Part shown: positions 1 through 64,000 of the stretch, one piece after another
Layout of the letters: the number at the start of each line of letters is the position of its first letter
How positions within the stretch are numbered: position 1 is the stretch's first letter
NCBI GenBank assembly: GCA_964431835.1
Contig: CAYSKO010000002.1
Location: forward strand, 22,802 to 86,801
Direction of reading: 5' to 3'
From: an uncultured Planctomycetia bacterium
GTDB taxonomy: Bacteria > Omnitrophota > Gorgyraeia > 2-02-FULL-51-18
DNA length: 64,000 bases
The notes under the pieces: model-generated
Seen by the model: only the letters and a program-made list of their open reading frames with translations
What the model was told of the DNA's origin: nothing
Databases searched by the model: none
Position numbers and translations under genes: made by a program

Positions 1-1
1 G

Positions 2-991
2 AACATCGACAAGAACCGCGCGGAAATCTCGGTCAGCGTCGCCGACATGAAGGCGCGGCTCGAGGAGTGCCAGACGTCCATTCGCTCGTTCGAGGGCGAA
101 CGCCGCCAGCTTTACGGACGGCTCGAGCAGTCGATGAGCCAGATATTGAGTACGGAACAACAGCTTCGCGTGGAAACCAGCGCGCTCCGGAACGCGCTCA
201 CGTCCAGCGCCGGAACGCGCGGCTCGTTCGGAGAGATGATTCTCGAACAGCTCCTGCAGGACAACGGCTTCGTCAACGGCGTTCATTACGAGACGCAAGT
301 CCGGATGGGGGACGACGGGGAATCGAGGCCCGATTTCGTGGTGAACGTCCCCGGAAACAGAAAGCTCATCATCGACTCTAAAGAAGTCGCCGGTGAATTC
401 GTTCTCGCTCACGAGACCGAAGATCCGTCCAAACGCAGGGAACACCTCGACAAACTCGCCCAGAACATCCGCTCGAACTATGTGCGTCTCTGCAAGCGGG
501 ACTACCTCTCGCAAATGAAAGACCAGGCACTGCCTTTCGTGGTCATGTTCATTTCGAACGAATCCGCCCTCCGCGATGTCCTTCAGCACGACCCGACCAT
601 TTTCCGCGAAGCCTGCGACAAAAAAATCTATCTCGCGAGCCCCCTTTCCGTCATTCCGCTCATCCATCTGGTCGGCTACGCCTGGCAGCAGCATCAGCTC
701 GCCGCCAACGCCAAGGAACTCGGCGACACCGTGGAGGAGCTTGGGAACCGCCTCGCGACTTTCGTGAAACATCTGTCGGCGATGCGCGACGGCGTCGATA
801 AGACGGCCGAATCTTGGGAAAAAGCGCTCGCTTCCTGGGATCGCCGCGTCGCGCCGCAGATCGAGAAGGCGCGCACGCTCGGAGGCCGCCTTAAGGAAAC
901 CGAACCGCTCCTTCCACTCGAGACGCGTATGCGCCTGCCTTCCCAACCCGCTCCGGCCCCGAATGAGCCCATCCCACCCGCTAAGATTTAG
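2..991 (+). CDS. rmuC: DNA recombination protein RmuC (5' partial; reading frame open from window start)
   Basis: Frame is open from nt 2 with the ORF-track Met at 47. Long coiled-coil N-region followed by the conserved RmuC C-terminal nuclease-like block (PDFVVNVPGNRKLIIDSK...VVMFISNES). Stop at 989-991. Confidence 0.75.
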   Translation, partial: NIDKNRAEISVSVADMKARLEECQTSIRSFEGERRQLYGRLEQSMSQILSTEQQLRVETSALRNALTSSAGTRGSFGEMILEQLLQDNGFVNGVHYETQVRMGDDGESRPDFVVNVPGNRKLIIDSKEVAGEFVLAHETEDPSKRREHLDKLAQNIRSNYVRLCKRDYLSQMKDQALPFVVMFISNESALRDVLQHDPTIFREACDKKIYLASPLSVIPLIHLVGYAWQQHQLAANAKELGDTVEELGNRLATFVKHLSAMRDGVDKTAESWEKALASWDRRVAPQIEKARTLGGRLKETEPLLPLETRMRLPSQPAPAPNEPIPPAKI

Positions 992-1020
992 ATAAAAGAC
1001 CATAATCTATATAATATTAT

Positions 1021-1049
1021 TTGCTTTTCACGTAGGCGGCTGATAATAT
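1021..1049 (+). promoter_or_regulatory. Putative sigma70-type promoter (TTGCTT-17 nt-TAATAT) in an AT-rich intergenic island upstream of the PC4-like gene
   Basis: ttgctt at 1021-1026 and taatat at 1044-1049 with 17-nt spacing, in a 258-nt AT-rich gap within a GC-rich genome. No experimental support. Confidence 0.3.
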
Positions 1050-1248
1050 TGGTGCCGTCACGGAACGCGAAGTTTTTAGGTGCACCTACCGGACTTTTAA
1101 GTTCGTCCTAGGAGATAGTGAAGCGATTCTCCGGCCCTGAAACGACCGCCCTTTCCGCGGGTGCTCCCGCCACCTTTCCCGCTCCAGAATTTCCATCTTC
1201 CATTATAAAAGTTTTTTTCTACTCGGTCGTCCGTCTGGAGGGCCTTTC

Positions 1249-1488
1249 ATGAACAAGCTCGTCACCGCATTCCAGAAGAACAAGCTTGAGGAAGTGCGTG
1301 TGCACGTCAAAGAACTCAAAGGGTACGATCTGGTCGATATCCGGGTCTATACGGCGCTTGGGGAAGGCGAGGACATGATTCCGACGGGCAAAGGACTGTC
1401 GATCGACGTGTCCCGCTTCCTGGAGCTAAAAAAGGCGATACTCGATACGGAACAAACGTTGAGGGAGAACAATTTACTTAATGAGTAA
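1249..1488 (+). CDS. Small PC4/YdbC-like putative ssDNA-binding protein (79 aa)
   Basis: Pattern KGYDLVDIRVY...PTGKGLSIDVSRFLELKKAI matches the bacterial PC4-like fold signature (KG..VDIR.Y...P.KGLSI...F..L). Its last 8 nt overlap the next gene's start. Confidence 0.45.
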   Translation: MNKLVTAFQKNKLEEVRVHVKELKGYDLVDIRVYTALGEGEDMIPTGKGLSIDVSRFLELKKAILDTEQTLRENNLLNE

Positions 1489-2281
1489 GCTTATGGAGGC
1501 GCTGAAAGCGAGCGCCAAAGACAAACCCGCCGTCTCCGAAGAGACCGGCGCACGACCCGTCAAGACTGATTACGAAATGACTCAAGAACAGCTAGCCGAG
1601 ATCTATTTCTCCGCCGCCGAAAAGAAGCCGCAGTCTCCGCCGCCGATGATCATCAAAGTCATCGAACGGCCTGGAATCGCGAGCGTGATCCCTTGGATTA
1701 TCACCTCGATTGCCTTCCTTATAACGGCGTTCAGCCTTTTTTCCACCAAACGCGTCTTCGTCGACATCAAGGTAATCGACGAAAAAAGCGGCTATTTCGC
1801 CTCTGCGGAGCCGCCAGCTGCCGTCGTGGAGCCCGAGGCTCCGGTGGATCCCGGCGCGACGGAGGTTTCGATGCGCGGGGCGATGCTCGAAGGCGCAGGC
1901 CGGCTGAAGAGCGAGTTTTCGAACGAAGGGCTCATGTTGGTCAATACGTCGGTTGCGCCTTTCGCGCGGGCGAGCGTGCAGATGGCTCCGACGGATCTCT
2001 CGGACCGCAAGATCGTCTTTTACGCGCGCGGTGTACGGGGCGGGGAGAAGCTCGGTTTCTCCCTGAAGGACAAGAACAACAACTCCGCGTTCGAACGCGG
2101 CAAGGTGTATCCGTTTCCGGACGGCCTTTCGACCGAATGGCGCCGGGCCGAAATACCGCTCGAAGGCACGGCCAAGGAATTCAATCCGCGCAAGGTGATC
2201 AGCATGCGCTTTGAATTCGGGTCCAACGTCGACAACAAAGCGGGCGACACCGTGTACGTGAAAGACTTGAGGATCGTCTAA
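1481..2281 (+). CDS. Membrane-anchored hypothetical protein with an extracytoplasmic beta-rich domain
   Basis: One TM helix (IASVIPWIITSIAFLITAFSLF) followed by about 180 aa of beta-rich sequence. Translationally coupled to the preceding small gene and 5 nt upstream of the ParA-CBM48 gene. Confidence 0.5.
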   Translation: MSKLMEALKASAKDKPAVSEETGARPVKTDYEMTQEQLAEIYFSAAEKKPQSPPPMIIKVIERPGIASVIPWIITSIAFLITAFSLFSTKRVFVDIKVIDEKSGYFASAEPPAAVVEPEAPVDPGATEVSMRGAMLEGAGRLKSEFSNEGLMLVNTSVAPFARASVQMAPTDLSDRKIVFYARGVRGGEKLGFSLKDKNNNSAFERGKVYPFPDGLSTEWRRAEIPLEGTAKEFNPRKVISMRFEFGSNVDNKAGDTVYVKDLRIV

Positions 2282-2286
2282 GACTC

Positions 2287-3363
2287 ATGAACGTCATCGC
2301 GGTCTCCAATCAAAAGGGCGGGTGCGGCAAAACGACGACCGCGATCAATCTCGCGGCGTCGCTGGCGTCGCTCGGCCGCCGCACGCTTTTGATCGACCTC
2401 GACCCGCAAGCTCACGCGACGTTCGGATTGGGTTTCCGCGGCGAACCGCAGAGGCTCTCGATGTACAACGTGCTAACCGAGCAGGAAGGAAAGCGACAGA
2501 GCTTCCTCGAAAGCGTCATCGTTTCGGTTTCGGCGTGCTTCGACCTGGCGCCCTCGCATGTTCTTCTCAGCACAATCGAGCAAGAGTTCACGACCAAAGA
2601 CGAATCGATCCAGCGCCTGCGCGAACTCCTCTCAAGCCTGTCGTTTCCGTACGATTACGTCGTGATCGACTGTCCGCCCTCCCTCGGGTTCCTCACGTTC
2701 AACGCCCTCCGTGCGGCGGAGACCGTGATCGTGCCTATCGAGCTTTCTTCGTTCTCCTTGATGGGCGTGGGTAAGCTTCTCAGTATGATCGAGCTTCTGA
2801 AGGTGAAGCTACAGCACACGCCGCGCGTGTTTGCCCTGCCGACGATGATCGACATGCGCACGCGCTTCTCGCGCCGGATGATGGACGAAATCCGGGGGGC
2901 GTTCGGGGAGCACGTGCTGAACAGCGCGATCCGCCAGACGATCTCGATCCGCGAATCGCAGGCCGCAGGCCGGCCGGTCGTTTCTCTCGATCCAAAATCG
3001 AAGGGCGCGATCGACTATCTCGTCCTCGCACAGGAAATCGCAAACAAGCTTCCCTCGGCCGCCGCCTCGCAGATAGAGGCGCCTCCCGCGGTGACGCCTG
3101 CCGACCGTTTGAAAGACTTCTCATTCCGGGCGATGGGCGCGCGTGAAGTGCATGTGGTCGGCGACTTCAACAACTGGCGTGTTTCGACGAACTCGCTCCT
3201 CTGGCAGAAAGAAGAGGGTGTATGGCAGAAGAAAGTCCATCTCGGACCGGGGCGCTACCGCTACAAGTTCGTCGTGGACGGCCGTTGGACCACCGATCCC
3301 CGAAACCAGGAAATCGAACCCAATCCGTACGGCGGGGTCGACTCGGTCCTCGAAGTCGATTAA
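2287..3363 (+). CDS. ParA/MinD-family P-loop ATPase fused to a C-terminal AMPK-beta-type glycogen-binding module (CBM48)
   Basis: Deviant Walker A NQKGGCGKTTTAINLAASLA and a ParA-type Walker B region VVIDCPPSLGFL. C-terminal 80 aa (VHVVGDFNNWRV...RYRYKFVVDGRWTTDP) match the AMPK1_CBM/CBM48 consensus (VYVSGSFNNW...YKFFVDGQW..DP). Confidence 0.8.
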   Translation: MNVIAVSNQKGGCGKTTTAINLAASLASLGRRTLLIDLDPQAHATFGLGFRGEPQRLSMYNVLTEQEGKRQSFLESVIVSVSACFDLAPSHVLLSTIEQEFTTKDESIQRLRELLSSLSFPYDYVVIDCPPSLGFLTFNALRAAETVIVPIELSSFSLMGVGKLLSMIELLKVKLQHTPRVFALPTMIDMRTRFSRRMMDEIRGAFGEHVLNSAIRQTISIRESQAAGRPVVSLDPKSKGAIDYLVLAQEIANKLPSAAASQIEAPPAVTPADRLKDFSFRAMGAREVHVVGDFNNWRVSTNSLLWQKEEGVWQKKVHLGPGRYRYKFVVDGRWTTDPRNQEIEPNPYGGVDSVLEVD

Positions 3364-3373
3364 AATAGGGCTC

Positions 3374-3919
3374 ATGCCCAAGCCCACGTTCCGCCTCCTC
3401 GAATCGAACCTCATTTACAAAGGTAGCCGCGCGTCCTTCGTGAAGGACCGCTTCGAATTGAGTCGCGCGCCGGGCAAGATCGTCACGCGCGTGGTGCTGC
3501 GTCATCCGGGCGCGGTCGTGATTCTTCCTTTCTCGGCTCCGGGGAAAATCCTGCTCCTGCGCCAATTCCGCTACGCGACCCGCGGCGACATTGTCGAGGT
3601 GCCGGCCGGAACCATCGAAGCCGGCGAACGCCCGCTCGTCTGCGCCAAGCGCGAACTTGAAGAGGAGACCGGTTTCAGGGCGAGCCGCTGGAAATTTCTC
3701 ACGCGCTTCTATCCCGCGCCCGGTATCTCGGACGAAGTGATGCATCTCTACCGTGCCGACGGGCTCAAGCCGGGCCGGAAGAATCTGGATCACGACGAAT
3801 TTCTGGAGCATTTCGAAATCCCGCTCGAACGGGCGGTCGCTCTGGCTCGGAGCGGAAAGATCCGCGACGGAAAGACGCTCGTAGCGCTCCTTTGGGCCGC
3901 GCGGTTCGGCGCGAAATGA
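3374..3919 (+). CDS. NUDIX hydrolase (ADP-ribose pyrophosphatase-like)
   Basis: Nudix box GERPLVCAKRELEEETGF. Start is placed at the ATG just after the parA stop; the longer ORF-track start at 3143 overlaps parA in another frame. ATGA overlap with the next gene. Confidence 0.75.
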   Translation: MPKPTFRLLESNLIYKGSRASFVKDRFELSRAPGKIVTRVVLRHPGAVVILPFSAPGKILLLRQFRYATRGDIVEVPAGTIEAGERPLVCAKRELEEETGFRASRWKFLTRFYPAPGISDEVMHLYRADGLKPGRKNLDHDEFLEHFEIPLERAVALARSGKIRDGKTLVALLWAARFGAK

Positions 3920-5004
3920 ACGACGCCAAGCGGTATCAGAGGGAAAAGCTGCGGCTTTATTTTCTCGGAGTCGCGGTCGATCTGTGTGCGCTCCTCGTCC
4001 TTCAGGCGACCGGCGCTTCGGAAAGGGTAGCCCTCGCCGCCGCCGGCGCTCCCTTCAGGCTCGCGGAAATTGCCCTCTACATGTTGGTTTTCTTCCATGG
4101 ACCCTGGCTCGCGGGGCTTCCACTCCGTTTCTACGCGGGCCACGTGGTGGAGCGGCGATGGAATCTCTCCACCCAAGCCTCCGGAGCGTGGTTCTTCGAC
4201 GAGTTTAAACGCTGGGTGCTGGGCCTCGCGTTCTTCGTGCCGACGATGACGGGACTCGTTTGGGTCATGGATTCCTGCGGATCCTCCTGGTGGATGGCGG
4301 CCGCGGCAGGATGGACGCTCGTCACGCTTTTTGTCTCCACGATCTTTCCGACCGTGATTATTCCTATTTTTTACCCGGTGAAACCCGTGACAGGTGAGTT
4401 GCGCGAGCGGATCGCCGAGCTTTTCGCGCGTTTCGGAGTCCGCCTCGTGGGCGTCTACGAACTCGCGCTGTCGAAGAAAACGAAGAAAGCCAACGCCATG
4501 CTTGCGGGGATCGGAAACGCGCGCCGCGTGTACCTTGGAGACACGCTTCTTGGCGGATTCGAGCCCGATGAAACACGGATGGTGGTCGCACATGAGCTCG
4601 GACATCACGTCCTCCGCCACATTCCGAAGGGACTCGCTTTCCATACCGTAGCCGCCGCAGCAGGTTTTTTTCTTCTCGACCGGATCGGCGGCCCCCTCGT
4701 ACGCGCTGCGGGTGGATACGCTCTTTGGGATCTCGCCGTTTTTCCAACCGTCGCCCTTCTTTCTACATTGGGCGCGCTCGCGTTCGTTCCCGCGCAGAAC
4801 GCGTTCTCCCGCCGCATGGAGTATGAAGCCGACGCGTTCGCCTTGAAAGCTTTCCCTTCGCGCGCAACGTTCGAATCGCTGATGCGCCGCCTGGCGTCGA
4901 AGAACCTTGCCGACACCGACCCCGACCCCTTCGTAGAATTCGTTTTTTACAGCCACCCGTCCATTTCGAACCGCGTGAAACGCGCGCAAAGTCTGCCGTC
5001 GTGA
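3916..5004 (+). CDS. M48-family zinc metallopeptidase (HtpX/Ste24-like), polytopic membrane protein
   Basis: Several TM segments plus HELGHHVLRH (HExxH) and a downstream Glu-containing motif (EYEADAFAL) typical of the M48 family. Confidence 0.7.
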   Translation: MNDAKRYQREKLRLYFLGVAVDLCALLVLQATGASERVALAAAGAPFRLAEIALYMLVFFHGPWLAGLPLRFYAGHVVERRWNLSTQASGAWFFDEFKRWVLGLAFFVPTMTGLVWVMDSCGSSWWMAAAAGWTLVTLFVSTIFPTVIIPIFYPVKPVTGELRERIAELFARFGVRLVGVYELALSKKTKKANAMLAGIGNARRVYLGDTLLGGFEPDETRMVVAHELGHHVLRHIPKGLAFHTVAAAAGFFLLDRIGGPLVRAAGGYALWDLAVFPTVALLSTLGALAFVPAQNAFSRRMEYEADAFALKAFPSRATFESLMRRLASKNLADTDPDPFVEFVFYSHPSISNRVKRAQSLPS

Positions 5005-5489
5005 AGCGACTAGGAGCGGTCTTCCTCGCGCTGTCGCTTTTGACGGGAACGCCGGCGGGAGCAGAGGGCCGCCGTCAGGCGATCGTCTCCTGGGTAATCG
5101 ACGGCGACACGTTCCAGACCTCCGATGGCGAGCGGGTGCGCCTTTTGGGCATCGATTCCCCGGAATACCAGCCGCATCGCCGGAAGATCGATCCGTTCGG
5201 CAAGGAAGCGTCGGAATTTGCCAAAAAAACGCTCACCGGGAAGAAGGTGCTCCTCGAAGGGGACGTGGAACCCAAGGACAAGTACGGCCGGACGCTCGCG
5301 TACGTGTATCTTCCTGACGGGACCTTCGTGAACGAGAGCATCGTCGCCCAAGGACTCGCCAAAAGCCGCTATTACAAGCCCAACGGAAAGCACCGCGAGG
5401 AACTGAAAGCGGCTCAAAAGGCGGCTAAGAAGGCCAAGAAGGGCATTTGGAGCCTCGAGGCGTCTTCCGCCGGGCGCGGGTCTTCTTGA
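5001..5489 (+). CDS. Secreted thermonuclease (SNase/micrococcal nuclease family)
   Basis: Signal peptide followed by the SNase motifs VIDGDTF...RVRLLGIDSPE...GRTLAYVY. Confidence 0.8.
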   Translation: MKRLGAVFLALSLLTGTPAGAEGRRQAIVSWVIDGDTFQTSDGERVRLLGIDSPEYQPHRRKIDPFGKEASEFAKKTLTGKKVLLEGDVEPKDKYGRTLAYVYLPDGTFVNESIVAQGLAKSRYYKPNGKHREELKAAQKAAKKAKKGIWSLEASSAGRGSS

Positions 5490-5534
5490 TAATTGGGACG
5501 AAAGGGTTTAAAATGTCCTCAAAAAGGTCCCTTT

Positions 5535-6128
5535 ATGATTAAAGAAGCCAAAATTTCCTCGGTAGTTTCTCTTTTTCCGCTGCCGCAGTACGTCGTCGTG
5601 CTCGAGGACGTGCAGAAGACACGGCTCGTCCCTATCTGGATCGGCGTGAACGAGGGGAACGCCATCGCGCTCGAGATGCAGGGCGAAAAGTTTCCGCGCC
5701 CCCTGACGCACGACCTCATGGTGAATATGCTGAAGACACTCGGCGCCGAGATCGAGAAGGTCGTCGTCAGCGATCTCCGCGACAACAGCTACTACGCGAT
5801 CATTTTCGTGAAACACGACGGGAAGACGATCGAGATCGACGCGCGGCCGTCGGACTCCCTGGCGCTGGCCGTGCGCGTGCACTGCCCGATTTTCATCGAC
5901 GAGAAAGTGTTGAACAAGTGCCCCCAGATCGACGGCTCGATTACGCAGGACGACGTTGATAAGTTCAAGGACATGCTGAAGACGATGTCCTCGGAAGAGT
6001 TCTTTAAGACTCTGGAAGAATCTCCCGCGGCGGACGGCCCCGATCTCAAGGCTTTCTCCGCGTTCGGCGAGGACGAGGAAGATGACGAGGAAACCGAAGA
6101 CGAAGAGGAAGAAGATGACGAGCGCTGA
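5535..6128 (+). CDS. Bifunctional nuclease domain protein (DUF151/BFN) with an acidic C-terminal tail
   Basis: LVPIWIGVNEGNAIALEMQGEKFPRPLTHDLM is the hallmark BFN motif. Start chosen at MIKEAK; the ORF-track start at 5493 is also possible. C-terminal poly-Glu/Asp tail. Confidence 0.6.
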   Translation: MIKEAKISSVVSLFPLPQYVVVLEDVQKTRLVPIWIGVNEGNAIALEMQGEKFPRPLTHDLMVNMLKTLGAEIEKVVVSDLRDNSYYAIIFVKHDGKTIEIDARPSDSLALAVRVHCPIFIDEKVLNKCPQIDGSITQDDVDKFKDMLKTMSSEEFFKTLEESPAADGPDLKAFSAFGEDEEDDEETEDEEEEDDER

Positions 6129-6146
6129 AGCGCCCGTCCACTGACG

Positions 6147-7703
6147 GTGGGCGCTCAAGGGGTAGGGCTTTACTTCGACGCCAAGCGCGTCTATCTGGTC
6201 GAGCTCCGCAAGGAGTTCGGCGAAATCCATATTTCCCGTTCCGCCGAGATCGACGTCCCGCCTCCGGCATCCGGAATGCTCCATGAATTCGGCCCCGAGA
6301 CCTGGGAAGCCATCCGCCAGGCGTTCGACCGCACGAAGATCCAGTCGCGCAGTATCGCAATCGCGCTCCCCGAGCGCGAGATCATGGTCCGCTACTTCGA
6401 CATGCCGCTTTTGCCGAAAAAAGAACAGACGGCGGCGATCCGTTTCGAATCCCAAAAATACCTCCCGTTCGACGTCCGCGATCTTTACTCCGACTACGAA
6501 CTTTTTCCCGACAAACGCCACAAACGCATGGGTGTCGCTTTCCTGGCCTCGCGGAAGAAGATCGTCGACGACGTCGCGCACAATCTCGAGCAGATGGGTG
6601 TCCGCATCGCGGCGGTCGAGACCGTATCGGTCGCGCTCATCCGCACACTTCCTCCGGCGGCCGTAAAAACCGAGGTCCAGGCGCTCGTGTCGATCGACCG
6701 GGACGGCGCGCTCACGACCGTCGTCTTCCGCGGCAAGTCGATTCTCATGTCGCGCTCGAGCGCTCCGCGTCCCGCGCCGCTCGGCGTCGCCGCGACCGCG
6801 CCCTCGGAAGAGGTCGTCGCGGAAATCCGCCTGGCGTTCAATTATTTCTCCAAAAGCTTCAAGGGTGAGCCGATCAAACGGATGCTCGTGAGCGTGGATC
6901 CGGGCGAGGAGCTGATCGGCTGGGAGGAGCTGCTTCAACGCGAATTCGGGCTACCCGTTTCGACGATCAACGCCATCCATACGCTCGGCCGCACGAAGAC
7001 CGTTTCCCCGGGTATGGCCGTCGCCATCGGCGCGGCGCTCCGCTGGGTGATGCGCGATGCGAAGGTGAACCTGCTTCCGCACACGACCGCCAAGCGGGTC
7101 GAGAGCCAGTCGCTTTCCCCGGAAGAGGAGAAGGAAGTCCTGCAGAAATGGGCCATCCGCTTCGCGATCGCGGGCCTGGTGGCGCTGGTGGCTCTGCATT
7201 TCGCGCTGGGCGCGCAGCTCGACGACCGCAAGAAGAAGCTCGACGCGGCCCGCCGCTCCCCGGCGCGCGCGGCCACCGCCAACGCGGGCATGTCGCCCGA
7301 TCAGTTGAAACAGCGCGAAGCCGCGATCAATAAGAAGCTGGTTTTCCTTTCGAATGTCTTCGAAAAGCGCGTTCTGGTCACCTCTAAACTCGTCGAGGCG
7401 GCGCGCGCGCTGCCCGAGGAAGTCCGCCTCTCCTCGCTGGATTATTCGGATCCCGGAGACAGGGAAGGCAAGTCATTCCCGACCATGAAACTCGAGGGGA
7501 TGATCTCGCTCAGCAATTCCGGGAGCGAGCTCGCACTGGCGAACCGGTTCGTCACGGCGCTCAAGGAAAACGAGGCCTTCACGCGCGGATTCGCGGACGT
7601 CAAGCTGACGGCGGTCCGCAAGAGCGTTCCGGCTCAGGACCAAGTCGCCGCGCGGCCCGGTTATGTGAGCGTCGACTGCGTGCCCGTGGAGGTGCGTGGC
7701 TGA
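6147..7703 (+). CDS. pilM: Type IV pilus assembly protein: PilM (actin-like ATPase fold) fused to PilN (TM plus periplasmic domain)
   Basis: N-terminal 350 aa are PilM-like. A TM helix (WAIRFAIAGLVALVALHFALGAQL) follows, then a PilN-like periplasmic region. TGATG overlap with pilO. Confidence 0.75.
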   Translation: MGAQGVGLYFDAKRVYLVELRKEFGEIHISRSAEIDVPPPASGMLHEFGPETWEAIRQAFDRTKIQSRSIAIALPEREIMVRYFDMPLLPKKEQTAAIRFESQKYLPFDVRDLYSDYELFPDKRHKRMGVAFLASRKKIVDDVAHNLEQMGVRIAAVETVSVALIRTLPPAAVKTEVQALVSIDRDGALTTVVFRGKSILMSRSSAPRPAPLGVAATAPSEEVVAEIRLAFNYFSKSFKGEPIKRMLVSVDPGEELIGWEELLQREFGLPVSTINAIHTLGRTKTVSPGMAVAIGAALRWVMRDAKVNLLPHTTAKRVESQSLSPEEEKEVLQKWAIRFAIAGLVALVALHFALGAQLDDRKKKLDAARRSPARAATANAGMSPDQLKQREAAINKKLVFLSNVFEKRVLVTSKLVEAARALPEEVRLSSLDYSDPGDREGKSFPTMKLEGMISLSNSGSELALANRFVTALKENEAFTRGFADVKLTAVRKSVPAQDQVAARPGYVSVDCVPVEVRG

Positions 7704-8233
7704 TGGCCATCGAATTCAGAAACACCAAAGAGAAGCTGATCGCGCTGGGAGCGATCGTCACGCTCGTGACGGCGTTCATTGGTTGGAATTTCGTCGCCCG
7801 TCCGAAATCCGCGACGGCCAAGAAGCTCGAGGTCTCGCGCCGCGGAGACATCGAGAAGACGGATATCGTCCGCCGCATCGCCGAAGGGGAGACGAAGTTC
7901 GAATCCTACAGGGCTCGCCTAGCCGAGAAGCGCGAGTCGAGCTGGTTCATCGAAACGCTCAACGAGATCGCCGATCGCGCGGAGATCAACCTCTCTCTCG
8001 TGACGCCGCTTCCGCGCGTCGCCGGCGAAAGCTTCGAGCGTATTCCGCTGCGCATCGAGATGACGTGTCCCTATGGAAAACTCGGGGCGTTTCTTGAGGC
8101 AGTCGAGAACCACACGCCGACCATCCGCGTCGAATCGCTCCGGATCGAAGGCTCAGGCGACCCGTTGAAGACGGCCGACGAATTACGCGTCTCCTTGACG
8201 CTCGCGGTTCTGCGCCCGTCGGAGCCGCTTTGA
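7703..8233 (+). CDS. pilO: Type IV pilus assembly protein PilO
   Basis: N-terminal TM plus coiled coil and a PilO-like C-terminal domain. Positioned between pilMN and pilP/pilQ. Confidence 0.65.
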   Translation: MAIEFRNTKEKLIALGAIVTLVTAFIGWNFVARPKSATAKKLEVSRRGDIEKTDIVRRIAEGETKFESYRARLAEKRESSWFIETLNEIADRAEINLSLVTPLPRVAGESFERIPLRIEMTCPYGKLGAFLEAVENHTPTIRVESLRIEGSGDPLKTADELRVSLTLAVLRPSEPL

Positions 8234-8634
8234 TGCGCCGCGCCTTTTCGATCGCCGCAGCGCTTATCGCGCTCGCTTCCGTCTCCTTCGCGGCGGAAGC
8301 CCCAAAACCCCACGCCGCCCAAAAACCCGACGCCGCCAAAGTCGCCGCGCCGAAAGTCGAGGCCGTGACCGCGTCCTTCGACCGGGCGGTGAGAGACCCA
8401 TTCAATTTTTCAGGAGCTGGGCCGGTCCAAAAGACCGACAAGCCGAAACAGACGGGCTACACGCTCGAAGGGATCGTTTGGATGTCCGACCGTCCGCAGG
8501 CGATCGTGAACGGAAAGATCGTCGAGCGCGGCTCGAAGCTCGACAACGCGGAAATTTTGGATATCGATGAAAAAGGTGTTAAAATGCGCGTAGACGGCAA
8601 AGAGCTTCTTCTTAAGCCTAGGGGACAAAATTAA
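8230..8634 (+). CDS. PilP-like periplasmic pilus assembly protein (secreted, 134 aa)
   Basis: Signal peptide, Pro/Ala/Lys-rich linker and a beta-rich C-terminal domain. Lies immediately upstream of the secretin gene, as pilP does. Confidence 0.5.
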   Translation: MMRRAFSIAAALIALASVSFAAEAPKPHAAQKPDAAKVAAPKVEAVTASFDRAVRDPFNFSGAGPVQKTDKPKQTGYTLEGIVWMSDRPQAIVNGKIVERGSKLDNAEILDIDEKGVKMRVDGKELLLKPRGQN

Positions 8635-10374
8635 ATGCGTAATTTGAGGAAGTTTATAAACGTTTTTTTAATCGTTTTCTCAACCGTCGCGAACCCTTGC
8701 GCGATCCTCGCGGAAGAATTGGAAGAAGCGGAGGGCGAGGCCGACGTCGCGACGGCGGTGCGCGGCGAAGACAATCTCGTTTCGATGAACTTTGACGGTG
8801 CGCAGCTACGCGACGTGCTGAAGATTCTTTCCCAGCAGTCCGGCCTTAATTTCGTGGCGAGCGAAGACGTCGAATCGAAGAAGGTGACGGTTCTCTTGGA
8901 GGACGTTCCTGTCGGCGACGCACTTGAGAGCATCGTGCGCGCGAATTCCCTCCGCTACGAACGAAAGCCCGGCTCCAACGTCTTTGAGGTCTCCGCCGCG
9001 GAAGACACCTCGGGCGGCGTCCAGACGCGCGTCTTCATGCTCCGCTACACGCGTCTTTCGATTTCTCCTCTGGACGTGGGCGGTCAGAGCGCGATTAATG
9101 ATCTCCTCAAACCCGAAGAAGTCAGTGCCATCACGGCATCAGCCGGAGGCGCGGGCGCGGCAGCGGGCGCCGGAGCGGCGGGCGCCGAGTCGACCGGCAC
9201 GGAACTTGCGCTGGTCGCCGAACGCGGCGTCGATAAGATCGTCGCGACGCTCCTTTCCGAGACCGGAAAAGTCACGGTCGACATCCACACCAACAGCTTG
9301 ATCGTCACGGACGCCCCAGCCGTCCTCACAAAGATCGAGAAAGTACTCGAGAAGATCGACGTACCCACGCGTCAGGTCATGATCGAGTGCCACTTGATCG
9401 AGGTCTCAAAGACGGTGCTCGATGACCACGGCGTCGATTGGGGCGGCGCGAACGGCGCGCTCCTGGCGTTCGAGGGCGCCGACCGCTCGACTGCGTTTCC
9501 TTTCGCGGAGAGCATTTTCACGAACAGCTCCGAGCTTCGCGCCGCAACCCGGCCGAAGTCTGCGATCACGATGGGAACGGTCAGCGCAGAAAACTTCAGC
9601 GCAACGCTCCGCTTCATCACGAGCCAGTCCGATTCGAAAATCCTCGCGCGTCCGCGCGTGCTCACCCTGAACAACGAAGCCGCCAATATCCGTCTCGTCA
9701 CGAGCGCGGCGATCGCGCGCACCTCGACCATCACGGCGTCCGAAGGCATTACGACGCTCCAGACGGGCCAAGCCTCGCGGACAGACGTCGGCATCAGCCT
9801 GCGCATGACTCCCCAGGTGAACGAAAACCGCACGATCACGCTCTTCGTCGAGCCCTCTGTGACGACGGTCGCGGCGTCGACGTTCTTCCCGTCGGATTTC
9901 CTCGACCCCACCACCCGGTCGGTGCGGACGATGGCTCGCGTAAAGGACCATGAAACGCTCGTGATCGGCGGCCTCATCGACCGCAACCATTCACTTACCG
10001 ACAAACGGATCCCGGGACTCGGAAGCATTCCGTTCTTCGGCAACGCGTTCGCCTACAAAGAGCGCGGCAAGGCCGACCGCGAGCTGATCATCTTTATCAC
10101 GCCCCACATCGTGGAAGGGTACGACAGTCTGGCCGCGCAGAGCGCGACCGCGCCGGGCCGCGACACGGCGGTACGCCGCACCCTCGATTACTTCGTGAAA
10201 GAAGAAATGGAGCTCGCCACGGACCCGCTCGAGGACGCTGGTGCGGCACGCTTTCCGATCGACCGCCAGGAAAAGGCGATGCTCAAGCAGAGCGCCAAGC
10301 GCCCGGTCGCACCCTCCCTCGAGAAGGAAATGAGCCGCGCGCTCGATTCGCTCAGCCAAAAGAACGCGAAGTAA
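8635..10374 (+). CDS. pilQ: Type IV pilus secretin PilQ
   Basis: Secretin C-domain signature (TLVIGGLIDRNHSLTDKRIPGLGSIPFFGNAFAYKERGKADRELIIFITPHIV), N-terminal secretin/STN-like domains and a Gly/Ala-rich linker. Confidence 0.85.
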   Translation: MRNLRKFINVFLIVFSTVANPCAILAEELEEAEGEADVATAVRGEDNLVSMNFDGAQLRDVLKILSQQSGLNFVASEDVESKKVTVLLEDVPVGDALESIVRANSLRYERKPGSNVFEVSAAEDTSGGVQTRVFMLRYTRLSISPLDVGGQSAINDLLKPEEVSAITASAGGAGAAAGAGAAGAESTGTELALVAERGVDKIVATLLSETGKVTVDIHTNSLIVTDAPAVLTKIEKVLEKIDVPTRQVMIECHLIEVSKTVLDDHGVDWGGANGALLAFEGADRSTAFPFAESIFTNSSELRAATRPKSAITMGTVSAENFSATLRFITSQSDSKILARPRVLTLNNEAANIRLVTSAAIARTSTITASEGITTLQTGQASRTDVGISLRMTPQVNENRTITLFVEPSVTTVAASTFFPSDFLDPTTRSVRTMARVKDHETLVIGGLIDRNHSLTDKRIPGLGSIPFFGNAFAYKERGKADRELIIFITPHIVEGYDSLAAQSATAPGRDTAVRRTLDYFVKEEMELATDPLEDAGAARFPIDRQEKAMLKQSAKRPVAPSLEKEMSRALDSLSQKNAK

Positions 10375-10376
10375 CC

Positions 10377-12089
10377 TTGGGTAAACCCCACGTTCGGCTC
10401 GGCGAACTGCTGATCAAAGAGGGGAAAGTCACCCTCGCCGACATCGAACGCGCGATCGAGCTCCAAAAAAAAGACGAAACCTTCCTTGGCACCATCCTCG
10501 TCAAGCTCGGGGCGATCAGCGACGAGGATCTCGCGATCGCGCTCTCGAAGCAGCTCGGCGTCGCTTACGTTTCACGCGCGAACGGCCTCTTGATCCCCAT
10601 GCTCGATCAGGAGCTCAACAAACTCGTTCCCGAGGATTTCGCCCGCCGCCATTCCGTGCTGCCGATCCAGCTCGCCGGAGATACGCTCCGCGTGGCCATG
10701 ATCGACCCGACCGACATCGTCCTTCTCGACAACCTGAACCGCATCACGGCCCGATCGATCGACCGCGTGATCGCCACGAAGAAGGAGATCGACGCCGCGA
10801 TCGGCCAGTTCTACGGCGAAGGCGGCATGCTGAAAACCGCCATCGAAGCCTCCTTTCAGGCGAAGGAGCTGATCGGCGAAAGGGAGGACTTCGACTCTCA
10901 AATCTCGCTCGACGACCTCGTCGCCAGCGCCGAGAAGGCGCCGGTCATCAAGCTCACGGACCTCATCATCCGCCAGGCAATCAAAGAACGCGCCTCGGAT
11001 ATCCATCTCGAGCCGTTCGCGAACAAGATCGCGATCCGCTTCCGCATCGACGGCGTCCTGCGCGAAATATCGCCGCCGGACAAGTCGATGATGCTGCCGC
11101 TCATCTCGCGCGTGAAGATTCTCGCGAAGATGGACATCGCCGAGAAGCGTCTTCCCCAAGACGGGAGCTTCCGTGCCACGATCGAGAACCGCGCGATCGA
11201 TTTCCGCGTGTCGACGATCCCGACCGTGCACGGCGAGAAGATGGTTCTTCGTATCCTGGACCGCTCGTCCCTCAGTCTCACGCTGGACGGCCTGGGTTTC
11301 TCGCCGGACGAGAGCGCCATGTTCCGCAAAGCGATCAACCGGCCCTACGGTATGATTCTCCTGACGGGCCCGACCGGAAGCGGCAAAACGACCACCCTTT
11401 ATTCGGCTCTCAACGAACTGAAGAGCGGCGAAAAGAACATCGTCACCATCGAAGATCCGGTGGAGTACCAGATCCAGGGCATCAACCAGGTCCAGGTGAA
11501 GTCGTCGATCGGGCTCACGTTCGCGAGCGGCCTCCGCGCGTTCCTGCGTCAGGATCCGGACATCATGCTCGTCGGCGAAACCCGCGATCTCGAGACCGCG
11601 CAGATCTGCGTGCGCGCGGCGCTCACGGGCCACCTGGTTTTCACGACCCTTCACACCAACGACGCCCCGACGGCCATCAACCGCCTTATCGATTTGGGTA
11701 TTGAGCCATTTTTCGTCACGTCGTCCCTGCTTCTCACGGTCGCGCAGCGTCTGGTCCGGCGCCTTTGCCCGAAATGCAAAGAGCCGGTCGCCGCGGCCGA
11801 ATCCGGGCTTCCTTCGCCGTTTAAGGACGAAGCGAAGACCGTGTTCACGGCCCGGGGTTGCGACGCCTGCGCCAACACCGGCTACCTCGGCCGAATCCCG
11901 ATTTTCGAGATGATGTCCATGAGCGAGAAAATCGAGACGCTCGCTCTTCGAAACGCCGGCATGGCCGAGATCCGCGAGGCCGCGCGCGCCGCAGGAATGG
12001 TGACTCTCGAAGAAAGCGGCTACAGAAAAGTGCTTCGCGGCGACACCTCGCTCGAGGAAATTCTCCGCATGACGATGAGCGGTGGCTAA
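10377..12089 (+). CDS. pilB: Type IV pilus assembly ATPase PilB (GspE family), TTG start
   Basis: N-terminal T2SSE_N domain, Walker A GPTGSGKTTT, Asp and His boxes, and the tetracysteine motif CPKC...CDAC. Confidence 0.9.
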   Translation: MGKPHVRLGELLIKEGKVTLADIERAIELQKKDETFLGTILVKLGAISDEDLAIALSKQLGVAYVSRANGLLIPMLDQELNKLVPEDFARRHSVLPIQLAGDTLRVAMIDPTDIVLLDNLNRITARSIDRVIATKKEIDAAIGQFYGEGGMLKTAIEASFQAKELIGEREDFDSQISLDDLVASAEKAPVIKLTDLIIRQAIKERASDIHLEPFANKIAIRFRIDGVLREISPPDKSMMLPLISRVKILAKMDIAEKRLPQDGSFRATIENRAIDFRVSTIPTVHGEKMVLRILDRSSLSLTLDGLGFSPDESAMFRKAINRPYGMILLTGPTGSGKTTTLYSALNELKSGEKNIVTIEDPVEYQIQGINQVQVKSSIGLTFASGLRAFLRQDPDIMLVGETRDLETAQICVRAALTGHLVFTTLHTNDAPTAINRLIDLGIEPFFVTSSLLLTVAQRLVRRLCPKCKEPVAAAESGLPSPFKDEAKTVFTARGCDACANTGYLGRIPIFEMMSMSEKIETLALRNAGMAEIREAARAAGMVTLEESGYRKVLRGDTSLEEILRMTMSGG

Positions 12090-12092
12090 AGA

Positions 12093-13304
12093 GTGGCGAC
12101 TTACAGTTATACCGCGCGCGATTCGCGCGGCGGCCAGCTGACGGGCTTTCAGGAAGCCACGAACGAGTCCGAGGCGGTGAAGATCCTCCAGACGCGGGGA
12201 CTCACCATCACGAAAATCGGCCAGCCATCCGACGCTCATTCGACGGGCCGCAAAAAACGCCTCCGCAAACGCATCAAACAGGAAGATTACCTCGTTTTTA
12301 CGCGCGAGACCGCGACGCTTCTCGAAGCAGGCATCCCGCTCCTTCGCACGCTCGAGGTCATCGCCGAACAGGTCGAAAGCGCGAAACTCAGGACAACGGT
12401 CATCCAGATGATCACGGACATCAAAGCCGGGTCGACGTTCAAAGACGCGGTCGCGCACCACCCTAAAATATTCCCGGGTCTCTGGGTCCATCTACTCGAA
12501 GCGGGCGAGCTCTCGGGAAATCTCACGCTCGTCCTCAGCCAGATCGCGGAGCATCTCGAGACGAGCATCGGCATGAAGAAGAAGCTCGTGTCGGCGCTCG
12601 CGTATCCCGCGGTCCTCATCTGTGTCGCAGTCGGCGCCATATTCGTGTTCCTCCTCAAGATCATCCCGGTGTTCGACGATCTTTTCAAGAGCATGAACGC
12701 GCAGCTGCCTTTTCTGACGCAGGTAGTCATCAATCTCAGTCACGCGCTGCAGAAATATTTCGTCTGGTTCATCGTCGCCGTGGCCGTGGCTTCGTGGCTT
12801 TTCAAGCGCTGGATCGCCACGCCGACGGGCCGCCGAGCGATGGACGCGCTTCTTCTGCGCCTGCCGGTTTTCGGGAACCTCATGCGCGACGTGATCGTGG
12901 CGCGCATCACGGTCAATCTGGCGACGCTCGTGCGAAGCGGGGTGAACATCATCCAGTCGGTGGATATCACCTCCAAGGCCGCCGGCAATGCGCTCTACCG
13001 TGAAGCGCTGGAGCGCACGAAAAATGACCTTCAGCAGGGGAAGGCGATGTCGTCCTCGATGGCGGAGAGTCCGCTCTTCGCGCCGATCGTCGTCCACATG
13101 GTGATGATCGGAGAGGAGAGCGGAAAGCTCTCCGACATGCTCGGAAAACTCGCCGATTACTATGAGGACCGGGTCGAGGTTTTTCTCGGCCGGCTCGGTG
13201 TCCTCATTGAGCCCTTGATTCTAGTCGTGATTGGCGGGGTGATCGCTTTTCTCGTTATCGCAATGTTCTTACCGATACTCAGTCTCAGTCAAATCGTTAA
13301 ATGA
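12093..13304 (+). CDS. pilC: Type IV pilus inner-membrane platform protein PilC (GspF family), GTG start
   Basis: Two GspF repeats and three TM segments. Immediately downstream of pilB. Confidence 0.9.
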   Translation: MATYSYTARDSRGGQLTGFQEATNESEAVKILQTRGLTITKIGQPSDAHSTGRKKRLRKRIKQEDYLVFTRETATLLEAGIPLLRTLEVIAEQVESAKLRTTVIQMITDIKAGSTFKDAVAHHPKIFPGLWVHLLEAGELSGNLTLVLSQIAEHLETSIGMKKKLVSALAYPAVLICVAVGAIFVFLLKIIPVFDDLFKSMNAQLPFLTQVVINLSHALQKYFVWFIVAVAVASWLFKRWIATPTGRRAMDALLLRLPVFGNLMRDVIVARITVNLATLVRSGVNIIQSVDITSKAAGNALYREALERTKNDLQQGKAMSSSMAESPLFAPIVVHMVMIGEESGKLSDMLGKLADYYEDRVEVFLGRLGVLIEPLILVVIGGVIAFLVIAMFLPILSLSQIVK

Positions 13305-13333
13305 AGGCGTCGAAACCGATTAAAGAGTTAAAT

Positions 13334-13360
13334 AAAACCTTTAATAACTGTTGCGCCAAC
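13334..13360. repeat. Copy A of a conserved AT-rich intergenic motif (AACCTTTAATAA-CTGTTGC), about 85 nt upstream of the major pilin start
   Basis: A 12-mer AACCTTTAATAA followed by CTGTTGC is repeated almost exactly at 19127-19147, in a genome of about 63% GC. Confidence 0.5.
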
Positions 13361-13440
13361 TCCGCTGGAGTGATATACTAACAAGTAGAAAGAATAACCA
13401 ATACTAAGTTTTGTTGGGGTGTACATAAAGGGGGAAAGTT

Positions 13441-13851
13441 ATGATTAACCTGCTCGGATCCAAGCGCTTGGGCAACCAAAAAGGCTTCACGCTGCTTGAA
13501 ATCCTGATCGTCATCATCATCCTCGGCATTCTCGCCGCGTTGGCCATTCCGGTGTATTCGGCCGTCCGCGAAAAAGCCGTGAAACAAGAAGGTTACCAGC
13601 AGTTGGCGGCGACGCGTGAAGCGCAGCAGCGTTACTTTGCGGCCTACAACGCGTACACCAACGATACGGGTCTGCTCGAATACGACCCGAACGCCGTAGC
13701 GGCGGGCGTGTCCAAGCACTACGACTACACGTTCCCTGCGGCGTCGGCGACGGCGTTCACGGTTCGTGCGACGCGTAATTCGACGGCGCCTACGCCGCCG
13801 GCCGCGTACTACCTCGAAGTCAACGAGGCGGGAACGATCACGGAAGTCTAA
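13441..13851 (+). CDS. pilA: Type IV major pilin (prepilin with class III signal peptide)
   Basis: Leader ending ...NQKG followed by FTLLEILIVIIILGILAALAIPVY (G-1, F+1, E+5). Strong SD GGGGGA, own AT-rich upstream region and a rho-independent terminator downstream. Confidence 0.8.
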   Translation: MINLLGSKRLGNQKGFTLLEILIVIIILGILAALAIPVYSAVREKAVKQEGYQQLAATREAQQRYFAAYNAYTNDTGLLEYDPNAVAAGVSKHYDYTFPAASATAFTVRATRNSTAPTPPAAYYLEVNEAGTITEV

Positions 13852-13857
13852 AGAAAC

Positions 13858-13903
13858 CGGAAAGCCAAGCGGTCCTTACAGGCCGCTTGGCTTTTCTTTT
13901 TTG
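13858..13903 (+). terminator. Rho-independent terminator after the major pilin gene
   Basis: Perfect hairpin aaagccaagcgg...ccgcttggcttt followed by tcttttttg. Confidence 0.65.
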
Positions 13904-13915
13904 AGGGCCCGAAGC

Positions 13916-14326
13916 GTGCGAAACAGTCAAGATGGAATGACTTTGACGGAGATCACGATCGTCTCCGTGATCCTCGTGATGATGGCGGGCCTGGCGATTC
14001 CCAGTTATTTCAAAACCGTCGAGGAATCCCGCTCGAGCGAAGCGAAGGCGAATTTGAGCACGCTCCATTTCGCGCAGAAAATCTTTCGCGAGAGCAACTC
14101 GGCGAAGAAATTTTATCCCGTCGGCGGCGGGACGAAGACCACGACCTCCGACCTCACCGAAATCACGACCCAGCTGAACGTCGATATTTCCCCGAATTTT
14201 TATAATATCGAGATCGAAACCGCCGGTGGCGGAAGCACCACCGACTACACAGCGACCGCCACTCGCTCGAACGACTCGACCCGCAGATACCGAGTAGACG
14301 AATCCGGCGTCGTCATCAAGCTCTAA
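13916..14326 (+). CDS. Minor (pseudo)pilin with prepilin-type N-terminus, GTG start
   Basis: Short leader MRNSQDG then MTLTEITIVSVILVMMAGLAIPSYF (Gly-1, Glu+5). First gene of a seven-gene overlapping operon. Confidence 0.65.
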   Translation: MRNSQDGMTLTEITIVSVILVMMAGLAIPSYFKTVEESRSSEAKANLSTLHFAQKIFRESNSAKKFYPVGGGTKTTTSDLTEITTQLNVDISPNFYNIEIETAGGGSTTDYTATATRSNDSTRRYRVDESGVVIKL

Positions 14327-14336
14327 GGGAGCCGTT

Positions 14337-15473
14337 ATGAGGAAAGTCCCAGCTGTTCCGAAAGCGCCGATCCTGGCGCTTTTTATGCTTTCCGCGGTGT
14401 CCGCGGCCCTCGCGACGGACGTGGATAAATCCACGGAATATCCCGTGCCGTCCGGCATCTACGACGGGATCACTGTTTCTCGCTACCTCCGCATGGGAAT
14501 TCCCACGGCCGCGGTTCCCGACGTGGACGCCCACACCCCGAACGCCGGCACGGCAAATCCGGCGACCGCCTCCCAGGCGGCCCTGACCATCAACGGCAAC
14601 GTTTATATCCATCCGCTCGATCTCAATCTCACGGACGCGCAGCCGCCGGTCCCTTACGTGCCCCTGGATACCGACGGCGGCGCCGGAGCCACAGTACCGC
14701 TTCGCGACGTGGTCATCGACGAGAAGCTGACGGTGGACGGCACGACGTTCCGCGTCGTTCCGCTCAATTGGTGGGGCAATAGCCACTGGACTGCCGTGAA
14801 TGTCCCCGGTGCCGTCACTGGTGACAGCCGCGGCAGCGAATTCCAGGTCAACGGTGACATTCACGCCTACGCGTATCGCGCTTCCCAGAGGTATCCCGAT
14901 CAAAACGACACGCGCGTCCATTTCGGGCCAACGAAGGTAAGCGGTGTCTCGTGGCTCGACATGCGGGCCAAGACAGGCATGATCGACGCCAATCAGTGGG
15001 CGCACGGCATGAGCACGCTTTATTTCCGTGCCGATCCGATGCTCGTTTTGAACGGCTACTCGCGAGCCAACGTCGGTATCGGCACGACGAATCCCACTTA
15101 TCTTCTGCAGGTGGGCGATCCGGGCTCCGGCCTGCAGGCGATCGCGCATTCATGGGACATTTATAGCTCGCGCGCCTACAAAACCGACATCCGCCCTTTT
15201 TCGCCCGCCGATTACAGATTGGCCGCCGACAGAGTGGGGGATCTGAACCTCGTTCGTTTCCGTTACAAAGAGGACAAGCCAGGCGACAAGAAAATACTCG
15301 GATTCATCGCCGAGGAAGCTCCAAATGAAATTCTCTCACCGGACGGCAAAGCCGTGAGCCTCGGGGACACGCTGGGTTTCCTGCTGGCGGCCATCAAAGG
15401 CCTCAAAGCCGAAAACGACGCGCTCCGGACCGAGATCGAGCGGCTCGAAACCGCCGGGGGGAGGCTTTTGTGA
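14337..15473 (+). CDS. Secreted tail-fibre-like protein with C-terminal peptidase S74 intramolecular-chaperone domain (paralogue 1 of 3)
   Basis: Sec signal peptide. Tail-fibre motif ANVGIGTTNPTYLLQV, then the S74 Ser/Lys dyad context SWDIYSSRAYKTDI, LGFIAEEAPNEILSPDG and a C-terminal coiled coil LKAENDALRTEIERLE. 4-nt overlap with the next gene. Confidence 0.75.
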   Translation: MRKVPAVPKAPILALFMLSAVSAALATDVDKSTEYPVPSGIYDGITVSRYLRMGIPTAAVPDVDAHTPNAGTANPATASQAALTINGNVYIHPLDLNLTDAQPPVPYVPLDTDGGAGATVPLRDVVIDEKLTVDGTTFRVVPLNWWGNSHWTAVNVPGAVTGDSRGSEFQVNGDIHAYAYRASQRYPDQNDTRVHFGPTKVSGVSWLDMRAKTGMIDANQWAHGMSTLYFRADPMLVLNGYSRANVGIGTTNPTYLLQVGDPGSGLQAIAHSWDIYSSRAYKTDIRPFSPADYRLAADRVGDLNLVRFRYKEDKPGDKKILGFIAEEAPNEILSPDGKAVSLGDTLGFLLAAIKGLKAENDALRTEIERLETAGGRLL

Positions 15474-16591
15474 GGCGGCTCGCTTTCATCCTCCTCTTGG
15501 GTTTCGCACTGACGCAGGACGCGCGCGCGGCCGAAATCGACGTTACCACGTATTACGACGCCCCTTTCGGCGATTACAAAGAATTCCGGCTCTCCGGCAC
15601 TCTCGCCGCAGGGCTCGTCGACGCCGATCCGGGTCCTCTTTTGATCGGCGCCGGAAGCTACACGGCCGCTTTCTTCGGCGGCTTCAACGTGTGGAACAAT
15701 GACATTCCCGGGCACCTCGGGGCGAGCCGCGGCGGAGGGCTCACGGTCACGGGAAATCTCGACATTCAGGACGCCCTCGGGATCTCGCTTCTTTACGTGA
15801 ACGCGACGACCGACCGCGTCGGCATCGGGACGCGGGCGCCCGCAGCGGCGCTCGACGTGCGCGGCGAAGCCAAGGCGATCAACCTCTTCGCGTATGCGTC
15901 TCCGCTCGACCCGACCCAGCCGTACGCGGAAATGAACACCGAGGTCACGCCAGAGCGCTTCGGGGCGGGCTACTGGTGGAACCAGACGTTCCCGCATAGA
16001 TACCGTTTCTGCACGATGCACATCGACGGCGATCCGATCGCGATCCAATCGATCGACAAGAGTGCGATGGGGCTGGGAGGCTTGGGCCGAGGCCAGCTCA
16101 TCATAAACGGCATGCCCGTCGGCTACGTCACGTACGACGCGAAAGTGATTCTCGTTGTGGGAGAACCCCAGCAGAACCAAGTCCTCGACCCCGATCCCGA
16201 CGAGGCTACCGGTGACGGAGACGGGGATCCGAATCAGGGCGACTATCCCGTGGCGCTGCCGAAGCCGCAGGCCTTCGCCCATCAGTGGTATCAGTTCAGT
16301 TCCCGCGAGTACAAAAAGGACATCGTGCCTTTGATGCCCGCGGAGTATGGCACGATTCTCTCTTCGCTTGCGGTGATGGATGTCGTTCGCTACCGTTTCC
16401 ATTCGGAAAGCGGCACGACGAAACCGCACGTCGGGTTGATCGCCGAAGACGTGCCCGAGGACATGGCGCAGTCCGACCGCAAATCCATCGGACTAGGCGA
16501 GCAGGCCGCGTTTCTCCTGGCGTCCGCTAAAGCGCTCAGGGGCGAACAGGACGACATGCGCGCCCGCGTCGAAAGGCTGAAAAAATCATGA
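15470..16591 (+). CDS. Secreted tail-fibre-like protein with C-terminal peptidase S74 intramolecular-chaperone domain (paralogue 2 of 3)
   Basis: Signal peptide; DRVGIGTRAPAAALDV; QWYQFSSREYKKDIVP; VGLIAEDVPEDM; LRGEQDDMRARVERL. 4-nt overlaps on both sides. Confidence 0.75.
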   Translation: MRRLAFILLLGFALTQDARAAEIDVTTYYDAPFGDYKEFRLSGTLAAGLVDADPGPLLIGAGSYTAAFFGGFNVWNNDIPGHLGASRGGGLTVTGNLDIQDALGISLLYVNATTDRVGIGTRAPAAALDVRGEAKAINLFAYASPLDPTQPYAEMNTEVTPERFGAGYWWNQTFPHRYRFCTMHIDGDPIAIQSIDKSAMGLGGLGRGQLIINGMPVGYVTYDAKVILVVGEPQQNQVLDPDPDEATGDGDGDPNQGDYPVALPKPQAFAHQWYQFSSREYKKDIVPLMPAEYGTILSSLAVMDVVRYRFHSESGTTKPHVGLIAEDVPEDMAQSDRKSIGLGEQAAFLLASAKALRGEQDDMRARVERLKKS

Positions 16592-17754
16592 ACGCGCGCT
16601 TTTTCGCAACGATCGCTCTTGCCGCATTCATCGCAGCGCCTTTGCCGGCGCTGGCGGACGACGTGACGGTTCGAACGACCTATCCGAACCGCTTCGGCGA
16701 ACACACGAACGCCGACACCGAAAGCTCTCTAACGGTGGGGTCTCTCACGCAGGGCGCCTCGACGAACGTCTTCGGGGACGTCTCGATCGTGGGCGATCTC
16801 GTCATCACGAAGCCGACGAACGGCCTCGTACGCATCGCCCCCTCGCACGGCCCTTACCAGGAAGACGGCCTGCGCGTGCACCCCAACGGAAGCATTTCGA
16901 TCGGCAGCAACGTCGTCCTGCCGGCCGCGAATCCGCCCAAACTAAAGTCCCATACGACGCTGAAGGGCCGCCGACTTTACGCGTACGGCGATCCCGCGGA
17001 CACACACACGGTGTACGGGCTCATGCAGGGGTATCTCGATACTTCAGCAAGTTCCTATCATCTCCAGCGCAAAGCGCTCTTCGCGTCGCGTCCTGTCGCC
17101 GGCGGCAACATCATCGATCCCGCCGCCGGAACGTACGGGCCTCTCCGCATCGACGGCAGAGAAGTGCAAATGGGCCCACAGTACGATCCGAACGTACCGA
17201 CGGGACGTGGAAACCCCTCCGATCCTTGGTTTACAGGAATGCTCGAGCGGGTCATCATCGGCACGAACGAGATGTGGCTCGATCCGGTCGATACGCCGGA
17301 ACCTGAGATTTTCCTTCAGGTGGGCCATCCGACCGATCCCGACCCCACCGATCCCGAGCGCATCCCCGGCATAAACGGTGCTCCAGACGAGCCGCCGCAG
17401 CCGACCGGCGGCGCGGCGAGTAACTGGCGGGTTTTCAGCTCGCGTGAGTATAAGAAGGACATCGTGCCGTTCGACGCCGCCGCGCAGGCGGGCGCGCTCG
17501 AGGCGATCTCCCGGCTCGACGTGGTCCGCTACCGCTTTAAGAGCGAGCCCGTGAACGCCAAGCCGCATACCGGCGTGATCGCGGAGGACCTCCCCGCCGC
17601 CATCCGCTCGGCGAGCGGCAAAGGCCTGGACCTTGGCCAGGCGTATTCCTACGCCGCGGCGGCGCTCAAAGCGCTGAAGACCGAGAACGACGTGCTCAAG
17701 ACCCGTCTCGAAAAGCTCGAAGCGGAAGCGGCGGCCCGAAAGGCGCGGCCGTGA
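16588..17754 (+). CDS. Secreted tail-fibre-like protein with C-terminal peptidase S74 intramolecular-chaperone domain (paralogue 3 of 3)
   Basis: Signal peptide; NWRVFSSREYKKDIVPF; TGVIAEDLPAAI; LKALKTENDVLKTRLEKLE. The C-terminus is closely related to paralogue 2. Confidence 0.75.
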   Translation: MNARFFATIALAAFIAAPLPALADDVTVRTTYPNRFGEHTNADTESSLTVGSLTQGASTNVFGDVSIVGDLVITKPTNGLVRIAPSHGPYQEDGLRVHPNGSISIGSNVVLPAANPPKLKSHTTLKGRRLYAYGDPADTHTVYGLMQGYLDTSASSYHLQRKALFASRPVAGGNIIDPAAGTYGPLRIDGREVQMGPQYDPNVPTGRGNPSDPWFTGMLERVIIGTNEMWLDPVDTPEPEIFLQVGHPTDPDPTDPERIPGINGAPDEPPQPTGGAASNWRVFSSREYKKDIVPFDAAAQAGALEAISRLDVVRYRFKSEPVNAKPHTGVIAEDLPAAIRSASGKGLDLGQAYSYAAAALKALKTENDVLKTRLEKLEAEAAARKARP

Positions 17755-18101
17755 AACTCTCCTCGGCGCGTGGTCTTACGCTCGTCGAGATCGTGATATC
17801 CGCTCTTCTTATTTCGACCGTCATGGCGCTTCTTTTGAACGCGTTCGTAAACGCCAGTAAATGGATTTCTCCCGAGAACAACATCGCTCACGGCCTCGCG
17901 CGCGAGAAATTGGAGAATCTTCTGGAAGAGGTCCGCCAGGACCGTTGGGACGACGCGGCTCGGCGCCTGCATCCCGATTACGATCCGCCGTCCGAAGCTC
18001 TCACGTTGAACGCCGTCGCCTACACGCGCGACTACGACGTGGAGGCTGTGACCGGGAGGCCCTACCGCAAAGCGAAGGTGACCGTCCAATGGCCTTCTTA
18101 A
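17751..18101 (+). CDS. Minor (pseudo)pilin, prepilin-type N-terminus
   Basis: MKLSSARG then LTLVEIVISALLISTVMALLL (Gly-1, Glu+5). Confidence 0.65.
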   Translation: MKLSSARGLTLVEIVISALLISTVMALLLNAFVNASKWISPENNIAHGLAREKLENLLEEVRQDRWDDAARRLHPDYDPPSEALTLNAVAYTRDYDVEAVTGRPYRKAKVTVQWPS

Positions 18102-18733
18102 AATCTTCCCGCGGCGTCACGCTGGTGGAAATCGTCATCGCGGTTCTCCTCATCTCGGTGATCTTCCTCGGGTCGACGACGGTCTACGTGACCGCACTCA
18201 AATTCTTCAACGCTGTCCGCGACAAGTCGCCGCAGGTTTACGGCTTTCTCGCCGCCGAGACGGTCGTCCGGAAAGTCGCGGTCGCGAGTGAGGCTATCGT
18301 GAACGACTCGGGCTCCTCGAACGGCGCGTCGACCTTGGACGCGGATGGCCTGAACTACGTGACCGGTAAACAGATCAAGATCCGCTGGGATTTCACCCTC
18401 GCTGATTGGACGCCGCTCAACACGCCTTCCAACACCGCGGACGATACGTGGGTGAAATACAAGATCATCGAGAATCCCGGCGGTTCCGGGACCTACCGAC
18501 TTTACACGCGCAAGGACGCGAGCGTCACGGCCGACGTCACGACCGCTGACGAAGAAGTGGACACGCTTCTCACGCTAGGAGCCAATTCCGTGTTCCGCCT
18601 TTCAAGCCCGAGCGGCAACGCCGAAGGTGCGGCGACCACGGTGGATGTGCATCTGGAAACCGTCGGAGGCAGCTCGTCCCAGACGGTCGTGATCCATACC
18701 GACACCGCCGTGGGCGGGGGCGCCAAAAGATGA
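18089..18733 (+). CDS. Minor (pseudo)pilin, prepilin-type N-terminus
   Basis: MAFLKSSRG then VTLVEIVIAVLLISVIFLG. Start is placed at the internal ATG of the longer ORF-track call (17861), to avoid a long overlap and to give a canonical leader. Confidence 0.65.
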   Translation: MAFLKSSRGVTLVEIVIAVLLISVIFLGSTTVYVTALKFFNAVRDKSPQVYGFLAAETVVRKVAVASEAIVNDSGSSNGASTLDADGLNYVTGKQIKIRWDFTLADWTPLNTPSNTADDTWVKYKIIENPGGSGTYRLYTRKDASVTADVTTADEEVDTLLTLGANSVFRLSSPSGNAEGAATTVDVHLETVGGSSSQTVVIHTDTAVGGGAKR

Positions 18734-19125
18734 AACCGAGACCCTCGAGCGATTCCGGGCTCGTCCTCACGATCGTCGTAATCACGATCCTCATGATGCT
18801 CGGGCTTGTGGCCGCCGTCCTCAGCCTGGCGGCGAACCAGCGCCTCCTTTCCGACGAATTGAGCTCCCGGCACGTGCGCGCCTATTACCGGGCGAGGGGA
18901 GGGGTTGTGGAGGCTCGCTGGCGCATCCGGAACGACCAGACTGCGGACATCGGGGGAGGCGGGACGTTCACGAACGCCGCCTATAATCCGGCCCCTTACT
19001 TCATCGATCTCGACGCGAACGCCGTCCACACCGCACGAACGGACGACGACGACGTGCGCGTGGACATCGGCGCGTTGGATGCAGCGACGGGCGTGCGCCC
19101 GGTCGAGGTTACGGGCTTCGAATAA
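18730..19125 (+). CDS. PilX-N-terminal-domain-like minor pilus protein
   Basis: GLVLTIVVITILMMLGLVAAVLSLAANQRLLSDE resembles the PilX_N hydrophobic segment. Last gene of the overlapping operon. Confidence 0.45.
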   Translation: MKPRPSSDSGLVLTIVVITILMMLGLVAAVLSLAANQRLLSDELSSRHVRAYYRARGGVVEARWRIRNDQTADIGGGGTFTNAAYNPAPYFIDLDANAVHTARTDDDDVRVDIGALDAATGVRPVEVTGFE

Positions 19126-19153
19126 TAACCTTTAATAAACCTGTTGCAAACCA
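19125..19153. repeat. Copy B of the conserved AT-rich motif (AACCTTTAATAAACCTGTTGC), immediately after the minor-pilin operon
   Basis: Same 12-mer plus CTGTTGC as at 13336-13354. Confidence 0.5.
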
Positions 19154-19219
19154 CATGGATTTCCTTTACTTTAATCGCATGCTCGCCCGCCTAAGCACCT
19201 CGCCGGAACGGAAGGACTC

Positions 19220-20011
19220 TTGAGCAAACGGACATGGGCCGTCTTTCTCGCGGCCACCACATTCCTCATCACCGGATTCACCATCTTCCTCCTTTATAAC
19301 AGCCGGGAGGCCGAGAAGAAGATCCGCGTCCAGAAGGAGGTCGAGCTTTCCAAGAAGATGGTGGAGCTCACCGAGAAGCAGGGGCAGATATCCACTCTCC
19401 TCAAGCAGAAGCTCGATCTCGAAGAACAGTTCCACGTCAAGATCGCCTCGCTCGAGACGACCATCAAGGATTATGAGGAAAACTCCAAGGCCGCTGCGGC
19501 GCGTATGGAGGCGGTGCTCGAGGAGAACGAAACCCTGAAGCGCGACTTATCCGCGCGGGACAAGAAGATGTCCGACCTGACCCGCCGCATGCGCACTCTT
19601 GAATCCGACAAAACGGACCTTCTCGAATCCCTTTCCAAGAAGGCCACCGCGAAGGCCACCGAGAACGCTTCCTCAGCCGTCCCTGCCGGAGACGAGCGTC
19701 CCGCCGTGACGGGCGATTTCGGCGCGCCCGAGGTGAACCCGGTGAAGCTCGGCAAGATCGTGGTTCAGAAATCGTCCGGCCGCGCGGCGCGGGTCGAACA
19801 CATTGACAAACTTTACGGATTCATCGTCATCAACGCCGGCGCGAAGGACGGTCTTCGTGCGAATTCGGTCGTGAACATCGTCCGCGGGAACAAGCTCATC
19901 GGCAAGGCGGTCGTTCAAAAGGTACGCCCCGACATCTCGGCCGCGACGGTGATGTCCGAATGGACGCGCGACGAGATCAAAGTCGGCGACATGGTTAGCC
20001 GGTTTTCCTAA
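19220..20011 (+). CDS. Membrane-anchored coiled-coil protein with a C-terminal beta-rich domain (hypothetical)
   Basis: N-terminal TM, about 130 aa of heptad-rich coiled coil, and a C-terminal domain KLGKIVVQK...VVNIVRGNKLIGKAVVQKV. Confidence 0.45.
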   Translation: MSKRTWAVFLAATTFLITGFTIFLLYNSREAEKKIRVQKEVELSKKMVELTEKQGQISTLLKQKLDLEEQFHVKIASLETTIKDYEENSKAAAARMEAVLEENETLKRDLSARDKKMSDLTRRMRTLESDKTDLLESLSKKATAKATENASSAVPAGDERPAVTGDFGAPEVNPVKLGKIVVQKSSGRAARVEHIDKLYGFIVINAGAKDGLRANSVVNIVRGNKLIGKAVVQKVRPDISAATVMSEWTRDEIKVGDMVSRFS

Positions 20012-20065
20012 AGTCCGGGGCCGCCTCCCTTGTCCGGCGCCCTTTTTCGTGGTTTACTTCTTAAG

Positions 20066-20776
20066 ATGAAACTTCCCCCCTTAGCCTCCGCGCTCGCGGC
20101 CGTCACTACTCTTGTTTGCGTCTCCATGCCCGCTTTCGCGGACGTCGTCCGCCTCAAGAACGGGCGAGACCTTTCCGGAACCGTTTCCAAGGCCAACGAC
20201 GGCACGCTCGCGCTTGCGATCGCCGGCGGCGTCGTAAAGCTCGATCCGGAAGACGTCGAATGGACGGTCCGCGGCACGGACGAGGAAATTGAGGGCAAAC
20301 GCCGCGCGGCCTCTCAGTACGAGCGCGCCGAGCTGGCACGCGAAGCGGGGAATTGGGTCGTGGCAGCCGAAGCGTACGAGCGTGCCGCCGAACTCACGGC
20401 GAGCGCCGATCTTTTGAACAACGCAGGCACGGCCTGGGCACAGGCGGGGAACATCGACCGCGCCGTGCCGCAATTTCGCCGGGCCCTTTCCGAGAATCCT
20501 TCCCATGCGGCCGCGCGGCGCAATCTCGCAGCGGCTCTCCGCGAACGCGGCGCGGCGTCCTACGCCAAAGGCGAATTCGAAGCCGCGCTCCTTTTGTGGC
20601 GCGAGGCGTTGAGGCTTTCCGGCGGCGGCGCCGATCTTCTGAACGACTTGGGCTCTTCGCATGGCATGCTCGGCAACCGTGCGGCCGCCGAGCGCTTCTA
20701 CAAGAAGGCGCTCCGCGTCGCGGCGGGCCACGGGACGGCCTCGCGGAATCTGCGTACGCTGGCGGGGAACGCGTGA
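20066..20776 (+). CDS. Secreted TPR-repeat protein
   Basis: Signal peptide MKLPPLASALAAVTTLVCVSMPAFA; TPR-like Ala-rich helical repeats. GTGA overlap with the next gene. The ORF-track start at 20030 is an alternative. Confidence 0.55.
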   Translation: MKLPPLASALAAVTTLVCVSMPAFADVVRLKNGRDLSGTVSKANDGTLALAIAGGVVKLDPEDVEWTVRGTDEEIEGKRRAASQYERAELAREAGNWVVAAEAYERAAELTASADLLNNAGTAWAQAGNIDRAVPQFRRALSENPSHAAARRNLAAALRERGAASYAKGEFEAALLLWREALRLSGGGADLLNDLGSSHGMLGNRAAAERFYKKALRVAAGHGTASRNLRTLAGNA

Positions 20777-21942
20777 AACGCGCCCGCGGGTTCACGCTCG
20801 TCGAGATTCTGATCGCCGTCACGGTGCTCGGCGTGCTGACGGCTCTGGCGTCCATCACCTATTTCCGCCACCGCGAGAACGCGATTCGCGCCGAGGCGCT
20901 CATCAACATGGACGCCATCCGCCGCGCCGAGCTCCTCGAGCACGAGGCGACCGGGACCTACGCGAACGCCGGCGACACCGCCGCGATCAACGGCCAGTTC
21001 GGCCTCGGCATCACCGAGCATCATTATTCCTACAGCGTGGTCGACGCCACCGACAACGATTTCCGGATCGTCGCCCAGAGACTCGGTTCACTGGGGGACG
21101 AGGGCTTGCCGGTTCTGCTGGCGATGGCACCGAGCGGGGAAATATTCGGAGCACCGGTGCCGCCCGCGGTGCCAGAAGCTCCCGGAGTCCGTCCGACGAC
21201 GTCCGGCGGCGGGTCCGCCGGCGGCGTTTCGTCCGGAGGCGGAGGCGGCAGTGGCATGCCTTCCGGCCAAACCGGAGGTGGCGGCGCCACGGGACGCACC
21301 GGTGGCGGCTCGGTCAGCGGCGCGGCGGGGAACGTGCCGGGAGCCGGCGGCGACCGGCCGCTCGTGTACATTCCGCGGGGTCTCGACGTCTGGGACAACT
21401 GGCCCGACGAAAACGAGATCAACGTCGACGGTCCCGTCGGTGAAGCCTCGCTTCTCGAGGCCTTCACGCTGATACAGAACGAATCGTCGACTTCCGCCAC
21501 GACCGCGGATCTTTTCCGAAAAGCAGTGTCCATTTCGTTTGGCGCGGCGGCGCTCTTCTTGGAAGACGCGCCCTGCGAATTCGCTTACGCCTGCTTTGTT
21601 CCGTCTCCTCTTTCGGTGCCGCCGGATACGCCCGCTCCACTGCCGCAGATTCTCTTCAACCCGGATTACGTCGATGAGGAACCCGAAGCGCTCGCCGCGA
21701 TCCTCGTCCACGAGGGCACTCACCTCCAGCAGTATCTCGACGCGACTCTCTTCGACGACGAGTTGGACGTGATCGACATCGAGTTCACCGCTTTTTGGAA
21801 TTCGGCTGTTTACTGGAAAGAAGTCCGCGCCGAGCAGCTGCCTGCGGACACCGACCTCGAAGAGGATTTGGAATTCATCTACCAGACGGCCCTCCTGGGC
21901 GAGGCCGCCATGCGGGCTCTCATCGACGCGCGTTACCCGTGA
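20773..21942 (+). CDS. Prepilin-type protein fused to a Gly-rich linker and a C-terminal HExxH (putative zinc metalloprotease-like) domain, GTG start
   Basis: VKRARG then FTLVEILIAVTVLGVLTALASITYF (canonical class III signal). About 60 aa of Gly/Ser-rich linker. C-terminal domain carries HEGTHLQQ and downstream acidic residues (DIEFTAF). Confidence 0.65.
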   Translation: MKRARGFTLVEILIAVTVLGVLTALASITYFRHRENAIRAEALINMDAIRRAELLEHEATGTYANAGDTAAINGQFGLGITEHHYSYSVVDATDNDFRIVAQRLGSLGDEGLPVLLAMAPSGEIFGAPVPPAVPEAPGVRPTTSGGGSAGGVSSGGGGGSGMPSGQTGGGGATGRTGGGSVSGAAGNVPGAGGDRPLVYIPRGLDVWDNWPDENEINVDGPVGEASLLEAFTLIQNESSTSATTADLFRKAVSISFGAAALFLEDAPCEFAYACFVPSPLSVPPDTPAPLPQILFNPDYVDEEPEALAAILVHEGTHLQQYLDATLFDDELDVIDIEFTAFWNSAVYWKEVRAEQLPADTDLEEDLEFIYQTALLGEAAMRALIDARYP

Positions 21943-22571
21943 CGCGTCGGACCGCGATCGTCGGCACCGCCGCCGCGCTCGTTCTTCTCGGGTTCTTTTC
22001 GCTCGCCGCCCTCTTCTGGCCTTCGTTTCCCGGCAAGTCCGATTCCCAGTCGTACATCCGGTGGCGCGGCGACAAAGAGCCTTTACACGTTTCGTTCGAC
22101 GTCCCCGAAGGGTGGCGCTTGGCGCTCGACCGCGGCCGTATCGAGCGTTTCGAGCAGGTGCTCGTGAAAGGCCCGCGCAACGCCGACGATACCTATTCGG
22201 CCCTCCTCGTCGTGCGCGCCACGCCGTCCGCTTCAAAGGGCGGCAAGTTCGCTGGCGCACGTGAGTTCGCCGCCGACTACCGCCGCCACCTGTACACCGG
22301 CCATTCCGTCGTGGCAGACCGCGCGTCGCGCGTGGCAGGGGAGCCCGCGATCGACCTCACGGTCGCGTACGTCGTGCCGCCCTTGCGCGTCAAACCGGCG
22401 CGTGGAGAACCTCTAAAGCCCATCCCTGTTCCGGTGCAAAGCCGGACCGTCTTCTTCGAGCGCGGCGGCTGGATTTACGAACTCATCCTCTCCTCCGATC
22501 GCCGCGAATTTGCCGCTCACGCTCCGAACTTCGAACGCCTGGCGGAAAGTTTCCGCTTCGGCGACTCCTAA
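21939..22571 (+). CDS. Membrane-anchored hypothetical protein, translationally coupled (GTGA) to the pilin-HExxH gene
   Basis: GTG start; N-terminal TM (IVGTAAALVLLGFFSLAALFW) and an extracytoplasmic domain. Confidence 0.45.
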   Translation: MTRRTAIVGTAAALVLLGFFSLAALFWPSFPGKSDSQSYIRWRGDKEPLHVSFDVPEGWRLALDRGRIERFEQVLVKGPRNADDTYSALLVVRATPSASKGGKFAGAREFAADYRRHLYTGHSVVADRASRVAGEPAIDLTVAYVVPPLRVKPARGEPLKPIPVPVQSRTVFFERGGWIYELILSSDRREFAAHAPNFERLAESFRFGDS

Positions 22572-22610
22572 GGCTATACACTCCCGCCGTCGGGCGTTAT
22601 AATACCGACC

Positions 22611-24638
22611 ATGACAACGAAAAAATACGTCCTGAAGGGCGGCACGCACGACCCCGGCCTCTTCAGCATCGATTACAAAAAAGAGCTCAACGACGCCCAG
22701 TTCGGAGTCGCGACTGGCGGTGAGGGGCCGTGCCTCGTGCTTGCGGGCGCCGGAAGCGGCAAAACGCGGACGCTCATTTACCGCGTGGCGTACCTCCTCG
22801 AGCGCGGCACCCGCGCGGACGAGATCCTTCTCGTTACGTTCACGAACAAGGCAGCCCACGAAATGCGCACCCGGGTCGAGGCGCTTCTGCAGGGGAAGGC
22901 GAAGGGCCTCTGGTGCGGGACGTTTCACCACATCGGAAACCGGATCCTTCGCATGCACGGTCAGCACATCGGACTCCATCCGAGTTTCGGTATCCTGGAC
23001 GACGAGGACAGCCGGGATCTCGTGAAAGCGTGCGTGAAGTCGCTCGATATTCGCACCGGAGACGCGCGTTTTCCGAAGCCCGGCGTCGTTCAGTCGATCT
23101 TGAGCTTCTCGGTGAACGCGAAGATGCCCGTCACGGACGTCGTCTACCGCAATTACCCCTATTTTTCACCGTACGTGAAAGACTTCGAGAATATCAAGAC
23201 GCTCTACGACGAGAAGAAGAGGAAGACCGGCAATCTCGATTTCGACGATCTCCTTGTCCGGTGGATCGAACTCGTGACGACGTCGGAAGCCGTACGCGAA
23301 CGCCTGTCGTCGCAGTTCCGTTACGTGCTGGTCGACGAGTACCAGGACACGAACCGCCTTCAGCAGGAGCTCGTGCGCGTGGTCTCCTCGCGCCACAAGA
23401 ACCTCCTCGTCGTCGGCGACGACGCGCAGTCGATCTACTCGTTCCGTGCGGCCGACGTGAAAAACATCCTCAATTTTCCAGAAACTTTTCCGGGTGCGTC
23501 CATCTGCAAGCTCGAGACGAACTACCGTTCGACGCGTTCCGTCCTCGAGCTCGCCAATCACAGCATCAAGCACAACGTGCACCAATTCCCGAAGAACTTG
23601 AAGAGCGTGCACGGCGAGGGCCAAAAACCGCAGTTCGTGAAGGTGCGGGATTCGCGTCAGGAAGGCGCCTTCGTCGCCCAGCGCATCCTGGAGCTCAAAG
23701 AAGCCGACGTCGACTTCGCGAACGTCGCGGTGCTTTTCCGGGCGCGCTACCAGGCGGCGGAGCTCGAAATGGAATTGGCGCGTCGGGGAATCCCGTACGT
23801 CATACGCGGCGGCGTCCGCTTCTTCGAACAAGCGCACATCAAGGACGTGCTTTCTTATCTTAAGCTCCTTGTGAATCCGATGGACGAGATCTCCTGGACG
23901 CGCGCGCTCACGCTCCAGCCGGGGATCGGCGGGGGATACGCCGAGAAGATCTTCCGGCTCGTCGAACAAGCGGGCGGGGACCTGACAATCGCAGTGGCGC
24001 CCGAATTCGGGCAGCAGCTGCCCGCGAAAGTACGCGACGGGCTGAACGGCTTCAAGAAAACCGTCCGGTCTCTCTTGCGTGACGACAAAGAGGAGCGTCC
24101 CGACACGCTCGTTGAACAGGTGCTTGAGAACGGCTACAACAAACACGTCCTCATGAACTTCGACAACGCCAAGGACCGTCTGGAAGATCTGCGAGAGCTC
24201 GTGAACTTCGCCCACACCTACAAGAGCCTTAAAGAGTTTCTCGCGGACGTGACGCTTCGCGACAGCTTCAAGGGAGAAACCATCCTCGAGGCGGCGCCCG
24301 AAGAAAAGCCGGACGAACTGATCCTCTCGACCATCCACCAGGCGAAGGGCCTCGAGTGGAAGGCCGTTTTCGTGATCGGGCTCTCGGAAGGTCTTTTCCC
24401 GCACGCCAAGTCCATGGAGAAGGAAGACGAGCTCGAGGAAGAACGGCGTCTTTTCTACGTCGCCGTCACGCGCGCGAAAGAAGAGCTCACGCTGATCCAC
24501 CCTATGACCCGGTTCGACTACAGCGCGGGGACCATCATCAGCCGGCCATCCGCGTTCGTGCTCGAGCTCCCGCATCACGTCTACGACGAAGTCGAAGTCG
24601 AGGAGAGCGAGGAAGAGGAAACGATCTACCTTGACTGA
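22611..24638 (+). CDS. uvrD: ATP-dependent DNA helicase, UvrD/PcrA/Rep family
   Basis: Walker A AGAGSGKTRTL, the full set of SF1 helicase motifs and a C-terminal UvrD_C region. Confidence 0.85.
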   Translation: MTTKKYVLKGGTHDPGLFSIDYKKELNDAQFGVATGGEGPCLVLAGAGSGKTRTLIYRVAYLLERGTRADEILLVTFTNKAAHEMRTRVEALLQGKAKGLWCGTFHHIGNRILRMHGQHIGLHPSFGILDDEDSRDLVKACVKSLDIRTGDARFPKPGVVQSILSFSVNAKMPVTDVVYRNYPYFSPYVKDFENIKTLYDEKKRKTGNLDFDDLLVRWIELVTTSEAVRERLSSQFRYVLVDEYQDTNRLQQELVRVVSSRHKNLLVVGDDAQSIYSFRAADVKNILNFPETFPGASICKLETNYRSTRSVLELANHSIKHNVHQFPKNLKSVHGEGQKPQFVKVRDSRQEGAFVAQRILELKEADVDFANVAVLFRARYQAAELEMELARRGIPYVIRGGVRFFEQAHIKDVLSYLKLLVNPMDEISWTRALTLQPGIGGGYAEKIFRLVEQAGGDLTIAVAPEFGQQLPAKVRDGLNGFKKTVRSLLRDDKEERPDTLVEQVLENGYNKHVLMNFDNAKDRLEDLRELVNFAHTYKSLKEFLADVTLRDSFKGETILEAAPEEKPDELILSTIHQAKGLEWKAVFVIGLSEGLFPHAKSMEKEDELEEERRLFYVAVTRAKEELTLIHPMTRFDYSAGTIISRPSAFVLELPHHVYDEVEVEESEEEETIYLD

Positions 24639-25875
24639 TTCCCGGAAAGGCGGCCTCCTCGCGGTCTTCGTGACCGTTCTCATCGATCTCATCGGCTTCG
24701 GGATCATCCTCCCGAATCTTGCGTTCTTCGCGTCGGATTACGGCGCGTCTCCGGTCGTCGTCGGCCTCCTGTACAGCAGCTACTCGGTCGCTCAGCTTTT
24801 CTTCTCGCCCTTCTGGGGCTCTCTCTCGGACCGCATCGGCCGGCGGCCGGTGATGATCGTAAGCACGCTCGGCTCGGCGCTTTCCTACGTTCTTCTGGGT
24901 TTCTCGAACGGCATCGTGGCTCTCTTCGTGTCCCGCATCTTCGCGGGTGCCATGGCGGGCAATATCTCGGCCGCGCAGGCGTACGTATCCGATGTCACCA
25001 CGCCGGAGAACCGCGCGCGCGGCATGGGTCTCATCGGGGCGGCTTTCGGCGTCGGCTTCGTGCTCGGCCCCGCGATCGGCGCGGCGCTCGCGCACGTGCC
25101 TTTCGACGGAGAGCTCGTCGCGCGGTTCCCGCACGCTCCGGTCGGATTTTTCGCGGCAGCCCTTTCGCTTGCGAGTTTTTTCCTCGTCGTCTTCGTGCTT
25201 CCCGAGACCGTCCAGCGGGCCGCTAAGAACGACGCCGCGCGCCCCGTCAAAATGAGCGTCGTTTCCCCGGCGTTCTGGAAGCTCGTGCTCGGCGGGGGGA
25301 GGGGACTGCCCCTTCTTTTCTTCTGCATGTTCATGGCGACGTTCGGGCAAGCCAGCATCTACGGCGCGTTTCCGCTTTATTGCAAGGAACAACTCGGCCT
25401 CTCGCTGGGCGACGTGGCTTACCAATACGTGTTCGTCGGCGTCCTTTCCGCGCTCGTTCAGGGCGGCGCGATCCGCCCGCTCGTGAAACGGTTCGGTGAA
25501 AATCCGCTCTTCGTCACGGGTTCCGCGCTCATGGCCGCGGGCTTGGCGGCGATCGGGGTCGTGGGTTCCCGCGCCGGTCTCTTCGTTTCCATCGGACTCA
25601 TGTCGATCGGATGGAGCCTCGTCCTGCCCACGCTCACGAGCCTCGTCTCGAAACGTTCCGACGCGCGGCTCTACGGCGCCACGCTCGGCGCGTCGCAGGC
25701 GATGGGCGCGCTTGGGCGCGCGGTCGGTCCGGGATGGGGAGGCTTTTTGTACGGCCTTCACTTCCGCCTGCCGTTTCTTTTGACCGCCGGCCTGCTCGTT
25801 TTCATGGTCGCCGCGAGCGCCGCGTTCGCCGGGTCGCGCGCGAATGTTGACACCGAACCCGCGCATTTGCCATAA
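24631..25875 (+). CDS. MFS transporter (12 TM, drug/H+ antiporter-like)
   Basis: MFS motif GSLSDRIGRRPV between TM2 and TM3. Confidence 0.8.
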   Translation: MTDSRKGGLLAVFVTVLIDLIGFGIILPNLAFFASDYGASPVVVGLLYSSYSVAQLFFSPFWGSLSDRIGRRPVMIVSTLGSALSYVLLGFSNGIVALFVSRIFAGAMAGNISAAQAYVSDVTTPENRARGMGLIGAAFGVGFVLGPAIGAALAHVPFDGELVARFPHAPVGFFAAALSLASFFLVVFVLPETVQRAAKNDAARPVKMSVVSPAFWKLVLGGGRGLPLLFFCMFMATFGQASIYGAFPLYCKEQLGLSLGDVAYQYVFVGVLSALVQGGAIRPLVKRFGENPLFVTGSALMAAGLAAIGVVGSRAGLFVSIGLMSIGWSLVLPTLTSLVSKRSDARLYGATLGASQAMGALGRAVGPGWGGFLYGLHFRLPFLLTAGLLVFMVAASAAFAGSRANVDTEPAHLP

Positions 25876-25887
25876 TCCCGCAACCCT

Positions 25888-26778
25888 ATGAGCGACCAAA
25901 CACCCAAACCCGACAGCGGCCGTAAGCTTTTCTTCGGACTCTTCGTTTTTCCACTCGTCATCGTCGCGGGTATGATCGCGATGGTGCTGACGATCGTGCT
26001 TCTTACGCACGAGGACGAAACCCCTGAGTCGCTCGTGGCCGCCATCAAGACCGGTTCCGAACGCAAGCGCTGGCAGAAGGCGAGCGAGCTTTCGAACGAG
26101 CTGAACCGCCGTAAACCCGGTCCGCGCGACGCGGCTCTTGCCCGCGACATGATCCTCATGCTCGGCGACGCCGCGCGTTACGACGCGAAGACTCGCTCCT
26201 ACATGGCGGCCGCACTCGGCCACTTCAAAGGGGAGGACGGGGTCGAGGAAGCACTCCGCCGCGCTCTTTCCGCGGACGCGGACTCCGAGGTCCGTTTCTA
26301 CGCGCTTTGGTCCATCGGGACGATCGGTTCCAAGGCGGCCATCCCGGACATCCTCTCGCTCCTTCGAAGCGGCGACGAAGCGGTGCGCGTCAACGCGGTT
26401 TACGTGCTGGGCGCCATCGGCGACCCGTCTTCGACTGGCCCGCTCCGCGTGATGCTCGACGACGCGGCGCTGGACGTCCGCTGGAACGCCGCGCTCTCGC
26501 TGGCGCGTCTCGGGGACCCTTCCGGCTTTCCGGTCCTCGTCGCGATGCTCGACCGGTCTCAATTGGAAGGAAAGAGTCTTCCCGAAGACCGCGTGGAACG
26601 CGTCATGATCAATGCCGTCAAAGGTTTAGCCTTGATTCCGGGGGCCGACTCCATTAAAATCTTGGAATCCGTTTCGCGCGGCGAAAAGAATCTCCGTGTG
26701 CGGCAGGCCGCGATGGATGCGTTGGCGTATCAAAAGAATCAGGACTCTGGTAAAATGGGGACTTCCGAAAAGGCATGA
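25888..26778 (+). CDS. Membrane-anchored HEAT-repeat (PBS-lyase type) protein, translationally coupled to the Rieske gene
   Basis: N-terminal TM and repeated ...VR..A..ALG.IGDP... HEAT-like units. ATGA overlap with the Rieske start. Confidence 0.6.
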   Translation: MSDQTPKPDSGRKLFFGLFVFPLVIVAGMIAMVLTIVLLTHEDETPESLVAAIKTGSERKRWQKASELSNELNRRKPGPRDAALARDMILMLGDAARYDAKTRSYMAAALGHFKGEDGVEEALRRALSADADSEVRFYALWSIGTIGSKAAIPDILSLLRSGDEAVRVNAVYVLGAIGDPSSTGPLRVMLDDAALDVRWNAALSLARLGDPSGFPVLVAMLDRSQLEGKSLPEDRVERVMINAVKGLALIPGADSIKILESVSRGEKNLRVRQAAMDALAYQKNQDSGKMGTSEKA

Positions 26779-27362
26779 GCGAACCTACACCTCCCGCGAA
26801 CGTCCAGCCCGTACCCGCGACGCCGAAACCGGCCGTCGCCGCCGTACCGTCGACACCGAACGCCGGTGGCAGCGCGAAAATGGATCGCCGCGGTTTCTTT
26901 TCCTGGTTCGGCTTCGCCTGGCTCAGCTTCGCCGCGGCGACCGGCGGCGCCCTTTCCATCCTCCTCCGTTACCTTTTTCCGAACGTCGTGTTCGAACCGC
27001 CGACCTCCTTCAAGGCCGGCTTTCCCGGGGATTACGAAATCGGCATCGTGGACGAACGCTGGAAGGAAAAGTTCGGCGTCTGGCTCGTCAAGACGGCGGA
27101 GGGGATGTACGCGCTCTCCACGACGTGCACCCATCTTGGCTGCACGCCAAACTGGCAGAGCGGCGAAAACAAGTTCAAGTGCCCGTGTCACGGTTCGGGC
27201 TTCTACAAGACCGGGATCAACTTCGAGGGCCCGGCGCCGCGCCCGCTCGAACGCTACCGTATCCAGCTGGCAGACGACGGCCAAATCATGATCGACAAGT
27301 CCAAAAAATTCCAGCAGGAAAAGGGCGAGTGGAACAGCTCCGAATCGTTCCTTCCTATATAA
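26775..27362 (+). CDS. Rieske [2Fe-2S] subunit of a cytochrome bc-type complex (Tat-exported)
   Basis: Twin-arginine leader MDRRGFFSW; Rieske boxes CTHLGC and CPCHGS. Confidence 0.85.
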   Translation: MSEPTPPANVQPVPATPKPAVAAVPSTPNAGGSAKMDRRGFFSWFGFAWLSFAAATGGALSILLRYLFPNVVFEPPTSFKAGFPGDYEIGIVDERWKEKFGVWLVKTAEGMYALSTTCTHLGCTPNWQSGENKFKCPCHGSGFYKTGINFEGPAPRPLERYRIQLADDGQIMIDKSKKFQQEKGEWNSSESFLPI

Positions 27363-27374
27363 GGGACAGACGCC

Positions 27375-28196
27375 ATGGCCGATAACCCGACCCCCACGCC
27401 CCCGCAGCCTAAGAAAGAAAAATTCAATCTCGGGAAATACGTCACCGAGACTCAGGTCTATAAGTCGATGTTCCGGCACGGCTACTCCACCTCCGACCGT
27501 GACCGGGCGCTTTCGGTTATGACGAACGTCTTCTTCCATCTGCATCCGGTGAAGGTCCGCAAATCCGGCGCGCGTTTCGGTTTCACCTGGTGCGCGGGCG
27601 GCTTGTCGTTCTTCGTTTTCCTCACGCTCGTCGTCTCCGGGATCCTCCTCATGTTCTACTACCGCCCCACGGTCGAGCATGCGTACAACGACATCATGGC
27701 GCTGCGCGAGCACGTTCCTTTCGGCATCATGCGCGAGCTGCACCGGTGGGGCGCGCACGCGATGATCATCACGGTGTGGTTGCACATGTTCCGCGTGTTC
27801 ATGACCGGCTCTTACAAACCGCCGCGCGAGTTCAACTGGATCATCGGCGTCATCCTGCTCGTTCTGACGATGCTCTTGAGCTTCACCGGCTACCTGCTTC
27901 CGTGGGATCAGCTGGCGATGTGGGCCATCACGGTCGGCTCGAACATGGCCCGCGCGACCCCGTTCCTCGGCCACGAGGGTCCCGGCGCCCAGATGCTCGC
28001 AATCGGCGACATTCAGCTTGTGACCTCCGGCAGCGACGTGCGTTTCGCGCTTCTCGGCGGGCGCTTCGTCGGACAGGGTGCCCTCCTTCGTTTCTACATC
28101 CTCCACTGCGTGGCGATCCCGACCGCGCTCGTCATCCTGATGTCGGTGCACTTCTGGCGCATCCGCAAGGACGGCGGCATTAGCGGCCCGCTTTGA
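27375..28196 (+). CDS. Cytochrome b, N-terminal (b6-like) subunit
   Basis: Four TM helices with conserved heme-ligand histidines ([15 protein letters not shown]..., YILHCVAIP). Confidence 0.85.
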
Positions 28197-29278
28197 TGCT
28201 CGACTCGTTCAAGGCACTCGTCAACGCCGTCTCGTCCCCGGTCACCATCTTCACGGCGGGGACGATCTTCTTCGCGGTCTTCGTGAGTTTCCCGCGTGTG
28301 ATGACCTCGCCGCCGGTCGCTCTGGCGATTCTCGCGCTCTCGCTCGCTTTCTTCGGCGTGGGCCTGACCGACGAGCACTTCCGCGGCATCGTGAGCACCC
28401 CCGACAACGTGCCGATCGTGGGCATGATGTTCATCTTCGGCTTCTTCACCTGGTATTCGATGCGCAAGGCCGTCGTGAACGACATGCGCATGGAGCGGGG
28501 AGAGCCGACGGTGGAGGCCGCCGAGGCGAACGAGAAGGTTCTCGTTTTCCCGTACCTCATCTTCATCGAGTTCGTCGTGGCGCTCGCGTACGCGGTCGGC
28601 CTCGTCGTTTGGTCCATTTTCCTAAAAGCGCCGCTCGAAGAGCCGGCGAACCCGACCGTCTCGCCCAACCCCTCAAAGGCGCCGTGGTACTTCCTCGGCC
28701 TTCAGGAAATGCTCGTTTATTTCGACCCGTGGATAGCGGGCGTTCTTCTGCCGACTTTCATCATCATCGGCCTATGCGCGATCCCGTTCATCGACCGCGA
28801 CCCGTCCACCTCGGGTTTTTACTCCTTCAAGAAGCGCAAGTTTGCGATCACGGCGTACCTCTTCGGGTTCTGGATCCTTTGGAACCTCCTCATCATCATG
28901 GGCACGTTCATGCGCGGCCCGAACTGGAACTTCTTCGGTCCGTTTGAAAAATGGGACGTCCACAAGGTGGTCCCGCTGATGAACGTGAATCTTTCGGAAC
29001 TCCTTTGGATCAAGCTCATGAACGTGGGCCTACCGAAGTTCTGGCTCGTGCGCGAGCTTCCGGGCATCCTTCTCGTCGGGGCGTATCTCATGATCCCGCC
29101 GGCGATTCTCGCGAAGACCGCGTTCAAGGACGTCTACAAGAAACTCGGCGCGGCGCGCTACAGCATCCTCGTGATGCTGATCCTCATGATGCTCGCTCTG
29201 CCCATCAAGATGTACCTGCGCTGGGCGCTGAATCTCCAATACATCGTCGCGATCCCTGAATTCTTCTTCAACATCTAG
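28193..29278 (+). CDS. Cytochrome b, C-terminal (subunit IV-like) subunit with an extended C-terminus
   Basis: PEWY-region variant [12 protein letters not shown] and multiple TM helices. At 361 aa it is much longer than a canonical PetD. Confidence 0.7.
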
Positions 29279-29279
29279 C

Positions 29280-32120
29280 ATGCCCCCTAAACCCAACCCC
29301 ACTCTTTACAGCATTTCCAAGACCTTCGTCTGGTTCGGGCTCATCAGCCTTCTTCTGACGGCTTCGCTCGCGGCGATCGTGATGACCGACTACAAGCGGG
29401 AGTGGAAAGACTGGCAGAAGAAGTTCATGAAGCTCAAGTCCGACAAGGCGCAGGCCGAACTCAAAATGGCCGAGGGGAAGATCGACAAAGCGCGTCTCGA
29501 GGAGCTCACCAAGCAGCAGGCCGCGGCCGAGAAAGCCGTCCAAGGCCGCCGTGACGACCTGAAGGCTCTCGAACGCGAGATCGGTCGCCTTTCCACCGAA
29601 GCCTCAAAAGTTAAAAAATCTTCTCAGAACGGCAAGCAGTTCGAGGATTCCTACCGCTACTACTACGAAGAATACGCCTCCCACCACGACAGTCGGGCCG
29701 CGGAATATAAAAAGAAGCTCGACGAGATCCGTCCGAAAGTCGCGGCCGACAGGCTCGAACTCGAAAAACTCGAGAAACAGCTGGAGGCTAAAGAGAAAGA
29801 ACGCGAGGCGATCCTCGCCGAGAGCAAGAGGCTCGAGAAGGAGATCGAGAATCTGTACGACGAGAAGCGCCGCGCCGACCGCAAGCTTGAAAGCGCGAAG
29901 CCGAGCGTCGTTAAGGACGTCCTGAACGCGCCTATGCTCGACTTCATCGCGCCGACGCTCGAGGTCCAGCAGATCGTTCTCGATAACCTGTACGACGACT
30001 ACCATTTTGCGAAGGCTCAGAAGGTCGATCGCTGCACGACCTGCCATCTGGGTATCGACCAGAAGGGTTTCGAGGACGCGCCCCAGCCTTTCAAAACTCA
30101 CCCCAAGATGGAGCTTTATCTCGGAGCCGACTCGCCGCACCCCGTCGAGAAATTTGGCTGCACGACCTGCCATAGCGGCAACGGCCACTCCGTCAGCTTC
30201 AAGGATTCCGCCCACACGCCCTCTTCGAAGAAGCAGGCGGAGGAATGGGCGAAGAAGTACAATTGGAAGGAACTCGAGAAATGGGAGCACAAGATGCTCC
30301 CGAAAGATCACGTTCAGGCGTCCTGCTCGAAGTGCCATCATGGGGCGGCGGAGGTTCCTCAGGCCGACAAATTGAACCGGGGCCGTAAGATCGCCGAAAC
30401 CCACGGCTGCATGAACTGCCACAAGATCGACGGCTTCGAGAACCGCTACAAGGTCGGTCCGGACCTCCGGAACGTAAAGACGAAGCTCGACGGGGACTGG
30501 ATCGCCCGCTGGGTCGACGACCCCCGCGATTTCCGTCCCAAAACCCAGATGCCCCGCGTTTTCCATCTGACCAATACCTCCTCGCCCGAGGACGTGAAGC
30601 GCAACCACGCGGCCATCCATTCGATTTCGGCCTACCTCATGAAGCATTCCGGGGAAATCGAGCTGAAACAGCCTCCCGTGAAGGGGAATGCGGGGAACGG
30701 CGAAAAACTCGTGAAGACCGTCGGCTGCACGGGCTGCCACACGGTCGCCGGTGTGGAAATCAACAGCTTCGGCCCCGATCTCAACGGTCTCGGTAGCAAA
30801 GTCACTGAGAAGTGGCTCTTCAACTGGCTCAAAGACCCGAAGCACTTGGCCGACACGCGCATGCCTTCTTTACGCCTCTCCGACCAGGAAGCCGCCGACA
30901 TCGCCGCGTACCTCTTGGCTCAGAAAAACGAGAAGTTCGAGGCCAAGAAGCTTCCCGCGGCGGACCCCAAGGTGGTCGACGCCATGATTCTTGAGAACCT
31001 TCAGGGCACCCTGCGTCGCTCCGAAGCCGAGGCTAAACTGAACGAAATGTCTCCCGAGATGAAGCTTGAGTTCCTCGGCCAGAAGACGATCGCCCACCAG
31101 GGCTGTTACACCTGCCACCAGATCAAGGGGTTTGAGGACGCCAAGCCCATCGGTGCCGATCTCTCTAACGAAGGCGCGAAAGACATCCATCAGTTCGACT
31201 TCGGCTTCGTGCACAACATCGGCCACACGCGGCACGACTGGATCAATCAAAAAATCAAGGACCCGCGGATATTCGACCTCGGCAAGGAAAAGGCCTATTA
31301 CGAGAAGCTCCGCATGCCGCAGTTCAATTTCTCGGAAGAGGAAATTGACGCGCTGACAACGTTTGTTCTGTCGTTGACCCAGGAACAAATCCCGCTCGAA
31401 ATGCAGAAACGCCTCGACTCCAAGGATCTCGAAACCGAGAAGGGCCGCCTCCTCGTTTCTCAACTGAACTGCGTCGGTTGCCATACGCTCGACGGCAAGG
31501 AAGGTGCGCTTCGCTTGAACGCCGAGGATCCCGGCTCCGTTCCTCCGACGCTGATCGACGAGGGCGCGAAGGTCCAAGAGGACTGGCTGCATACGTTCCT
31601 CGCGCACCCGACGACCATTCGTCCGTGGCTCACGTACCGCATGCCCACGTTCGGATTCGACGAAGAGGAGCTTCGCACGATGGTCCATTACTTCGCGCAC
31701 CTGAACGAACAGACGCTTTCGTACCAGGGCCACCCTACGCCGAAATCCACTCCCGAGAAGATCGAGGCGGGCCGCGCGCTCGTCGAGAAGCTTCAGTGCG
31801 AGAAGTGCCACCAGGTGAGCGCCGAAAGCGCTGCCATGGGCACGTCCTTCCTTGCGCCAGATCTTAACCTCACCAAGAACCGCCTCAAGCCGGAGTGGGT
31901 GAAGGACTGGGTCGCCGATCCGCAAAAGCTCGAGCCCGGCACGATGATGCCCGCTTTCTTCACCGAAGGGGAACCTTCGCCGATAACGGACGTCCTCGAA
32001 GGCGACGCCGGGAAGCAGATCGAGGCGATCCGCGATTACCTCTTCGTCTACCAAAAGGGGGACGCCAAGGCCTCCCCGCAGGACGATTCCTCCAAAAATT
32101 TGATTGCAAACACTCAGTAA
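29280..32120 (+). CDS. Membrane-anchored octaheme c-type cytochrome with a long coiled-coil stalk (bc-complex c subunit)
   Basis: N-terminal TM, about 200 aa of Lys/Glu-rich coiled coil, then eight CxxCH motifs (CTTCH x2, CSKCH, CMNCH, CTGCH, CYTCH, CVGCH, CEKCH). Confidence 0.8.
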   Translation: MPPKPNPTLYSISKTFVWFGLISLLLTASLAAIVMTDYKREWKDWQKKFMKLKSDKAQAELKMAEGKIDKARLEELTKQQAAAEKAVQGRRDDLKALEREIGRLSTEASKVKKSSQNGKQFEDSYRYYYEEYASHHDSRAAEYKKKLDEIRPKVAADRLELEKLEKQLEAKEKEREAILAESKRLEKEIENLYDEKRRADRKLESAKPSVVKDVLNAPMLDFIAPTLEVQQIVLDNLYDDYHFAKAQKVDRCTTCHLGIDQKGFEDAPQPFKTHPKMELYLGADSPHPVEKFGCTTCHSGNGHSVSFKDSAHTPSSKKQAEEWAKKYNWKELEKWEHKMLPKDHVQASCSKCHHGAAEVPQADKLNRGRKIAETHGCMNCHKIDGFENRYKVGPDLRNVKTKLDGDWIARWVDDPRDFRPKTQMPRVFHLTNTSSPEDVKRNHAAIHSISAYLMKHSGEIELKQPPVKGNAGNGEKLVKTVGCTGCHTVAGVEINSFGPDLNGLGSKVTEKWLFNWLKDPKHLADTRMPSLRLSDQEAADIAAYLLAQKNEKFEAKKLPAADPKVVDAMILENLQGTLRRSEAEAKLNEMSPEMKLEFLGQKTIAHQGCYTCHQIKGFEDAKPIGADLSNEGAKDIHQFDFGFVHNIGHTRHDWINQKIKDPRIFDLGKEKAYYEKLRMPQFNFSEEEIDALTTFVLSLTQEQIPLEMQKRLDSKDLETEKGRLLVSQLNCVGCHTLDGKEGALRLNAEDPGSVPPTLIDEGAKVQEDWLHTFLAHPTTIRPWLTYRMPTFGFDEEELRTMVHYFAHLNEQTLSYQGHPTPKSTPEKIEAGRALVEKLQCEKCHQVSAESAAMGTSFLAPDLNLTKNRLKPEWVKDWVADPQKLEPGTMMPAFFTEGEPSPITDVLEGDAGKQIEAIRDYLFVYQKGDAKASPQDDSSKNLIANTQ

Positions 32121-32241
32121 AGAGTCTAAAATAGATAGCTAATCAGGTCTTTCCGGCGGGAAAGCTGCACCGCCTTCGTGAATGAATAAAAAAAGTTTTA
32201 TTCTCGAACCTTCCAGCCAACCTAAACGGAGACACCGAGCC

Positions 32242-32934
32242 ATGAAACGCACATTGTTGACGGTTTTAACGTTCTTATTCGCCGCGACGGCCGCCTATGC
32301 CGCCCCCGTGACCGGCAAGGTCACCTTCGAAGGCCAGAAACCCGCGGCCCAGAAGCTGAAGGCGGACGCGGATCCGCAGTGCAAGGCCCACCATCCGGGC
32401 GGCGTCGAGGACGACTCGGTTCTCGTCAACGCGGACGGAACGCTCAAGAACGTGTTCGTCTACGTGAAGACCGGCCTCGAAGGCAAGACGTTCGAGACCC
32501 CGAAGGATTTTGCCAAGCTCGACCAGCAGGGCTGTATGTACGTCCCGAAGGTCCTCGGCGCGCAGACCAACCAGTCGATCGAGATCATCAACAGCGACGC
32601 GACGCTTCACAACGTGCACGCGCTCCCGAAGAACAGCAAGGAATTCAACCTCGGCATGCCGGTGAAGGGCATGAAGCTGAAACGCGCTTTCACGAAGGCG
32701 GAAGTCATGATCAAAGTGAAGTGCGAAGTGCATCCGTGGATGAGCTCTTACGTGGGCGTCGTGGACCACCCGCACTTCGGCGTGACCGGCGACGACGGCA
32801 AATTCGACCTCAAGGACCTTCCGGCGGGCTCGTACGAGATCGAAGCGTGGCACGAAAAGTTCGGCACCCAGACCCAGAAGATCACGGTCACGGACCAGCC
32901 GCAGGACCTCGCGTTCTCGTTCAAAGCGGCTTGA
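32242..32934 (+). CDS. Secreted cupredoxin-like (type 1 copper) protein
   Basis: Signal peptide; ligand pattern His (LHNVHAL) plus CEVHPWM (C-x2-H-x2-M, amicyanin-like). Confidence 0.6.
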   Translation: MKRTLLTVLTFLFAATAAYAAPVTGKVTFEGQKPAAQKLKADADPQCKAHHPGGVEDDSVLVNADGTLKNVFVYVKTGLEGKTFETPKDFAKLDQQGCMYVPKVLGAQTNQSIEIINSDATLHNVHALPKNSKEFNLGMPVKGMKLKRAFTKAEVMIKVKCEVHPWMSSYVGVVDHPHFGVTGDDGKFDLKDLPAGSYEIEAWHEKFGTQTQKITVTDQPQDLAFSFKAA

Positions 32935-32962
32935 TCGAAGCCTAGCGAACGCGGTATCATTC

Positions 32963-33008
32963 GTTAACCCCGCTCCGGCGTTTCCGGGGCGGGGTTAACC
33001 ATTTTAGG
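32963..33008 (+). terminator. Stem-loop (11-bp perfect stem gttaaccccgc/gcggggttaac) after the cupredoxin gene
   Basis: Perfect inverted repeat followed by cattttagg. Possible terminator or attenuator just before ctaA. Confidence 0.45.
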
Positions 33009-33015
33009 AGAGGGT

Positions 33016-33912
33016 ATGGGGGACGGGCTGACTCACCGCTTCGCGATCTTCACGGCGGCAACGACGGTTCTATTGATCCTGGCCGGCGGGCTCGTGACGA
33101 GCACCGGTTCCGGCCTTTCCGTCCCGGATTGGCCGCTGTCGTACGGTCAACTCATGCCTCCCATGGTCGGCGGCATCCGGTTCGAGCATTCGCACCGCAT
33201 GATCGCAGGTTTCGTGGGTATCCTCACGCTCGCTCTGACCGTACTCGTATGGCTGCGCGAGAAGCGGCGGTGGGTAAAACATCTCGCGCTCGGTGCACTC
33301 GTCGCGGTGGTCGTGCAAGCGGTCCTCGGCGGGCTCACCGTGATATACCTTCTTCCGACCTGGATTTCCGTCTCACATGCGTGTCTGGCGCAGACCTTTC
33401 TTTGCCTCGTCGCGGCGCTCGCGCTCTGTACGGGGCGGGAGTGGCGCGGAGGAGAACGAATCGACGCTGTCTACGCGGGCTCGATCCAGCGGCTCCTCGT
33501 GGCCGAGACGGCACTCGTGTACCTCCAGCTCATTCTGGGCGCGGTGGTTCGCCACACGAACGCCAGCGTGAAGCTCCACATCGTGAACGCTTTCCTCATC
33601 GCGATGCACTCCATCTTCATCCTACTTAAAATCGCCCGCGAAGAACGCGTGCAGAAGGCCCTTTTCCGTCATTCGGCCTTGCTCGGAATCTTCGTGACGT
33701 TCCAGGTGTTTCTCGGATTCGGAGCTTTCATCATGACGCGAATGCTCGCGAGCGAGCCCGCGACGGTGGGGCAGGTGCTCTTTGCGACTGCGCACCAGAC
33801 GCTCGGTGCGCTTATTCTCGTGACGTCCTTCCTTCTGACACTCCGCGCCTACCGTTTGCTTCGAAGGGACCGCGAGACGGAGTCTACGGCCGTTTTCACG
33901 AGGGTGCCGTGA
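33016..33912 (+). CDS. ctaA: Heme A synthase (CtaA/COX15)
   Basis: VPDWPLSYGQL motif and eight TM helices with conserved histidines. Confidence 0.8.
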   Translation: MGDGLTHRFAIFTAATTVLLILAGGLVTSTGSGLSVPDWPLSYGQLMPPMVGGIRFEHSHRMIAGFVGILTLALTVLVWLREKRRWVKHLALGALVAVVVQAVLGGLTVIYLLPTWISVSHACLAQTFLCLVAALALCTGREWRGGERIDAVYAGSIQRLLVAETALVYLQLILGAVVRHTNASVKLHIVNAFLIAMHSIFILLKIAREERVQKALFRHSALLGIFVTFQVFLGFGAFIMTRMLASEPATVGQVLFATAHQTLGALILVTSFLLTLRAYRLLRRDRETESTAVFTRVP

Positions 33913-34766
33913 TGCGCGGCGGCGCTTCGGACTACTTGGAGCTCGTGAAGCCCCGGCTCCTTTCGCTGGCGCTGGCGACGGTGCTCGTCGGTTTCTTCCT
34001 TGGCGTGCGAGGTCCCGTCGACCACGGCGCGCTCTTGGGCGTTCTTTTCGGTGCGGCGCTCGTCGGCGCGGGCGCGAACGCGCTCAATCAATACCTCGAG
34101 CGCGACGTCGACGCGCGTATGAAGCGCACGGAGAACCGTCCGCTTCCCAGCGGACGCCTCTCGCCGATGAGCGTGTTTGTTTTCGGCTTGGCGACGTCGG
34201 CTGCGGGCGTGATCTATCTTTTCGCTGCTGTGAACGCGATGGCGGCGGCGATGGGTGTGCTCACCCTGGTGAGCTACGTCCTCATCTACACACCGATGAA
34301 ACGAAAAACTTACTTCAACACTTTCGTGGGGGCGATCCCGGGCGCGCTGCCGTTTGTGCTTGGATGGACGGCTTCGGGAAGGGCACTCGGCGTGGAAGTT
34401 GCCTCCCTTTTTCTCCTTTTATACGTCTGGCAGATCCCGCACTTCTATGCGATCGCGTGGGTATACCGCGACGATTACAAAAACGGTGGCCTGCGCATGA
34501 TCACGGGAGAGGACCCGGACGGCGGACGGATCGCCTGGCGCATCCTGTGTTTCTCGGTCCTCATGATCCCCATCGGGACGCTCCCGACCTTCACGGGCCT
34601 TGCACGCGAGGCGTACTTCGTCTCCGCCGCCTTCTTCGGGGTCGTTTTGACGGCGTTTGCCGCACGCCTGGTTTTCCGCCGGATGGAAGGCGCAAAGAGT
34701 TTCGTTTCGGTGTCGATTTTTTATCTGATGGCGATCATCGTCGCGATGATGGCCGACAAGAGCTAA
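33909..34766 (+). CDS. ctaB: Protoheme IX farnesyltransferase (heme O synthase, UbiA family)
   Basis: NALNQYLERDVDARMKRTENRPLPSGR UbiA motif; overlaps ctaA by 4 nt. Confidence 0.85.
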   Translation: MMRGGASDYLELVKPRLLSLALATVLVGFFLGVRGPVDHGALLGVLFGAALVGAGANALNQYLERDVDARMKRTENRPLPSGRLSPMSVFVFGLATSAAGVIYLFAAVNAMAAAMGVLTLVSYVLIYTPMKRKTYFNTFVGAIPGALPFVLGWTASGRALGVEVASLFLLLYVWQIPHFYAIAWVYRDDYKNGGLRMITGEDPDGGRIAWRILCFSVLMIPIGTLPTFTGLAREAYFVSAAFFGVVLTAFAARLVFRRMEGAKSFVSVSIFYLMAIIVAMMADKS

Positions 34767-34777
34767 GGGGAGGGTTT

Positions 34778-35395
34778 ATGGCGAAAGCGAAAGACACGCA
34801 GGCGTCGGTGCTCTGGTGGATGGGGTGGATGGCGCTCACGATCCTCACATTCTTCGTCGCCGCCTGGTTCTGGACTCCGGTCGTAGCGAAACACTTCGGG
34901 CCCATGCAAAAGCCCTGGGCTCCGGCCGTTTGGACAGGGGCCGTGTTCGGCACCTGGATGCTCTTCCTCGTGCCGCTCATCGTCGTCATGTACAACAAGG
35001 TGGACCGCGCTTACGAAGATGCCCGCATCGCGCGCGAACGCGAAGCGTTCGACCGTGCCCGGAAGGGCTTCAGCTTCCGCTCGACCAAACTCGAAGATTC
35101 CCGCCGCGTCCTTTCGAAAGAGGCGTCGAAGAAACTGAAGAACGTCCCCGAGACCGTGAAAAAAGGATACGAATTCAAGGGCCACCTCGTCACGGCCGTG
35201 CTTCGTGACGGACGACGGGTGGAAAATGTGTTCATCCTCGACCGTGAGGAGCTTCTGGGGGTTTACGACCGCGAGACCGTGGATTTCGACGCCACGGACG
35301 TCGTGGACATGATCCCCACGGACCTCGAAGGAATTCCCGTCTTCAAGGCCGAGAAATGGCTGAGACTGGACGGCGTGAGCGTACCGACCGCCTGA
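34778..35395 (+). CDS. Hypothetical membrane protein (2 TM plus a cytoplasmic domain)
   Basis: Start chosen at the internal ATG (MAKAKDTQ); the ORF-track upstream extension at 34364 overlaps ctaB. Confidence 0.4.
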   Translation: MAKAKDTQASVLWWMGWMALTILTFFVAAWFWTPVVAKHFGPMQKPWAPAVWTGAVFGTWMLFLVPLIVVMYNKVDRAYEDARIAREREAFDRARKGFSFRSTKLEDSRRVLSKEASKKLKNVPETVKKGYEFKGHLVTAVLRDGRRVENVFILDREELLGVYDRETVDFDATDVVDMIPTDLEGIPVFKAEKWLRLDGVSVPTA

Positions 35396-35574
35396 TGAAA
35401 CGACCCGTTTATTACATAGGTCGGGGACTGCAGATCGCGGGACTCCTCTTTCTTCCGGCGTCGATTTGGGCGGGGGAGATCCGGCGGAGCGAGTCCGAGG
35501 CGATCACGATCCTCGTCGTCTCGGTGGTCGTCTTCTATCTGGGGCACTTGGCCTGCCAGCTGGCGTCGCGTTGA
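35396..35574 (+). CDS. Small hypothetical membrane protein (59 aa)
   Basis: Two predicted TM helices; ATGA-type coupling to the upstream gene. Confidence 0.3.
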
Positions 35575-35617
35575 CTCGTCGGGTATAATCGAAGTCTTAA
35601 AAAGGGGTGTACTGAGG

Positions 35618-36109
35618 ATGGGCGAACTCGAACACAATTACACGCGCTTCGAAAGCGTCTTCTCGTCCGAACGGGCCGAGGAGATCGCCAAAGCCGTTCC
35701 AGCGAAGCTGCCCCGGAAAAAAGCGCCGCCGAAACTCGCCGTCATCAACCAGAACGGGTGCACCGGCTGCGAAATCTGCATCGTATTCTGCCCGGTCGAC
35801 TGCATCGAGATCGTTCCCGGCGTCGAACAGCCCCAGGTCCAGCAGGTCGTCGAAGTGGATCTCGACCGCTGTATCGGCTGCTCTCTCTGCGCAAAGAATT
35901 GCCCTTGGGACACCATCGACATGCTCGGCCACGACGAAGCCCTGAAATACGCCCCGGTCGTCACGCTCCGCTCGGTCTGCGGGCAGGACGCGCTCGGCGA
36001 TTCGTACGGCCCGAAATCGGTCGTTCCGCCGCTCGCGGTGCAGAACGCCAAACCCGCCGCTCCGCCTGCGCCGCCGACGGCTCCGCCGCCCGCCGCGCCC
36101 GCTTCCTGA
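35618..36109 (+). CDS. 2x[4Fe-4S] ferredoxin-like protein with a Pro/Ala-rich C-terminal tail
   Basis: CTGCEICIVFCP and CIGCSLCAKNCP cluster motifs; a -10-like tataat and a GAGG SD upstream. Confidence 0.75.
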   Translation: MGELEHNYTRFESVFSSERAEEIAKAVPAKLPRKKAPPKLAVINQNGCTGCEICIVFCPVDCIEIVPGVEQPQVQQVVEVDLDRCIGCSLCAKNCPWDTIDMLGHDEALKYAPVVTLRSVCGQDALGDSYGPKSVVPPLAVQNAKPAAPPAPPTAPPPAAPAS

Positions 36110-36114
36110 TTTAA

Positions 36115-37059
36115 TTAATTTCCGGTTTTCTTTTCGAGGAAATCCGCCACCGCGCGCTCGGGGTGTCCTTGCCCGAGGGCGATGAGGTCGGCGATCCCCG
36201 AAGGGCTCGTTACGTTGATTTCGGTGAGCCAGCGACCGATCACGTCGATTCCGACGAAATGCAGGCCGTACCTGGAAAGCCACGGCGCCATTTCTTCGAC
36301 GAGTTCGCGGTCTTCCCGGGTGGGTGGCGCTTTATGCAGGGTTCCGCCTACGCCGAGATTCGCGCGGAAATCTCCCGCCGAGGGCCGCCGGAGAAACGAG
36401 CCGAGGATTTTTCCGTCCAGGACGAGGAGGCGCTTGTCGCCGAAGCGGTCGGCCGGGACGAATCGTTGGATCATGACCGCGCGCGTACCGAAAGAGGTGG
36501 CGGCCTCGACGAGCGAGGGGAGATTGCGGTCCGTCGACGCCGTCGCGAAGATGCCCGCCCCGCCCTTGCCGTTCAACGCCTTCAGTACCGCGGGCCCGCC
36601 CAGATCCCGGACGAAACGCTTCGCTTCCGCCGGGTCCTGTGTGACGAGCGTCTCGGGAATGCGTTTCGGAAAGTTCAGGATCGCGAGTTTCTCGTTGGCC
36701 ATCGCAATCCCGGCGGGGTCGTTTATCACGAAGACACGGTCTTTCACGGTCTCGAGGAGCTGGAGCGCGTGCAGATAGCCGGTGTCAAAAGGGGGTTCCT
36801 TCCGTACGAAGACGGCGTCCAGAGCGCGCAGGTTGGCGGCTTTGGGCGGCGGGGGAGCTGAGGTCAGGAAGCCCTTGGAAGCGTGTGTACGGGCCTTCCA
36901 GAGACGCGCGCGCGGCGCGCCGTCTCGCCAGGCCATCTCATGGCTCTCGAAGTGGAAGACGTCGTGGCCCCGCGAAGACAACTCGTGCATGATCCAAAAC
37001 GAGGTGTCTTCCGTAACCTTCACTTTTGAAACGGGATAGAGCAAAAAACCGATCTTCAT
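36115..37059 (-). CDS. gshB: Glutathione synthetase (ATP-grasp, prokaryotic GshB type)
   Basis: RimK/GshB ATP-grasp motifs (VLKALNGKGGAGIF, ...GLHFVGIDVIG...). Confidence 0.8.
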   Translation of the reverse strand: MKIGFLLYPVSKVKVTEDTSFWIMHELSSRGHDVFHFESHEMAWRDGAPRARLWKARTHASKGFLTSAPPPPKAANLRALDAVFVRKEPPFDTGYLHALQLLETVKDRVFVINDPAGIAMANEKLAILNFPKRIPETLVTQDPAEAKRFVRDLGGPAVLKALNGKGGAGIFATASTDRNLPSLVEAATSFGTRAVMIQRFVPADRFGDKRLLVLDGKILGSFLRRPSAGDFRANLGVGGTLHKAPPTREDRELVEEMAPWLSRYGLHFVGIDVIGRWLTEINVTSPSGIADLIALGQGHPERAVADFLEKKTGN

Positions 37060-37143
37060 TCGGGCTCCTTTCTTGCTAAAAAGTGAATTTTATTATAACA
37101 TACTGGCATTCGGCGCGCTCCGCGCCGTGAAGGAGCCCTTTCG

Positions 37144-38517
37144 ATGTCCCACACCCCCAACGCATCCAGGCCCGAGGCCGCTTTGCCTGTCTCGCGGCAG
37201 GATCTCGCGTCTTATTTCCTGAATGGGGTGAAGGATCCTTCCGATCTCCAAGTCGGTGTCGAGTGGGAGAAAATCGGTGTCCTTCGCGAGAACGGTCGAG
37301 CGATCCCGTATTCCGGCCCCCGCGGCGTTGAAGCGATCTTCGGTGAGCTTTCGCGCGGCTTCGGATGGGAGCCTGATTTTGAAAACGGCCACGCGATCGC
37401 CCTCCGTAAGGCGGGGTCTTCAATTACGCTCGAACCGGGCGGCCAGATCGAACTCTCCGGCCGCAAAGCGCGTTCGCTCGACGAAAACGCGACCGAGCTT
37501 TACGTGCACCTCTCCGAAATTCACGCCGTGTCCTCGCGTCTGGGTATCGTCTGGCTCGGCACGGGTCATCAGCCGTTCAGCCCGCTCGAAGAAATCGAAT
37601 GGGTCCCCAAAGAGCGTTACGCAATCATGCACGAGGTTCTCGCCGCCGGCGCCGCGACGCCCCGCATGATGAAGCAGACCGCTTCCATCCAAATCTCCGT
37701 CGACTATACGGGGGAGCGGGACGCCGCAGAAAAACTGCGCCTGGCGATGGCGCTCGCGCCCGTCTTTACGGCTGTCTTCGGAAATTCGCCCTTCGCGGAC
37801 GGCCGTCTGACCGGCGCGCTCTCCGAACGCGCGCGTGTATGGCTCGACACGGCGCCCGAACGCTCCGGCGTGATCCCCTCCGTTTTTCGCGAGGATTTTG
37901 GGATCGAGGATTACGTCGAGCATCTCCTTACGGTGCCCGCGCTTTTTATCCGCCGCGTCGGAAACTGGATCCCGCTCGGCGGAAGGCCGTTCGGCGAATT
38001 CCTCAAGAACGGATTCGAAGGTCACCGCGCGACTTCCGATGATTGGGAGCTGCATCTAACCACAATTTTCACGGAGGCACGGCTCAAAACCTACGTGGAA
38101 ATCCGGAGCGTCGACTGTCAAAAGACGGAAATCGGGCTTTCGGTGCCTGCGTTCGTGAAGGGAATTTTCTATGACGCGGACGCGCGTGCGGGCGCATGGG
38201 ATCTCATGAAGGATTGGACCGCGGAGGAGCGCCTCGCGCTCGCGCATGAAACCCCGGTGAGCGGGCTTGCGACGCCCATCCGCAGCGCGACCGTACTCGA
38301 TACCGCGCGGGAACTCGTCTCACTCGCGCGCATGGGCCTCGACCGCCTCGCCGAAAAAGATCCAGATCTTTCCGAGGATGCGACTTACCTTGAGCCTCTC
38401 GAGCACATGATCCGCCGCGGAAAGAATCCCGCCGAACTTCTCATCCAGCGCCTCGCCAAAGGCGTCGACGCCGACAACCGCCTCGCGGCGATGCTCGACT
38501 ACTCCTCGATCGCCTAG
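37144..38517 (+). CDS. gshA: Glutamate--cysteine ligase (GCS2, plant/proteobacterial type)
   Basis: GCS2 family pattern across the full length; divergently oriented relative to gshB. Confidence 0.8.
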   Translation: MSHTPNASRPEAALPVSRQDLASYFLNGVKDPSDLQVGVEWEKIGVLRENGRAIPYSGPRGVEAIFGELSRGFGWEPDFENGHAIALRKAGSSITLEPGGQIELSGRKARSLDENATELYVHLSEIHAVSSRLGIVWLGTGHQPFSPLEEIEWVPKERYAIMHEVLAAGAATPRMMKQTASIQISVDYTGERDAAEKLRLAMALAPVFTAVFGNSPFADGRLTGALSERARVWLDTAPERSGVIPSVFREDFGIEDYVEHLLTVPALFIRRVGNWIPLGGRPFGEFLKNGFEGHRATSDDWELHLTTIFTEARLKTYVEIRSVDCQKTEIGLSVPAFVKGIFYDADARAGAWDLMKDWTAEERLALAHETPVSGLATPIRSATVLDTARELVSLARMGLDRLAEKDPDLSEDATYLEPLEHMIRRGKNPAELLIQRLAKGVDADNRLAAMLDYSSIA

Positions 38518-39284
38518 CTTCTCAGTTTATACCCGATCCTGAAAAGCCGCTCGACCCCAATGAAGAGCCCCACCGCCATCGCCGCAGCCAGCGCCATGCT
38601 GACGCGCACATCCACGTCCGACACGCCGATCATCCCGTAGCGAAGACCGTTCACGAGGTAAAAGATGGGGTTGAGCCGCGTCACGATGCGAAGCGGCTCG
38701 GGAACCATCGAGATACTGTGGAACACGCCGCCGAAATAGATGAGCGGCGTGATCACGAACGTGCTCCAAAACGAAAGCTTCTCGAATCCATCCGCCCAGA
38801 GCCCCACAATGAGGCCCAAACACGAAAAAACGAACGTGACCGTCACCGCGAAATAGAGGACGATCCACGGATCGTGGAACGCGAATCGCGTGAAACAGAG
38901 GGACACGAGATAAACCCCTCCCGCGGCGATCAGCCCCCGGCAGATGCCGCCTGCCAGAAGCCCGAGCACCATCTCGAAGTACGACAAGGGAGACAGGAGG
39001 AGCTCCTGGATGATGTTGTGCCAGCGCGAGATGAAAAGCGACGAAGACGTGTTCGTGTACGGCGCCTCGATGAGATGCATCATGACGAGACCGGGGATCA
39101 TGAACTGGAGATACGGGACGCCGCCCTCGACCGCGCCGACGCTTCGCCCGATTGAAAGACCGAACACGAAGATGAAGAGCGACGACGAGACCAGCGGCGG
39201 AAGGATCGTCTGCGAATAGACGATAAAGAACCGCACCACCTCCCGCTTGGCGAGCGTGCGAAGGCCGATCGGGTTGCCGCTCAT
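38514..39284 (-). CDS. ABC-2 type transporter permease
   Basis: Six TM helices and the ABC-2 family signature; start at MSGNPIGL (the ORF-track upstream extension is GC-frame artefact); ATGA overlap with the ATPase gene. Confidence 0.7.
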   Translation of the reverse strand: MSGNPIGLRTLAKREVVRFFIVYSQTILPPLVSSSLFIFVFGLSIGRSVGAVEGGVPYLQFMIPGLVMMHLIEAPYTNTSSSLFISRWHNIIQELLLSPLSYFEMVLGLLAGGICRGLIAAGGVYLVSLCFTRFAFHDPWIVLYFAVTVTFVFSCLGLIVGLWADGFEKLSFWSTFVITPLIYFGGVFHSISMVPEPLRIVTRLNPIFYLVNGLRYGMIGVSDVDVRVSMALAAAMAVGLFIGVERLFRIGYKLRS

Positions 39285-40012
39285 TCGGATTTCTCCCGGG
39301 TCAGCTCGAGGAACCGGTGCTCGAGGCTTTTGTCGCGGAGAAGCTCGTCCTTCGGCCCGTGGTGGACGAGCCGGCCTTTGTCGAGAATCATGATGGTCTT
39401 CGCGAGTTTTTCGGCCTCCTCCATGTAATGCGTGGTGAGGAACACTGTTTTTCCTGCGTCGTTCACGCGCTTCAGGAAATCCCAAATATGGTATTTCACC
39501 TCGAGGTCTGCGCCCGCGGTCGGCTCGTCCAGAATCAGTATCTCGGGGTCGTGGATGAGCGCGCGCAGAACGAGGAGGCGGCGCTTCATGCCGCCCGACA
39601 GTTTCCGGAAATCTTGGGCCCGCTTCTCGTAGAGCCCGAACTCGGACAGAAGCCGGTCCGCGCGCTCGGCCGCAACGTTCTTCGGCATCCCGAAATAACC
39701 GGCCTGGTAGATCAAAAGCTGGCGAATCGAAAGAAAAGGGTCGAAATTGAATTCCTGGGGGCACAGGCCAATCATCGGCCGCGTTTTGCGGTAGTCGCGA
39801 ACCACGTCGTGTCCGAATACGCGGATCGAGCCTTCCTTGAAATTGGAAAGGCCCGTGATCGAATGAATGGTCGTGGTCTTCCCGGCGCCGTTCGGCCCAA
39901 GGAAAGCCACGAAATCGCCCCGGCGAACCTCGAAAGAAAGGCCGTCCACGGCGCGCAGGTTTCCGTACGTTTTGACGAGTCCTTCGACAACGATAGCGTT
40001 CTCGGGCGCCAA
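39281..40012 (-). CDS. ABC transporter ATP-binding protein (TTG start with GGAGGA SD)
   Basis: Walker A GPNGAGKTTT, signature LSGGMKRRL, Walker B ILILDEPT. Start placed at TTG preceded by GGAGGA-5 nt; the ORF-track N-terminal extension is not supported. Confidence 0.8.
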   Translation of the reverse strand: MAPENAIVVEGLVKTYGNLRAVDGLSFEVRRGDFVAFLGPNGAGKTTTIHSITGLSNFKEGSIRVFGHDVVRDYRKTRPMIGLCPQEFNFDPFLSIRQLLIYQAGYFGMPKNVAAERADRLLSEFGLYEKRAQDFRKLSGGMKRRLLVLRALIHDPEILILDEPTAGADLEVKYHIWDFLKRVNDAGKTVFLTTHYMEEAEKLAKTIMILDKGRLVHHGPKDELLRDKSLEHRFLELTREKSE

Positions 40013-40054
40013 GATTCTTCCTCCGGTTTGCTCTCTTCTTGTATAATACCCCGC

Positions 40055-40681
40055 ATGCCTCTGAAAAAGAACGCGAAAAAGATCAAAGTCGTGCTTTTCG
40101 ATCTCGGGAAGGTGCTTCTCCACTTCAACTTCGAACCGGCGTTCAAACGCCTGGCCCGCCACACCGACCTCACGCCCAAGGACATCGAAGATTATTTCGT
40201 CGTTTCGGGGCTTGAGGTGCTCTACGACGGCGGCAAGATATCCTCGCGCCGTTTCTTCTCCGAAGTGAAGAAGGGCCTGCGCCTTCGGATCGGCTACGCG
40301 GAGTTCGAGAAAATCTGGAACGGCATTTTCACGCCGAAGCCGGACACGATCCGGCTCCTCAAGCGCCTCGAGGGCCGCTGCAAGCTCGTCCTCGTCTCCA
40401 ACACCAACGCAATGCACTACGCCTACATCCATAAGAAGTACCGCTTCCTCGACGTCTTCGACCGCCACGTGCTTTCGTTCCGCGTGAAGATGCGCAAACC
40501 AGACCCGCACATCTACGAAACCGCGCTTCGGCACGCCGGCGCGAAACCCGAAGAGGCATTTTACATCGACGACCGGCAGGACCTCACCGAAGCCGCGTCC
40601 GAACTCGGCATCCGTTCGCACACCTACCGCGGCGACGCGGCGGCGCTCGAACGCGAACTTAAGGAGCTCTCCCTTTTATGA
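40055..40681 (+). CDS. HAD-superfamily hydrolase (subfamily IA-like)
   Basis: VVLFDLGKVL motif I and a downstream HAD core. Divergent from the ABC ATPase with only 42 nt between the two starts; tgtataat extended -10 upstream. Confidence 0.65.
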   Translation: MPLKKNAKKIKVVLFDLGKVLLHFNFEPAFKRLARHTDLTPKDIEDYFVVSGLEVLYDGGKISSRRFFSEVKKGLRLRIGYAEFEKIWNGIFTPKPDTIRLLKRLEGRCKLVLVSNTNAMHYAYIHKKYRFLDVFDRHVLSFRVKMRKPDPHIYETALRHAGAKPEEAFYIDDRQDLTEAASELGIRSHTYRGDAAALERELKELSLL

Positions 40682-41502
40682 AGAAACGCGCGGACGTTCT
40701 AGACACGGCGGTCCGGGCGGCCCTGGCTGCCGGTAAACTGCTCATGGGGTCGTACGGAAAACTCTCGGCCGGCCAAATCCATTCCAAATCGAAGAACGAT
40801 TTCGTGACCGACTTGGACCGGAAATCGGAGAAGCTTGTCGTCTCGGCGATCCGGAAAAGCTTTCCGGAGGACGCGATCCAAGCCGAGGAGGGCGGCGTGA
40901 CCCCCGGCGGCGGCCGCGTGTGGATCATCGACCCGCTGGACGGCACGTCGAACTACATCCACCAGATTCCGCTCTTCGCGGTATCGATCGGCGTGATGGA
41001 AGGCGGCCGCCTCACCGCCGGAGTTGTTTACGATCCGCTCCATAAGGAGCTTTTCACCGCGCGGCGCGGCAAGGGCGCATTCCTGAACGGCAAGCGCCTG
41101 CGCGTCACGAAAACACCCAAACTCGCGCGCGCATTCATGGCAACGGGCATCCCGTTCCGCGCCCACGACCGCTTTCAGCAGTACCTGAAGTCGTTCGAGA
41201 CCATTTCGCTTTCGTCGGCCGGCATGCGCCGCTGTGGCTCCGCCGCGCTCGACCTCTCGTACGTCGCGGCGGGCCGCTTCGACGGCTTCTGGGAGCTCGA
41301 TCTTTCGCCGTGGGACATCGCGGCGGGCTCGCTCATCGTCACCGAGGCCGGCGGGAAAGCCACGGATTTCTGGGGGAAAGAAGACCACTTGAAAAGCGGC
41401 GACACGCTCGCCTCGAACGGGGTGATCCACGGCGAGCTGCAAAAGATTCTGTCTCGTCTGGTCACGCCGCTCGGAAAAGACAAACTGTGTCCCTCCGCTT
41501 AG
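40678..41502 (+). CDS. suhB: Inositol monophosphatase family protein (SuhB/IMPase)
   Basis: WIIDPLDGTSNY and the other IMPase metal-binding motifs. Confidence 0.8.
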   Translation: MKKRADVLDTAVRAALAAGKLLMGSYGKLSAGQIHSKSKNDFVTDLDRKSEKLVVSAIRKSFPEDAIQAEEGGVTPGGGRVWIIDPLDGTSNYIHQIPLFAVSIGVMEGGRLTAGVVYDPLHKELFTARRGKGAFLNGKRLRVTKTPKLARAFMATGIPFRAHDRFQQYLKSFETISLSSAGMRRCGSAALDLSYVAAGRFDGFWELDLSPWDIAAGSLIVTEAGGKATDFWGKEDHLKSGDTLASNGVIHGELQKILSRLVTPLGKDKLCPSA

Positions 41503-41513
41503 AAGACGACAAG

Positions 41514-41906
41514 ATGTGCTACGTCTGCGGGAAGGATAACCCCGCAGGCCTCCGAATGACGTTCGAGCAACCTGAACCCGGCGTCCTCACCTCGACGTAC
41601 ACGTTCAAGCGGGAGCACCAGGGCTACAAAGGAATCGTGCACGGCGGGATGATTGCGATGGTACTCGACGAAATGATGATCAACGTGGGCTGGATCGAGG
41701 GCTTCCAAATCGTCACGGGAGAACTCACGGTGCGCTTAAAAAAACCCGCGTCGGTGGGGGAGTCGATCCGCTTCGAAGGACGGCTCGAAAACCGCGAGGG
41801 GAGAGTCCTTCGCGGGCGCGCCGAAGCCCGGAACGCGGCGGGCGAGATCCTTGCGGAAGCCACGGCCTCCTGCGTGCGGGTGCGGCCGCCCGCGGATAAT
41901 TCTTGA
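41514..41906 (+). CDS. Hotdog-fold thioesterase (PaaI/4HBT-like)
   Basis: GIVHGGMIAMVLDEMM motif; start at the internal ATG (MCYVCGKDNP). Confidence 0.6.
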   Translation: MCYVCGKDNPAGLRMTFEQPEPGVLTSTYTFKREHQGYKGIVHGGMIAMVLDEMMINVGWIEGFQIVTGELTVRLKKPASVGESIRFEGRLENREGRVLRGRAEARNAAGEILAEATASCVRVRPPADNS

Positions 41907-41939
41907 TCGCCGCTCCTCTCACGGAGTAAACTGATTCCC

Positions 41940-42119
41940 ATGCCTTACATCAGCCTTCGAGTCGCCGGAAAGCTCACGCGCGACCAAAAGAACGCGATCG
42001 CCAAAGAGTTCGCGGAAACTCTCGAGAAACACGCCGGGAAACCCAAAGATTCCACGTATCTCGTGTTCGACGAAGTCGACCGCGAGAATTGGGCCAAGGG
42101 CGAGAAGCTCCTCGGATAA
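41940..42119 (+). CDS. 4-oxalocrotonate tautomerase family protein (59 aa; not in the ORF track because it is under 60 aa)
   Basis: MPYISLRVAG... with the catalytic Pro1 context typical of the tautomerase superfamily; stop taa at 42117-42119. Confidence 0.5.
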   Translation: MPYISLRVAGKLTRDQKNAIAKEFAETLEKHAGKPKDSTYLVFDEVDRENWAKGEKLLG

Positions 42120-42125
42120 CGCCCG

Positions 42126-42521
42126 ATGCCGATCGAAAAGCAGCTCTCGGTTTTCATGGACAATAAACCGGGGCGGCTTTCCGCGATCTGCGGCATGCTG
42201 GCCGAAGCCGACATCAATATCTTTGCGATGTCGGTCCACGACACCGTCGATCACGCGATCGTGCGCCTCATCGTGGACAACCCGACGAAGGCGCTGATCC
42301 TACTCGAGGAAGAAGGCGTCTACATCGTCACGCAGGACGTCGTCGTGCTCTCGACCGACAACCGGCCCGGCATCATCTCCGCCATCGCCAAAAAACTCTT
42401 CCGCGCCGACATCAACATCGAATACGCGTACTGCACCGCGACCAAGAGCCAGGATCACGGCTGTCTCGTCATCAAAACGAAGGACGCCGAGCAGACGCTC
42501 GAGATCCTCGAAGAAAATTGA
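42126..42521 (+). CDS. Tandem ACT-domain protein
   Basis: Two ACT-like ligand-binding repeats (LSVFMDNKPGRLSAICGML... and VVLSTDNRPGIISAIAKKL...). Confidence 0.6.
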   Translation: MPIEKQLSVFMDNKPGRLSAICGMLAEADINIFAMSVHDTVDHAIVRLIVDNPTKALILLEEEGVYIVTQDVVVLSTDNRPGIISAIAKKLFRADINIEYAYCTATKSQDHGCLVIKTKDAEQTLEILEEN

Positions 42522-42522
42522 T

Positions 42523-43176
42523 CTGAAACCCGCTCTCTTTTTCCTCTCGCTCCTTTTCGTATTCGCGCTGGTTTCGGCGCACGCCGCTCCTGAACGCCAG
42601 AACGGCGTCGTCACCGAAGCGTTGAGCGGCGACACGATCCGCCTGAAGGGCGGAAAGACGGTGCGCTACATCGGCATCGCCGCGCCTCCGCTCCAGAGCC
42701 GCCTGCCGCTCCTTCGCCAATACGGCGAGGAGGCGCGCGATTTCAATTCGAAGCTCGTTGCCGGGAAGACCGTGCAGGTGGAGTGGGACTCGCAGATCCG
42801 AGACCAGCACAACAATCTGCTCGGCTATGTCTTTCTCGAGGATGGCACGTTCGTGAACGAGGCGCTCGCCCGCGAGGGCCACGCCAAGGCGTACCCGCTG
42901 CCGCCGAACATGCGCCTCTCCGCCGCGATCCGAAAGGCCGAGCTCGAAGCGCGCCGCCAGAAAAAGGGACTCTGGAAAGAGGAGCCCGACAATCCTTACA
43001 TTCGCAGTGAATTCATCGGCGACAAGAACACGAAGCTCTATTATTTCCCGACCTCCCCCGAGCTCGAACGTATCGCCGAAGCGCACACGGTGAAATTCCG
43101 TTCGCGCGTCGACGCCAAAGCCGCCGGGTACCGCGCTTGCCCAACCTGCAAGGAAGAGGCCGAACCTTTTCTTTGA
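42523..43176 (+). CDS. Secreted thermonuclease (SNase) paralogue with a Cys-containing C-terminal extension; start codon uncertain
   Basis: SNase core (GDTIRLKGGKTVRYIGIAAP...LLGYVFLEDGTFVNEALAREGHAKAY). An in-frame hydrophobic signal-like segment LKPALFFLSLLFVFALVSAHAA lies upstream of the ORF-track TTG at 42622, with no canonical ATG/GTG before it. Confidence 0.55.
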   Translation: MKPALFFLSLLFVFALVSAHAAPERQNGVVTEALSGDTIRLKGGKTVRYIGIAAPPLQSRLPLLRQYGEEARDFNSKLVAGKTVQVEWDSQIRDQHNNLLGYVFLEDGTFVNEALAREGHAKAYPLPPNMRLSAAIRKAELEARRQKKGLWKEEPDNPYIRSEFIGDKNTKLYYFPTSPELERIAEAHTVKFRSRVDAKAAGYRACPTCKEEAEPFL

Positions 43177-43227
43177 TCCACCGGAGTTCCGCCGTTTGAA
43201 CCGCCCACATCCCCAGGAGATCGCGCG

Positions 43228-43428
43228 ATGAGAGGTATCGTGAAGTGGTTTTCGAACCAGAAGGGCTACGGCTTCATCACTCCCGACGGCGGCGGAAAAG
43301 ACGTGTTCGTCCACCACGGCTCCATCCAGGAAGACGGCTACAAAACCCTCGACGAGGGCCAGGCGGTGGAGTTCGACGTCACGCCGGGACCCAAAGGGGA
43401 GCAGGCGGCGGCCGTCCGTAAGGTTTAA
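43228..43428 (+). CDS. cspA: Cold-shock protein (CspA family)
   Basis: [12 protein letters not shown] (RNP1) and VFVHH (RNP2) motifs. Confidence 0.9.
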
Positions 43429-43533
43429 CCCTTTTCCTAAAGCCCTGCAAAGGCCCGTTTGAGGGCTTTTGCGGGGCTTTTTCGTGCCCGGCGCGACTCT
43501 CTTCCTGTCCTTCCAATTCCATGGGGGCTTCCC

Positions 43534-43562
43534 TTGAAAAGGGTGGAGGGGGGTGCTATACT
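43534..43562 (+). promoter_or_regulatory. Near-consensus sigma70 promoter (TTGAAA-17 nt-TATACT) for the PilZ gene
   Basis: ttgaaa at 43534-43539 and tatact at 43557-43562; the G-rich spacer forms a short inverted repeat (gggggg...ccccc) with the downstream sequence. Confidence 0.45.
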
Positions 43563-43604
43563 TCCCCCACGTGTCCCCAACCTTTAGGAAGGAGCACTCC
43601 AAGC

Positions 43605-44027
43605 ATGATAGATCAGTCCGCAGCCTCGGGTTTTCAGAATCGCAGGGAATTCTTCCGCCTTAAATTCAACACGCCCGTCGAGTTCAAATCCTACTCGCCG
43701 AAAACCGACAAGAAACCGGCCTTCACTCCGGTGCAGGGAACGACCCAAAACGTGAGCCAGTCCGGGATACTTTTCCAGACCGGCATGAATCCGCCGCAGC
43801 TTTCGAGCATCCTCTGGATGAACGTCGACCTCCGGACTCTCAAAATCTGCCAGGAAATCGAATCCCGCGCGATCGTGTTCCAGAGCGGCGTTCTCGGTCG
43901 CGTGGTCCGCGTCGAAGAAGATCCGAAGGACGGCTCCTACGACATCGGCGTCTGCTTTCTCACGCAGGAACAGCGCGATTCGCGCGAAGTCCGCGAGATC
44001 CTCACGGAGCTCGAGAGCGCGAAGTAA
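43605..44027 (+). CDS. Stand-alone PilZ-domain (c-di-GMP binding) protein
   Basis: RREFFRLKF (RxxxR) and NVSQSGILF (D/N-x-S-x-x-G) motifs; start at the internal ATG (MIDQSAAS). Confidence 0.6.
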   Translation: MIDQSAASGFQNRREFFRLKFNTPVEFKSYSPKTDKKPAFTPVQGTTQNVSQSGILFQTGMNPPQLSSILWMNVDLRTLKICQEIESRAIVFQSGVLGRVVRVEEDPKDGSYDIGVCFLTQEQRDSREVREILTELESAK

Positions 44028-44035
44028 AAGCGGCG

Positions 44036-44069
44036 AAAAAACCCCCGCGAAACCCGCGGGGGTTTTTTT
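44036..44069 (+). terminator. Rho-independent terminator (cccccgcg / cgcggggg stem plus T7)
   Basis: aaaaacccccgcgaaacccgcgggggttttttt directly after the PilZ stop. Confidence 0.8.
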
Positions 44070-44074
44070 ACGCC

Positions 44075-44103
44075 TTGACAATTGAACGGTCGTTCAATAT
44101 ACT
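44075..44103 (+). promoter_or_regulatory. Consensus sigma70 promoter (TTGACA-17 nt-TATACT) with an embedded Cheo-type LexA operator TTGAACGGTCGTTCAA (44082-44097)
   Basis: A GAAC-N4-GTTC palindrome with flanking TT/AA lies exactly between -35 and -10, 33 nt upstream of the lexA ATG. Confidence 0.65.
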
Positions 44104-44129
44104 CGCCATAACAACCACAAGGAGCGCGC

Positions 44130-44714
44130 ATGACCGACAAAATCGACGTACCCGAAACGCTGAAACGGCTTCGCGGTTTCTACCGCCGCCACAAGCGCGC
44201 GCCCAACTTCGAGGAAATCCGCAAGCTCTTCAACTACAAATCCAAGAACGCCGCGTTTTGGCTCGTGAAGCGCCTGACCGAGGGCGGCTACGTGAAGAAA
44301 GACTCGAAGGGAAAGCTCCTGTTCGACACGCTGATGGGCGTGAAGCTTTTGGGCAGCGTACAGGCGGGTTTCCCGAGTCCGGCCGAGGAAGAGCTCGTCG
44401 ACACGATGAGCTTGGACGACTTCCTGATCGAGCATCCGGAACAGACGTTCCTCGTGAAGGTCACCGGCGATTCGATGATCGACGCCGGCATCCACGAGGG
44501 CGATCTGGTGGTCGTCGAGCGCGGCCGAGCGCCGAAGGTCCGCGACATCGTCATCGCGCAGGTCGACGGGAACTGGACCATGAAGTACTACGAGAAAGAA
44601 AAGAACGGCGCGGTCGTCCTCATCGCCGCCAACAAGAAATACCCGCCGATCCGGCCGAAATCCGAACTCACCGTCGGAGGGGTCGTCGTTGCCGTCATCC
44701 GAAAATACCGCTAA
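44130..44714 (+). CDS. lexA: LexA repressor (S24 peptidase)
   Basis: N-terminal winged HTH and the C-terminal S24 domain with GDSM (Ser nucleophile) and the Lys of the dyad (...MKYYEKEKNG...). Confidence 0.85.
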   Translation: MTDKIDVPETLKRLRGFYRRHKRAPNFEEIRKLFNYKSKNAAFWLVKRLTEGGYVKKDSKGKLLFDTLMGVKLLGSVQAGFPSPAEEELVDTMSLDDFLIEHPEQTFLVKVTGDSMIDAGIHEGDLVVVERGRAPKVRDIVIAQVDGNWTMKYYEKEKNGAVVLIAANKKYPPIRPKSELTVGGVVVAVIRKYR

Positions 44715-45993
44715 AGCGATCCTGCACGTCGACGGCGACGCGTTCTTCGCGAGCGTCGAGGAATCGCTCGATCCTTCGCTGAAGGGCAAGCCCGTGATCA
44801 CGGGCAAAGAGCGCGGTATCGCGGCGTCGATGAACTACGAGGCCAAACGCCGCGGCGTCACGCGCGCGATGACGCTCCGCGAAGTGAAGCGCGTCTGCCC
44901 GGACTGCGTGATCCTGCCGAACGACTACGAAACCTACAGCCTCGTTTCGAAGCGTCTTTTCACGATCCTGAAGCGCTTTACGCCGGAGGTAGAGGAAGCG
45001 TCGATCGACGAAGGCTACGCGGACATCACGGGCCTCAGGCGGCCGCTCCGCATGACCTACGAAGAGATCGCGCTCAAGATGAAGGAAACGGTGAAGAACG
45101 AGCTGGGCATCCCGGTCTCGATCGGCCTCGGTTCGTCCAAGACGATCGCGAAGATCTGCTCGAAATGGAAGAAGCCGGACGGTTTTTACGCGGTGCGAGG
45201 GGAGCACGACCTCACGCGCTTCCTGGCCCAGGTTTCGGCTTCACAGGTCTGCGGCATCGGCCCTAACACGACCGCGCTCCTGGGCAAGCACGGCATCTAC
45301 ACGGCGCTGGATTACGTGAGCCGCCCCGAACCCGTCATCCGGAAGCTGATGGGCAAGATCGGCTCGGAATTGTGGAGGGAATTGAGAGGGGAGTACGTTT
45401 ACCCCGTTTCCACGGCCGCCCCGCCGCCGCAGGCTTCACTCAGCAAGGTGAAGACATTCACGCCGCCGACCGACGATGCGGAATTCGTGCGCGCTCAGCT
45501 TCTACGGAATCTCGAGTCCGCGTTCATCAAGCTGCGCCGCCACGGCCTGCGCACGTCGAACATCTACGTATTCCTTAGGGATTCCGATTTCCGCGGCTAT
45601 TACGCGGGCGCCGAGCTGACCCGGCCGACGTCGTCGACTCTCGAGGTCGCTGCGGTGGCCGCGGCGCTTTTGGTTAAGATCTTCAAAAAGAACGTCCGGT
45701 ACCGTCAGACTGGCGTCGCGATGAACCGGCTCACGGCCGACGGCGACGTCCAGCTGGACCTGTTCGAAGACGGCTGCCGGGCCAAGGCCATGCGGCGGCT
45801 GTCGATGGTGGCCGACCAGGTCAACGCCCGGTTCGGCAAGCACACGCTGCACCTGGCTTCCACGGACGTCCTCGGCCGCTTCCAGCAGCATCTGGGCGAC
45901 CGCGGCGACCTGGCCGGCCGCAAGGTCGAGCTGATCCCCGGAGAGACCTTCCGTCAGCACATCAACATCCCGGTCTGGAAGATCGCCGTTTAA
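44689..45993 (+). CDS. Y-family DNA polymerase (DinB/UmuC-like), TTG start overlapping the lexA 3' end by 26 nt
   Basis: ILHVDGDAFFASVE and the rest of the IMS/UmuC catalytic core; located downstream of lexA in the same orientation. Confidence 0.8.
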   Translation: MPSSENTAKAILHVDGDAFFASVEESLDPSLKGKPVITGKERGIAASMNYEAKRRGVTRAMTLREVKRVCPDCVILPNDYETYSLVSKRLFTILKRFTPEVEEASIDEGYADITGLRRPLRMTYEEIALKMKETVKNELGIPVSIGLGSSKTIAKICSKWKKPDGFYAVRGEHDLTRFLAQVSASQVCGIGPNTTALLGKHGIYTALDYVSRPEPVIRKLMGKIGSELWRELRGEYVYPVSTAAPPPQASLSKVKTFTPPTDDAEFVRAQLLRNLESAFIKLRRHGLRTSNIYVFLRDSDFRGYYAGAELTRPTSSTLEVAAVAAALLVKIFKKNVRYRQTGVAMNRLTADGDVQLDLFEDGCRAKAMRRLSMVADQVNARFGKHTLHLASTDVLGRFQQHLGDRGDLAGRKVELIPGETFRQHINIPVWKIAV

Positions 45994-46241
45994 CCCTAAA
46001 CAAAGCCCTCCGAAACAAAAGTTATCCCCAGAAGACCGGGGATAACTCCGAAACTGAGTATCCTTTGACGTATCATCAAAAGAGTCGTTTAACGCGGGCC
46101 CGCCGAACATCCTGGGGATAACTCCCCTTTATCCTCCCAATGTCCTATAATGTAAGTTATGTAAAGTACAGTAGAGAGGGCAGACCCAGCTAAGCTTGTT
46201 TTAAGGCTGTCGGTGACGGACGCGGCGGGCTTTAAAGTAGT

Positions 46242-47375
46242 TTAGAGATTGTAGCTTTCGACGGCCATTCCCGAGCCGCCGGACGAGATCATTCCGGAAG
46301 GATTTTGCGCCACGTAGGTCATGGTGAGAGCACACTGCGTTCCCGTTTCTTCCAGGGTTCCGCGGGCGATGATCGAACCGGTAACGACGGCCGAATTATG
46401 GTTTCCAGACAGAGAGAAGTTACCACCCGCGTAGACCAAGCCCGTCGCGACCAGCCTCCCCTGGGCCGAATTGCCCGTACTCCGGATCGTGATGTTGCCT
46501 TGAGAGAGCATGGCCGGGTAATCGGCGAACTGCTGAAGCGTGGTCGTACCGCGCGAAATCGTGATGTTGCCGGTAGCGACCAGGCAAAGCTGAGTCGTGG
46601 ACTGAGCGTCCGCGATGCTGACGTTGCCGTTTACGAAGATCACGCCGCCGGACGGATTGACGGGCAGCTGGGTCGAAGAATTGTACGTCCTGTCGCCATT
46701 GTAATAGTAACCGTTCGTGGTCGCGATCGTCTGAAAATAATTGTAATCGAAGACGGGGAAACCCACGACGCTTCCGTAGTTCGAATTGAGCGACCCCGCG
46801 ACGTTGATCCCGCCCCCGGAAGAGGAAATTGTTCCGCCTGCATAAGCGTTTCCGGGAGTCGTCAGGTTAATTACCGCACCGGACGCGTTCGCGCGCATTT
46901 CGATGTTGCCCGTCGCGTAGATATCCCCGGTAATATTGCAAGTCGAATGAGCCGTCAGGCGAAGATCCATACTTCCCCCGCCGGCCAGAATATAGTTCAG
47001 CGCCGAGATCGTCGGCTCTTCGACCTCCGCGGTCACCGTGCGCGCCACGCCGTCCACGGTCCCGACGGAGCTCACGAGCGTACGTCCGCCGGTCGTGGCT
47101 ACCGAAGCGTCGTAAGCGCCGCCGGCGAGCGCGGTGGACGGAAAATTTCCGGGCGTCAGCCGGTTGTCCCAGTCGGCGCCGAGCGTCGAAAGCGCGCGCG
47201 CCAAGCCGGCCTCCGCCAAATATTTGGCCTGCATCGATTTCTTGAGACGATTCACGAAAAACATGTCTTGGGAGGTGAACTTGAAAAGCGAGCCGCCGAT
47301 GAGCGTCGTCATGAATATCGCGATCATCGTCGTAATGAAGACGGAGCCCCGTTGCGATCTCAGGTTGATTCGCAT
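46242..47375 (-). CDS. PilX-N-terminal-domain protein with a Gly/Thr/Asn-rich beta-rich body (paralogue 2)
   Basis: QRGSVFITTMIAIFMTTLIGGSLF...QAKYLAEAGLARAL matches the PilX_N pattern. Start at the ATG 7 nt after the upstream gene's stop; the ORF-track start at 47465 would overlap by 83 nt. Confidence 0.6.
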   Translation of the reverse strand: MRINLRSQRGSVFITTMIAIFMTTLIGGSLFKFTSQDMFFVNRLKKSMQAKYLAEAGLARALSTLGADWDNRLTPGNFPSTALAGGAYDASVATTGGRTLVSSVGTVDGVARTVTAEVEEPTISALNYILAGGGSMDLRLTAHSTCNITGDIYATGNIEMRANASGAVINLTTPGNAYAGGTISSSGGGINVAGSLNSNYGSVVGFPVFDYNYFQTIATTNGYYYNGDRTYNSSTQLPVNPSGGVIFVNGNVSIADAQSTTQLCLVATGNITISRGTTTLQQFADYPAMLSQGNITIRSTGNSAQGRLVATGLVYAGGNFSLSGNHNSAVVTGSIIARGTLEETGTQCALTMTYVAQNPSGMISSGGSGMAVESYNL

Positions 47376-47382
47376 GGTTTTA

Positions 47383-48519
47383 TTAGCGATTGTAGCTGAG
47401 CACCTCGAAGTCGGCGGCCGTGGAAGTGAAACCCGGCGGATTGGGCGCCGAATACGTGACGACAAGGTCGTTATGAGCGGTCGGGCTGATCGTCACGTTG
47501 CCCTGGGCGGCCAACGCGCCGGTCAAAGTAAAATCGCTGTGGTTTCCGTTCGAGTAAGTGAAATTACCGCCCGTATAGATAAGGCCGTCGACCGTGAGGT
47601 ACGCGCCACCGTTTCCGTTGCTCGAGTAGGTGAAATTTCCCTGGCAAAGAACCGAGGGATAAGTGCTTGAATGCGTGAAAGTCATGCGCGGGTACGTGCT
47701 GCCGCTCTTCGATATCGTGATATTTCCAGTCGCCACAATGCAGGAGGTGGTGCTTTGCGTGCCGGTGATGTCTATGTTGCCGTTCACGAAGATCACGCCG
47801 CCGGCCGGAGCGGCCGGGATCGGCGCGGCATTCGTATAGCTCCGGTTCGCGTTGTAGTAAAAACCGTTGGCCTGCGCGATTGTCTGGTAATAGTTGTAAC
47901 TCACCGAAGGAAAGTTCGCCGAGCCCGAAAAATTCGGCGCTTGCCCTCCGGAGACCGAGACGCTCCCCGAAGCCGTGATGCTGCCGCCCGCATCGACGGC
48001 GCCCGTGATGGTAAGAAGCGGGCCGTTAGACGCCCCGTCCAGGCTCGCGTTCCCTCCCGAATAGACGTCGCCTGTGATGACGCCCGGAGAGCTCGCCGTC
48101 CCCGTATCGATCGTCGCATTGCCACCGGCGGCGATCGCGTAATCTAAGGCGCCAATGCCCGGCGCCTGAACCTCAGCGGTGGACGTGCGTACCACTCCGT
48201 CGACGGTGCCGGTCGCGTTCACGAGCGTTCGTCCGCCCGTCGTGGAAACGGTATAGCTGTACGTTCCTTCCCCCAGAGATGTGCTTCCGAACGAAGAGCT
48301 CGTCGCAAAAGTCGAGTCGAGGCTCGAAAGCGCGCGCGCCAAACCTGCGTCGGCGAGGTGTTTGGCCTGGAGCGATTTGTTCAGGCGCTTCACGAAATGC
48401 ATGTCCTTCGACGTGAGGCTGAAGATGGAGGAGCCCACGAGAACCATCATGAAGAGGGAGACCATCGTGGTGATGAAGATGGTCCCTTTTTCCGATTGTG
48501 CAAACCGACTCACTTGCAT
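47383..48519 (-). CDS. PilX-N-terminal-domain protein with a Gly/Thr/Asn-rich beta-rich body (paralogue 1)
   Basis: GTIFITTMVSLFMMVLVGSSIF...QAKHLADAGLARAL. Start at the ATG with a GGAGG SD; the ORF-track start at 48549 is an alternative. Confidence 0.6.
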   Translation of the reverse strand: MQVSRFAQSEKGTIFITTMVSLFMMVLVGSSIFSLTSKDMHFVKRLNKSLQAKHLADAGLARALSSLDSTFATSSSFGSTSLGEGTYSYTVSTTGGRTLVNATGTVDGVVRTSTAEVQAPGIGALDYAIAAGGNATIDTGTASSPGVITGDVYSGGNASLDGASNGPLLTITGAVDAGGSITASGSVSVSGGQAPNFSGSANFPSVSYNYYQTIAQANGFYYNANRSYTNAAPIPAAPAGGVIFVNGNIDITGTQSTTSCIVATGNITISKSGSTYPRMTFTHSSTYPSVLCQGNFTYSSNGNGGAYLTVDGLIYTGGNFTYSNGNHSDFTLTGALAAQGNVTISPTAHNDLVVTYSAPNPPGFTSTAADFEVLSYNR

Positions 48520-48545
48520 GGCTCCCCCTCCCCTCCCGGTTGTCG

Positions 48546-50588
48546 TCATTTACCCGTGTTCCGGGCCGTCTCTTCGGCGTTCAGGGACGCTTCGTAAGTC
48601 CTTCCCCGGTATTCGTCGGACGCCGTCAGTTTGATTTCGATGCCCTTCACGGTTTCCTCGCCGTCGACGAGCACTCGGAACTGCCCGTAGCTCGGCTTTA
48701 AGGTGTAATAGCCGCTCAGTTCAACGAGCGCGGTCTGTCCGGGCCACCGGACGTCGACGTTGTCGATAGTGGGATAAGTGGCGTAGGGGGACGCGCCGTT
48801 CATCGTGGCCTGGAACTGCACGTAACGACCGCTTCCGATGCCGGCGAGCGCGTATGGAGACGAGCTCGAACCCGCGATGCTGGTCCACGCCGTCGCTCCG
48901 GTCATGTCGGAATTCGCGGACGTGCGCGCCTTGAGAAGAACGCTCGCGCTGGCGGGTAGAGTCCGGGTGAACGTCATCGTAGTGTACGCGGGAGCGGTCA
49001 TCATCGTGTCGTAGACCTGGGAGGTCGCAGCGCCGCTCGCCACCCAGCCGGCCACCTCGACGGCTGCGAACACGCGGTCGTCCGAATCAAAGGTCGCCGG
49101 CAGCCATGAAGACGTGACGTCCGTGCCCGTGTCGTCTTTACGGTAGGAATAAGTGGGAGACGCGCCCGCTTCGAGCCAGGTCTCGCCGCCGCTTCCGGAC
49201 GCGACGTTCATACTGACGAGATAATCCGGGCACGCGGCCCCCGGGGTGATCGCGTATTCGAACCAGTTGCTCCAGAGATGTCGGCCCGCCGGCACGGTCT
49301 TCGTACTCAACGTGCCGGCCCCCACCGCGCCCACGGGATCAGCATTGCCCAAAATGACCGTCGCGTTGTCAAAATAGAGCTGGGTTGCGCCGCCCGAGAA
49401 ATCCTCGGCACCGGTTCCGTCCGTTTCGCGGCCCTGGCGAACGCCGAAGTACGCGGAATTGATGACGAGGTCCGAGCCCGCGGACGCAACGAACTTCACG
49501 CGGATCATGTTCGCCGCGCGCTGGATATACTGGCCGTTTATCACGGTACGCACCGTGCGCTGGCCGCTGATGGTCTCCGAGCCTTGAGCGCCGGAGATCG
49601 TCTGCGAGTCCGCCTGCCAATTCGGCGTAAGTCCCTGCGTTTCCCGGCTCGCCAGGGAGAGAACGTAATTTGTGCTCGTGATCTCCGTATTCGAGTGCGT
49701 CATGTTGTCGAAGTTCGATTCGAGCCAGGAGTCGTAAGGCACGTCGAAAGTGATATGGTTCCCGACGGCCGTGCACGCGAAATTTTTGCTGTAATTGCCG
49801 CCCCAGAGAGCGGTCGTGTACGGGGTCATGAGCTCGTCGGCCGGAGAGGCGCCGGACGAGGAATTAACCGTCAAAGCTTCAGCTTCGCGGCTGCCGCTGC
49901 TGGGGGTCAGCGCGATCGAATCGATTCCGATTCCGTAGCTGCTCGACGACGGATTCTTGCCCGTTACTTCAAAGCGCACCAGGTGCGTTCCCGACGTCAG
50001 GCGCACGCTACCGAAATTGGTGTTGGAACTGCGGCTTACACTCGCGGCATACCCGTCGAACGTCGGGCTTTGGGGAACGATCTCGAGCGTGATGTCTTCG
50101 GCTTTGAAAAGCGTGCGGGTCGTGCCGCCACTTACCGTTCCGGTCGTGACCGCGGTATCGAGCTGCGTCTGACGCGTCGCAGAACTCGAATTGTATGTCG
50201 GAAGGACCGTCCGGCGGAATTCGGTAAGCGAGCCGTTCACGAAAATGTGGTAAATGATTGTCGAATCCCACGCGATTTGTCCGCTCGACATCGTATAAAA
50301 CCCGTTTCCGTTCCGCGTGGCGCGCGGAAGGCTGATGCCGGTATAGGGTGTCGTGTTCGTCGGATAAAAAAGGATCCCGTTTCCATCAGAAAGACGCGTA
50401 TCCTCCTTCACTCTCTCCATGGCGCTCTCGATCTGAACCCGAAGGGTGCTGCGGACGCTCTCCTCCTTCCATATCTTCGTGGAATACGTCCAGGCGCTGA
50501 TAACCGACATGAGGAAGGCGCCGCCCAGTCCGAGGGCGACCATCGCCTCGACGAGGGAAAAACCGACAGCGGATCGATTCAAGCGCAT
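48546..50588 (-). CDS. Large (680 aa) prepilin-type protein (putative pilus-associated adhesin or minor pilin)
   Basis: MRLNRSAVG then FSLVEAMVALGLGGAFLMSVI (canonical class III signal), followed by about 640 aa of Ser/Thr/Gly-rich beta-rich sequence. Confidence 0.65.
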   Translation of the reverse strand: MRLNRSAVGFSLVEAMVALGLGGAFLMSVISAWTYSTKIWKEESVRSTLRVQIESAMERVKEDTRLSDGNGILFYPTNTTPYTGISLPRATRNGNGFYTMSSGQIAWDSTIIYHIFVNGSLTEFRRTVLPTYNSSSATRQTQLDTAVTTGTVSGGTTRTLFKAEDITLEIVPQSPTFDGYAASVSRSSNTNFGSVRLTSGTHLVRFEVTGKNPSSSSYGIGIDSIALTPSSGSREAEALTVNSSSGASPADELMTPYTTALWGGNYSKNFACTAVGNHITFDVPYDSWLESNFDNMTHSNTEITSTNYVLSLASRETQGLTPNWQADSQTISGAQGSETISGQRTVRTVINGQYIQRAANMIRVKFVASAGSDLVINSAYFGVRQGRETDGTGAEDFSGGATQLYFDNATVILGNADPVGAVGAGTLSTKTVPAGRHLWSNWFEYAITPGAACPDYLVSMNVASGSGGETWLEAGASPTYSYRKDDTGTDVTSSWLPATFDSDDRVFAAVEVAGWVASGAATSQVYDTMMTAPAYTTMTFTRTLPASASVLLKARTSANSDMTGATAWTSIAGSSSSPYALAGIGSGRYVQFQATMNGASPYATYPTIDNVDVRWPGQTALVELSGYYTLKPSYGQFRVLVDGEETVKGIEIKLTASDEYRGRTYEASLNAEETARNTGK

Positions 50589-50589
50589 T

Positions 50590-51009
50590 TCATCCTCCGT
50601 TGTAAATCACGGTCGTGACTTCCATGGCGCTCGGGCTTTGAGTTCCCCTGAATTCGTACCAGACGCTCACGTCGGCACGCGTCAAGAGCGGATCGGAATT
50701 GTAACTCGTCGTGATCGTGGTGGTGCGCAAATATGTTCCGTTGGCGTCGGACTCTCCGTCCTGATTGATGCGGATTTGAGACGCTTCACCAGCGTCCGCG
50801 AGCGAAGAAAAGTCAGTGGTCTTCAAGCGTTCGACGTGATTTTTGGCCAGGTTGAACGCGGTATAAGCCATTTCCGCGCGTCGGGCGAGCGTCACGGACT
50901 GGGTGAAAACCCCCAGAAGCGCGGCTATTCCGATCGCGAAAAGCGTCACCGCGATCATGAGTTCGACTAGGCTCGTTCCCGTTTGAGAGGTTCTTAGGCG
51001 CATATGCAA
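50590..51009 (-). CDS. GspH/FimT-like pseudopilin
   Basis: ...RTSQTG then TSLVELMIAVTLFAIGIAALLGVF (Gly-1, Glu+5). Confidence 0.65.
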   Translation of the reverse strand: MHMRLRTSQTGTSLVELMIAVTLFAIGIAALLGVFTQSVTLARRAEMAYTAFNLAKNHVERLKTTDFSSLADAGEASQIRINQDGESDANGTYLRTTTITTSYNSDPLLTRADVSVWYEFRGTQSPSAMEVTTVIYNGG

Positions 51010-51150
51010 TTATTATCAATAATTATTAAGACATGTATAATCCTAATTAAAAGTATACCATAATTGACTCAAAAGGGAAGGCCCTCCTCCCTCCCCATGC
51101 GGGTCGGAAGAAGGGCCTTTTAATACGACTAACGTCTTACCGGGAAGTTC

Positions 51151-52542
51151 TTAGAAGACCACCTTCACTTCGGTGATGTATTCGCTAGCCGTATCGTCGT
51201 TCGGCGAGAGGTACTGATCGCCGGCGAAGAACCAGTTGGCCATGAAGGTGAAAGTCACGTCTTCCGTGTACGAGTAAATGGCGGCGAGATCGAGCTCGGT
51301 GCCGATATCCTCGTTCAGGGTCGAAGTGCCGGCTCCGGCGACGTCCTCGTCGTTCCAGAACCACCACCAGTTGGCCGTCAGCTTCAGATCTTCGAGCGGA
51401 TTCATCGAACCATACACCGAAATGTGGTTCTGGTTCTGACCCGCGACCTGATCCGTCGTCTGCGCCGTCTGGAAGTACGTCTCCTTGTAGTCGTGGATCC
51501 AACCGTAGACCGGCAGGCGGAACGAACCGTTCCAAGAGCCGTATTCTTCGGTGGTCGCGCCGAGGTTGTCGTCACCCGACAGGTGCACGAACTGGAGGCC
51601 GAGCATCGGCTTCCAGACGTAGTCGAAGCGGTACTCGGCGAAGATATCCATGCCGAGCGCGGAGCGATCGCGGATCGGACCCGTCGTCGCGGCGTAATCG
51701 CCGAACTGGTATGCGAGTTCCGCGCCCAGGGTCATCTGCGTGATCGGGTCGAACTGCACGCGGCCGCCGACTGTGTGCGTGTCGCTGGTACGCGTCGCAC
51801 CCCCGACGTTGGGACCGGCGCGATCGATGTCACCGACCCAGTAGCCTTCCGCCACCGCGTTGTATTCCGCGAACTTGTAGTTCACGTTCGCGATCCACAG
51901 GTCACGGTCGTCTTCCGGGTTGTGGGAGTTCTCGTCGATCTTGGAGTAGACGAGGTCGACGGTCCACGGGTTGAAATCAAGCGTCGCACGGATCGCGTCG
52001 AACGACTGGATCTGCGTGAACTCGTCCGCTTGGATCGAGTTCGCGGGATCCTGCGGGTTCCAGCCGACGATGAAGCCGCGACCGAACACGATGTCCTGAC
52101 GGCCGATCGTGAGCGTGAGAGGAGCGTAGAAGATCTCCTTCATCTGCACGTAGGCCAAATCGAGCATCAAGTCGAACTCCTGGGTCGCGTTGGCGCCGCC
52201 GGCGCTGAACACATCGGCGTTCCAATCACGCTGGTTGATCACGTTCACGACGGTTGAGACGTTGTCCGTCAGATCCGCGCTCACCTGCACCTGCGTGATG
52301 CTCATGAAGTACGTGTCCCCGTCGGAACGCTGCGTCGCCGTACCGCCCGTGAGAGCGGCGCCCGGAGCGAGCGAACCGATGTCGTTCCCGCTGTTCAGGT
52401 CGAAGTTATCGCGGGCGATCGCATAAGCGTCGAGCGAACCCGACACCTTGACGTTCTGCGTTTCTGCGAACGCGGAAGCCGAAACGGCCAGCGCGAGCGC
52501 GAAAACGAACATAGCTTTGAATGCCTTCAAGTGTGCCTCCAA
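51151..52542 (-). CDS. Outer-membrane beta-barrel protein (porin-like) with a C-terminal Phe
   Basis: Signal peptide, alternating amphipathic beta-strand pattern, aromatic girdle residues and a terminal ...EVKVVF. TTG at 52530 with a GGAGG SD is an alternative start. Confidence 0.55.
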   Translation of the reverse strand: MEAHLKAFKAMFVFALALAVSASAFAETQNVKVSGSLDAYAIARDNFDLNSGNDIGSLAPGAALTGGTATQRSDGDTYFMSITQVQVSADLTDNVSTVVNVINQRDWNADVFSAGGANATQEFDLMLDLAYVQMKEIFYAPLTLTIGRQDIVFGRGFIVGWNPQDPANSIQADEFTQIQSFDAIRATLDFNPWTVDLVYSKIDENSHNPEDDRDLWIANVNYKFAEYNAVAEGYWVGDIDRAGPNVGGATRTSDTHTVGGRVQFDPITQMTLGAELAYQFGDYAATTGPIRDRSALGMDIFAEYRFDYVWKPMLGLQFVHLSGDDNLGATTEEYGSWNGSFRLPVYGWIHDYKETYFQTAQTTDQVAGQNQNHISVYGSMNPLEDLKLTANWWWFWNDEDVAGAGTSTLNEDIGTELDLAAIYSYTEDVTFTFMANWFFAGDQYLSPNDDTASEYITEVKVVF

Positions 52543-52749
52543 ATTGCCTTTTAATGGTCTATTTTAGGTAGAGCTTCAGGAACCGGTCTTCACCGGCCGG
52601 CGATCGTGAGCCTTAAGGGTTTCCCCACCTCCTTCCGCGGCGTCATTTACGGTCGCCTTCTTCTTCTTTGAACCGACGTGCCAATCATAGCGGGGTAATG
52701 TTAACAGGATGTAACGGGGGTGTTAATAGTGTTTTGCGGCGGGGCGGGG

Positions 52750-53703
52750 CTACCTGCGCGAGCGGGCGTCGTAGACGTAACGGGCGAAATAAAGATCCAG
52801 CGCGGCGATTCCCGTCGAGTCGAAGATCGTGACGTCCGAAGGCCGCGTGCGGACCTTCTTCTTTCCCGCGACGACCTGCGCGAGATCCGCCTTGAGATCG
52901 TGCCTCTTAAAAAGACCCCTCGCGACGGGCACGTTGATCTCCCCGCTGTGCGAGGCCTGCTCCCAATCGTCGACGACCACCTTAGAGGAAAGGACGAGTG
53001 CGGGCTCGAGCTCTTCCTTCCCCTGCGCGTCCGCGCCGATCGCGTTCACGTGGGCGCCGGCCTTGATCCATGCTTTGCGGACAAGAGGACGACGCGACGG
53101 AGTGCACGTGACGACGATGTCGGCGTCTTCCACGCAGCGGCGCACGTCCCTCGCCGGGGTCAAACGGAGCGAGGCGGAGCCGTATTTTCCGCAGAAACGC
53201 TCGGCTTCGCCGGGCAGAAATCCCCACACGGAAGCGGATTGGAAACGGAAGATCGCCTCGAGCGCGCGCAGCTGGTAACGGGCCTGCAGGCCTGCCCCGA
53301 CAATCGCCAGGCGAACGGGGTTCGGATTCGCGAGGTGCTTTGCGGCAACCGCGGCTGCGGCGGCGGTGCGAAGAGCTGTGATGCCGTTGGCTGCAACCAC
53401 GGCCAGAAGTTCGCCCGTTTCGGCGGAATTAAGGAGGATCGTTCCGTTCACTGTCGGGAGACCCCTGGCGGGATTTTTCGGGTGGACGCTCACCCATTTG
53501 ATGCCCGCAGCACTCCCCTTGGGCGACGAGTAGGCCGCCGGCATCGCTCGAAAATCGTCGCCACCGGCGAGCGTGAGGTACATCTTGGCGGGCATGCGAA
53601 CGCGGCCGGCCGCTAGGAGACGGAATGTTTCTTCGGCGAGCCGGAATGCCGTCGGCTCGCCGAGCGCGGCGGCCGCCTCCGTCTCGTTGATATAAGGAAT
53701 CAC
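52750..53703 (-). CDS. Ornithine cyclodeaminase / mu-crystallin family protein
   Basis: Rossmann motif LAIVGAGLQARYQLRAL and OCD family conservation throughout. Confidence 0.8.
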   Translation of the reverse strand: MIPYINETEAAAALGEPTAFRLAEETFRLLAAGRVRMPAKMYLTLAGGDDFRAMPAAYSSPKGSAAGIKWVSVHPKNPARGLPTVNGTILLNSAETGELLAVVAANGITALRTAAAAAVAAKHLANPNPVRLAIVGAGLQARYQLRALEAIFRFQSASVWGFLPGEAERFCGKYGSASLRLTPARDVRRCVEDADIVVTCTPSRRPLVRKAWIKAGAHVNAIGADAQGKEELEPALVLSSKVVVDDWEQASHSGEINVPVARGLFKRHDLKADLAQVVAGKKKVRTRPSDVTIFDSTGIAALDLYFARYVYDARSRR

Positions 53704-54113
53704 TTCGTCTTTTTAGCCAGGAGCGCGTTGATTCGGTCGGCCACACCTTTCAGGTCGTCGTTTTCCCGCACGTGGATCCGGCGGTCCGCGTCTCCGCCCA
53801 GGATGCGGTCGAGCTCGCCTTCGAGACGCGCGACAGGTCCTGCAAAACGGTGCGAAACGACGAGCGCCATCCTTAAGATGGCCGCCACGACGAGCGGTAG
53901 CCCCACGAGAAGCACCCCATTCACCCTGCGGATGACCGGCGCGAGGTTCGCCGCGATCGCCTCGGGAAAAGCCATCTGGCGCGCCAGGAGCTCGAACACG
54001 ACGTAGTACAAGCACGCCCCTAGGAAAAGCGCGGGAACGGCCATCGCGAGCGCGACGAACCGCATGTATTTCGCCTGCACCGGGTGCCCGGTAAACCATT
54101 TTTTTCTGGCCAT
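53700..54113 (-). CDS. Small membrane protein with a HAMP-like C-terminal segment
   Basis: Two TM helices then VARLEGELDRILGGDADRRIHVRENDDLKGVADRINALL; start at the internal ATG (MARKKWF). Confidence 0.4.
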   Translation of the reverse strand: MARKKWFTGHPVQAKYMRFVALAMAVPALFLGACLYYVVFELLARQMAFPEAIAANLAPVIRRVNGVLLVGLPLVVAAILRMALVVSHRFAGPVARLEGELDRILGGDADRRIHVRENDDLKGVADRINALLAKKTK

Positions 54114-54892
54114 CAGCCGAGAGTCTCCTTTTTTACTTTCAGCGTGAAATCCCCGAAATCCGCGCGCGTCGTCGTCCTCGTGTTGTCCGAATCGCTCATC
54201 ACGGCGACGGCGCCCACGGAACGGCGGGGTTCCTCTCCGAAAAGAGTCCGGTAATCTTCGTGGAGATCGCGAAGCTCCGTCTTCCATCCCCCCGCTTCGG
54301 AGCCTGCCTTTCCGCTGCGGATCACGAAAAGCTTCACGCGGCCGGAGAACGGGCTCGAGGCAACGGTACCTTCCGGCAGACTTTCGTCCCAGATATACTC
54401 GATCACGTTCGTATTGAAAAACGTGCTACCCGGAAAAACCACGTAAATACGCACGGCGAAGTCGTCCTGCCCGCGGTCGGATAGGCGCTCCGGCCTGTTT
54501 TTATCGGGGAATTCCAACGCCCGCCACCGCCACGAAAGGAACACCCCCGGCTCCACGCGGAACTCGGTCCGATAAAAGAGACCCGACGACGCGTTGGAGC
54601 TCGTCGCGCTCAGGTACACTTCCACGCCCTCGGTAACCACCTTATAAGAGGACTTCCCCTTAAAAATCTTCTCCTCCCACTTTTTAAGCGCCTCGGGCGT
54701 GTCGGTGGGAAAGGTTTTCACGACCTCGAAGGGGTCGACGGCAGGAGGAGGCGGTGCTTTGGGAACCGGGGCGGCGGACATTGCCGGAAGCGGAATGGGA
54801 CGCGCGGCTTCTTGATTCAGCACGGACAGCCACACTGCCGCTTCGAGCAGAAGAACGAGAGACAGAAACCGGACCCGTTCGCGCGCGCTCAA
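54113..54892 (-). CDS. Secreted hypothetical protein (possibly DUF3047-like); start uncertain (TTG)
   Basis: Signal-like segment RFLSLVLLLEAAVWLSV, then a conserved-looking block ...FRVEPGVFLSWRWRALEFP...DFAVRIYVVF. The first 200 codons of the ORF-track call look like GC-frame artefact. Confidence 0.4.
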   Translation of the reverse strand: MSARERVRFLSLVLLLEAAVWLSVLNQEAARPIPLPAMSAAPVPKAPPPPAVDPFEVVKTFPTDTPEALKKWEEKIFKGKSSYKVVTEGVEVYLSATSSNASSGLFYRTEFRVEPGVFLSWRWRALEFPDKNRPERLSDRGQDDFAVRIYVVFPGSTFFNTNVIEYIWDESLPEGTVASSPFSGRVKLFVIRSGKAGSEAGGWKTELRDLHEDYRTLFGEEPRRSVGAVAVMSDSDNTRTTTRADFGDFTLKVKKETLG

Positions 54893-56508
54893 GGGCGGTA
54901 CCCGTTCGTAAGAGGCATCCTGCGGTCGCGGCCGAAGGCCTTCGGCGTGATTTTCACTCCCGGAGGCGCCTGCCGGCGTTTGTACTCGTTCGCGTAGATC
55001 ATCCGCGCGGTTTTTTTTGCGACGGATGCCGGGACGCCGGTGCGCACGATCTCCGCCACGGGGCGGTCCCGTTCGACGAACGCCTCGATGAAACGGTCGA
55101 GCACCGGATACGGAGGTAGGGAGTCCTGGTCCTTTTGTCCGTGGCGAAGTTCGGCGGTCGGAGGGCGGCGCAGGATCGATTCCGGGATCCTTCCCTTCTT
55201 CGAGAGCGCGTTCCTTCGGCGGGACAGCCGGAAGACGAGCGTCTTGGGAACGTCCTTGAGAGGCGCGAAACCTCCCGCCATGTCGCCGTAAAGCGTACAG
55301 TAACCCGTCGCGATCTCGCTCTTGTTTCCAGTCGTCAGCACCAAATGACCGAATTTGTTCGAAAGGGCCATGAGAAGGGTCCCGCGGACGCGCGCCTGCA
55401 GATTCTCCTCGGCTGCGTCCGGCTTCCGCCCGCCGAACACCGGCGCGAGGGCCGCGAGAAAAGCCTCGAAGACCGGCGTGATGCGGATCTCGCGGCATTC
55501 GATTCCGAACGATTTCGCTAGCGTCCACGCGTCGCGCAGCGTGCCCTTGGACGAATAGGGAGAAGGCATCGTGACGCCGAGCACGTTTTCCGCGCCGAGC
55601 GCGTCGACGGCGATGCGGGCCACGAGCGCGGAGTCAATTCCGCCCGAAAGCCCGATCGCCACTTTCGAGAAACCGTTCTTCCGGACGTAATCGCGCGTGC
55701 CAAGTGTAAGCGCGTGGTAGACCTCGTCCTCGTCCGAAAGCGGCCGCTCCGGGCGCGCGCCACGCTTGCTCCGCGGGTCCACCCAGATCAGATCCTCCTC
55801 GAACCGCTTTGCCGCTCCTAAAACCCGTCCCTCAGGATCCATCGCGACGCTGCCACCGTCGAACACGAGCTCGTCCTGCCCACCGACCAAGTTTGCGTAA
55901 AGAACTGTCGCGCGCGTACGCGCCGCGAGTTTTTTTAGAAGCTTTTCCCTTTCGGACTGCTTGCCGCGGTGATACGGCGACGCGGAGAGATTGGCGATCA
56001 CGTCGACTGAACCCGCGTATTCCGGCCGGTAGACGAAACTTTCCTCTTGCCAGATATCCTCGCAGATCGTCACGCCGACGCGGAAGCCTTGGATATCCAC
56101 CACCAACGGCTCTGCGCCAGGATGGAAATAGCGGCGTTCGTCGAACACGCCGTAATTCGGAAGTTGGTTTTTACGGTAGACGCTCTCGAGGCGTCCGTTT
56201 CGGAAAAAAGCGGCGGCGTTGTAAAGGCGGTCGTCCGGCCCCCGGTCGACGAAACCGACCAGCGCGGACAGGCGCCGGGTATGGACGCCAAGGTGTGCGA
56301 GAGCGCGGAGATTCGCGGACACGAAGCCGCCCTGAAACAACAGATCTTCCGGCGGGTATCCCGTAAGCGCGAGCTCTGGAAAGACGACGAGTGAAGCGCC
56401 GCCGCGACGCGCGACGCCGAGCGCGTCAGCGATCTTCCGGAAGTTGCCCTCCAGGTCGCCGACCGTCGCGTTGGCTTGGGCCAAGCAGAAGCGGGCGTGG
56501 GGCTTCAC
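54889..56508 (-). CDS. nadE: Glutamine-dependent NAD+ synthetase (N-terminal CN-hydrolase domain plus NAD synthase domain), GTG start
   Basis: CN hydrolase motifs (VVFPELALTGYPPEDL; ICEDIW) and the NadE P-loop GLSGGIDSALVA; GTGA overlap with queD. Confidence 0.85.
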   Translation of the reverse strand: MKPHARFCLAQANATVGDLEGNFRKIADALGVARRGGASLVVFPELALTGYPPEDLLFQGGFVSANLRALAHLGVHTRRLSALVGFVDRGPDDRLYNAAAFFRNGRLESVYRKNQLPNYGVFDERRYFHPGAEPLVVDIQGFRVGVTICEDIWQEESFVYRPEYAGSVDVIANLSASPYHRGKQSEREKLLKKLAARTRATVLYANLVGGQDELVFDGGSVAMDPEGRVLGAAKRFEEDLIWVDPRSKRGARPERPLSDEDEVYHALTLGTRDYVRKNGFSKVAIGLSGGIDSALVARIAVDALGAENVLGVTMPSPYSSKGTLRDAWTLAKSFGIECREIRITPVFEAFLAALAPVFGGRKPDAAEENLQARVRGTLLMALSNKFGHLVLTTGNKSEIATGYCTLYGDMAGGFAPLKDVPKTLVFRLSRRRNALSKKGRIPESILRRPPTAELRHGQKDQDSLPPYPVLDRFIEAFVERDRPVAEIVRTGVPASVAKKTARMIYANEYKRRQAPPGVKITPKAFGRDRRMPLTNGYRP

Positions 56509-56843
56509 AGGGACAGGGTCGTGCGGGTGCGGGAATCCCGCTCGAGAGACAGGCTGCGCAGGCGCGCAGGTGCGGCGGCGCGTTCTACGATCGGCCAAAA
56601 GGCGGCAAGGAGAGAGCGGTCATCAATCGAAGTCCCCTTCAAGAAATCCACATGGATCCCGAGGTCGCGCGATTCGATCTTCGAAACGAGTTCGCGTTCT
56701 ACCGTCTCCACGAAACGTGTCTCGGCTTCCTCGTCCGCGGGGGCTTCGAGGGCGGCTTCGAGGACAAAATTGCGGCCGAGCACCTTCTCCCCTCTGGCGT
56801 AACTCGCGCTGAACGGGAACTGCTTCGTAAAGAGGAGGGTCAT
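56505..56843 (-). CDS. queD: 6-pyruvoyl-tetrahydropterin synthase family protein (QueD-like)
   Basis: FTKQFPFSASYARGEKVLGRNFVLEAAL... resembles the PTPS/QueD N-terminal pattern (F.F.A.H); compact size. Confidence 0.5.
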   Translation of the reverse strand: MTLLFTKQFPFSASYARGEKVLGRNFVLEAALEAPADEEAETRFVETVERELVSKIESRDLGIHVDFLKGTSIDDRSLLAAFWPIVERAAAPARLRSLSLERDSRTRTTLSL

Positions 56844-56862
56844 CGCGGCAGGCGCGGCGCGC

Positions 56863-57432
56863 CTACTTCTTACCGGTGAGGTTCATGAACTCCATGCGGG
56901 TGCCGCGGTCCGTTCTGAACGCGCCGAGCATCGAGCTTGTCACGCAGGTGGCGTTCCGTTGTTCGACTCCGCGCATGGCCATGCAAAGATGGACGCATTC
57001 GATCGTGACGGCGACGCCGAGTGGATCGAGCGCTTCCTGCAGGCAGTTGGCGATCTGCTGCGTGAGCCTCTCCTGCACCTGCAGGCGGCGCGCGAAAATG
57101 TCGACGATCCGCGGAATTTTGGACAAGCCGATGATACGACCCTTCGGCAGATAAGCGACGTGGCAGCGACCGTAGAACGGGAGAAGATGGTGCTCGCAAA
57201 GGCTGTAGACGTCGATGTCCTTCACGATCACCATCTCGTCGTAGCTCTCGTCAAAAATGGCGCCGTTCAAAACTTCGCGGACGTCGCGCTTGTACCCACT
57301 CGTCAAATAGGCGTAGGCGGCCTTCACGCGCTTGGGGGTCCGGCGCAGGCCCTGCCGCTCGGGATGCTCACCCAGCGCGATTAGAAGATCACGTGTCAGG
57401 TCTTCGATGTTCTTTTTCTTCATAGGGCTCAA
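56863..57432 (-). CDS. folE: GTP cyclohydrolase I (FolE)
   Basis: [20 protein letters not shown] and [10 protein letters not shown] motifs; the internal ATG at 57423 is an alternative start. Confidence 0.85.
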
Positions 57433-57463
57433 TTATAAGGGGGTTCGAACGGGCCTACAACGA

Positions 57464-57507
57464 ATAAAAAAACCCCGCCCCCGGCGTGCCGGAAGCGGGG
57501 TTTTTGG
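57464..57507. terminator. Bidirectional intrinsic terminator (A-run / GC stem / T-run)
   Basis: aaaaaaccccgcccccggcgtgccggaagcggggttttt reads as a terminator on both strands, between folE (promoter side) and the small secreted protein gene (3' side). Confidence 0.55.
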
Positions 57508-57513
57508 TCTCTA

Positions 57514-57858
57514 TTACTGGAGGCGAGCCTTCTCGGGGGTGATGAGGGGCTGCTTCTTCGGGATCCAGAACGTGAGAAGATCGATCGCTCCGGCACCCAT
57601 GCGGTGGATGGTACGGCGAACGCCGATCGCGCCACCGGCCGCCACACCCGTCAGCTGCTCGCCGGCCGTCTTACCCTTCGAGGCTTCCTGGTGTGTGCTG
57701 TCCATGACTTCGACCCAGCCGGTGGAGACGTTCCGAGCACCGGACTTGACGTTCTTGATCTGTTCCGTACCCGAGGCCGTGGCTTCGCCGTCGGCAAAAG
57801 CCGGCGTGGCGACGATGGCCGTCGAGAAAAGAACCGCCATTGCGATAGATTTCTTCAC
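57514..57858 (-). CDS. Small secreted hypothetical protein (114 aa)
   Basis: Signal peptide MKKSIAMAVLFSTAIVATPAFA and a Gly/Ala-rich mature region; strong AGGAGG-type SD. Confidence 0.4.
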   Translation of the reverse strand: MKKSIAMAVLFSTAIVATPAFADGEATASGTEQIKNVKSGARNVSTGWVEVMDSTHQEASKGKTAGEQLTGVAAGGAIGVRRTIHRMGAGAIDLLTFWIPKKQPLITPEKARLQ

Positions 57859-57959
57859 TCTACGTTCCTCCTTATATGTTGTAAGTACAACCCACTGTAA
57901 AGGCTGTGAGTAAACTTTAGCATACGGCTTAATAGATGTACAAGTATTTTTATGTATTC

Positions 57960-58460
57960 TTAACGAAAATTAACAAACTGCAGTTCTACCCCGAAATCCT
58001 GGGCGCGCATCTTCTGGATCACGGCCTGAAGGTCGTCGAGCTGGGCGCCCTTCACGCGGATCTGGTCCCCTTCGATGGATGCTTGGACCTTCATCTTGAG
58101 ATCCTTCACGCCTTTTACGATCTCACGTGCCTTGTCCGACTCGATGCCGCTTTTCACTTTGACCACCTGCTTGATCGAGCCGCCGACCATGCCGGACTCG
58201 ATCTTCTGGAAATCGAGGGCCTTCAGCGAAACGCCCCGCTTCACGAATTTGGTCTGGACCATGTCGACGAGGGCCTTCAGCTTGTACTCGTTCTCGCATT
58301 TCAGGACGATCTGCTTCTCCGTCTTGTCGAAATCGATGGAGCTCATCGAGCCTTTGAAGTCGAAGCGCTGGTCGAGCTCTTTCTTTGCCTGCGAAACGGC
58401 GTTGTCGACTTCCTGCCAGTTCACTTCGGATACGACGTCGAACGAATGATCTTTGGCCAC
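57960..58460 (-). CDS. yajQ: YajQ family (UPF0234) nucleotide/c-di-GMP-binding protein, GTG start
   Basis: HSFDVVSEVNWQEVDNAVSQAKKELDQRFDFKG and the remainder match YajQ along its full length; GAGGT SD 4 nt before the GTG. Confidence 0.75.
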   Translation of the reverse strand: MAKDHSFDVVSEVNWQEVDNAVSQAKKELDQRFDFKGSMSSIDFDKTEKQIVLKCENEYKLKALVDMVQTKFVKRGVSLKALDFQKIESGMVGGSIKQVVKVKSGIESDKAREIVKGVKDLKMKVQASIEGDQIRVKGAQLDDLQAVIQKMRAQDFGVELQFVNFR

Positions 58461-58462
58461 GG

Positions 58463-59701
58463 TTACCTCGTCAGGATGAAGTTGGCTAGATTGAAATACA
58501 CGAAAAGCGCTTGAATGTCGCAGAGGGCGAGGACCAGCGGCCCGGACGCCACGGACGGGTCGACTTTGATCATCTTGAAGAAAAGCGGAAGCGTGAGACC
58601 GACCACCGCCGAGATGAGGATCGAAGTCAGGATCGAGCAGGCGATGGCCACGCCGAGCATAGGGTTCCCCTGCCAGATTGACGTGAAGGTTCCGGCGAGA
58701 GCGCCGCAGATGATACCCAGAATAAGACCGACGAATACCTCCTTCAAGTAGAGAGGCCACAGATTCTTCGTGTCGAGCACGCCCAGCATCGAACGGCGCA
58801 CGACGATCGTTGCGCCCTGGATACCGATCGACTCGGCCATTCCGAGGACAACCGGAACGAAAATGAAGAGGACGGCGAGCGTCTTGCCGCCGTGCTGAAA
58901 AGCCTCGGCGATGTATGCGCAGAAGAGGCCGCTCGCGATGCTAAAAAGAAGCCACGGCAGGCGGAGGCGGATAATCTTCCGGGCCGGGAGATCCTTAAGC
59001 TCCTCCGCGTCCGTACCGACGAGCTTGGCGATTTCTTCGTTGGCCTGCTCCTTGACGGCTTGGAGGACGGTGTCCGACAAGATCATCCCGACCAGGCGCC
59101 GGGCGCCGTTGACAACCGGCAGCGCTAAATGCCGATGGGACTGCATGGTCTTCGTGACTTCGGCCTTCGGAAGGCTCGTCGGCAGAATGACGACTTCTCG
59201 CGTCATGAATTCCTCGACCGGACGGTCGAGTGGATTGAGGATGAGGTCCTGCGTCTCGATTACGCCCACAATCTTTCCGGTCGCTTCCAAGACGTAAATG
59301 TACGGATTGCGACCCTTCTTCTCGTGCGGGGTCAAATGCAGGTATTCGATCGCGTCCGCAACGTTCGTACCTACCGGAATGCTGAGGCACTCCTTTGCCA
59401 TCATCGAACCGGCGCAGCCCTCGGGGAACGAAGTAATTTCCTCGATCTGCTGCCGGCGGATCGGCGAGAGCCCCGTGAGCACCTGCGCGGCGAAGTCGGC
59501 CGGGAGACCCCGGACGAGGTCCGCGGCGGCGTCGGAACGAAGTTGCTTCACGACTTCGACCATGTAAGCCACGCCTAGATCGCCCGTGATCGCGGCGGCC
59601 TTCTCGGTGGATTTATCGGCGAGTTCCGTGGCCGCCTGAGACGCGTTGGACTCGGCGAGTAGCGCCCACTTTTCGGCGTCGGAGAGCTTTTGAACGGACA
59701 C
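58463..59701 (-). CDS. mgtE: Magnesium transporter MgtE
   Basis: MgtE N-domain, CBS pair and a five-TM C-terminal domain. Confidence 0.85.
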   Translation of the reverse strand: MSVQKLSDAEKWALLAESNASQAATELADKSTEKAAAITGDLGVAYMVEVVKQLRSDAAADLVRGLPADFAAQVLTGLSPIRRQQIEEITSFPEGCAGSMMAKECLSIPVGTNVADAIEYLHLTPHEKKGRNPYIYVLEATGKIVGVIETQDLILNPLDRPVEEFMTREVVILPTSLPKAEVTKTMQSHRHLALPVVNGARRLVGMILSDTVLQAVKEQANEEIAKLVGTDAEELKDLPARKIIRLRLPWLLFSIASGLFCAYIAEAFQHGGKTLAVLFIFVPVVLGMAESIGIQGATIVVRRSMLGVLDTKNLWPLYLKEVFVGLILGIICGALAGTFTSIWQGNPMLGVAIACSILTSILISAVVGLTLPLFFKMIKVDPSVASGPLVLALCDIQALFVYFNLANFILTR

Positions 59702-59703
59702 GG

Positions 59704-60573
59704 TTACGAGAGCAACCTCTTCAAGGTGACGCCGATGTCGCTTAAGTTCCGGACGACGGTCACGCCTTCGGCCTCGAGAGTCGCCATCTTCTCCTGCGCG
59801 GTGCCGCTCGAACCCGAGACGATCGCACCGGCGTGGCCCATGCGCTTGCCCTTGGGGGCCGTGGCGCCGGCAATGAACGCGGCCACCTTCTTCTTCATAT
59901 TCTTATGGATGAAACGCGCGGCTTCCTCTTCCTGACTTCCGCCGATCTCACCGATCATCATGACGGCCTCGGTCGCGGGGTCTTTTTCGAAAAGCTCGAG
60001 CGTTTCAATGAAGCCCGTGCCGATGATCGGATCGCCGCCGATGCCGATGCAGGTCGTCTGACCGAGACCAGCCTGCGTGAGCTGCCACACGGCTTCGTAG
60101 GTCAAAGTGCCGCTGCGAGACACGACACCCACGCGGCCCTTCTTGTGAATGTAGCCGGGCATGATTCCGATCTTGCACTCCTCGGACGTCATAATGCCGG
60201 GGCAGTTGGGGCCGATGAGACGGGCGCCATGTGCGTCGACGTATTCGACCGCACGGGCCATGTCGAGCACTGGAATTCCTTCGGTGATGCAGATGAGAAG
60301 CCGAATACCTGCGTCGACCGCTTCCTTGATCGCGGCCAGCGCGAACGGCGCCGGAACGTAAATCATGCTGGCGGTGGCGCCGGTTGCGGAAACGGCCTGA
60401 GCCACGGTGTCGAACACCGGAATCTCGCCCACTTTCTGACCGCCCTTACCCGGCGTGACGCCGCCGACGAGCTTCGTTCCGTACGCATGGCACTGCTGGG
60501 CGTGGAAACTACCCGCTTTGCCGGTGATACCTTGGCAGATGACCTTGGTATTCTTATCGACCAGAATGGGCAT
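59704..60573 (-). CDS. sucD: Succinyl-CoA synthetase alpha subunit
   Basis: CoA-binding and phosphohistidine loop motifs (SRSGTLTYE; GHAGAIV). Confidence 0.9.
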
Positions 60574-61756
60574 GGGATTTGGATTTCCTGTATTCGGCGG
60601 CTTCTTTCACCGCCGCGGCGGCGGCTTCGTTGATGGTGACGACGGAGTGGATGCGAAGCCCCGAGCTTTGAATGAGCTTCCGGCCCTCTTCGACGTTGGT
60701 TCCTTCGAGCCGCACGACGAGCGGCACCGCGAGCTGGACTTCCTTGGACGCCTGGATGACGCCTTCGGCGATGACGTCGCATTTCATGATGCCGCCGAAG
60801 ATGTTCACGAGGATCGCCTCGACACGGTCGTCCTGTAGGATGATCTTGAACGCCTCGCGCACCTGGTCGGCGGTCGCGCCGCCGCCGACGTCGAGAAAGT
60901 TTGCGGGTTCGCCGCCGGCGAGCTTGATCATGTCCATCGTGGCCATCGCGAGGCCAGCGCCGTTGACGAGGCAGCCGATGTTGCCGTTCATCGACACGTA
61001 GCTCAGGCCGAATTCCTTGGCTTTCTTCTCGCGCGCGTCATCTTCTTCGGGATCCTTCATCTCAAGCAGTTCCTTGTGGCGGAAGAGCGCGTTGTCGTCG
61101 AACACGATCTTCGCGTCGAGCGCGAGCACGCGCGGTTGGGCTTCTTTCGAGAGGGCGAGCGGATTTATCTCGCAGATCGCCGCGTCCTTCTCGACGAAGA
61201 GCCTCGCAAGCTTCACCGCCATCTCGGCGATCTGCCGGGCGACGTCGTCTTCGAACTCGCCTTTGATCGCGGCGAACGTCTCGTCGGCCGTGGGAAGCTT
61301 CTCGGGCATGAAGTGGATCTTCTTGATCGCGTTCGGGTTCGTACGCGCGACCTCTTCGATGTCCACACCGCCCTCCTTCGAGACGAGGAGGACAGGCTTG
61401 CGCGTGGAGCGATCGACGACCGCCCCGAGATAGTACTCCTTGTCGATCGGGATGTCCTCGGTGAACAGGATCGACCGGACGATCTTCGACTCACCCGCGG
61501 ACTGGTAGGTCGAAAAGGGCTGACCGAGGAACTTCTCGGCGAACGCTTTCGCCTCGTCGGCGTTTTGGATGCGCTTCACCCCGCCCGCTTTGCCGCGGCC
61601 GCCCATCAGCACCTCGACTTTCGCGATGCACGTGGGGTTGGCGTAACGACGGAACGTTTCCGCCGCCTGCGAGGCATCGGTGAATCCTTCGCCGCGCGAG
61701 GTCGGAATGCCGTACTGCTCGAAGAGCTTCTTTCCGTTCGATTCCTGGATCTTCAT
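60554..61756 (-). CDS. sucC: Succinyl-CoA synthetase beta subunit
   Basis: ATP-grasp N-domain and CoA-ligase C-domain; overlaps sucD. Confidence 0.9.
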
Positions 61757-62700
61757 ACCTTCGCCACCCGGAGGATTTCCTCGACGCCCTGACGGACTTT
61801 TGCGGCGGAGGCCTCCATCTGCTTTTTCTCGGCTTCCGCGAGCGGGATTTCGACGACCCGTCGCACGCCTTCCCTGCCGAGCTCGGCCGGAACGCCGAAA
61901 TACAGGTCTTTGATGCCGAACTCGCCGTTCAGGTACGCGCAGACCGGTAGAACCTTCTTTTCGTCCCTGAGGATCGCCTTCACCATTTCGCAGACCGACG
62001 TGGCCGGAGCGTAGAACGCGCTGCCGGTCTTTAAGAGCGCCACAACCTCCGCGCCGCCGTCGCGGGTGCGCTGCTCGATCTTGGCGAGTTCGTCCGCGGG
62101 GATAAGGTCCTTGACCGGCCTGCCAGAAACTTTCGTGTGGCTCGAGACCGGCACCATGAGGTCGCCGTGTCCGCCGAGAACGATCGCCTCGACTTCTTTA
62201 CCGACGACGTCCAGCCGCTCCGCGATGAAGAAACGCATCCGCGCGGTGTCGAGCACGCCCGCCATTCCGAACACGCGGTTCTTCGGGAAGCCGAGAGTCT
62301 CCTGCGCGAGGTAGGTCATGACGTCAAGCGGGTTCGTGACGACGATCACCACCGAGTTCGGCGCGTGCGTCTTAACGTTCTGGCAGACGTCTTTGATGAT
62401 TTTCGCATTCAGTCCGAGGAGGTCTTCGCGGGTCATTCCGGGTTTCCGGGCCATGCCGGCCGTGATCACGACGATCTCGGCGCCGGCGATGTCTTCGTAC
62501 TTGTTGGTGCCGAAAATACGGCGGTCATGGCCTTCGACCGGAGCGGATTCGTTCAGGTCGAGCGCCTTTCCCTGCGGCATTCCTTCGACGACGTCGAAAA
62601 GAACGACGTCCGAAATACCCTTCTCGAGGATCCTTTGGGCGGATGTCGCGCCGACGTTTCCGGCACCGATCACCGCGACGAACGGTTTGCGGGGTTTCAA
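61753..62700 (-). CDS. mdh: Malate dehydrogenase (LDH-like NAD-dependent family)
   Basis: VAVIGAGNVGAT Rossmann motif and the MDH/LDH catalytic motifs. Confidence 0.85.
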   Translation of the reverse strand: MKPRKPFVAVIGAGNVGATSAQRILEKGISDVVLFDVVEGMPQGKALDLNESAPVEGHDRRIFGTNKYEDIAGAEIVVITAGMARKPGMTREDLLGLNAKIIKDVCQNVKTHAPNSVVIVVTNPLDVMTYLAQETLGFPKNRVFGMAGVLDTARMRFFIAERLDVVGKEVEAIVLGGHGDLMVPVSSHTKVSGRPVKDLIPADELAKIEQRTRDGGAEVVALLKTGSAFYAPATSVCEMVKAILRDEKKVLPVCAYLNGEFGIKDLYFGVPAELGREGVRRVVEIPLAEAEKKQMEASAAKVRQGVEEILRVAKV

Positions 62701-62711
62701 AACGGTCTCCT

Positions 62712-63164
62712 TTATGCTTGCGGCAGCGCCCTCGTCAGCGCCTCGCTCACGCGGCGCGCCTCTGCACGGCCCGCGAGCTTCTCGTTTAAGTGCTTCATCA
62801 TGCGTCCGAAATCTTTTTTCGATGTTGCGCCCTGCGCCTTCACTTCATCGGCGACGATCTTCTCGAGCTCGGCGTCGCCCATCTGCTGGGGAAGATAGGC
62901 CTCGAGCACCACCACTTCGGCTTTTTCCTTGTCCGCCAGCTCGGGGCGGTTGTTCTTCGAAAACTGATCGATCGATTCGCGACGCTGTTTGATCTGCTTC
63001 TGGATGACTGTCTGCGCGTCGGCGTCCGAAAGCTCTCCCGAATTTTTATCGATCGCACTGTATTTTAACGCCGATTTAAGCATCCGCAAAGCCGAGACTT
63101 TTCCCTCGTTCTTGGCGATCATGGCCTGCTTTAAATCCTGATCGATCTTCTGGATCAAAGACAT
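62712..63164 (-). CDS. GatB/YqeY domain protein
   Basis: YqeY family conservation along its full length. Confidence 0.75.
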   Translation of the reverse strand: MSLIQKIDQDLKQAMIAKNEGKVSALRMLKSALKYSAIDKNSGELSDADAQTVIQKQIKQRRESIDQFSKNNRPELADKEKAEVVVLEAYLPQQMGDAELEKIVADEVKAQGATSKKDFGRMMKHLNEKLAGRAEARRVSEALTRALPQA

Positions 63165-63247
63165 TTTTTCTCCTTCAAGAAAAAGAACGAGGGGAGCTCG
63201 TGATCTGCGAGACCACGAACTCCCCTCCGAATTACGAGCGGCTCAGC

Positions 63248-63637
63248 TTACTGCTGCGCGGCCGTCTCAGCCTGAGCGGTCTGGTCCTGTGCGGCCTGAA
63301 CGGGGATCTGCGCGGTTTCGGAAACCGTCTGGCCCGTCGTTTCGGCGGCGCCGACGACCGGATCGACCACGAGATTGCCGGTACGCGAAAGATCTCCCTG
63401 GAGCACCGCGGCGGTGTTCTCGCCGGTCTGCGATACCACTTTGTTGCCGGTGTTGTGAAGCGTGTGTGCGGTCGTGTCCGCGGTACCCTTCACGGCTTTG
63501 CCCGGATAATTGAACAGGCGGCGAAAGAAATCCGTTACGGCGTTGCCCTTCTGCTCTTCGGCGCGAACGGGCGTCGAAATGCCGAGCGCGAGGACGACGA
63601 GCGCGGCGGCGGCGAACTGCTTGCGGTGCTTGGACAT
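63248..63637 (-). CDS. Secreted low-complexity hypothetical protein
   Basis: Signal peptide and Thr/Gly/Gln-rich repeats. Confidence 0.35.
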   Translation of the reverse strand: MSKHRKQFAAAALVVLALGISTPVRAEEQKGNAVTDFFRRLFNYPGKAVKGTADTTAHTLHNTGNKVVSQTGENTAAVLQGDLSRTGNLVVDPVVGAAETTGQTVSETAQIPVQAAQDQTAQAETAAQQ

Positions 63638-63721
63638 GCAAAGCCTCCTTGTTATGTAAGATTTCGAGTCATTATAGGAATGGCCTTCCGGTAAGTCAAG
63701 GAGAAACGGGCGGGAAGCGCT

Positions 63722-64000
63722 TTAAGAGACGGCTATTTCGTAATCCGAGACGGCGGCGCTGTCGGTGTTGGTGACCAAGAAAAACACACGGGAAATGTCT
63801 GCGGGGCCGAGCCCGTTCGACGCGGCGAGCTCCGAAAGCGACAGGCCGGCGGCCGCCCCTACGCGGACCGGCTCGAGTTCCCGGCGGATCGTCGATCCCG
63901 CGCGCGTCTCGACGACCATCTGAACGATGAGCGGCGAACCTCCCTGCCGGTGCCAAATCCCCATCCAAGGGAGTTTCTCGCGGCCGTCGAATCCGATCTC
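63722..64000 (-). CDS. 3' end of an ORF running off the window edge (hypothetical; possible HTH-like segment)
   Basis: The frame stays open to the window end; the sequence is uninformative. Confidence 0.2.
   Translation of the reverse strand, partial: EIGFDGREKLPWMGIWHRQGGSPLIVQMVVETRAGSTIRRELEPVRVGAAAGLSLSELAASNGLGPADISRVFFLVTNTDSAAVSDYEIAVS

Follow-up and report, generated by a model that had tools for sequence, protein, structure and literature searches.

The 64,000-nucleotide stretch of DNA analysed here (the window) encodes a ParA/MinD-type ATPase fused to a CBM48/AMPK-beta-type module, and the family to which this fusion belongs is the best current candidate for machinery that would anchor glycogen stores in bacteria or distribute them. 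ATPases of the ParA/MinD class are a general bacterial means of placing large cargo, i.e., chromosomes, plasmids, carboxysomes, and chemoreceptor arrays, and glycogen is among the most widespread storage polymers; to our knowledge, no positioning or inheritance machinery has been described for it. The family provides a concrete, widely conserved candidate with two departures, a cargo domain inside the ATPase itself and a membrane-anchored partner with a putative ParB-like peptide, and the proposed function would cover an Omnitrophota-wide gene that carries only a generic annotation. Our leading reading, to which we give slightly less than an even chance, is that the fusion and the product of the gene immediately upstream (TM266) form an ATP-switched glycogen tether or positioner that is controlled at the membrane and places granules relative to the envelope. 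The features concerned are listed in Table 1.

Table 1. Features of the ParA-CBM48 locus (positions in the window; AF2, structure model)
Feature	Position	Strand	Details
PC4-like small protein	1249..1488	+	Pfam PC4, 33.4 bits; 3' end overlaps TM266 start by 8 nt
TM266 (upstream 266-aa gene), single-pass membrane protein	1481..2281	+	ends 5 nt before ParA start
TM266 N-terminal motif MSK(L/I)(I/L)E(A/S)LK	1481..1507	+	aa 1-9; conserved; AF2 helix, residues 3-12
TM266 second conserved cytoplasmic motif TQEQLA(D/E)IYFS	1580..1612	+	aa 34-44; family conservation
TM266 transmembrane helix	1676..1744	+	aa 66-88; AF2 helix 66-87; Kyte-Doolittle
TM266 C-terminal beta-sandwich	1853..2278	+	aa 125-266; CBM30/CBM4/CBM11-like; predicted outward; pLDDT 93-98
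ParA-CBM48 fusion gene	2287..3363	+	358 aa plus stop, ATG start; ORF call
Soj/ParA-type ATPase domain	2287..3048	+	aa 1-254; PDB sequence matches and Foldseek of AF2 model
Deviant Walker A KGGCGKTT	2314..2337	+	aa 10-17; signature Lys10, invariant Cys13
Predicted partner-peptide pocket residues L133, F135, F138, L170, L175	2680..2811	+	aa 132-175 region; M. xanthus ParA equivalence
Flexible linker	3049..3111	+	aa 255-275; joins ATPase to CBM48 module
CBM48/AMPK-beta-type module	3112..3360	+	aa 276-358; W297, K327, W334, G349; Pfam, alignment, AF2, conservation
NUDIX hydrolase, ADP-sugar/NudE/YffH type	3377..3919	+	13 nt downstream of fusion; Pfam NUDIX, 67.8 bits

A conserved ParA-CBM48 fusion

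The first-pass annotation had described the gene product as a deviant-Walker-A ParA with an AMPK1_CBM/CBM48 C terminus, and this description was borne out. KGGCGKTT, VHVVGDFNNW, and YRYKFVVDGRWTTDP were all located in the translation of the ORF, and both domains exceeded the Pfam curated (gathering) cut-offs that were used as the criterion: AAA_31 scored 171.8 bits on residues 1 to 176 (cut-off, 27), while the profile scan proposed in that annotation as a check on the C terminus was positive for AMPK1_CBM on residues 282 to 357 (51.0 bits, E = 1.7e-13; cut-off, 26.8) as well as for CBM_48 on residues 278 to 337 (31.5 bits; cut-off, 22.4). CbiA also matched, at 73.1 bits. These data confirm that the joining of ParA and CBM48 is genuine, far beyond chance. 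The same architecture was found in at least 120 protein clusters at 64 to 75% identity, and a survey of its distribution placed the full-length fusion in at least 194 species-level genomes, mostly of Omnitrophota with some from Thermodesulfobacteriota and Binatia. The fusion is a conserved family rather than a one-off. The names of the nearest homologues assign the window to Omnitrophota. A full-text literature search found no paper describing it, and public annotation of the homologues reads only "AAA family ATPase" or "chromosome partitioning protein." Residue conservation, where given below, was counted over 80 species (44 to 100% identity).

The ATPase is of the ParA/MinD class and closest to chromosomal Soj/ParA. 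When its N-terminal 268 aa were compared with the PDB, Myxococcus xanthus ParA was the best match (8RAY, 172.7 bits), followed by the Soj proteins of Helicobacter pylori (HpSoj, 6IUB/8JMJ) and Thermus thermophilus (TtSoj, 1WCV), with which the fusion shares the deviant Walker A, the fold (E ~1e-20, 36 to 39% identity), and the peptide pocket. Foldseek aligned the AF2 model with Soj/ParA structures at E values of 2e-21 to 1e-18 and target TM scores of 0.76 to 0.81. The xKGGxxK[ST] motif, the profile score, and the Soj/MinD fold all agree with membership in the deviant-Walker-A class, and K10, G11, G12, C13, K15, and T16 are present in 80/80 species. Among the NCBIfam models, MinD (TIGR01968) and BcsQ (TIGR03371) gave 51 and 71 bits on the fusion, far under their cut-offs of 213 and 158, and the ParA_partition equivalog stayed under its cut-off of 180 with 116.4 bits. 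Pfam CBP_BcsQ scored 39 bits, and BcsRQ structures were among the Foldseek matches.

In M. xanthus ParA, the ParB-binding pocket is lined by L150, L152, L155, L187, and L192 (PMC12462528). The equivalent residues of the fusion, L133, F135, F138, L170, and L175, are invariant or conservatively hydrophobic throughout the family, including the loci without a TM266 gene.

A conserved ParB-peptide pocket, top matches to chromosomal ParA/Soj, and a position 0.8 to 1.7 kb upstream of mnmG (gidA) in one Omnitrophota clade, a neighbourhood that is classically origin-proximal, would all suit a protein acting as the chromosome-partition ParA of these bacteria, with CBM48 in a secondary role, e.g., coupling segregation to carbon status. 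We nevertheless judge this very improbable. No ParB-motif ORF adjoins the fusion in any of the 80 loci, whose 3322 ORFs gave only one match to the ParB box by motif scan, a spurious one of 85 aa; over the whole window, the same type of scan gave no GERRxRA-type ParB box and no deviant Walker A besides that of the fusion, and there is no ParB domain among the window genes annotated up to ~59.6 kb. The ParA_partition score falls short, as stated above, the canonical DNA-binding residue is absent, the central DNA-binding basic residues are not conserved, and the adjoining partner is a membrane protein rather than a DNA-binding protein. A further difference from chromosomal ParA/Soj is the extra C-terminal CBM48, carried on a linker.

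Two other analogies were considered and rejected. A type IV pilus (T4P) cluster starting 2.8 kb downstream had prompted a CpaE/TadZ/FlhG-like role, which was discarded because pilM follows the fusion in just some loci of the window's clade and in none of the other clades. The BY-kinase/CapAB systems, in which a membrane activator is paired with a P-loop protein, were dismissed as a model for TM266 and the fusion because the profiles are subthreshold (TIGR01007, 38 bits against a cut-off of 108), because Soj is the best structural match, and because there is no C-terminal Tyr cluster, the C terminus being occupied by the CBM.

The CBM48 module and its ligand

The linker that joins the two domains is disordered (AF2 pLDDT below 50 at residues 259 to 273) and ranges from 10 to 53 aa over the 80 species. 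Beyond it, the CBM48 module is modelled as an all-beta domain with eight strands over aa 275 to 357 (pLDDT, 86 to 91). When the C-terminal 105 aa were compared with the PDB, the CBMs of AMPK beta1 and beta2 were the best matches (E ~1e-8), ahead of SEX4, pullulanase, and GlgB. W297, K327, W334, and G349 align with W100, K126, W133, and G147 of AMPK beta1 (CBM 1Z0M/1Z0N), the mutation of which abolishes or weakens glycogen binding (PMC6274970), and they are conserved in 80/80, 78/80, 79/80, and 79/80 species, respectively. Profile score, carbohydrate-contact residues, and beta-sandwich fold are thus all those of the CBM48/AMPK1_CBM class. The AMPK/SNF1 beta CBM (1Z0M, 1Z0N, 2F15) is the best solved structure for the module and has these contact residues in common with it, with the difference that it sits on a kinase scaffold and the module of the fusion on a bacterial P-loop ATPase; at two positions the fusion also departs from AMPK beta1, having Y or F at residue 348 (L146 in AMPK) and D at residue 352 (N150 in AMPK). 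The nearest CBM relatives (35 to 46% identity) are tandem CBM48 arrays, several of which are joined to a catalytic domain of the GH13 alpha-amylase or GH57 type. Cytoplasmic glycogen (alpha-1,4/1,6-glucan) is the most probable ligand of the module, and the glycogen or alpha-glucan binding claimed in the first-pass annotation is plausible in view of the contact residues and of the relatives in GH13 and GH57 enzymes.

The alternative that the CBM48-fold module binds a protein, e.g., TM266 through its TQEQLADIYFS motif, or a glycan other than glycogen, such as nascent envelope polysaccharide in a BcsQ-type arrangement, with glycogen uninvolved, seems to us quite improbable. E-set/CBM48-like folds are indeed reused for protein contacts and serve outside glycogen metabolism, as in a weak match to the T9SS plug protein; TM266 does have a second conserved cytoplasmic motif, and the BcsQ-family similarities are those given above. 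Against this, the AMPK beta1 glycogen-contact residues are nearly invariant over the 80 species, the nearest sequence relatives are found in alpha-glucan enzymes, the BcsQ equivalog is far from its cut-off, and the window annotation places neither a bcs gene nor a polysaccharide synthase of another kind near the fusion.

The first-pass annotation had made its reading dependent on glycogen metabolism genes in the organism, and for relatives of the window's source such genes are at hand. Fourteen related Omnitrophota loci have a bona fide glgC (540 bits; equivalog cut-off, 537) 3 to 5 kb downstream of the fusion, and most published Omnitrophota metagenome-assembled genomes encode glycogen synthesis, although Kappaea, Aadella, and Orphnella are reported as genera with synthesis of trehalose but not of glycogen (PMC8542988). 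The gene order in those loci is LOG, mnmG, radical-SAM, and glgC, the last on the opposite strand, and the proximity of glgC may be inherited synteny. In the window itself, no glycogen genes are present among the annotated genes (bases ~1 to 59,600), and a tblastn search with GH13 and GH57 proteins matched only the CBM itself.

TM266, a conserved partner in Omnitrophota

The tight linkage of the fusion to an upstream membrane-anchored, beta-rich protein was likewise as first described: TM266 has one strong hydrophobic segment (Kyte-Doolittle 19-residue maximum, 2.15) and a beta-rich C-terminal domain, and the idea that it might be a linked partner gained ground from its conservation. A TM266 family gene lies immediately upstream of the fusion in 53 of 81 loci overall and, within the window's clade, in 31 of 33, a contig edge truncating the remaining two. 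TM266 is a conserved partner of the fusion in Omnitrophota. Its family members are named only "hypothetical protein," under organism names that are all Omnitrophica apart from one Eisenbacteria label.

In the window's clade, most loci also have the PC4-like gene upstream. A promoter-like site is found at positions 987 to 1015, no terminator-like site was detected on the coding strand between the PC4-like, TM266, and fusion genes, and a Shine-Dalgarno-like GAGGA precedes the fusion ATG by 13 nt; the PC4-like gene is probably the first gene of the operon.

[quoted passage not shown] The spacing of K3-x-I5-x-x-L8 in TM266 equals that of R13-x-L15-x-x-L18 in ParB, a match of a short pattern only, and from it we infer a ParB-like ParA-binding motif. 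Met1 of the motif is perhaps removed after translation. In the public annotation of this contig, the called gene lacks the first four residues of the motif. In the second cytoplasmic motif, L38 and Y42 are invariant and T34, Q35, E36, A39, I41, and F43 are present in at least 90% of the sequences.

The N-terminal flank of the transmembrane helix has a greater net positive charge than the C-terminal flank, and an N-in, C-out topology is predicted from this modest bias and from the need for the motif to be exposed to the cytoplasm. For the beta-sandwich, Foldseek returned CBM30 (1WMX, 1WZX, 2C24), CBM4-2, and CBM11 structures at E values of 2e-7 to 5e-6 with target TM scores of only 0.45 to 0.56, and Pfam CBM30, precomputed for some homologs, scored 18.7 bits on TM266, under its cut-off of 27.

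In the mechanism that we propose, the ATPase would carry its own cargo-binding domain, CBM48, on the flexible linker. ATP binding would produce a sandwich dimer, as expected from the family, and this dimer would display two CBM48 modules, giving a bivalent, avidity-based hold on a glycogen particle, while its interface would also form the hydrophobic partner pocket. In Omnitrophota, the ParB-like N-terminal cytoplasmic peptide of TM266 (MSKxIEALK) would then dock in the pocket. This would bring the glycogen-loaded dimer to the membrane, where stimulated ATP hydrolysis would return the protein to monomers. From outside, the extracytoplasmic CBM30/4/11-like domain may set the position or activity of the pair. 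A stronger version, according to which this is the first dedicated bacterial glycogen-granule positioner and TM266 reads an extracytoplasmic glycan and activates or recruits the cargo-binding ATPase through its ParB-like peptide, is more doubtful; if true, the state or position of the envelope would be coupled to the location of the carbon store.

A probable action at the membrane, with regulation by a small partner via a short peptide or helix, recalls MinD/MinE and BcsQ/BcsR. Unlike MinD, the fusion has no C-terminal amphipathic membrane-targeting helix, and so its membrane contact would be indirect, via TM266; it is also unaccompanied by minC, minE, or bcs genes, and neither min nor carboxysome genes occur among the neighbours of the window fusion.

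TM266 is an envelope protein whose predicted outward-facing domain resembles glycan-binding ones, and it could also belong to a regulator rather than a tether: CBM48 would report glycogen and modulate a ParA/MinD-type switch with another output at the membrane, such as the placement of the division site or of envelope machinery via TM266. The CBM of AMPK beta itself senses glycogen and inhibits the kinase (PMC6274970 and PMC2642990), and the fusion gene behaves in a housekeeping-like manner, with its 64 to 75% identity while its neighbours reach only 40 to 58%. TM266 alone is consistently linked, though, with nothing recognizable as a second cargo or effector, and the long flexible linker and bivalent CBMs fit tethering equally well. 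We consider such a sensor improbable.

DNA-binding positions and other clades

The first-pass annotation had placed the tethered glycogen on the nucleoid, and this part of its reading is unsupported, since the canonical Soj/ParA DNA-binding basic residues are not conserved in the ParA-CBM48 family. HpSoj binds DNA through K199, K227, K230, and K247 (PMC6393308), and in M. xanthus ParA the substitution R238E abolishes DNA binding (PMC12462528). Position 220 of the fusion, which corresponds to K230 of HpSoj and R238 of M. xanthus ParA, is occupied by A, T, S, D, or V and in no case by a basic residue; position 217, the equivalent of HpSoj K227, has Q, L, M, H, or V, the two positions being never or rarely basic.

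Some features would still allow an McdA-like nucleoid system, in which the ATP dimer binds DNA nonspecifically while its CBM48s hold glycogen, granules being spread and inherited with the nucleoid. The ATPase domain is nearest to chromosomal Soj/ParA, at two of the four positions that contact DNA in HpSoj, basic residues are frequent among the 80 species (position 196: Q in 35, K in 27, and E in 7, with K or R in 33/80; position 237: K in 33, T in 12, and E in 10, with K or R in 39/80), and the basic residues R216 and K/R222, which flank the lost positions, are conserved. Polyhydroxybutyrate (PHB) and polyphosphate granules are nucleoid tethered in other bacteria (PMC13052382), and the clades without TM266 would need another matrix. 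Given the residues at positions 217 and 220 and the conserved membrane-anchored partner upstream in most Omnitrophota loci, we regard the nucleoid system as unlikely.

The comparison with McdA/McdB is nonetheless instructive: both are ParA-type ATPases for a non-DNA cytoplasmic cargo (in the fusion, a proposed one) with a small adjoining partner gene. In McdAB, McdB recognizes the cargo and McdA binds the nucleoid, whereas in the fusion the ATPase holds the cargo domain and the partner is membrane anchored; sequence similarity to McdA structures is low (55 bits). The same proposed purpose, the positioning and inheritance of storage granules, is served by the PHB and polyphosphate tethers PhaM, PhaF, PhaH, and AlgP, which act passively by binding DNA and, unlike the fusion, have no ATPase (PMC13052382). 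The background statement in the first-pass annotation that ParA-like ATPases position PHB granules does not agree with this 2025 review of bacterial organelle positioning, which credits the DNA-binding phasins PhaM, PhaF, and PhaH; glycogen is not mentioned in the review, nor is an equivalent system for it (PMC13052382).

About 26 loci have no TM266 gene within 6 kb, so that the membrane partner is not universal to the fusion. T4P, NUDIX, M48, and SNase genes vary in their presence around the fusion. The NUDIX gene, whose product matches NCBIfam NudE and YffH under their cut-offs, follows the fusion directly in about half of the loci within the window's clade, a facultative association. The loci without TM266 fall into two clades: a purQ-context Omnitrophota clade, in which the only neighbours are the housekeeping genes purL, purQ, LOG, and mnmG, and a Thermodesulfobacteriota-type clade, in which a 145-aa ORF with no Pfam or NCBIfam match is conserved downstream of the fusion.

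Architecture and distribution of the ParA-CBM48 fusion

The first-pass annotation had read the gene as a ParA-type ATPase joined to a CBM48 module, and this architecture is borne out: the ORF starts with ATG, KGGCGKTT, VHVVGDFNNW and YRYKFVVDGRWTTDP all lie within its translation, and both domains, including AMPK1_CBM as well as CBM_48, score above their Pfam cut-offs (see the table). By sequence, the N-terminal 268 aa resemble ParA of M. xanthus (8RAY, 172.7 bits) and the Soj proteins of H. pylori and T. thermophilus; for the C-terminal 105 aa the best solved structures are the AMPK beta1/beta2 CBMs (E ~1e-8), then SEX4, pullulanase and GlgB. The AlphaFold2 model (mean pLDDT 74.5) falls into three parts and retrieves Soj/ParA structures in Foldseek at E 2e-21 to 1e-18.

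Features of the fusion gene, its membrane partner and associated loci (window positions unless a locus or residues are given; L036, L053 and L068 are homologous loci from other genomes)
Feature	Location	Strand	Remarks
ParA-CBM48 fusion gene	2287..3363	+	358-aa ORF
AAA_31	fusion residues 1-176		Pfam, 171.8 bits, cut-off 27
CbiA			Pfam, 73.1 bits
CBM_48	fusion residues 278-337		Pfam, 31.5 bits, cut-off 22.4
AMPK1_CBM	fusion residues 282-357		Pfam, 51.0 bits, E=1.7e-13, cut-off 26.8
Soj-like alpha/beta domain	fusion protein		AlphaFold2 model
Disordered linker	fusion residues 259-273		AlphaFold2 model, pLDDT <50
All-beta C-terminal module			AlphaFold2 model, confident, pLDDT 86-91
TM266 gene	1481..2281	+	266 aa; ends 5 nt ahead of the ATPase start
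TM266 N-terminal motif	extreme N-terminus		M-S-K-(L/I)-(I/L)-E-(A/S/T)-L-(K/R/Q), predicted helical
TM266 second conserved motif			TQEQLA(D/E)IYFS
TM266 transmembrane helix	TM266 aa 66-88		single
TM266 linker			variable
TM266 beta-sandwich	TM266 aa 125-266		modelled, pLDDT 93-98
NUDIX hydrolase gene	3377-3919		13 nt downstream of the fusion gene
145-aa ORF	L068 7181-7618	+	same ORF in ten other Thermodesulfobacteriota-type loci
glgC	L036 10576-11814	-	540 vs cut-off 537, passes the NCBIfam GlgC equivalog
glgC	L053 11208-12485	-	NCBIfam GlgC 533 (cut-off 537)

The fusion is a conserved family and no single-genome accident. At least 120 clusters came up in a protein search, with identities of 64-75%; every one is 355-373 aa long and carries PF16561. 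Those with names are annotated as 'chromosome partitioning protein' or 'AAA family ATPase' and belong to Candidatus Omnitrophica/Omnitrophota, apart from one Eisenbacteria label. Scanning one genome per GTDB species identified a relative in 194 species, and in the best 80, whose loci were fetched, the query was matched over essentially its full length in all but one, which is cut by a contig end. The majority of these 80 loci come from Omnitrophota MAGs, many deposited as 'uncultured Planctomycetia', and the remainder from Thermodesulfobacteriota, Syntrophorhabdales and 'delta proteobacterium' MAGs (contigs <=2.97 Mb) and one Binatia MAG. Across the 80 species (44-100% identity), Walker A residues K10, G11, G12, C13, K15 and T16 are invariant, as are D37, D39 and D128, and the linker between ATPase and CBM ranges from 10 to 53 residues. 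The invariant Cys13 (window 2323-2325; 80/80) sits in the P-loop, at the dimer interface, where valine is the usual Soj/ParA residue; a redox or metal role is conceivable.

That the protein is a chromosome-partitioning ParA with an accessory domain appears highly improbable. The nearest NCBIfam model is indeed 'ParA family partition ATPase', but the score of 116 lies below the equivalog cut-off of 180, and the ATPase falls far under the NCBIfam cut-offs for MinD, BcsQ, RepA, SopA and tyrosine autokinase. A motif scan found neither a ParB-box ORF nor a second deviant-Walker-A protein in the 80 loci or the whole window, which argues against a parAB operon.

The C-terminal module looks like a working alpha-glucan binder. 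In the alignment to rat AMPK beta1 (1Z0M/1Z0N), W297, K327, W334, Y348, G349 and D352 correspond to W100, K126, W133, L146, G147 and N150, respectively; in AMPK beta1, glycogen binding is lost with W100G or K126Q and reduced with W133L or G147R (PMC6274970). The family retains W297 and N346 in 80/80 species, W334 and G349 in 79/80, and K327 and D352 in 78/80. A ligand other than glycogen is very unlikely given that the AMPK glycogen-contact equivalents are kept in 78-80 of the 80 species. Queried by itself in an exhaustive HMMER search, the module matched 10,098 representatives at E<=1e-3. When the scores of all repeats in a protein are added up, the highest-ranking relatives consist of 2-18 related modules in tandem, with identities of 25-46%; identity rises to 63-68% in a few short proteins with a single module. 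Of ten relatives examined, four have alpha-glucan-active domains, catalytic or binding (GH13 alpha-amylase, GH57 in two, glucodextranase C-terminal domain), and six are pure CBM48 arrays, placing the fusion module among the starch/glycogen-binding CBM48s. The proteins from this search (P0121-P0270) also include a very large environmental set built of 2-18 CBM48 modules in tandem; many of these are ~480 aa, have four copies and lack a catalytic domain.

Full-text literature searches gave no paper on a ParA-CBM48 fusion, and a 2025 review of bacterial organelle positioning leaves glycogen unmentioned (PMC13052382). The same review credits PHB granule placement to DNA-binding phasins and not to ParA-like ATPases, which leaves the earlier statement that such ATPases position these granules unsupported.

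Canonical DNA-binding positions and the membrane partner

Tethering to the nucleoid, as originally proposed, finds no support in the alignment. HpSoj contacts DNA via K199, K227, K230 and K247 (PMC6393308), and its K230 equals M. xanthus R238, where R238E removes DNA binding (PMC12462528). The corresponding fusion positions are 196 (Q 35, K 27, E 7, R 6, D 3 of 80 species), 217 (Q, L, M, H or V), 220 (no basic residue: A, T, S, D or V) and 237 (K 33, T 12, E 10, R 6), so that, judged by these residues, the canonical DNA-binding determinants are missing from the family. Of the basic residues flanking the lost ones, the family keeps only R216 (R or H) and K/R222; some DNA binding is thus still conceivable, and a nucleoid-based version of glycogen positioning is unlikely.

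The described linkage to an upstream membrane-anchored, beta-rich protein holds: TM266 (266 aa) has one transmembrane helix and a putatively CBM-like beta-sandwich, whose Foldseek matches are CBM30 (1WMX, 1WZX, 2C24), CBM4-2 and CBM11 at E 2e-7 to 5e-6, Pfam CBM30 being sub-threshold (18.7 vs 27). Its gene shares 8 nt with the PC4-like gene before it; in consensus scans a promoter-like site falls at 987-1015, a terminator-like site at 5460-5480, and neither scan found a plausible + strand terminator between the PC4-like and ATPase genes. A TM266-family gene lies immediately upstream of the fusion in 53/81 loci (family profile) and is absent within 6 kb in ~26. In the window's clade it is upstream in 31/33 loci, the other two being cut at the contig edge, and it recurs in distant Omnitrophota clades where the ATPase is 44-50% identical. 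The upstream gene emerges as the conserved partner; the other neighbors (NUDIX, M48 peptidase, SNase, BFN nuclease, pilM) vary among loci. Family members, from Candidatus Omnitrophica plus one Eisenbacteria label, are named only 'hypothetical protein'. The charge bias beside the helix (N side +1.6, C side +0.55) modestly favors an N-in, C-out orientation.

M. xanthus ParB binds ParA via an N-terminal motif in which aliphatic residues surround a single central Arg or Lys (L11, R13, L15, L18, I19; PMC12462528). The ParB-binding pocket maps, in the 8RAY alignment, to Q99, L133, F135, F138, L170 and L175 of the fusion; L133, F135 and F138 never vary, 79/80 species have L170, and position 175 is I/L/M in 78/80. 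TM266 K3-x-I5-x-A7-L8 is spaced as ParB R13-x-L15-x-A17-L18, and from this shared pattern we infer that TM266 would activate and recruit the ATPase. Met1 of the motif may be removed in vivo. The public TM266 gene call (262 aa; L001 3349-4137 vs 3337-4137) starts at Met5 (MEALKAS...); the preceding MSKL/I (window 1481-1492) is conserved in homologs, indicating that the real start is probably 1481 and that the public annotation probably truncates the ParB-like motif.

The best-supported reading, which we hold tentatively and rate slightly short of even, is that the fusion would be an ATP-switched, bivalent protein that tethers or positions glycogen, its recruitment and turnover in Omnitrophota being set at the membrane by TM266. 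Alternatively, the fusion could sense glycogen and regulate some other membrane process, which is distinctly unlikely.

The LSTIEQEF loop (aa 94-101; window 2566-2589) is equivalent to the part of M. xanthus ParA, around V116, that contacts ParB. Its L94, T96, I97, E98, Q99 and E100 are invariant in the family, even in clades lacking TM266, which the membrane-partner model does not account for.

Clades without TM266 and glycogen genes

TM266 is missing from an Omnitrophota clade in a purL-purQ context, with LOG and mnmG downstream, and from a Thermodesulfobacteriota-type clade. In 11 loci of the latter, a conserved 145-aa ORF, with no match in Pfam or NCBIfam, lies 31-169 nt downstream of the fusion and may be the partner there. 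These sequences group with Omnitrophota ones at ~62% mean identity, which suggests lateral transfer. Since TM266 is not universal, the family's common denominator is the ATPase plus the glucan-binding module, and the membrane partner would be an Omnitrophota elaboration or encoded elsewhere in the other genomes.

The annotated genes at window ~1-59,600 include no glycogen gene, ParB or second ParA. Related loci provide partial evidence that the hosts metabolize glycogen: within the groups at 45-50% identity, 14 Omnitrophota loci (L036, L037, L038, L041, L045, L046, L053, L055, L060, L062, L063, L065, L066, L076) have a glucose-1-phosphate adenylyltransferase gene (glgC) 3-5 kb downstream on the opposite strand. 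The order, checked in the clade without TM266, is parA-CBM48, LOG, mnmG, radical-SAM, glgC, and this proximity may be inherited synteny, being no proof of a functional link. A MAG survey lists glycogen synthesis for 9/12 Omnitrophota genera (PMC8542988).

Neighboring genes

The NUDIX hydrolase, which lies directly downstream of the fusion in roughly half the loci of the window's clade, is similar to ADP-sugar pyrophosphatases (NudE/YffH type), with scores below the cut-offs; a tie to ADP-glucose turnover is only a lead. The TM266/ParA-CBM48 pair is flanked by a PC4-like ssDNA-binding gene upstream (1249-1488) and a BFN bifunctional-nuclease gene downstream (5535-6128), both positionally kept in the majority of the window's clade; with RmuC (47-991) and a staphylococcal-type nuclease (5001-5489) also nearby, this is a DNA-metabolism neighborhood.

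Further along, three tandem Peptidase_S74 (tail-spike chaperone) paralogues of 378, 373 and 388 aa (14337-17754) come directly after the type IV pilus genes and a pair of pilin-like genes (13441-14326). The stretch 26775-32120 encodes a Rieske protein paired with cytochrome b, then a cytochrome b C-terminal-like protein (360 aa) and a multihaem-type cytochrome (946 aa); haem A/O synthesis genes follow (33016-34766), and together these genes point to a respiratory chain in this presumed Omnitrophota genome.

Follow-up and report, generated by a model that had tools for sequence, protein, structure and literature searches.

The tip of pili is described in 10.1101/2023.07.22.550172 as a complex of minor pilins, to which PilY1 is added in some systems. 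TcpF of Vibrio cholerae and CofJ of ETEC are operon-encoded Sec proteins; an aromatic peptide at their N-terminus mediates docking on TcpB and CofB, respectively, the minor pilins at the tip (PMC9565799, PMC6048534, PMC10120004). TcpF binds the pilus tip as a trimer, and the growing filament takes it out of the cell (PMC9565799). The mosaic adhesive trimer (MAT) fibres of Bdellovibrio bacteriovorus constitute a bacterial, not phage, subgroup of S74 proteins, and are described in the accessible part of PMC10769870 as fibres on the cell surface that have a Sec signal peptide and are anchored by a conserved domain at the N-terminus.

Seven closely packed genes are located at 13916-19125 on the + strand of the window, the whole 64-kb stretch of DNA analyzed here (Table 1). 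They encode three prepilins, one pilin-like protein without Glu5, and three S74 paralogues, designated as types A, B, and C. As in FimU-PilV-PilW-PilX-PilY1 of type IVa pili and the homologous GspH-I-J-K tip, the operon lies downstream of the major pilin gene, it includes three Glu5 pilins and one Glu5-less pilin, a Sec-exported non-pilin protein is encoded among the pilins, and a secretin, an ATPase, and a platform protein are encoded alongside. Unlike the type IVa tip, the locus lacks PilY1, a large beta-propeller protein; three S74 fibre paralogues of ~370 aa, translationally coupled within the pilin operon, occupy the place where this tip adhesin is usual. The preferred reading, with a rough probability of 0.55, is that trimeric fibres load on a periplasmic minor-pilin complex, traverse the secretin, and are then either released or presented at the tip of the filament. 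An S74 trio within a pilin operon was not found described in the literature, and the recurrence of the A/B/C trio in every related cluster found points to an undescribed pilus tip or cargo.

Table 1. Features of the pilus locus in window coordinates (a slash marks the end of a leader or signal peptide).
Feature	Coordinates	Strand	Evidence
PilM-type assembly protein, 518 aa	6147..7703	+	Pfam PilM_2 E 1.1e-11; NCBIfam pilM 69 bits, Amuc_1101 PilM-like family 52.9 bits, both sub-cut-off
PilO/GspM-like inner-membrane assembly protein, 176 aa	7703..8233	+	Pfam T2SSM_b E 1.2e-11, PilO E 3e-9; NCBIfam GspM_XpsM 53.2 bits (cut-off 60)
Small exported protein, 133 aa	8233..8634	+	Signal peptide, RDPF motif; called in public record; no family match
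Outer-membrane secretin, short	8635..10374	+	Pfam Secretin E 2.8e-38, Secretin_N E 3.9e-9
Assembly ATPase (PilB/GspE type)	10377..12089	+	Pfam T2SSE E 1.2e-138, MshEN E 2.4e-20; N-terminal MshEN c-di-GMP-binding motif
Platform protein (PilC/GspF)	12093..13304	+	Pfam T2SSF_N, T2SSF recorded for identical gene in L001
Promoter-like element	13351..13379	+	TTGCGC, 17 nt, TG-n-TATACT; read from sequence, consensus scanner did not list it
Major pilin, 136 aa	13441..13851	+	G/FTLLE, no cysteines; Pfam N_methyl 34.5 bits, ComP_DUS 28.2 bits; NCBIfam prepilin domain 34 bits
Terminator-like hairpin	13859..13902	+	16 pairs, 9 G-C, then T6
Second pilin, 136 aa	13916..14326	+	GTG start, MRNSQDG/MTLTEITIV; Pfam N_methyl E 0.0044, ComP_DUS 26.5 bits
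S74 type A, 378 aa	14337..15473	+	Sec signal peptide ..AALA/TDV, N-terminal motif STEYPVPSGIY; Pfam Peptidase_S74 35.0 bits
S74 type B, 373 aa	15470..16591	+	Signal peptide ..ARA/AEI, motif TTYYDAPFGDY, RVGIGTRAPAAALDV, FSSREYKKDI; Pfam Peptidase_S74 28.3 bits
S74 type C, 388 aa	16588..17754	+	Signal peptide ..ALA/DDV, motif TTYPNRFGEH, FSSREYKKDI; Pfam Peptidase_S74 42.9 bits
Minor pilin, 116 aa	17751..18101	+	GTG start, MKLSSARG/LTLVEIVI; Pfam N_methyl E 0.011
Minor pilin, 214 aa	18089..18733	+	ATG start, MAFLKSSRG/VTLVEIVI; Pfam N_methyl E 0.0002, 21.2 bits (equal to cut-off)
Glu5-less pilin-like protein, 131 aa	18730..19125	+	MKPRPSSDSG/LVLTIVVITILMML, G/LVLTI, Ile not Glu at +5
Conserved neighbour, 263 aa	19220..20011	+	Membrane anchor, coiled coil, C-terminal beta-rich domain; weak Pfam matches only

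An earlier note on this DNA had described genes overlapping throughout and encoding four prepilins plus a PilX_N-like protein. Overlaps were found at five of the six junctions (4, 4, 4, 13, and 4 nt), while the junction 14326/14337 is a 10-nt gap containing GGGAG. The G/xTLxE N-termini claimed for the 13916, 17751, and 18089 genes were all recovered, and these three are canonical prepilins; the fourth protein, encoded at 18730, is the Glu5-less one and not an addition to four, and Pfam PilX_N does not match it. A prepilin regular expression applied to the six-frame translation of the 64 kb returned only five sites, all on the + strand at 13.4-20.8 kb, and thus the clustering of prepilins is not by chance. 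The noted absence of PilY1 was borne out by Pfam scans of the larger ORFs of the window, and PilY1 was likewise not found in the flanks of the other related loci. The same scans revealed no Peptidase_A24, and the single Walker A match of the T2SSE type belongs to the assembly ATPase, the sole member of this family in the window; pilD and pilT are absent from the 64 kb, as had been claimed, and neither was seen at the related loci. What these results support is a compact block of seven genes with coupled translation, immediately following the genes for the assembly machine and the major pilin. With three Glu5 pilins and a single one lacking Glu5, its composition is that expected for an initiation set of minor pilins.

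The 13916 pilin is a paralogue of the major pilin (40% identity across 52 residues), and can be called H-like by position only. Its orthologues are immediately 5' of the trio in L003, L004, and L013-L015, and a pilin-like gene is at the equivalent position in L094-L098. By size and position the 17751 pilin is I-like and the 18089 pilin J-like, and by the absent Glu5 and its last-gene position the 18730 protein is K/PilX-like. The six-locus alignment of the 17751 pilin includes 29 invariant columns, among them the VRQDxW motif; the 18089 pilin was also aligned across loci, and the 18730 protein across five loci. The 18730 protein has no match in Pfam, NCBIfam, or PDB. All of these pilins are below threshold for every GspH/I/J/K, PilV, and PilX family model in Pfam and NCBIfam, and for GspG likewise. 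Only their N-terminal helices match solved structures, and their identity as GspH/I/J/K or FimU/PilV/W/X could not be demonstrated by sequence; the I/J/K assignment is based on protein size, gene order, and the lack of Glu5 in the last protein, as homology was not detectable. Among the three operon prepilins, only the 18089 protein reaches the Pfam N_methyl gathering score. The GTG starts of the 13916 and 17751 genes are preferable to the public gene calls, which begin at 13937 and 17823 and cut the leaders off. Orthologues of both pilins have ATG-initiated leaders at the matching place, and GAGGG is positioned 8 nt upstream of the 13916 start.

Eleven further loci (L003, L004, L013-L015, and L093-L098) share the layout, which was scored in full where the sequence extends far enough: assembly proteins, secretin, ATPase, platform protein, pilin(s), pilin, three S74 proteins, and three pilins. 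The flanking genes vary from locus to locus. L093-L098 have a GC content of 48-61%, and one of the eleven loci is labelled Candidatus Eisenbacteria. The S74 proteins of L003, L004, and L013-L015 show 30-54% identity to those of the window. HMMs for the three types, trained on the window, L003, and L004 only, were tested on nine other loci, and each of these independently typed loci yielded a single A, a single B, and a single C, even where the order is B-A-C (L095 and L097). Among the best 150 representatives from a search of 1.84 billion proteins, the ratio A:B:C was 34:26:24, and the family members from this search that were traced to their loci were within such a cluster (6/6). Among the loci recovered, the family was not seen outside this pilus locus type. 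The trio had been regarded as incidental cargo, and this description does not agree with the one-A, one-B, one-C composition of the nine loci. Judged from this comparative sequence evidence, the S74 trio is an invariant signature of the system, not an incidental insert.

All three S74 proteins exceed the Pfam Peptidase_S74 gathering cut-off of 22 bits, and in each of them the N-terminal motif abuts the signal peptide. Type A contains VGIGT..P...L loops, the Ser-x4-Lys dyad in YSSRAYKTDI, and a C-terminal chaperone with a coiled coil; the family as a whole retains the S74 domain together with a Ser/Cys-x4-Lys dyad. The AlphaFold2 model of type B has a mean pLDDT of 73, compared with 33 in an earlier prediction, and exceeds 90 in the S74 domain. 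The pLDDT of its N-terminal region is 50-60, and a docking role of the motif is therefore without structural support. The top PDB matches of this model with Foldseek were the MAT fibres Bd2133 and Bd3182 (probability 0.99) and the MyRF ICA domain, the latter also matched by type C in a PDB profile search.

The trio shares with the MAT fibres, as presented in the available text of PMC10769870, a conserved N-terminal element straight after the Sec signal peptide, a beta-helical fibre with VG.G..P...L-type loops, and a C-terminal S74 chaperone-protease with the S-x4-K dyad. The MAT fibres are ~1,000 aa long with an N-terminal domain of ~130 aa, whereas the proteins here are 340-410 aa with a motif of ~25 residues, and the loop motif VGIGTxxPxxxL is one residue longer than the MAT consensus given in PMC10769870. 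In the accessible part of that report an operon link to pilins is not mentioned and only a possible interplay with type IV pili is raised, while in the present locus the operon itself links fibres and pilins. Because MAT fibres are the closest structural relatives, the S74 proteins might be filament-independent surface fibres anchored in the envelope or outer membrane and merely co-regulated with the pilus, which would ensure that pili and adhesion fibres are produced at the same time. This is improbable: co-regulation alone needs no insertion among pilin genes with 4-nt overlaps, it leaves the conserved position in all recovered loci unexplained, the family was not seen outside such loci, and no lipobox, beta-barrel, or other anchor was found in the trio.

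The Peptidase_S74 domain above threshold, the Ser-Lys dyad, and fold matches to 3GW6 and 7DC3 are also shared with phage fibres and tailspikes with a C-terminal chaperone (K1F endosialidase, T5 pb1) and with MyRF ICA, and the type B model matches viral S74 fibre proteins. A prophage tail-fibre remnant inserted in the pilin operon, with no pilus role, would account for this domain and overall fold. However, the viral relatives are limited to the S74 domain: a tblastn search of type B against 50,697 phage records returned nothing, IMG/VR contigs match residues 266-381 only, and in these two collections no viral relative covers the ~265 residues that precede it. Unlike phage fibres, the trio proteins bear Sec signal peptides and are encoded in a chromosomal pilus operon; no phage genes are nearby, and synteny and one-to-one orthology are kept down to ~30% identity. 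The conserved synteny effectively refutes a prophage remnant.

The proposal of a minor-pilin priming complex stands as far as the coupled block and its pilin composition are concerned, but the machine upstream is not the canonical pilMNOPQ set that had been assumed. The PilM match of the 518-aa protein is limited to approximately its first 200 residues, the next two proteins are PilO/GspM-like and an RDPF protein, the secretin is short, and the ATPase is slightly under both NCBIfam equivalog cut-offs, PilB (622.9 bits, cut-off 675.65) and GspE (593.4 bits, cut-off 630.25), while its c-di-GMP motif scores 50.1 bits (cut-off 38). The 518-aa protein may be a PilM-PilN or GspL-like fusion; a PilM-type gene heads the cluster in L013-L015, L094, L095, and L098 too. 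The RDPF protein, whose orthologues are at the equivalent position in L013-L015, is PilP-like to judge from its position. By these family scores, the machine is intermediate between a type IVa pilus and a type II secretion system.

Several of these features would suit a dedicated type II secretion system, in which the pilins form a short periplasmic pseudopilus and the S74 trimers are substrates released to the medium or surface, such as glycan-binding or glycan-degrading fibres, without lasting filament attachment. They are the GspM-type match of the 176-aa protein, the GspL-like long PilM-type protein, and the ATPase score near the GspE cut-off. The succession of the pilin genes, from the major pilin and a second pilin before the trio to two further pilins and the Glu5-less one after it, parallels gspG-H-I-J-K. 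A retraction ATPase was not found in the window, and none is noted on either side of the L094, L095, and L098 clusters. Type II substrates are often encoded within or beside their operon, and phage depolymerase spikes carry S74 domains (Pfam description; available text of PMC10769870). This reading is nevertheless rather unlikely. GspC is absent and the GspG/H/I/J/K models all remain below cut-off, and the mature proteins of ~250 residues would not reach the length of known beta-helix depolymerases. In L004, L094, and L098 the trio is preceded by several pilin genes, which is unusual for a pseudopilus and favours an exposed filament. The strict A+B+C rule and the insertion among the pilin genes, not at the operon edge, point to structural subunits rather than interchangeable cargo.

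In the preferred reading of fibres loaded on the minor pilins, the locus would encode a type IV filament system of the intermediate kind outlined above, with A, B, and C as non-redundant replacements of PilY1. Each fibre protein, having a signal peptide, would be exported by Sec and, as the domain and fold similarity suggests, would form a beta-helical trimer of the phage type once in the periplasm, its folding driven by the C-terminal S74 chaperone, which may then cleave itself off at the conserved dyad. The ~250-residue mature fibres would dock on the four-pilin initiation complex, in analogy to TcpF/CofJ on TcpB/CofB, possibly through the aromatic motif T-x-Y-P-x-P-x-G-x-Y...L-T-V-G at the new N-terminus. 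The trio resembles TcpF and CofJ of type IVb pili in being soluble Sec-exported proteins from a pilus operon with an aromatic motif at the mature N-terminus, although they are unrelated in sequence and fold. In those systems three copies of a single large minor pilin make up the tip, compared with four small different pilins here, and the cargo here is a putatively self-cleaving phage-type fibre in three paralogues. As the c-di-GMP-type ATPase powers polymerization of the major pilin, the complex and its load would be driven out via the secretin. This is a plausible exit because a trimer already folded in the periplasm has to cross the outer membrane somehow, and the neighbouring genes encode a secretin machine. 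The fibres would become a distal adhesin or receptor-binding filament tip, or be released at the surface; the evidence fits display and release alike. It is equally conceivable that the S74 proteins are type II substrates of the classical sort, or that they reach the surface by another route.

The promoter-like element at 13351 is a putative promoter. It sits within a 19-nt motif recurring at 19127; the window contains precisely two copies of the motif AACCTTTAATAA(N0-2)CTGTTGC, where 0 would be expected. The equivalent place in orthologous loci is occupied by TTGATA/TTGAAT, 17 nt, TGGTATAGT/AAT. The hairpin at 13859-13902 probably attenuates transcription between the major pilin gene and the downstream operon. 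The AT-rich leader and the hairpin with T6, on which the earlier note based a separate transcription unit for the major pilin, are present, but the separateness is doubtful, as the T-tract is only 13 nt from the GTG at 13916, too close for a promoter to fit in between. It is at least as likely that the terminator is an attenuating one and is read through into the operon.

The 19220 gene has its own promoter-like element at 19144-19172 (TTGCAA, 17 nt, TACTTT). Its orthologues adjoin the last pilin gene in L004 and L013-L015 (43-59% identity), and a protein with a similar N-terminus is encoded at this position in L093, L094, and L098.

The three S74 genes of the minor-pilin block follow a common plan: a Sec-type signal peptide, immediately after it a conserved aromatic motif, then a beta-rich middle, the dyad motif SSRxYK(K/T)DI, and a C-terminal coiled coil. 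VGIGTxxPxxxL loops lie in the beta-rich middle and were reported for S74-A and S74-B in the motif comparison. The mutual identity of the three proteins is only 28-33%, and each exceeds the gathering score of 22 bits for Pfam Peptidase_S74 (PF13884). The catalytic Ser-x4-Lys dyad is located at the start of the S74 domain; its SSR..K columns are invariant among 28 family members, and in divergent loci it is kept as Ser/Cys-x4-Lys with surrounding variation. Searched against PDB, a profile built from nine members of the family hits the MyRF ICA domain.

The AlphaFold2 model of S74-B, based on a 70-sequence alignment, has a mean pLDDT of 73, with values of 73-94 for residues 90-190, above 90 for the S74 domain, and low confidence for the N-terminal part. 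A model of S74-C based on a 5-sequence alignment was discarded (pLDDT 33). In PDB, the S74-B model is most similar to Bd2133 and Bd3182, two mosaic adhesive trimer (MAT) fibres of Bdellovibrio bacteriovorus (probability 0.99, E about 1e-3). The Foldseek match to Bd2133 has this probability of 0.99 but an E-value of 1.3e-3 and a TM of 0.15. The MyRF ICA domain was matched with the probability 0.99, and the K1F chaperone more weakly (about 0.2). The three proteins demonstrably possess Sec signal peptides, a fibre-like fold, the S74 domain and the dyad, and trimerisation-dependent self-cleavage is predicted for them.

An exhaustive HMM search of 1.84 billion representatives revealed 95 proteins at E ≤ 1e-30. 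The same signal peptide and N-terminal motif recur in at least 34, the ones inspected, which are full-length and measure 334-420 aa. The exhaustive search was required, as word-indexed homologue searches returned 2-3 proteins each although the family comprises dozens. For the contig scan a 9-sequence alignment was used, a 28-sequence alignment being too divergent. A scan of a genome collection with a narrow pattern found a single full-length relative, in a locus labelled Candidatus Eisenbacteria (L004).

The gene arrangement is preserved along with the proteins. In L003, the locus of a 51%-identical relative, the order is pilin, pilin, three S74 genes, pilin, pilin, and the Candidatus Eisenbacteria locus, whose relative is 35% identical, has the same arrangement as L003 and the window. 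Three loci from a metagenome scan (L013-L015), with S74 proteins 30-54% identical to those of the window, keep the entire gene order: PilM-type protein, PilO-type protein, small protein, secretin, ATPase, platform protein, pilin, pilin, S74-A, S74-B, S74-C, three pilins, and a coiled-coil protein. All six family members from the HMM search that were looked up, including the most divergent ones, reside in such a locus (L093-L098), with GC contents of 48-61% and different flanking genes. When HMMs based solely on the window, L003 and L004 were applied to nine other loci, each locus proved to contain a single A, a single B and a single C, even L095 and L097 with their gene order B-A-C. The A:B:C counts in the 150 best representatives are 34:26:24. 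The one-of-each linkage of the S74 trio to the pilin operon and the secretin machine is obligate. The trio, named in the earlier note as the only non-pilin cargo, is the signature of the system.

The best viral matches of the S74-B model are S74 fibre proteins and endosialidases, and a prophage remnant was considered as the source of the trio. However, tblastn with S74-B against GenBank phages gave no match, and IMG/VR contigs match residues 266-381 only, that is, the S74 domain. This explanation was rejected as highly improbable, because these searches found no full-length phage relative and the one-of-each trio is kept across loci. Matches of the genome-collection scan from Patescibacteria/Saccharibacteria (L005-L012) were also set aside: they are long single S74-domain proteins, all with the exact motif YSSREYKTDITYLEE, and none is adjoined by a pilin gene, the only prepilin lying 9 kb off in L010. 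They are a separate S74 family of episymbiotic bacteria.

Components of the filament system and associated elements in the window. Arrows mark predicted cleavage positions; scores are for Peptidase_S74.
Feature	Position	Strand	Remarks
PilM-type protein, 518 aa	6147-7703	+	Pfam PilM_2 restricted to first 200 residues
PilO/GspM-like protein	7703-8233	+	176 aa; GspM is the nearest family
Small exported protein, RDPF motif	8233-8634	+	
Secretin	8635-10374	+	
PilB/GspE-type ATPase with MshEN c-di-GMP motif	10377-12089	+	Sole T2SSE-family ATPase found in the window
Platform protein	12093-13304	+	
Promoter-like element TTGCGC, 17 nt, TG-n-TATACT	13351-13379	+	Upstream of major pilin
Major pilin	13441-13851	+	G↓FTLLE; AT-rich leader upstream
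Hairpin, 16 bp, + T6	13859-13902	+	3' of major pilin
H-like pilin	13916-14326	+	MRNSQDG↓MTLTE
S74-A	14337-15473	+	35.0 bits; AALA↓TDV; STEYPVPSGIY
S74-B	15470-16591	+	28.3 bits; ARA↓AEI; TTYYDAPFGDY
S74-C	16588-17754	+	42.9 bits; ALA↓DDV; TTYPNRFGEH
I-like pilin	17751-18101	+	MKLSSARG↓LTLVE
J-like pilin	18089-18733	+	MAFLKSSRG↓VTLVE
K-like pilin-like protein	18730-19125	+	...DSG↓LVLTI, Glu5 missing
Promoter-like element TTGCAA, 17 nt, TACTTT	19144-19172	+	Upstream of coiled-coil gene 19220

The class III signal peptide was defined by a short leader with Gly as its final residue, a hydrophobic +1 residue, Glu at +5 and a hydrophobic helix of ~20 residues. All these features are present in the major pilin and in the H-, I- and J-like pilins, and prepilins of this class would be cleaved and N-methylated by a prepilin peptidase (PilD/GspO). 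The Pfam N_methyl cut-off is attained only by the major and J-like pilins, the H-like (E 0.0044) and I-like (E 0.011) pilins being below it. Scanned in six frames with a prepilin regular expression, the 64 kb contains no more than five sites, which all lie on the + strand of this region. The GTG starts proposed for the H-like and I-like genes are corroborated by ATG-initiated leaders at the matching position in orthologues. Gene calls in the public records (L001/L002) begin downstream of the true GTGs, at 13937 and 17823; the former loses the class III leader and the latter the entire N-terminal helix. Because these automatic calls start too late, the public records lack an N_methyl annotation for both pilins, and such leader loss helps explain why operons of this kind stay unannotated.

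The earlier note counted four prepilin-type proteins and a PilX-N-like protein in the block. Three minor prepilins with Glu5 were recovered, and the fourth is the Glu5-less product of the last gene, for which the PilX_N match did not hold: no Pfam or NCBIfam match to the PilX_N or T2SSK models was found at E ≤ 0.1, and the profile search against PDB returned nothing at E ≤ 10. The protein fits the PilX/GspK type in its prepilin-like N-terminus without Glu5 and its last position in the minor-pilin set. This N-terminus (G↓LVLTI) is kept in orthologues as G↓MVMTV, G↓IVLTV, G↓VALTL and G↓AALTL. The window pilins match only generic prepilin models, and the I- and J-like profiles match PDB entries (geopilin, PilA, MshA) by their N-terminal helices alone. 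The sizes of the minor pilins (136, 116, 214 and 131 aa) and their gene order agree with H-I-J-K; the H/I/J/K designation is thus based on how many pilins there are, their size and order, and the lack of Glu5 in the last one, homology of the globular domains not being detected by sequence. The H-like pilin and the major pilin are paralogues (40% identity over 52 residues). In L004 (14-1427), L094 (6208-7066) and L098 (8137-10001) the trio is preceded by two to four pilin-like genes, three of those in L004 being near-identical major-pilin paralogues, which suggests pilin variation in an exposed filament.

A complete type IV filament gene cluster occupies the + strand between 6.1 and 20 kb. The type IVa set consists of PilM, N, O, P, Q, B, C and D with the retraction ATPase PilT, and M-, O-, Q-, B- and C-like parts were found here, with a P-like part only inferred. 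The pilMNOPQ-pilBC machine described earlier is present in its M/O/Q/B/C-like parts and departs from the canonical set: the ATPase scores below the PilB equivalog cut-off (622.9 vs 675.65 bits) and the 176-aa protein is nearest to GspM. The GspE equivalog cut-off was also narrowly missed. A full type II secretion set consists of GspC, D, E, F, G-K, L, M and O. D-, E-, F- and M-like parts were found and an L-like protein only inferred, while neither GspC nor GspO was found in the window, and all window pilins are below the cut-offs of pseudopilin family models. A dedicated type II secretion system that releases its substrates is a possible but rather unlikely interpretation. The locus is read as a type IV filament system whose tip or cargo module is new and conserved. 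The MshE-type c-di-GMP-binding motif of the ATPase exceeds its NCBIfam cut-off (50.1 vs 38 bits), and a stand-alone PilZ-domain protein is encoded 30 kb downstream (43521-44027, +); the two hint at c-di-GMP control of the filament.

PilY1/PilC proteins are Sec-exported, ~1,000 aa or more in length, carry a C-terminal beta-propeller and are encoded among minor pilins. No PilY1-like protein is found among the seven operon genes or in Pfam scans of the larger ORFs of the window, in agreement with the earlier note, and the one ORF that approaches this length (946 aa) encodes a multi-haem cytochrome c. The reported lack of pilD and pilT in the 64 kb was likewise reproduced, with neither a Peptidase_A24 gene (prepilin peptidase, PilD/GspO) nor a second T2SSE-family ATPase in the window. 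Nor do the records for the 10-kb flanks of L094, L095 and L098 contain any of the three. As pilD and pilT can lie elsewhere in the genome, their absence says little on processing or retraction.

The genes of the seven-gene block were thought to overlap throughout by 4-13 nt. This is the case for five of the six junctions (4, 4, 4, 13 and 4 nt), the first being a 10-nt gap that contains GGGAG. The major pilin does have the AT-rich leader and terminator-like hairpin ascribed to it, but its status as a separate transcription unit is doubtful: only 13 nt separate the T-tract from the GTG of the H-like gene, so the block would most simply be expressed via partial read-through of the hairpin. Such read-through would give a high ratio of pilin to tip proteins. 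The alternative that the S74 proteins are surface fibres anchored independently of the filament and merely co-regulated with it is considered improbable. The motif AACCTTTAATAA(N0-2)CTGTTGC (19-21 nt) occurs in exactly two copies in the 64 kb against 0 expected (13336-13354 and 19127-19147, +), ahead of the major pilin and the coiled-coil gene. It was rejected as a regulator site, being not conserved in related loci and overlapping the -35-like hexamers, and is read as putative promoter sequence; sigma-70-type hexamers are more distinct at the corresponding places of related loci. An Rfam search of 13000-20200 gave only a sub-threshold CRISPR-DR29 match (19081-19116, E 0.086), judged to be chance.

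The trio resembles MAT fibres in its Sec signal peptide, conserved N-terminal element, putative beta-helix with related loops, and S74 domain. As described in the MAT study (PMC10769870), MAT fibres are ~1,000 aa long, with a conserved beta-rich N-terminal domain of ~130 aa after the signal peptide, and combine a trimeric beta-helix bearing the capping-loop motif V-G-G/N-pi-x-x-P-x-x-x-L with S74. The loop motif of S74-A and S74-B is related to it and one residue longer. In contrast, members of the present family are 340-410 aa long, about one third of the MAT length, and have a shared post-signal element of ~25 residues instead of the 130-aa domain; for these reasons they are not filed as MAT members. 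That study describes the surface partner of the MAT N-terminal domain as unknown and raises type IV pili only as a musing (PMC10769870). The nearest mechanistic precedents are TcpF of Vibrio cholerae and CofJ of ETEC, operon-encoded Sec proteins whose aromatic N-terminal peptide hooks a tip minor pilin and which, as trimers, are carried out of the cell by pilus growth (PMC9565799, PMC6048534, PMC10120004). A full-text literature search found no paper on S74 fibres combined with a type IV pilin/secretin operon.

It is proposed, with a probability of about 0.55, that the fibres are exported through, and associated with, the tip complex of this filament. The three proteins would enter the periplasm by their Sec signal peptides, trimerise and self-cleave there, and the mature fibres would dock on the minor-pilin initiation complex through the conserved N-terminal motif. 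The growing filament would carry them out through the secretin, and they would either remain at its tip as a functional replacement of PilY1 or be released. A fixed-stoichiometry complex is favoured by the strict one-of-each conservation and translational coupling. More tentatively, and as an unlikely elaboration, an A-B-C heterotrimer or three homotrimers, one per tip pilin, may dock on a three-part minor-pilin tip as phage-style receptor-binding fibres on an extendable filament, grappling specific partners, prey or polymers. Full-length A, B and C paralogues within one locus differ by up to about 65 residues (L094, L095, L098), which argues mildly against a strictly in-register heterotrimer.

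Three phage-type fibres, predicted to trimerise and self-cleave, are hard-wired into a tip operon under a strict one-of-each rule. If they ride on the tip, they represent a new solution to pilus adhesion, a clear recruitment of phage receptor-binding architecture by a cellular filament, and a concrete export and anchoring route for bacterial S74 fibres, a point left open by the MAT work (PMC10769870). The one-of-each apparatus, if real, would be the first pilus tipped with phage-type fibres and possibly the first heteromeric S74 fibre, and would hint at how Sec-exported S74 fibres such as MAT cross and anchor on the outer membrane. For the recognition of folded periplasmic cargo by type IV filaments, the operon also offers a candidate docking motif and its partners in compact form.

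Two genes of note lie downstream of the block. The product of the first (19220-20011, +) is 263 aa long and combines a membrane anchor and a coiled coil with a beta-rich domain at the C-terminus that weakly matches the MreC barrel (E 0.0097). In the window, L004 and L013-L015 this gene comes after the last pilin gene, and in L093, L094 and L098 the equivalent position is taken by a gene whose product has a similar N-terminus. The protein seems to be a conserved but uncharacterised partner of the filament system. The second (20773-21942, +) encodes a modular pilin of 389 aa that weakly matches Pfam DUF6782 'putative metallopeptidase' (E 0.013). Its prepilin N-terminus (KRARG↓FTLVEILIAV) is joined through a linker rich in Gly and Ser to a C-terminal domain with an HExxH motif (VHEGTHLQQY). 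It may display a protease-like module; its counterpart in L015 (53% identity) is flanked by a TPR protein and a 210-aa protein.

Elsewhere in the window, four large ORFs of 376, 407, 388 and 680 aa (42472-43602 and 46242-50588, -), three of them consecutive, have no Pfam match at E ≤ 1e-4. An unusual domain combination is encoded at 2287-3363 (+), where a P-loop ATPase of the ParA/MinD type (AAA_31, E 1.7e-50) bears a CBM48/AMPK1_CBM glycogen-binding module (E 1.7e-13) as a C-terminal fusion. A respiratory cluster (26775-32120, +) encodes a Rieske protein, a split cytochrome b and the multi-haem cytochrome c, and is followed by haem A/O synthesis genes (33016-34766).

Follow-up and report, generated by a model that had tools for sequence, protein, structure and literature searches.

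Three S74 genes within a pilin operon

The DNA analysed here (a 64 kb stretch, hereafter the window) most likely comes from a member of the Omnitrophota. It encodes a complete type IV filament machine, downstream of which two pilin genes and three minor-pilin genes flank three consecutive open reading frames, hereafter called A, B and C. The genes and signals are as follows.

6147..7703, +: PilM-PilN fusion, a GspL/MshI-like assembly protein (518 aa; Pfam PilM_2; TIGR01175 pilM 69 bits)
7703..8233, +: PilO/GspM-like protein (176 aa; Pfam T2SSM_b and PilO; NF040576 GspM 53 bits)
8233..8634, +: small conserved machine protein (133 aa; no significant family match)
8635..10374, +: outer-membrane secretin (579 aa; Pfam Secretin_N and Secretin; GspD 217 and PilQ 205 bits, both under the equivalog cut-offs)
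10377..12089, +: assembly ATPase with an N-terminal MshEN c-di-GMP-binding domain (570 aa; PilB 623 and GspE 593 bits, both under cut-off)
12093..13304, +: inner-membrane platform protein, PilC/GspF (403 aa; GspF 362 and PilC 338 bits)
13441..13851, +: candidate major pilin or pseudopilin (136 aa, no cysteines; N_methyl 34.5 bits, ComP_DUS)
13859..13906, +: terminator-like hairpin (16 pairs, 9 of them G-C) followed by a T-run, directly 3' of the major pilin gene
13916..14326, +: second pilin, GspH/FimU-like in position (136 aa; leader MRNSQDG|MTLTE; N_methyl, ComP_DUS)
14337..15473, +: fibre chain A (378 aa; PF13884 35.0 bits; orthogroup A)
15470..16591, +: fibre chain B (373 aa; PF13884 28.3 bits; PHROG tail-fibre matches at residues 91-156; orthogroup B)
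16588..17754, +: fibre chain C (388 aa; PF13884 42.9 bits; orthogroup C)
17751..18101, +: minor pilin 1, of GspI/PilV-like size (116 aa; G|LTLVE prepilin motif; weak N_methyl match)
18098..18733, +: minor pilin 2, of GspJ/PilW-like size (211 aa; G|VTLVE prepilin motif; N_methyl 21.2 bits)
18730..19125, +: minor-pilin-like protein 3 (131 aa; no family match; hydrophobic N-terminus without Glu5, as in GspK/PilX)
19220..20011, +: membrane-anchored coiled-coil accessory protein with a C-terminal beta domain (263 aa; weak coiled-coil and MreC-barrel matches only)

The sequence-only reading of this DNA gave the lengths of the three frames exactly as we find them. It also had 4-nt overlaps running through the whole unit. 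These are present at A/B, B/C, C/minor pilin 1, minor pilin 1/2 and minor pilin 2/3, but the upstream pilin stops at 14326, leaving a 10-nt spacer with GGGAG before the start of A at 14337. A scan of 13916-19125 revealed no site comparable to the terminator-like hairpin. The GC content of the three genes is that of their flanks and, as had been stated, no phage genes lie within ~14 kb upstream or ~7 kb downstream. The neighbours in that span are the filament machine, RmuC, a ParA-like ATPase, an M48 peptidase, two nucleases, and TPR, UvrD, MFS, HEAT, Rieske and cytochrome b genes.

A, B and C are tail-fibre-like S74 proteins

All three chains exceed the Pfam gathering score of 22 bits for Peptidase_S74, and PHROGs assigns tail-fibre families to each. 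Each has the Ser-x4-Lys dyad, the G(F/L/V)IAE(E/D)xP block and a C-terminal heptad helix, as the sequence-only reading had described. The dyads are SSRAYK in A (Ser277, nt 15165-15167, and Lys282), SSREYK in B (Ser277, nt 16298-16300, and Lys282) and SSREYK in C (Ser284, nt 17437-17439, and Lys289). An AlphaFold2 model of chain A, built from a 58-sequence alignment, has an overall pLDDT of 72.6, which rises above 90 over residues 291-370 in the C-terminal domain; in fold it most resembles the MyRF ICA domain (7dc3) and the endoNF chaperone (3gw6). Of 50 BFVD matches at E≤1e-3, all that bear a name are S74 or tail-fibre proteins from phages or giant viruses. A, B and C are thus genuine S74/ICA-domain, tail-fibre-like proteins. 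The mature parts gave no confident fold match, so the label "fibre" is taken from the S74 context and from weak PHROG matches.

Read by eye, each chain begins with the Sec-type leader that had been proposed: a basic n-region and a hydrophobic core, ending at ALA|TD in A, ARA|AE in B and ALA|DD in C. None of the leaders has a lipobox cysteine or a prepilin G/E+5 motif. A VGIG element directly ahead of the S74 domain had been claimed for every chain. That is true of A (NVGIGTTNP..LLQVG), but the copy in B (RVGIGTRAP, about residues 116-124) is mid-protein and C has a degenerate copy only; what the three share ahead of the cleavage site is an ..L(Q/V)VG. element. They also share a short N-terminal motif, (D/E)V.V.T.YP.P(Y/F)G.Y, which reads STEYPVPSGIY in A, TTYYDAPFGDY in B and TTYPNRFGEH in C. 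The motif alone does not mark a pilus operon, because it also occurs in three S74 proteins encoded away from pilin genes (P0049, P0161 and P0182). The chaperone modules are far from the near-identity first ascribed to them: identity between paralogues is ~36-37% over the C-terminal domain and falls to ~20% over the mature part.

The module recurs in related genomes

The same order, pilin-pilin-S74 genes-three minor pilins, recurs in 12 independent chromosomal loci, and 12 of 12 have exactly three S74 genes. The loci are the window, L001, L004, L013, L015, L016, L017, L018, L019, L026, L031 and L105, one of them being a 1.59 Mb Omnitrophica contig. Phage genes are absent from the annotated flanks of all 12, and the housekeeping flanks are syntenic among the window, L013 and the 1.59 Mb contig. 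The A/B overlap is 4 nt in nine loci and ranges over 1-20 nt in the remaining three, and most other junctions also overlap. As a control we took 80 metagenome loci that carry this S74 motif. Prepilin frames were found only at the three full-length family members; the other 77 had none.

The surroundings are conserved as well. Wherever a contig extends far enough, the upstream PilMN-PilO-x-secretin-ATPase-platform genes are shared. The PilM-PilN fusion keeps its position in L013, L018 and L105, and a protein of similar size fills the 133 aa slot in these and L031. The named homologues of the ATPase (54-67% identity) are all from Candidatus Omnitrophica/Omnitrophota. The minor pilin 1 slot is kept in every locus reaching that far, and a 115-140 aa protein occupies the third minor-pilin slot in L004, L013, L015, L017, L018, L019, L031 and L105. 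The same loci have a 254-270 aa orthologue of the accessory protein after the minor pilins, except L018, where it is absent.

Each locus has one member of each orthogroup, with 36-74% identity within groups and 21-30% between them; A, B and C are ancient one-to-one orthogroups. The dyad is kept in 26 of 27 individually inspected chains and is visible in alignments of the nine chains of L026, L031 and L105. The exception is the B chain of L017, which lacks the Ser nucleophile. Some relatives have Cys instead of the first Ser, as expected for a nucleophile position. Recurrence in 12 loci takes the module beyond chance: the three S74 genes are a conserved, dedicated component of the pilin/minor-pilin operon, and A-B-C is a fixed part of a pilus or secretion gene cluster in uncultured bacteria, probably Omnitrophota.

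A charge code in the C-terminal coiled coil

The C-terminal helices differ in charge. That of A (residues 348-372) is acidic, that of B is basic at g19/e24 and ends early, and that of C is basic at e17/g19 and acidic at e24. In the solved MyRF ICA trimer, it is just such a parallel triple coiled coil, bridged by g-e' salt bonds, that drives trimerization (PMC8326128). Summed over the 12 triads, g→e' charge scores are +65 for the cyclic order A>B>C>A and +3 for the reverse; for homotrimers they are -33 (AAA), +3 (BBB) and +27 (CCC). With 11 triads, for which A>B>C>A adds up to 61, the signal appears only at the true heptad register and i→i'+5 spacing, and random column pairs reach at least 61 with a probability of ~5e-5, a value that overstates independence since the genomes are related. 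Position g12 of C is opposite in charge to e17 of A in every triad but that of L018 (11 of 12), the pair being either E/K-R or, swapped, R/E. The same type-specific charges are also found in 56 cluster representatives. The code is not absolute: in the window CCC scores higher than ABC (9 against 6), and in L105 it is weak (ABC 4 against 3, 3 and 0). Nevertheless, the complementary charges suggest that a cyclic A>B>C>A heterotrimer is favoured over homotrimers, and so lend real support to the heterotrimers that the sequence-only reading had raised as a possibility.

Relation to known systems

The closest relatives in domain structure are phage fibres and tailspikes such as the K1F endosialidase endoNF and T5 pb1. 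They share the C-terminal S74/ICA domain, the dyad, the GxIAE block, the terminal helix and VGIG-type repeats ahead of S74, and by analogy the N-terminus would be proximal and the tip exposed after cleavage. By contrast, A-B-C is chromosomal, Sec-exported and distant from virion genes, has only ~250 mature residues per chain, comes as a fixed set of three paralogues in a pilin operon, and is predicted to form a heterotrimer where the phage proteins are homotrimers. The MYRF ICA domain belongs to a homotrimeric, membrane-bound eukaryotic transcription factor; it faces the cytosol and has no tie to secretion or filaments.

Sec-exported bacterial S74 fibres outside phages are not new. The mosaic adhesive trimer (MAT) proteins of Bdellovibrio bacteriovorus carry signal peptides and a conserved N-terminal element, and 13 of 21 have a self-cleaving S74 domain; the bacterium, which attacks other cells, uses them on its surface, and a possible link to type IV pili has been raised (PMC10769870). 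MATs, however, are ~1,000 aa, homotrimeric and numerous, and are not reported within pilin operons. We found no publication that reports S74 proteins encoded in a pilus operon, in line with what the sequence-only reading supposed, and the mixed three-chain fibre that the sequences suggest would be a previously undescribed kind.

Precedents for a non-pilin passenger come from T4b pili. TcpF of the Vibrio cholerae TCP and CofJ of ETEC CFA/III are T4b-pilus-dependent secreted proteins (PMC9565799, PMC6048534, PMC10120004). A short, flexible N-terminal signal hooks them onto a trimeric minor pilin at the pilus tip, where TcpF forms a trimer, and the filament carries both proteins out (PMC9565799, PMC6048534). 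Like A-B-C they are operon-encoded and Sec-exported, and they set a precedent for N-terminal docking. They have no sequence similarity to A-B-C and no S74 domain, and T4b systems rely on a homotrimer of a single minor pilin, whereas this operon has three distinct minor pilins and as many distinct chains.

The three genes were originally placed in the "PilY1 slot" of a classical T4aP operon. PilY1/PilC of T4a pili is a large non-pilin with a signal peptide, encoded among the minor pilins and thought to sit atop the minor-pilin priming complex. The comparison proves loose: A-B-C has an H-like pilin on one side and I/J/K-like minor pilins on the other, differs in fold class and gene position, has three chains rather than one, and gave no match to the PilY1 family at E≤0.1 in Pfam or NCBIfam.

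Proposed mechanism and alternatives

We propose, with a probability of about 0.5, that A, B and C together make up one short, three-chain tail-fibre-like protein, a dedicated non-pilin part of a chromosomal type IV filament system. The genes would be co-transcribed with the minor pilins and translationally coupled, and each chain exported by Sec. In the periplasm the C-terminal domains would trimerize through the parallel triple coiled coil, the g/e' charges selecting one A, one B and one C in the order A>B>C>A. By homology, trimerization would template folding of the ~250-residue mature parts and activate the dyads, each removing its own ~100-residue chaperone. The three-minor-pilin complex that primes filament assembly would then take up the mature fibre, probably via the short N-terminal motif, and the filament, its ATPase under c-di-GMP control through the MshEN domain, would drive it through the secretin. 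Outside the cell the newly exposed C-terminal tip could act as an adhesin or receptor-binding device; alternatively the fibre could be exported through the secretin as cargo. A-B-C may thus be displayed at the tip, secreted or used in some other role.

Secretion is also the core of a different explanation, which we consider possible though less probable than our proposal. Here the machine is T2SS-like and the S74 proteins are its dedicated cargo: folded and self-cleaved in the periplasm, pushed out by a short pseudopilus, then released or rebound to the surface, rather than kept on a long pilus tip. The machine first described as classical T4aP in fact scores about equally as T2SS, and its sequences place it as ambiguous between, or intermediate to, T4aP, T2SS and MSH. 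GspD, GspF and GspM models score at least as high as PilQ, PilC and PilO, the PilM-N fusion is GspL-like, and the major pilin is short, cysteine-free and GspG-like (GspG and Myxococcus PilA models ~43 bits each). The retraction ATPase PilT is absent from the 64 kb window, which, with the equal scores, makes release of secreted cargo about as compatible as tip display. TcpF and CofJ, operon-encoded, are secreted likewise by T4b pili. However, the best ATPase match is the PilB model, and its MshE-type c-di-GMP domain (NF053729, 50 bits against a cut-off of 38) is typical of adhesive MSHA pili. Tandem major-pilin copies, three in L004 and multiple in L019, are more typical of exposed pili, and such Omnitrophota clusters are classed as T4aP in the literature (PMC10066038). 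Release and transient tip carriage fit the present data alike.

It is very improbable that the three genes are the decayed remains of a prophage tail-fibre module, or a mobile insertion, that reached the operon by chance and play no part in the filament. In favour of this are the S74 domain and the VGIG repeats, both characteristic of phage fibres, but the Sec-type leaders, the native GC content, the lack of phage genes nearby, the intact frames and dyads, the overlapping stop and start codons in the family loci and the absence of pilin neighbours at 77 unrelated S74 loci all speak against it; the identical position in 12 loci diverged to 30-40% identity effectively refutes it. Three separate homotrimeric fibres of differing specificity, alternately displayed or secreted by one filament system, are a more serious but still tentative option. 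Every characterized S74/ICA protein is homotrimeric (PMC10769870, PMC8326128), C chains are self-compatible, B chains are neutral, and the mature parts differ strongly. Set against this, receptor-binding repertoires usually vary, whereas one-to-one orthologues in exactly three copies recur at every locus; in 7 of 12 genomes the g-e' charges of A chains repel one another, with scores as low as -9; and the cross-chain complementarity is specific to register and includes the C g12/A e17 charge swap. Moreover, within any one genome the three chains have similar mature lengths, and the one B chain without a nucleophile is still retained in its triad.

Three S74-capped proteins within a filament gene cluster

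The three consecutive genes described in the sequence-only reading (here A, B and C, together the triad) are borne out by the ORF listing, and they sit between pilin genes downstream of a filament machine.

Genes and features of the cluster (window coordinates; strand where recorded)
6147-7703, PilM-N fusion, filament machine
7703-8233, PilO/GspM, filament machine
8233-8634, small protein, filament machine
8635-10374, secretin (GspD 217 vs PilQ 205 bits)
10377-12089, ATPase with MshEN c-di-GMP domain (PilB 623 vs GspE 593 bits)
12093-13304, platform protein (GspF 362 vs PilC 338 bits)
13441-13851, major pilin candidate
13859-13906, +, strong terminator-like hairpin (16 pairs) and T-run
13916-14326, second pilin, directly before A, B and C
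14337-15473, +, chain A, 378 aa
15470-16591, +, chain B, 373 aa
16588-17754, +, chain C, 388 aa
17751-18101, minor pilin, prepilin-type
18098-18733, minor pilin, prepilin-type
18730-19125, third small protein, hydrophobic N-terminus without Glu5
19220-20011, conserved coiled-coil membrane protein, last gene of the cluster

Membership of the S74 family also stands. All three proteins score above the gathering cut-off of PF13884 Peptidase_S74 (22 bits; A 35.0, B 28.3, C 42.9), orthologues match likewise, and each chain matches phage tail-fibre PHROGs; no NCBIfam model was matched by A, B or C. Each has a Sec-type leader (judged by eye), a Ser-x4-Lys dyad (S277/K282 in A and B, S284/K289 in C; serine codons at nt 15165, 16298 and 17437), a GxIAE(E/D)xP block and a C-terminal heptad helix. 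The reference dyads, S911/K916 in endoNF and S587/K592 in MyRF, have the serine five residues ahead of the lysine.

Other details of the reading needed revision. An NVGIGTTNP motif directly before S74 is present in A; in B the corresponding RVGIGTRAP lies mid-protein, and C retains only a degenerate copy. The chaperone modules are not near-identical: paralogues are only ~36-37% identical over the C-terminal domain and ~20% over the mature part. The packed arrangement through 19125 holds for five junctions, which overlap by 4 nt; between the upstream pilin and A there are instead 10 nt of spacer, in which GGGAG forms a Shine-Dalgarno sequence.

A model of chain A points to the same family. The AF2 prediction (58-sequence alignment) has a pLDDT of 72.6 overall, >90 at residues 291-370 and low confidence at residues 26-35. 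Its best Foldseek match in the PDB is the intramolecular chaperone (ICA) domain of MyRF, 7dc3 (E 4e-4), and the intramolecular chaperone of endoNF, 3gw6, comes second, so that the predicted C-terminal fold is that of an ICA domain. Among 50 BFVD matches at E<=1e-3, those with names are phage or giant-virus S74/tail-fibre proteins. A family profile searched against PDB sequences found only MyRF, weakly (E 0.0075). The mature part (~250 residues) is beta-rich and has no confident fold match, as is to be expected when an intertwined trimer is modelled as a monomer.

The machine upstream of the triad cannot be assigned to T4aP over T2SS from profile scores. Its components all fall below equivalog cut-offs, T4aP and T2SS models score about equally or T2SS higher, and the marks of a classical T4aP system, equivalog-level matches and a retraction ATPase, were not found (no PilT in the 64 kb window). 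Directly 3' of the major pilin gene, the hairpin at 13859-13906 suggests that read-through into the second pilin, fibre and minor-pilin genes may be attenuated. An Rfam scan of the window gave no matches.

The module is conserved and specific to this family

Relatives of the triad were found by searching 1.84 billion cluster representatives exhaustively with HMMER, in place of a word-indexed protein search that returned few (2 with C as query). This gave 176 proteins at E<1e-30, of which ~59 are full-length (315-413 aa) and belong to the family. Scans of collections and inspection of gene context then placed the same module (pilin, pilin, three S74 genes, three minor pilins) in 12 independent loci: the window (= L002, L003), L001, L004, L013 (= L014, L025), L015-L019, L026, L031 and L105. 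The pilin-S74-pilin synteny that the sequence-only reading had proposed to look for in related genomes is therefore real. In 12/12 family loci the triad lies alongside, and in the same orientation as, a complete machine's pilin and minor-pilin genes, and the upstream machine genes recur wherever the contig reaches far enough. Named homologues of the ATPase (54-67% identity) all come from Omnitrophica/Omnitrophota; L004 carries the label Candidatus Eisenbacteria. On the strength of these homologues and of L105, Omnitrophota is the most probable lineage of the window. Pilin genes are multiplied in two loci: L004 has three tandem near-identical major pilin copies upstream of the module (14-1427), and L019 has four pilin-type genes there.

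Is linkage to pilins a general property of S74 proteins? Our control set comprised 80 metagenome loci with an S74 domain bearing the SSRx[YF]K[KT]DI motif. A prepilin-type ORF was present in the flanks of only three, which are the three full-length family members in the set, and in 0/77 of the others, so the linkage is specific to the A/B/C family. We also considered the S74 proteins of Saccharibacteria/Patescibacteria (SSREYKKD) as pilus-linked and rejected them: the visible side of L005-L012 has no pilin, bar one 9 kb off in L010. In three of these loci, from Saccharibacteria/Portnoybacteria MAGs (L007 157-3888, L008 81-3035, L009 55-3825), the proteins have 984-1256 aa, and the S74 domain is internal, not terminal, because the cleavage motif lies at least 300 residues from the C-terminus.

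The C-terminal module of A, B and C is that of phage S74 fibres, which are homotrimeric virion parts, and a prophage remnant would supply such genes. This reading was rejected on the grounds of synteny. The flanks hold housekeeping genes only (RmuC, a ParA-like ATPase, an M48 peptidase, two nucleases, UvrD, MFS, Rieske and cytochrome b), in agreement with the claim that phage genes are absent nearby; no phage or prophage structural module is found in them, and chromosomal synteny is kept on contigs up to 1.59 Mb. The longest of these, L105, from a 'Candidatus Omnitrophica bacterium' MAG, shares the RmuC/ParA-like/M48/SNase/BFN upstream order with the window. GC content is level across the region. 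The main idea of the sequence-only reading holds: among the conserved, dedicated parts of a type IV filament operon is a phage-fibre-like protein chaperoned by S74.

Three ancient orthogroups

Pairwise identity is 36-74% inside an orthogroup and 21-30% across orthogroups. Each locus has exactly one A, one B and one C chain, which places the triplication before the divergence of all 12 genomes, with copy number unchanged since. Gene order is A-B-C everywhere except L018 (7988-11261), where it is B-like, A-like, C-like; L018 also lacks the coiled-coil gene after the minor pilins. A correlation of mature length between chains was discarded as evidence, the regular expression having misplaced several N-motifs and n being small.

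The dyad is kept in 26/27 chains examined singly and is also visible in the nine chains of L026, L031 and L105. The exception is the L017 B chain (2630-3703), in which ELNTFK replaces SSRxxK and the nucleophile serine is absent. Cysteine substitutes for this serine (CSRxxK) in several family members, including the relatives P0076, P0090 and P0165. One A-type chain, P0072 (449 aa), has a C-terminal extension ending ...VFVDGDFWHGRQW... (Vsr/DUF559-like) in place of the coiled coil, probably a gene-fusion or assembly artefact.

Coiled-coil charges favour a mixed trimer

We know of no characterised S74/ICA protein that is anything other than a homotrimer. In the MyRF ICA as solved by crystallography, the C-terminal helices drive trimerization as a parallel triple coiled coil that has g-e' salt bridges (PMC8326128). 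The helix core of the triad has Leu at d and Ile, Asn or Val at a, and its g and e positions carry charges that differ by chain type; such type-specific charges are also seen in 56 cluster representatives. In 12 triads, the charge at each g(i) was matched with that at e'(i+5) of the neighbouring chain and scored.

Charges at g and e positions, and summed scores over 12 triads
Chain A: g12 E; e17 E or K; g19 E; e24 E
Chain B: g12 E; e17 K or R; g19 R; e24 K
Chain C: g12 R or E; e17 K; g19 R; e24 E
Cyclic A>B>C>A heterotrimer: +65
Reverse order A>C>B>A: +3
AAA homotrimer: -33
BBB homotrimer: +3
CCC homotrimer: +27 (C self-compatible)

The signal depends on register. For the 11 triads without L105, A>B>C>A scores 61, and with a shifted register or altered spacing the signal is gone (-20 to +20). 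Random column pairs in the same 11 triads have mean 0.5 and sd 12.2, giving P(>=61) of ~5e-5, a value to be read with the triads not being independent samples, because the genomes are related. C g12 and A e17 have charges of opposite sign in 11/12 triads (exception L018): the window, L001, L013 and L105 have E in C and K/R in A, and seven others have R in C and E in A. This swap is a cross-paralogue compensatory change.

Three separate homotrimers would be the usual arrangement for this domain. The few stand-alone S74 proteins alignable to the same register are self-complementary, mostly at +1 to +2 per interface; in the window CCC (9) scores above ABC (6), and in L105 the charge code is weak. 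Self-pairing is penalised for A and close to neutral for B across the set, and the nucleophile loss in the L017 B chain, a single case, would be more easily tolerated in a mixed trimer. Taken over all triads, the coiled-coil charges favour an ABC heterotrimer. Heterotrimer formation, and autoproteolytic release of the C-terminal domain after it, are predictions from sequence, and the predicted fibre may be either displayed at the tip or secreted.

A possible hook on the filament tip

All three chain types share the motif (D/E)V.(V/L).T.YP.P(Y/F)G.Y directly behind the leader. A stronger form, TITTYYPSPYGSY, starts 19/151 other S74 proteins among the matches. None of the three such contexts inspected (P0049 from Elusimicrobiota, P0161 and P0182) has pilin neighbours. 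We consequently rejected TTYYPxPxGxY as a general marker of pilus-linked fibres; the motif is the mark of a broader class of bacterial S74 fibres exported by Sec. In other lineages, such as Elusimicrobiota, TITTYYPSPYGSY proteins often occur as tandem pairs and do not neighbour pilin genes (L021 686-3662, L022, L023 1084-4999; P0026, P0104 and others).

By analogy, the post-leader motif could be what holds the fibre on its carrier: at the T4b pilus tip, an N-terminal signal lets TcpF and CofJ hook onto the trimer of minor pilins (PMC9565799; PMC6048534). We tentatively propose that S74 acts here as a heterotrimer-specifying chaperone for an obligate A-B-C fibre, and that, at the filament tip, the N-terminal hooks of its three chains would dock one-to-one on three different minor pilins (I/J/K-like); we give this reading roughly three chances in ten.

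Phages, giant viruses and Bdellovibrio have S74-capped fibres, and so, in the form of MYRF, do animals. What is new is such a fibre as a fixed part of a type IV filament operon, in a module fixed at three chains; the sequence-only reading, too, knew of no such description, and our literature searches found no S74 or tail-fibre protein placed in a pilus operon. The closest bacterial parallel is the MAT fibres of Bdellovibrio, Sec-exported S74 fibres on the cell surface that are homotrimeric and ~1,000 aa long; the family has a signal peptide, a conserved N-terminal beta-rich domain of ~130 aa, a long trimeric fibre and an S74 or other tip, and is not reported in pilin operons (PMC10769870). A, B and C share the signal peptide and S74 with MAT fibres, but are shorter (~380 vs ~1,000 aa) and lie in another genomic context. 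The triad was earlier placed in the slot of the tip adhesin PilY1, and for A, B and C there is no Pfam or NCBIfam match at E<=0.1 to the PilY1/PilC C-terminal propeller. The three-chain version would be a new class of non-pilin component, distinct from PilY1, TcpF and CofJ. If the mixed trimer is real, it would be the first natural heterotrimeric ICA chaperone, useful for engineering ABC trimers.

Omnitrophota form an uncultured phylum that is widespread and whose members are inferred to live as predators or parasites; one of them, Velamenicoccus archaeovorus LiM, is reported to express T4aP. The triad is a concrete candidate for host recognition in a phylum whose T4aP clusters were counted as symbiosis genes in a genomic study that does not mention fibres or S74 domains, and that have no known adhesin (PMC10066038). 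Should one-to-one docking hold, these ultra-small, host-dependent bacteria would carry on their pili a recognition device resembling phage receptor-binding proteins; a molecular means of host or prey recognition would have been identified, together with a candidate answer to what anchors MAT-type fibres.

Other genes near the cluster

Directly upstream of the machine lie genes for a staphylococcal-nuclease homologue (5001-5489, +) and a bifunctional-nuclease-domain (BFN) protein (5493-6128, +); both keep this adjacency in L105, and BFN alone does in L013. A link to DNA uptake or to degradation of prey DNA is possible. A ParA/MinD-like ATPase fused to a C-terminal glycogen-binding AMPK1_CBM/CBM48 domain (2287-3363, +) is kept in the Omnitrophica contig (L105 1461-2546).

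Downstream, a TPR protein gene (20030-20776) precedes the gene for a 389-aa protein (20773-21942, +) with the prepilin N-terminus RG/FTLVEIL (slash, cleavage position), a long Gly/Ser-rich linker and a C-terminal HExxH (LVHEGTHLQ), because of which it may be a pilin-tethered metallopeptidase; a 210-aa gene comes after. All three genes are missing from L013, which is otherwise syntenic with the window. A further prepilin-type N-terminus, VG/FSLVEAMVAL, lies distant from the cluster at window ~50564 (- strand).
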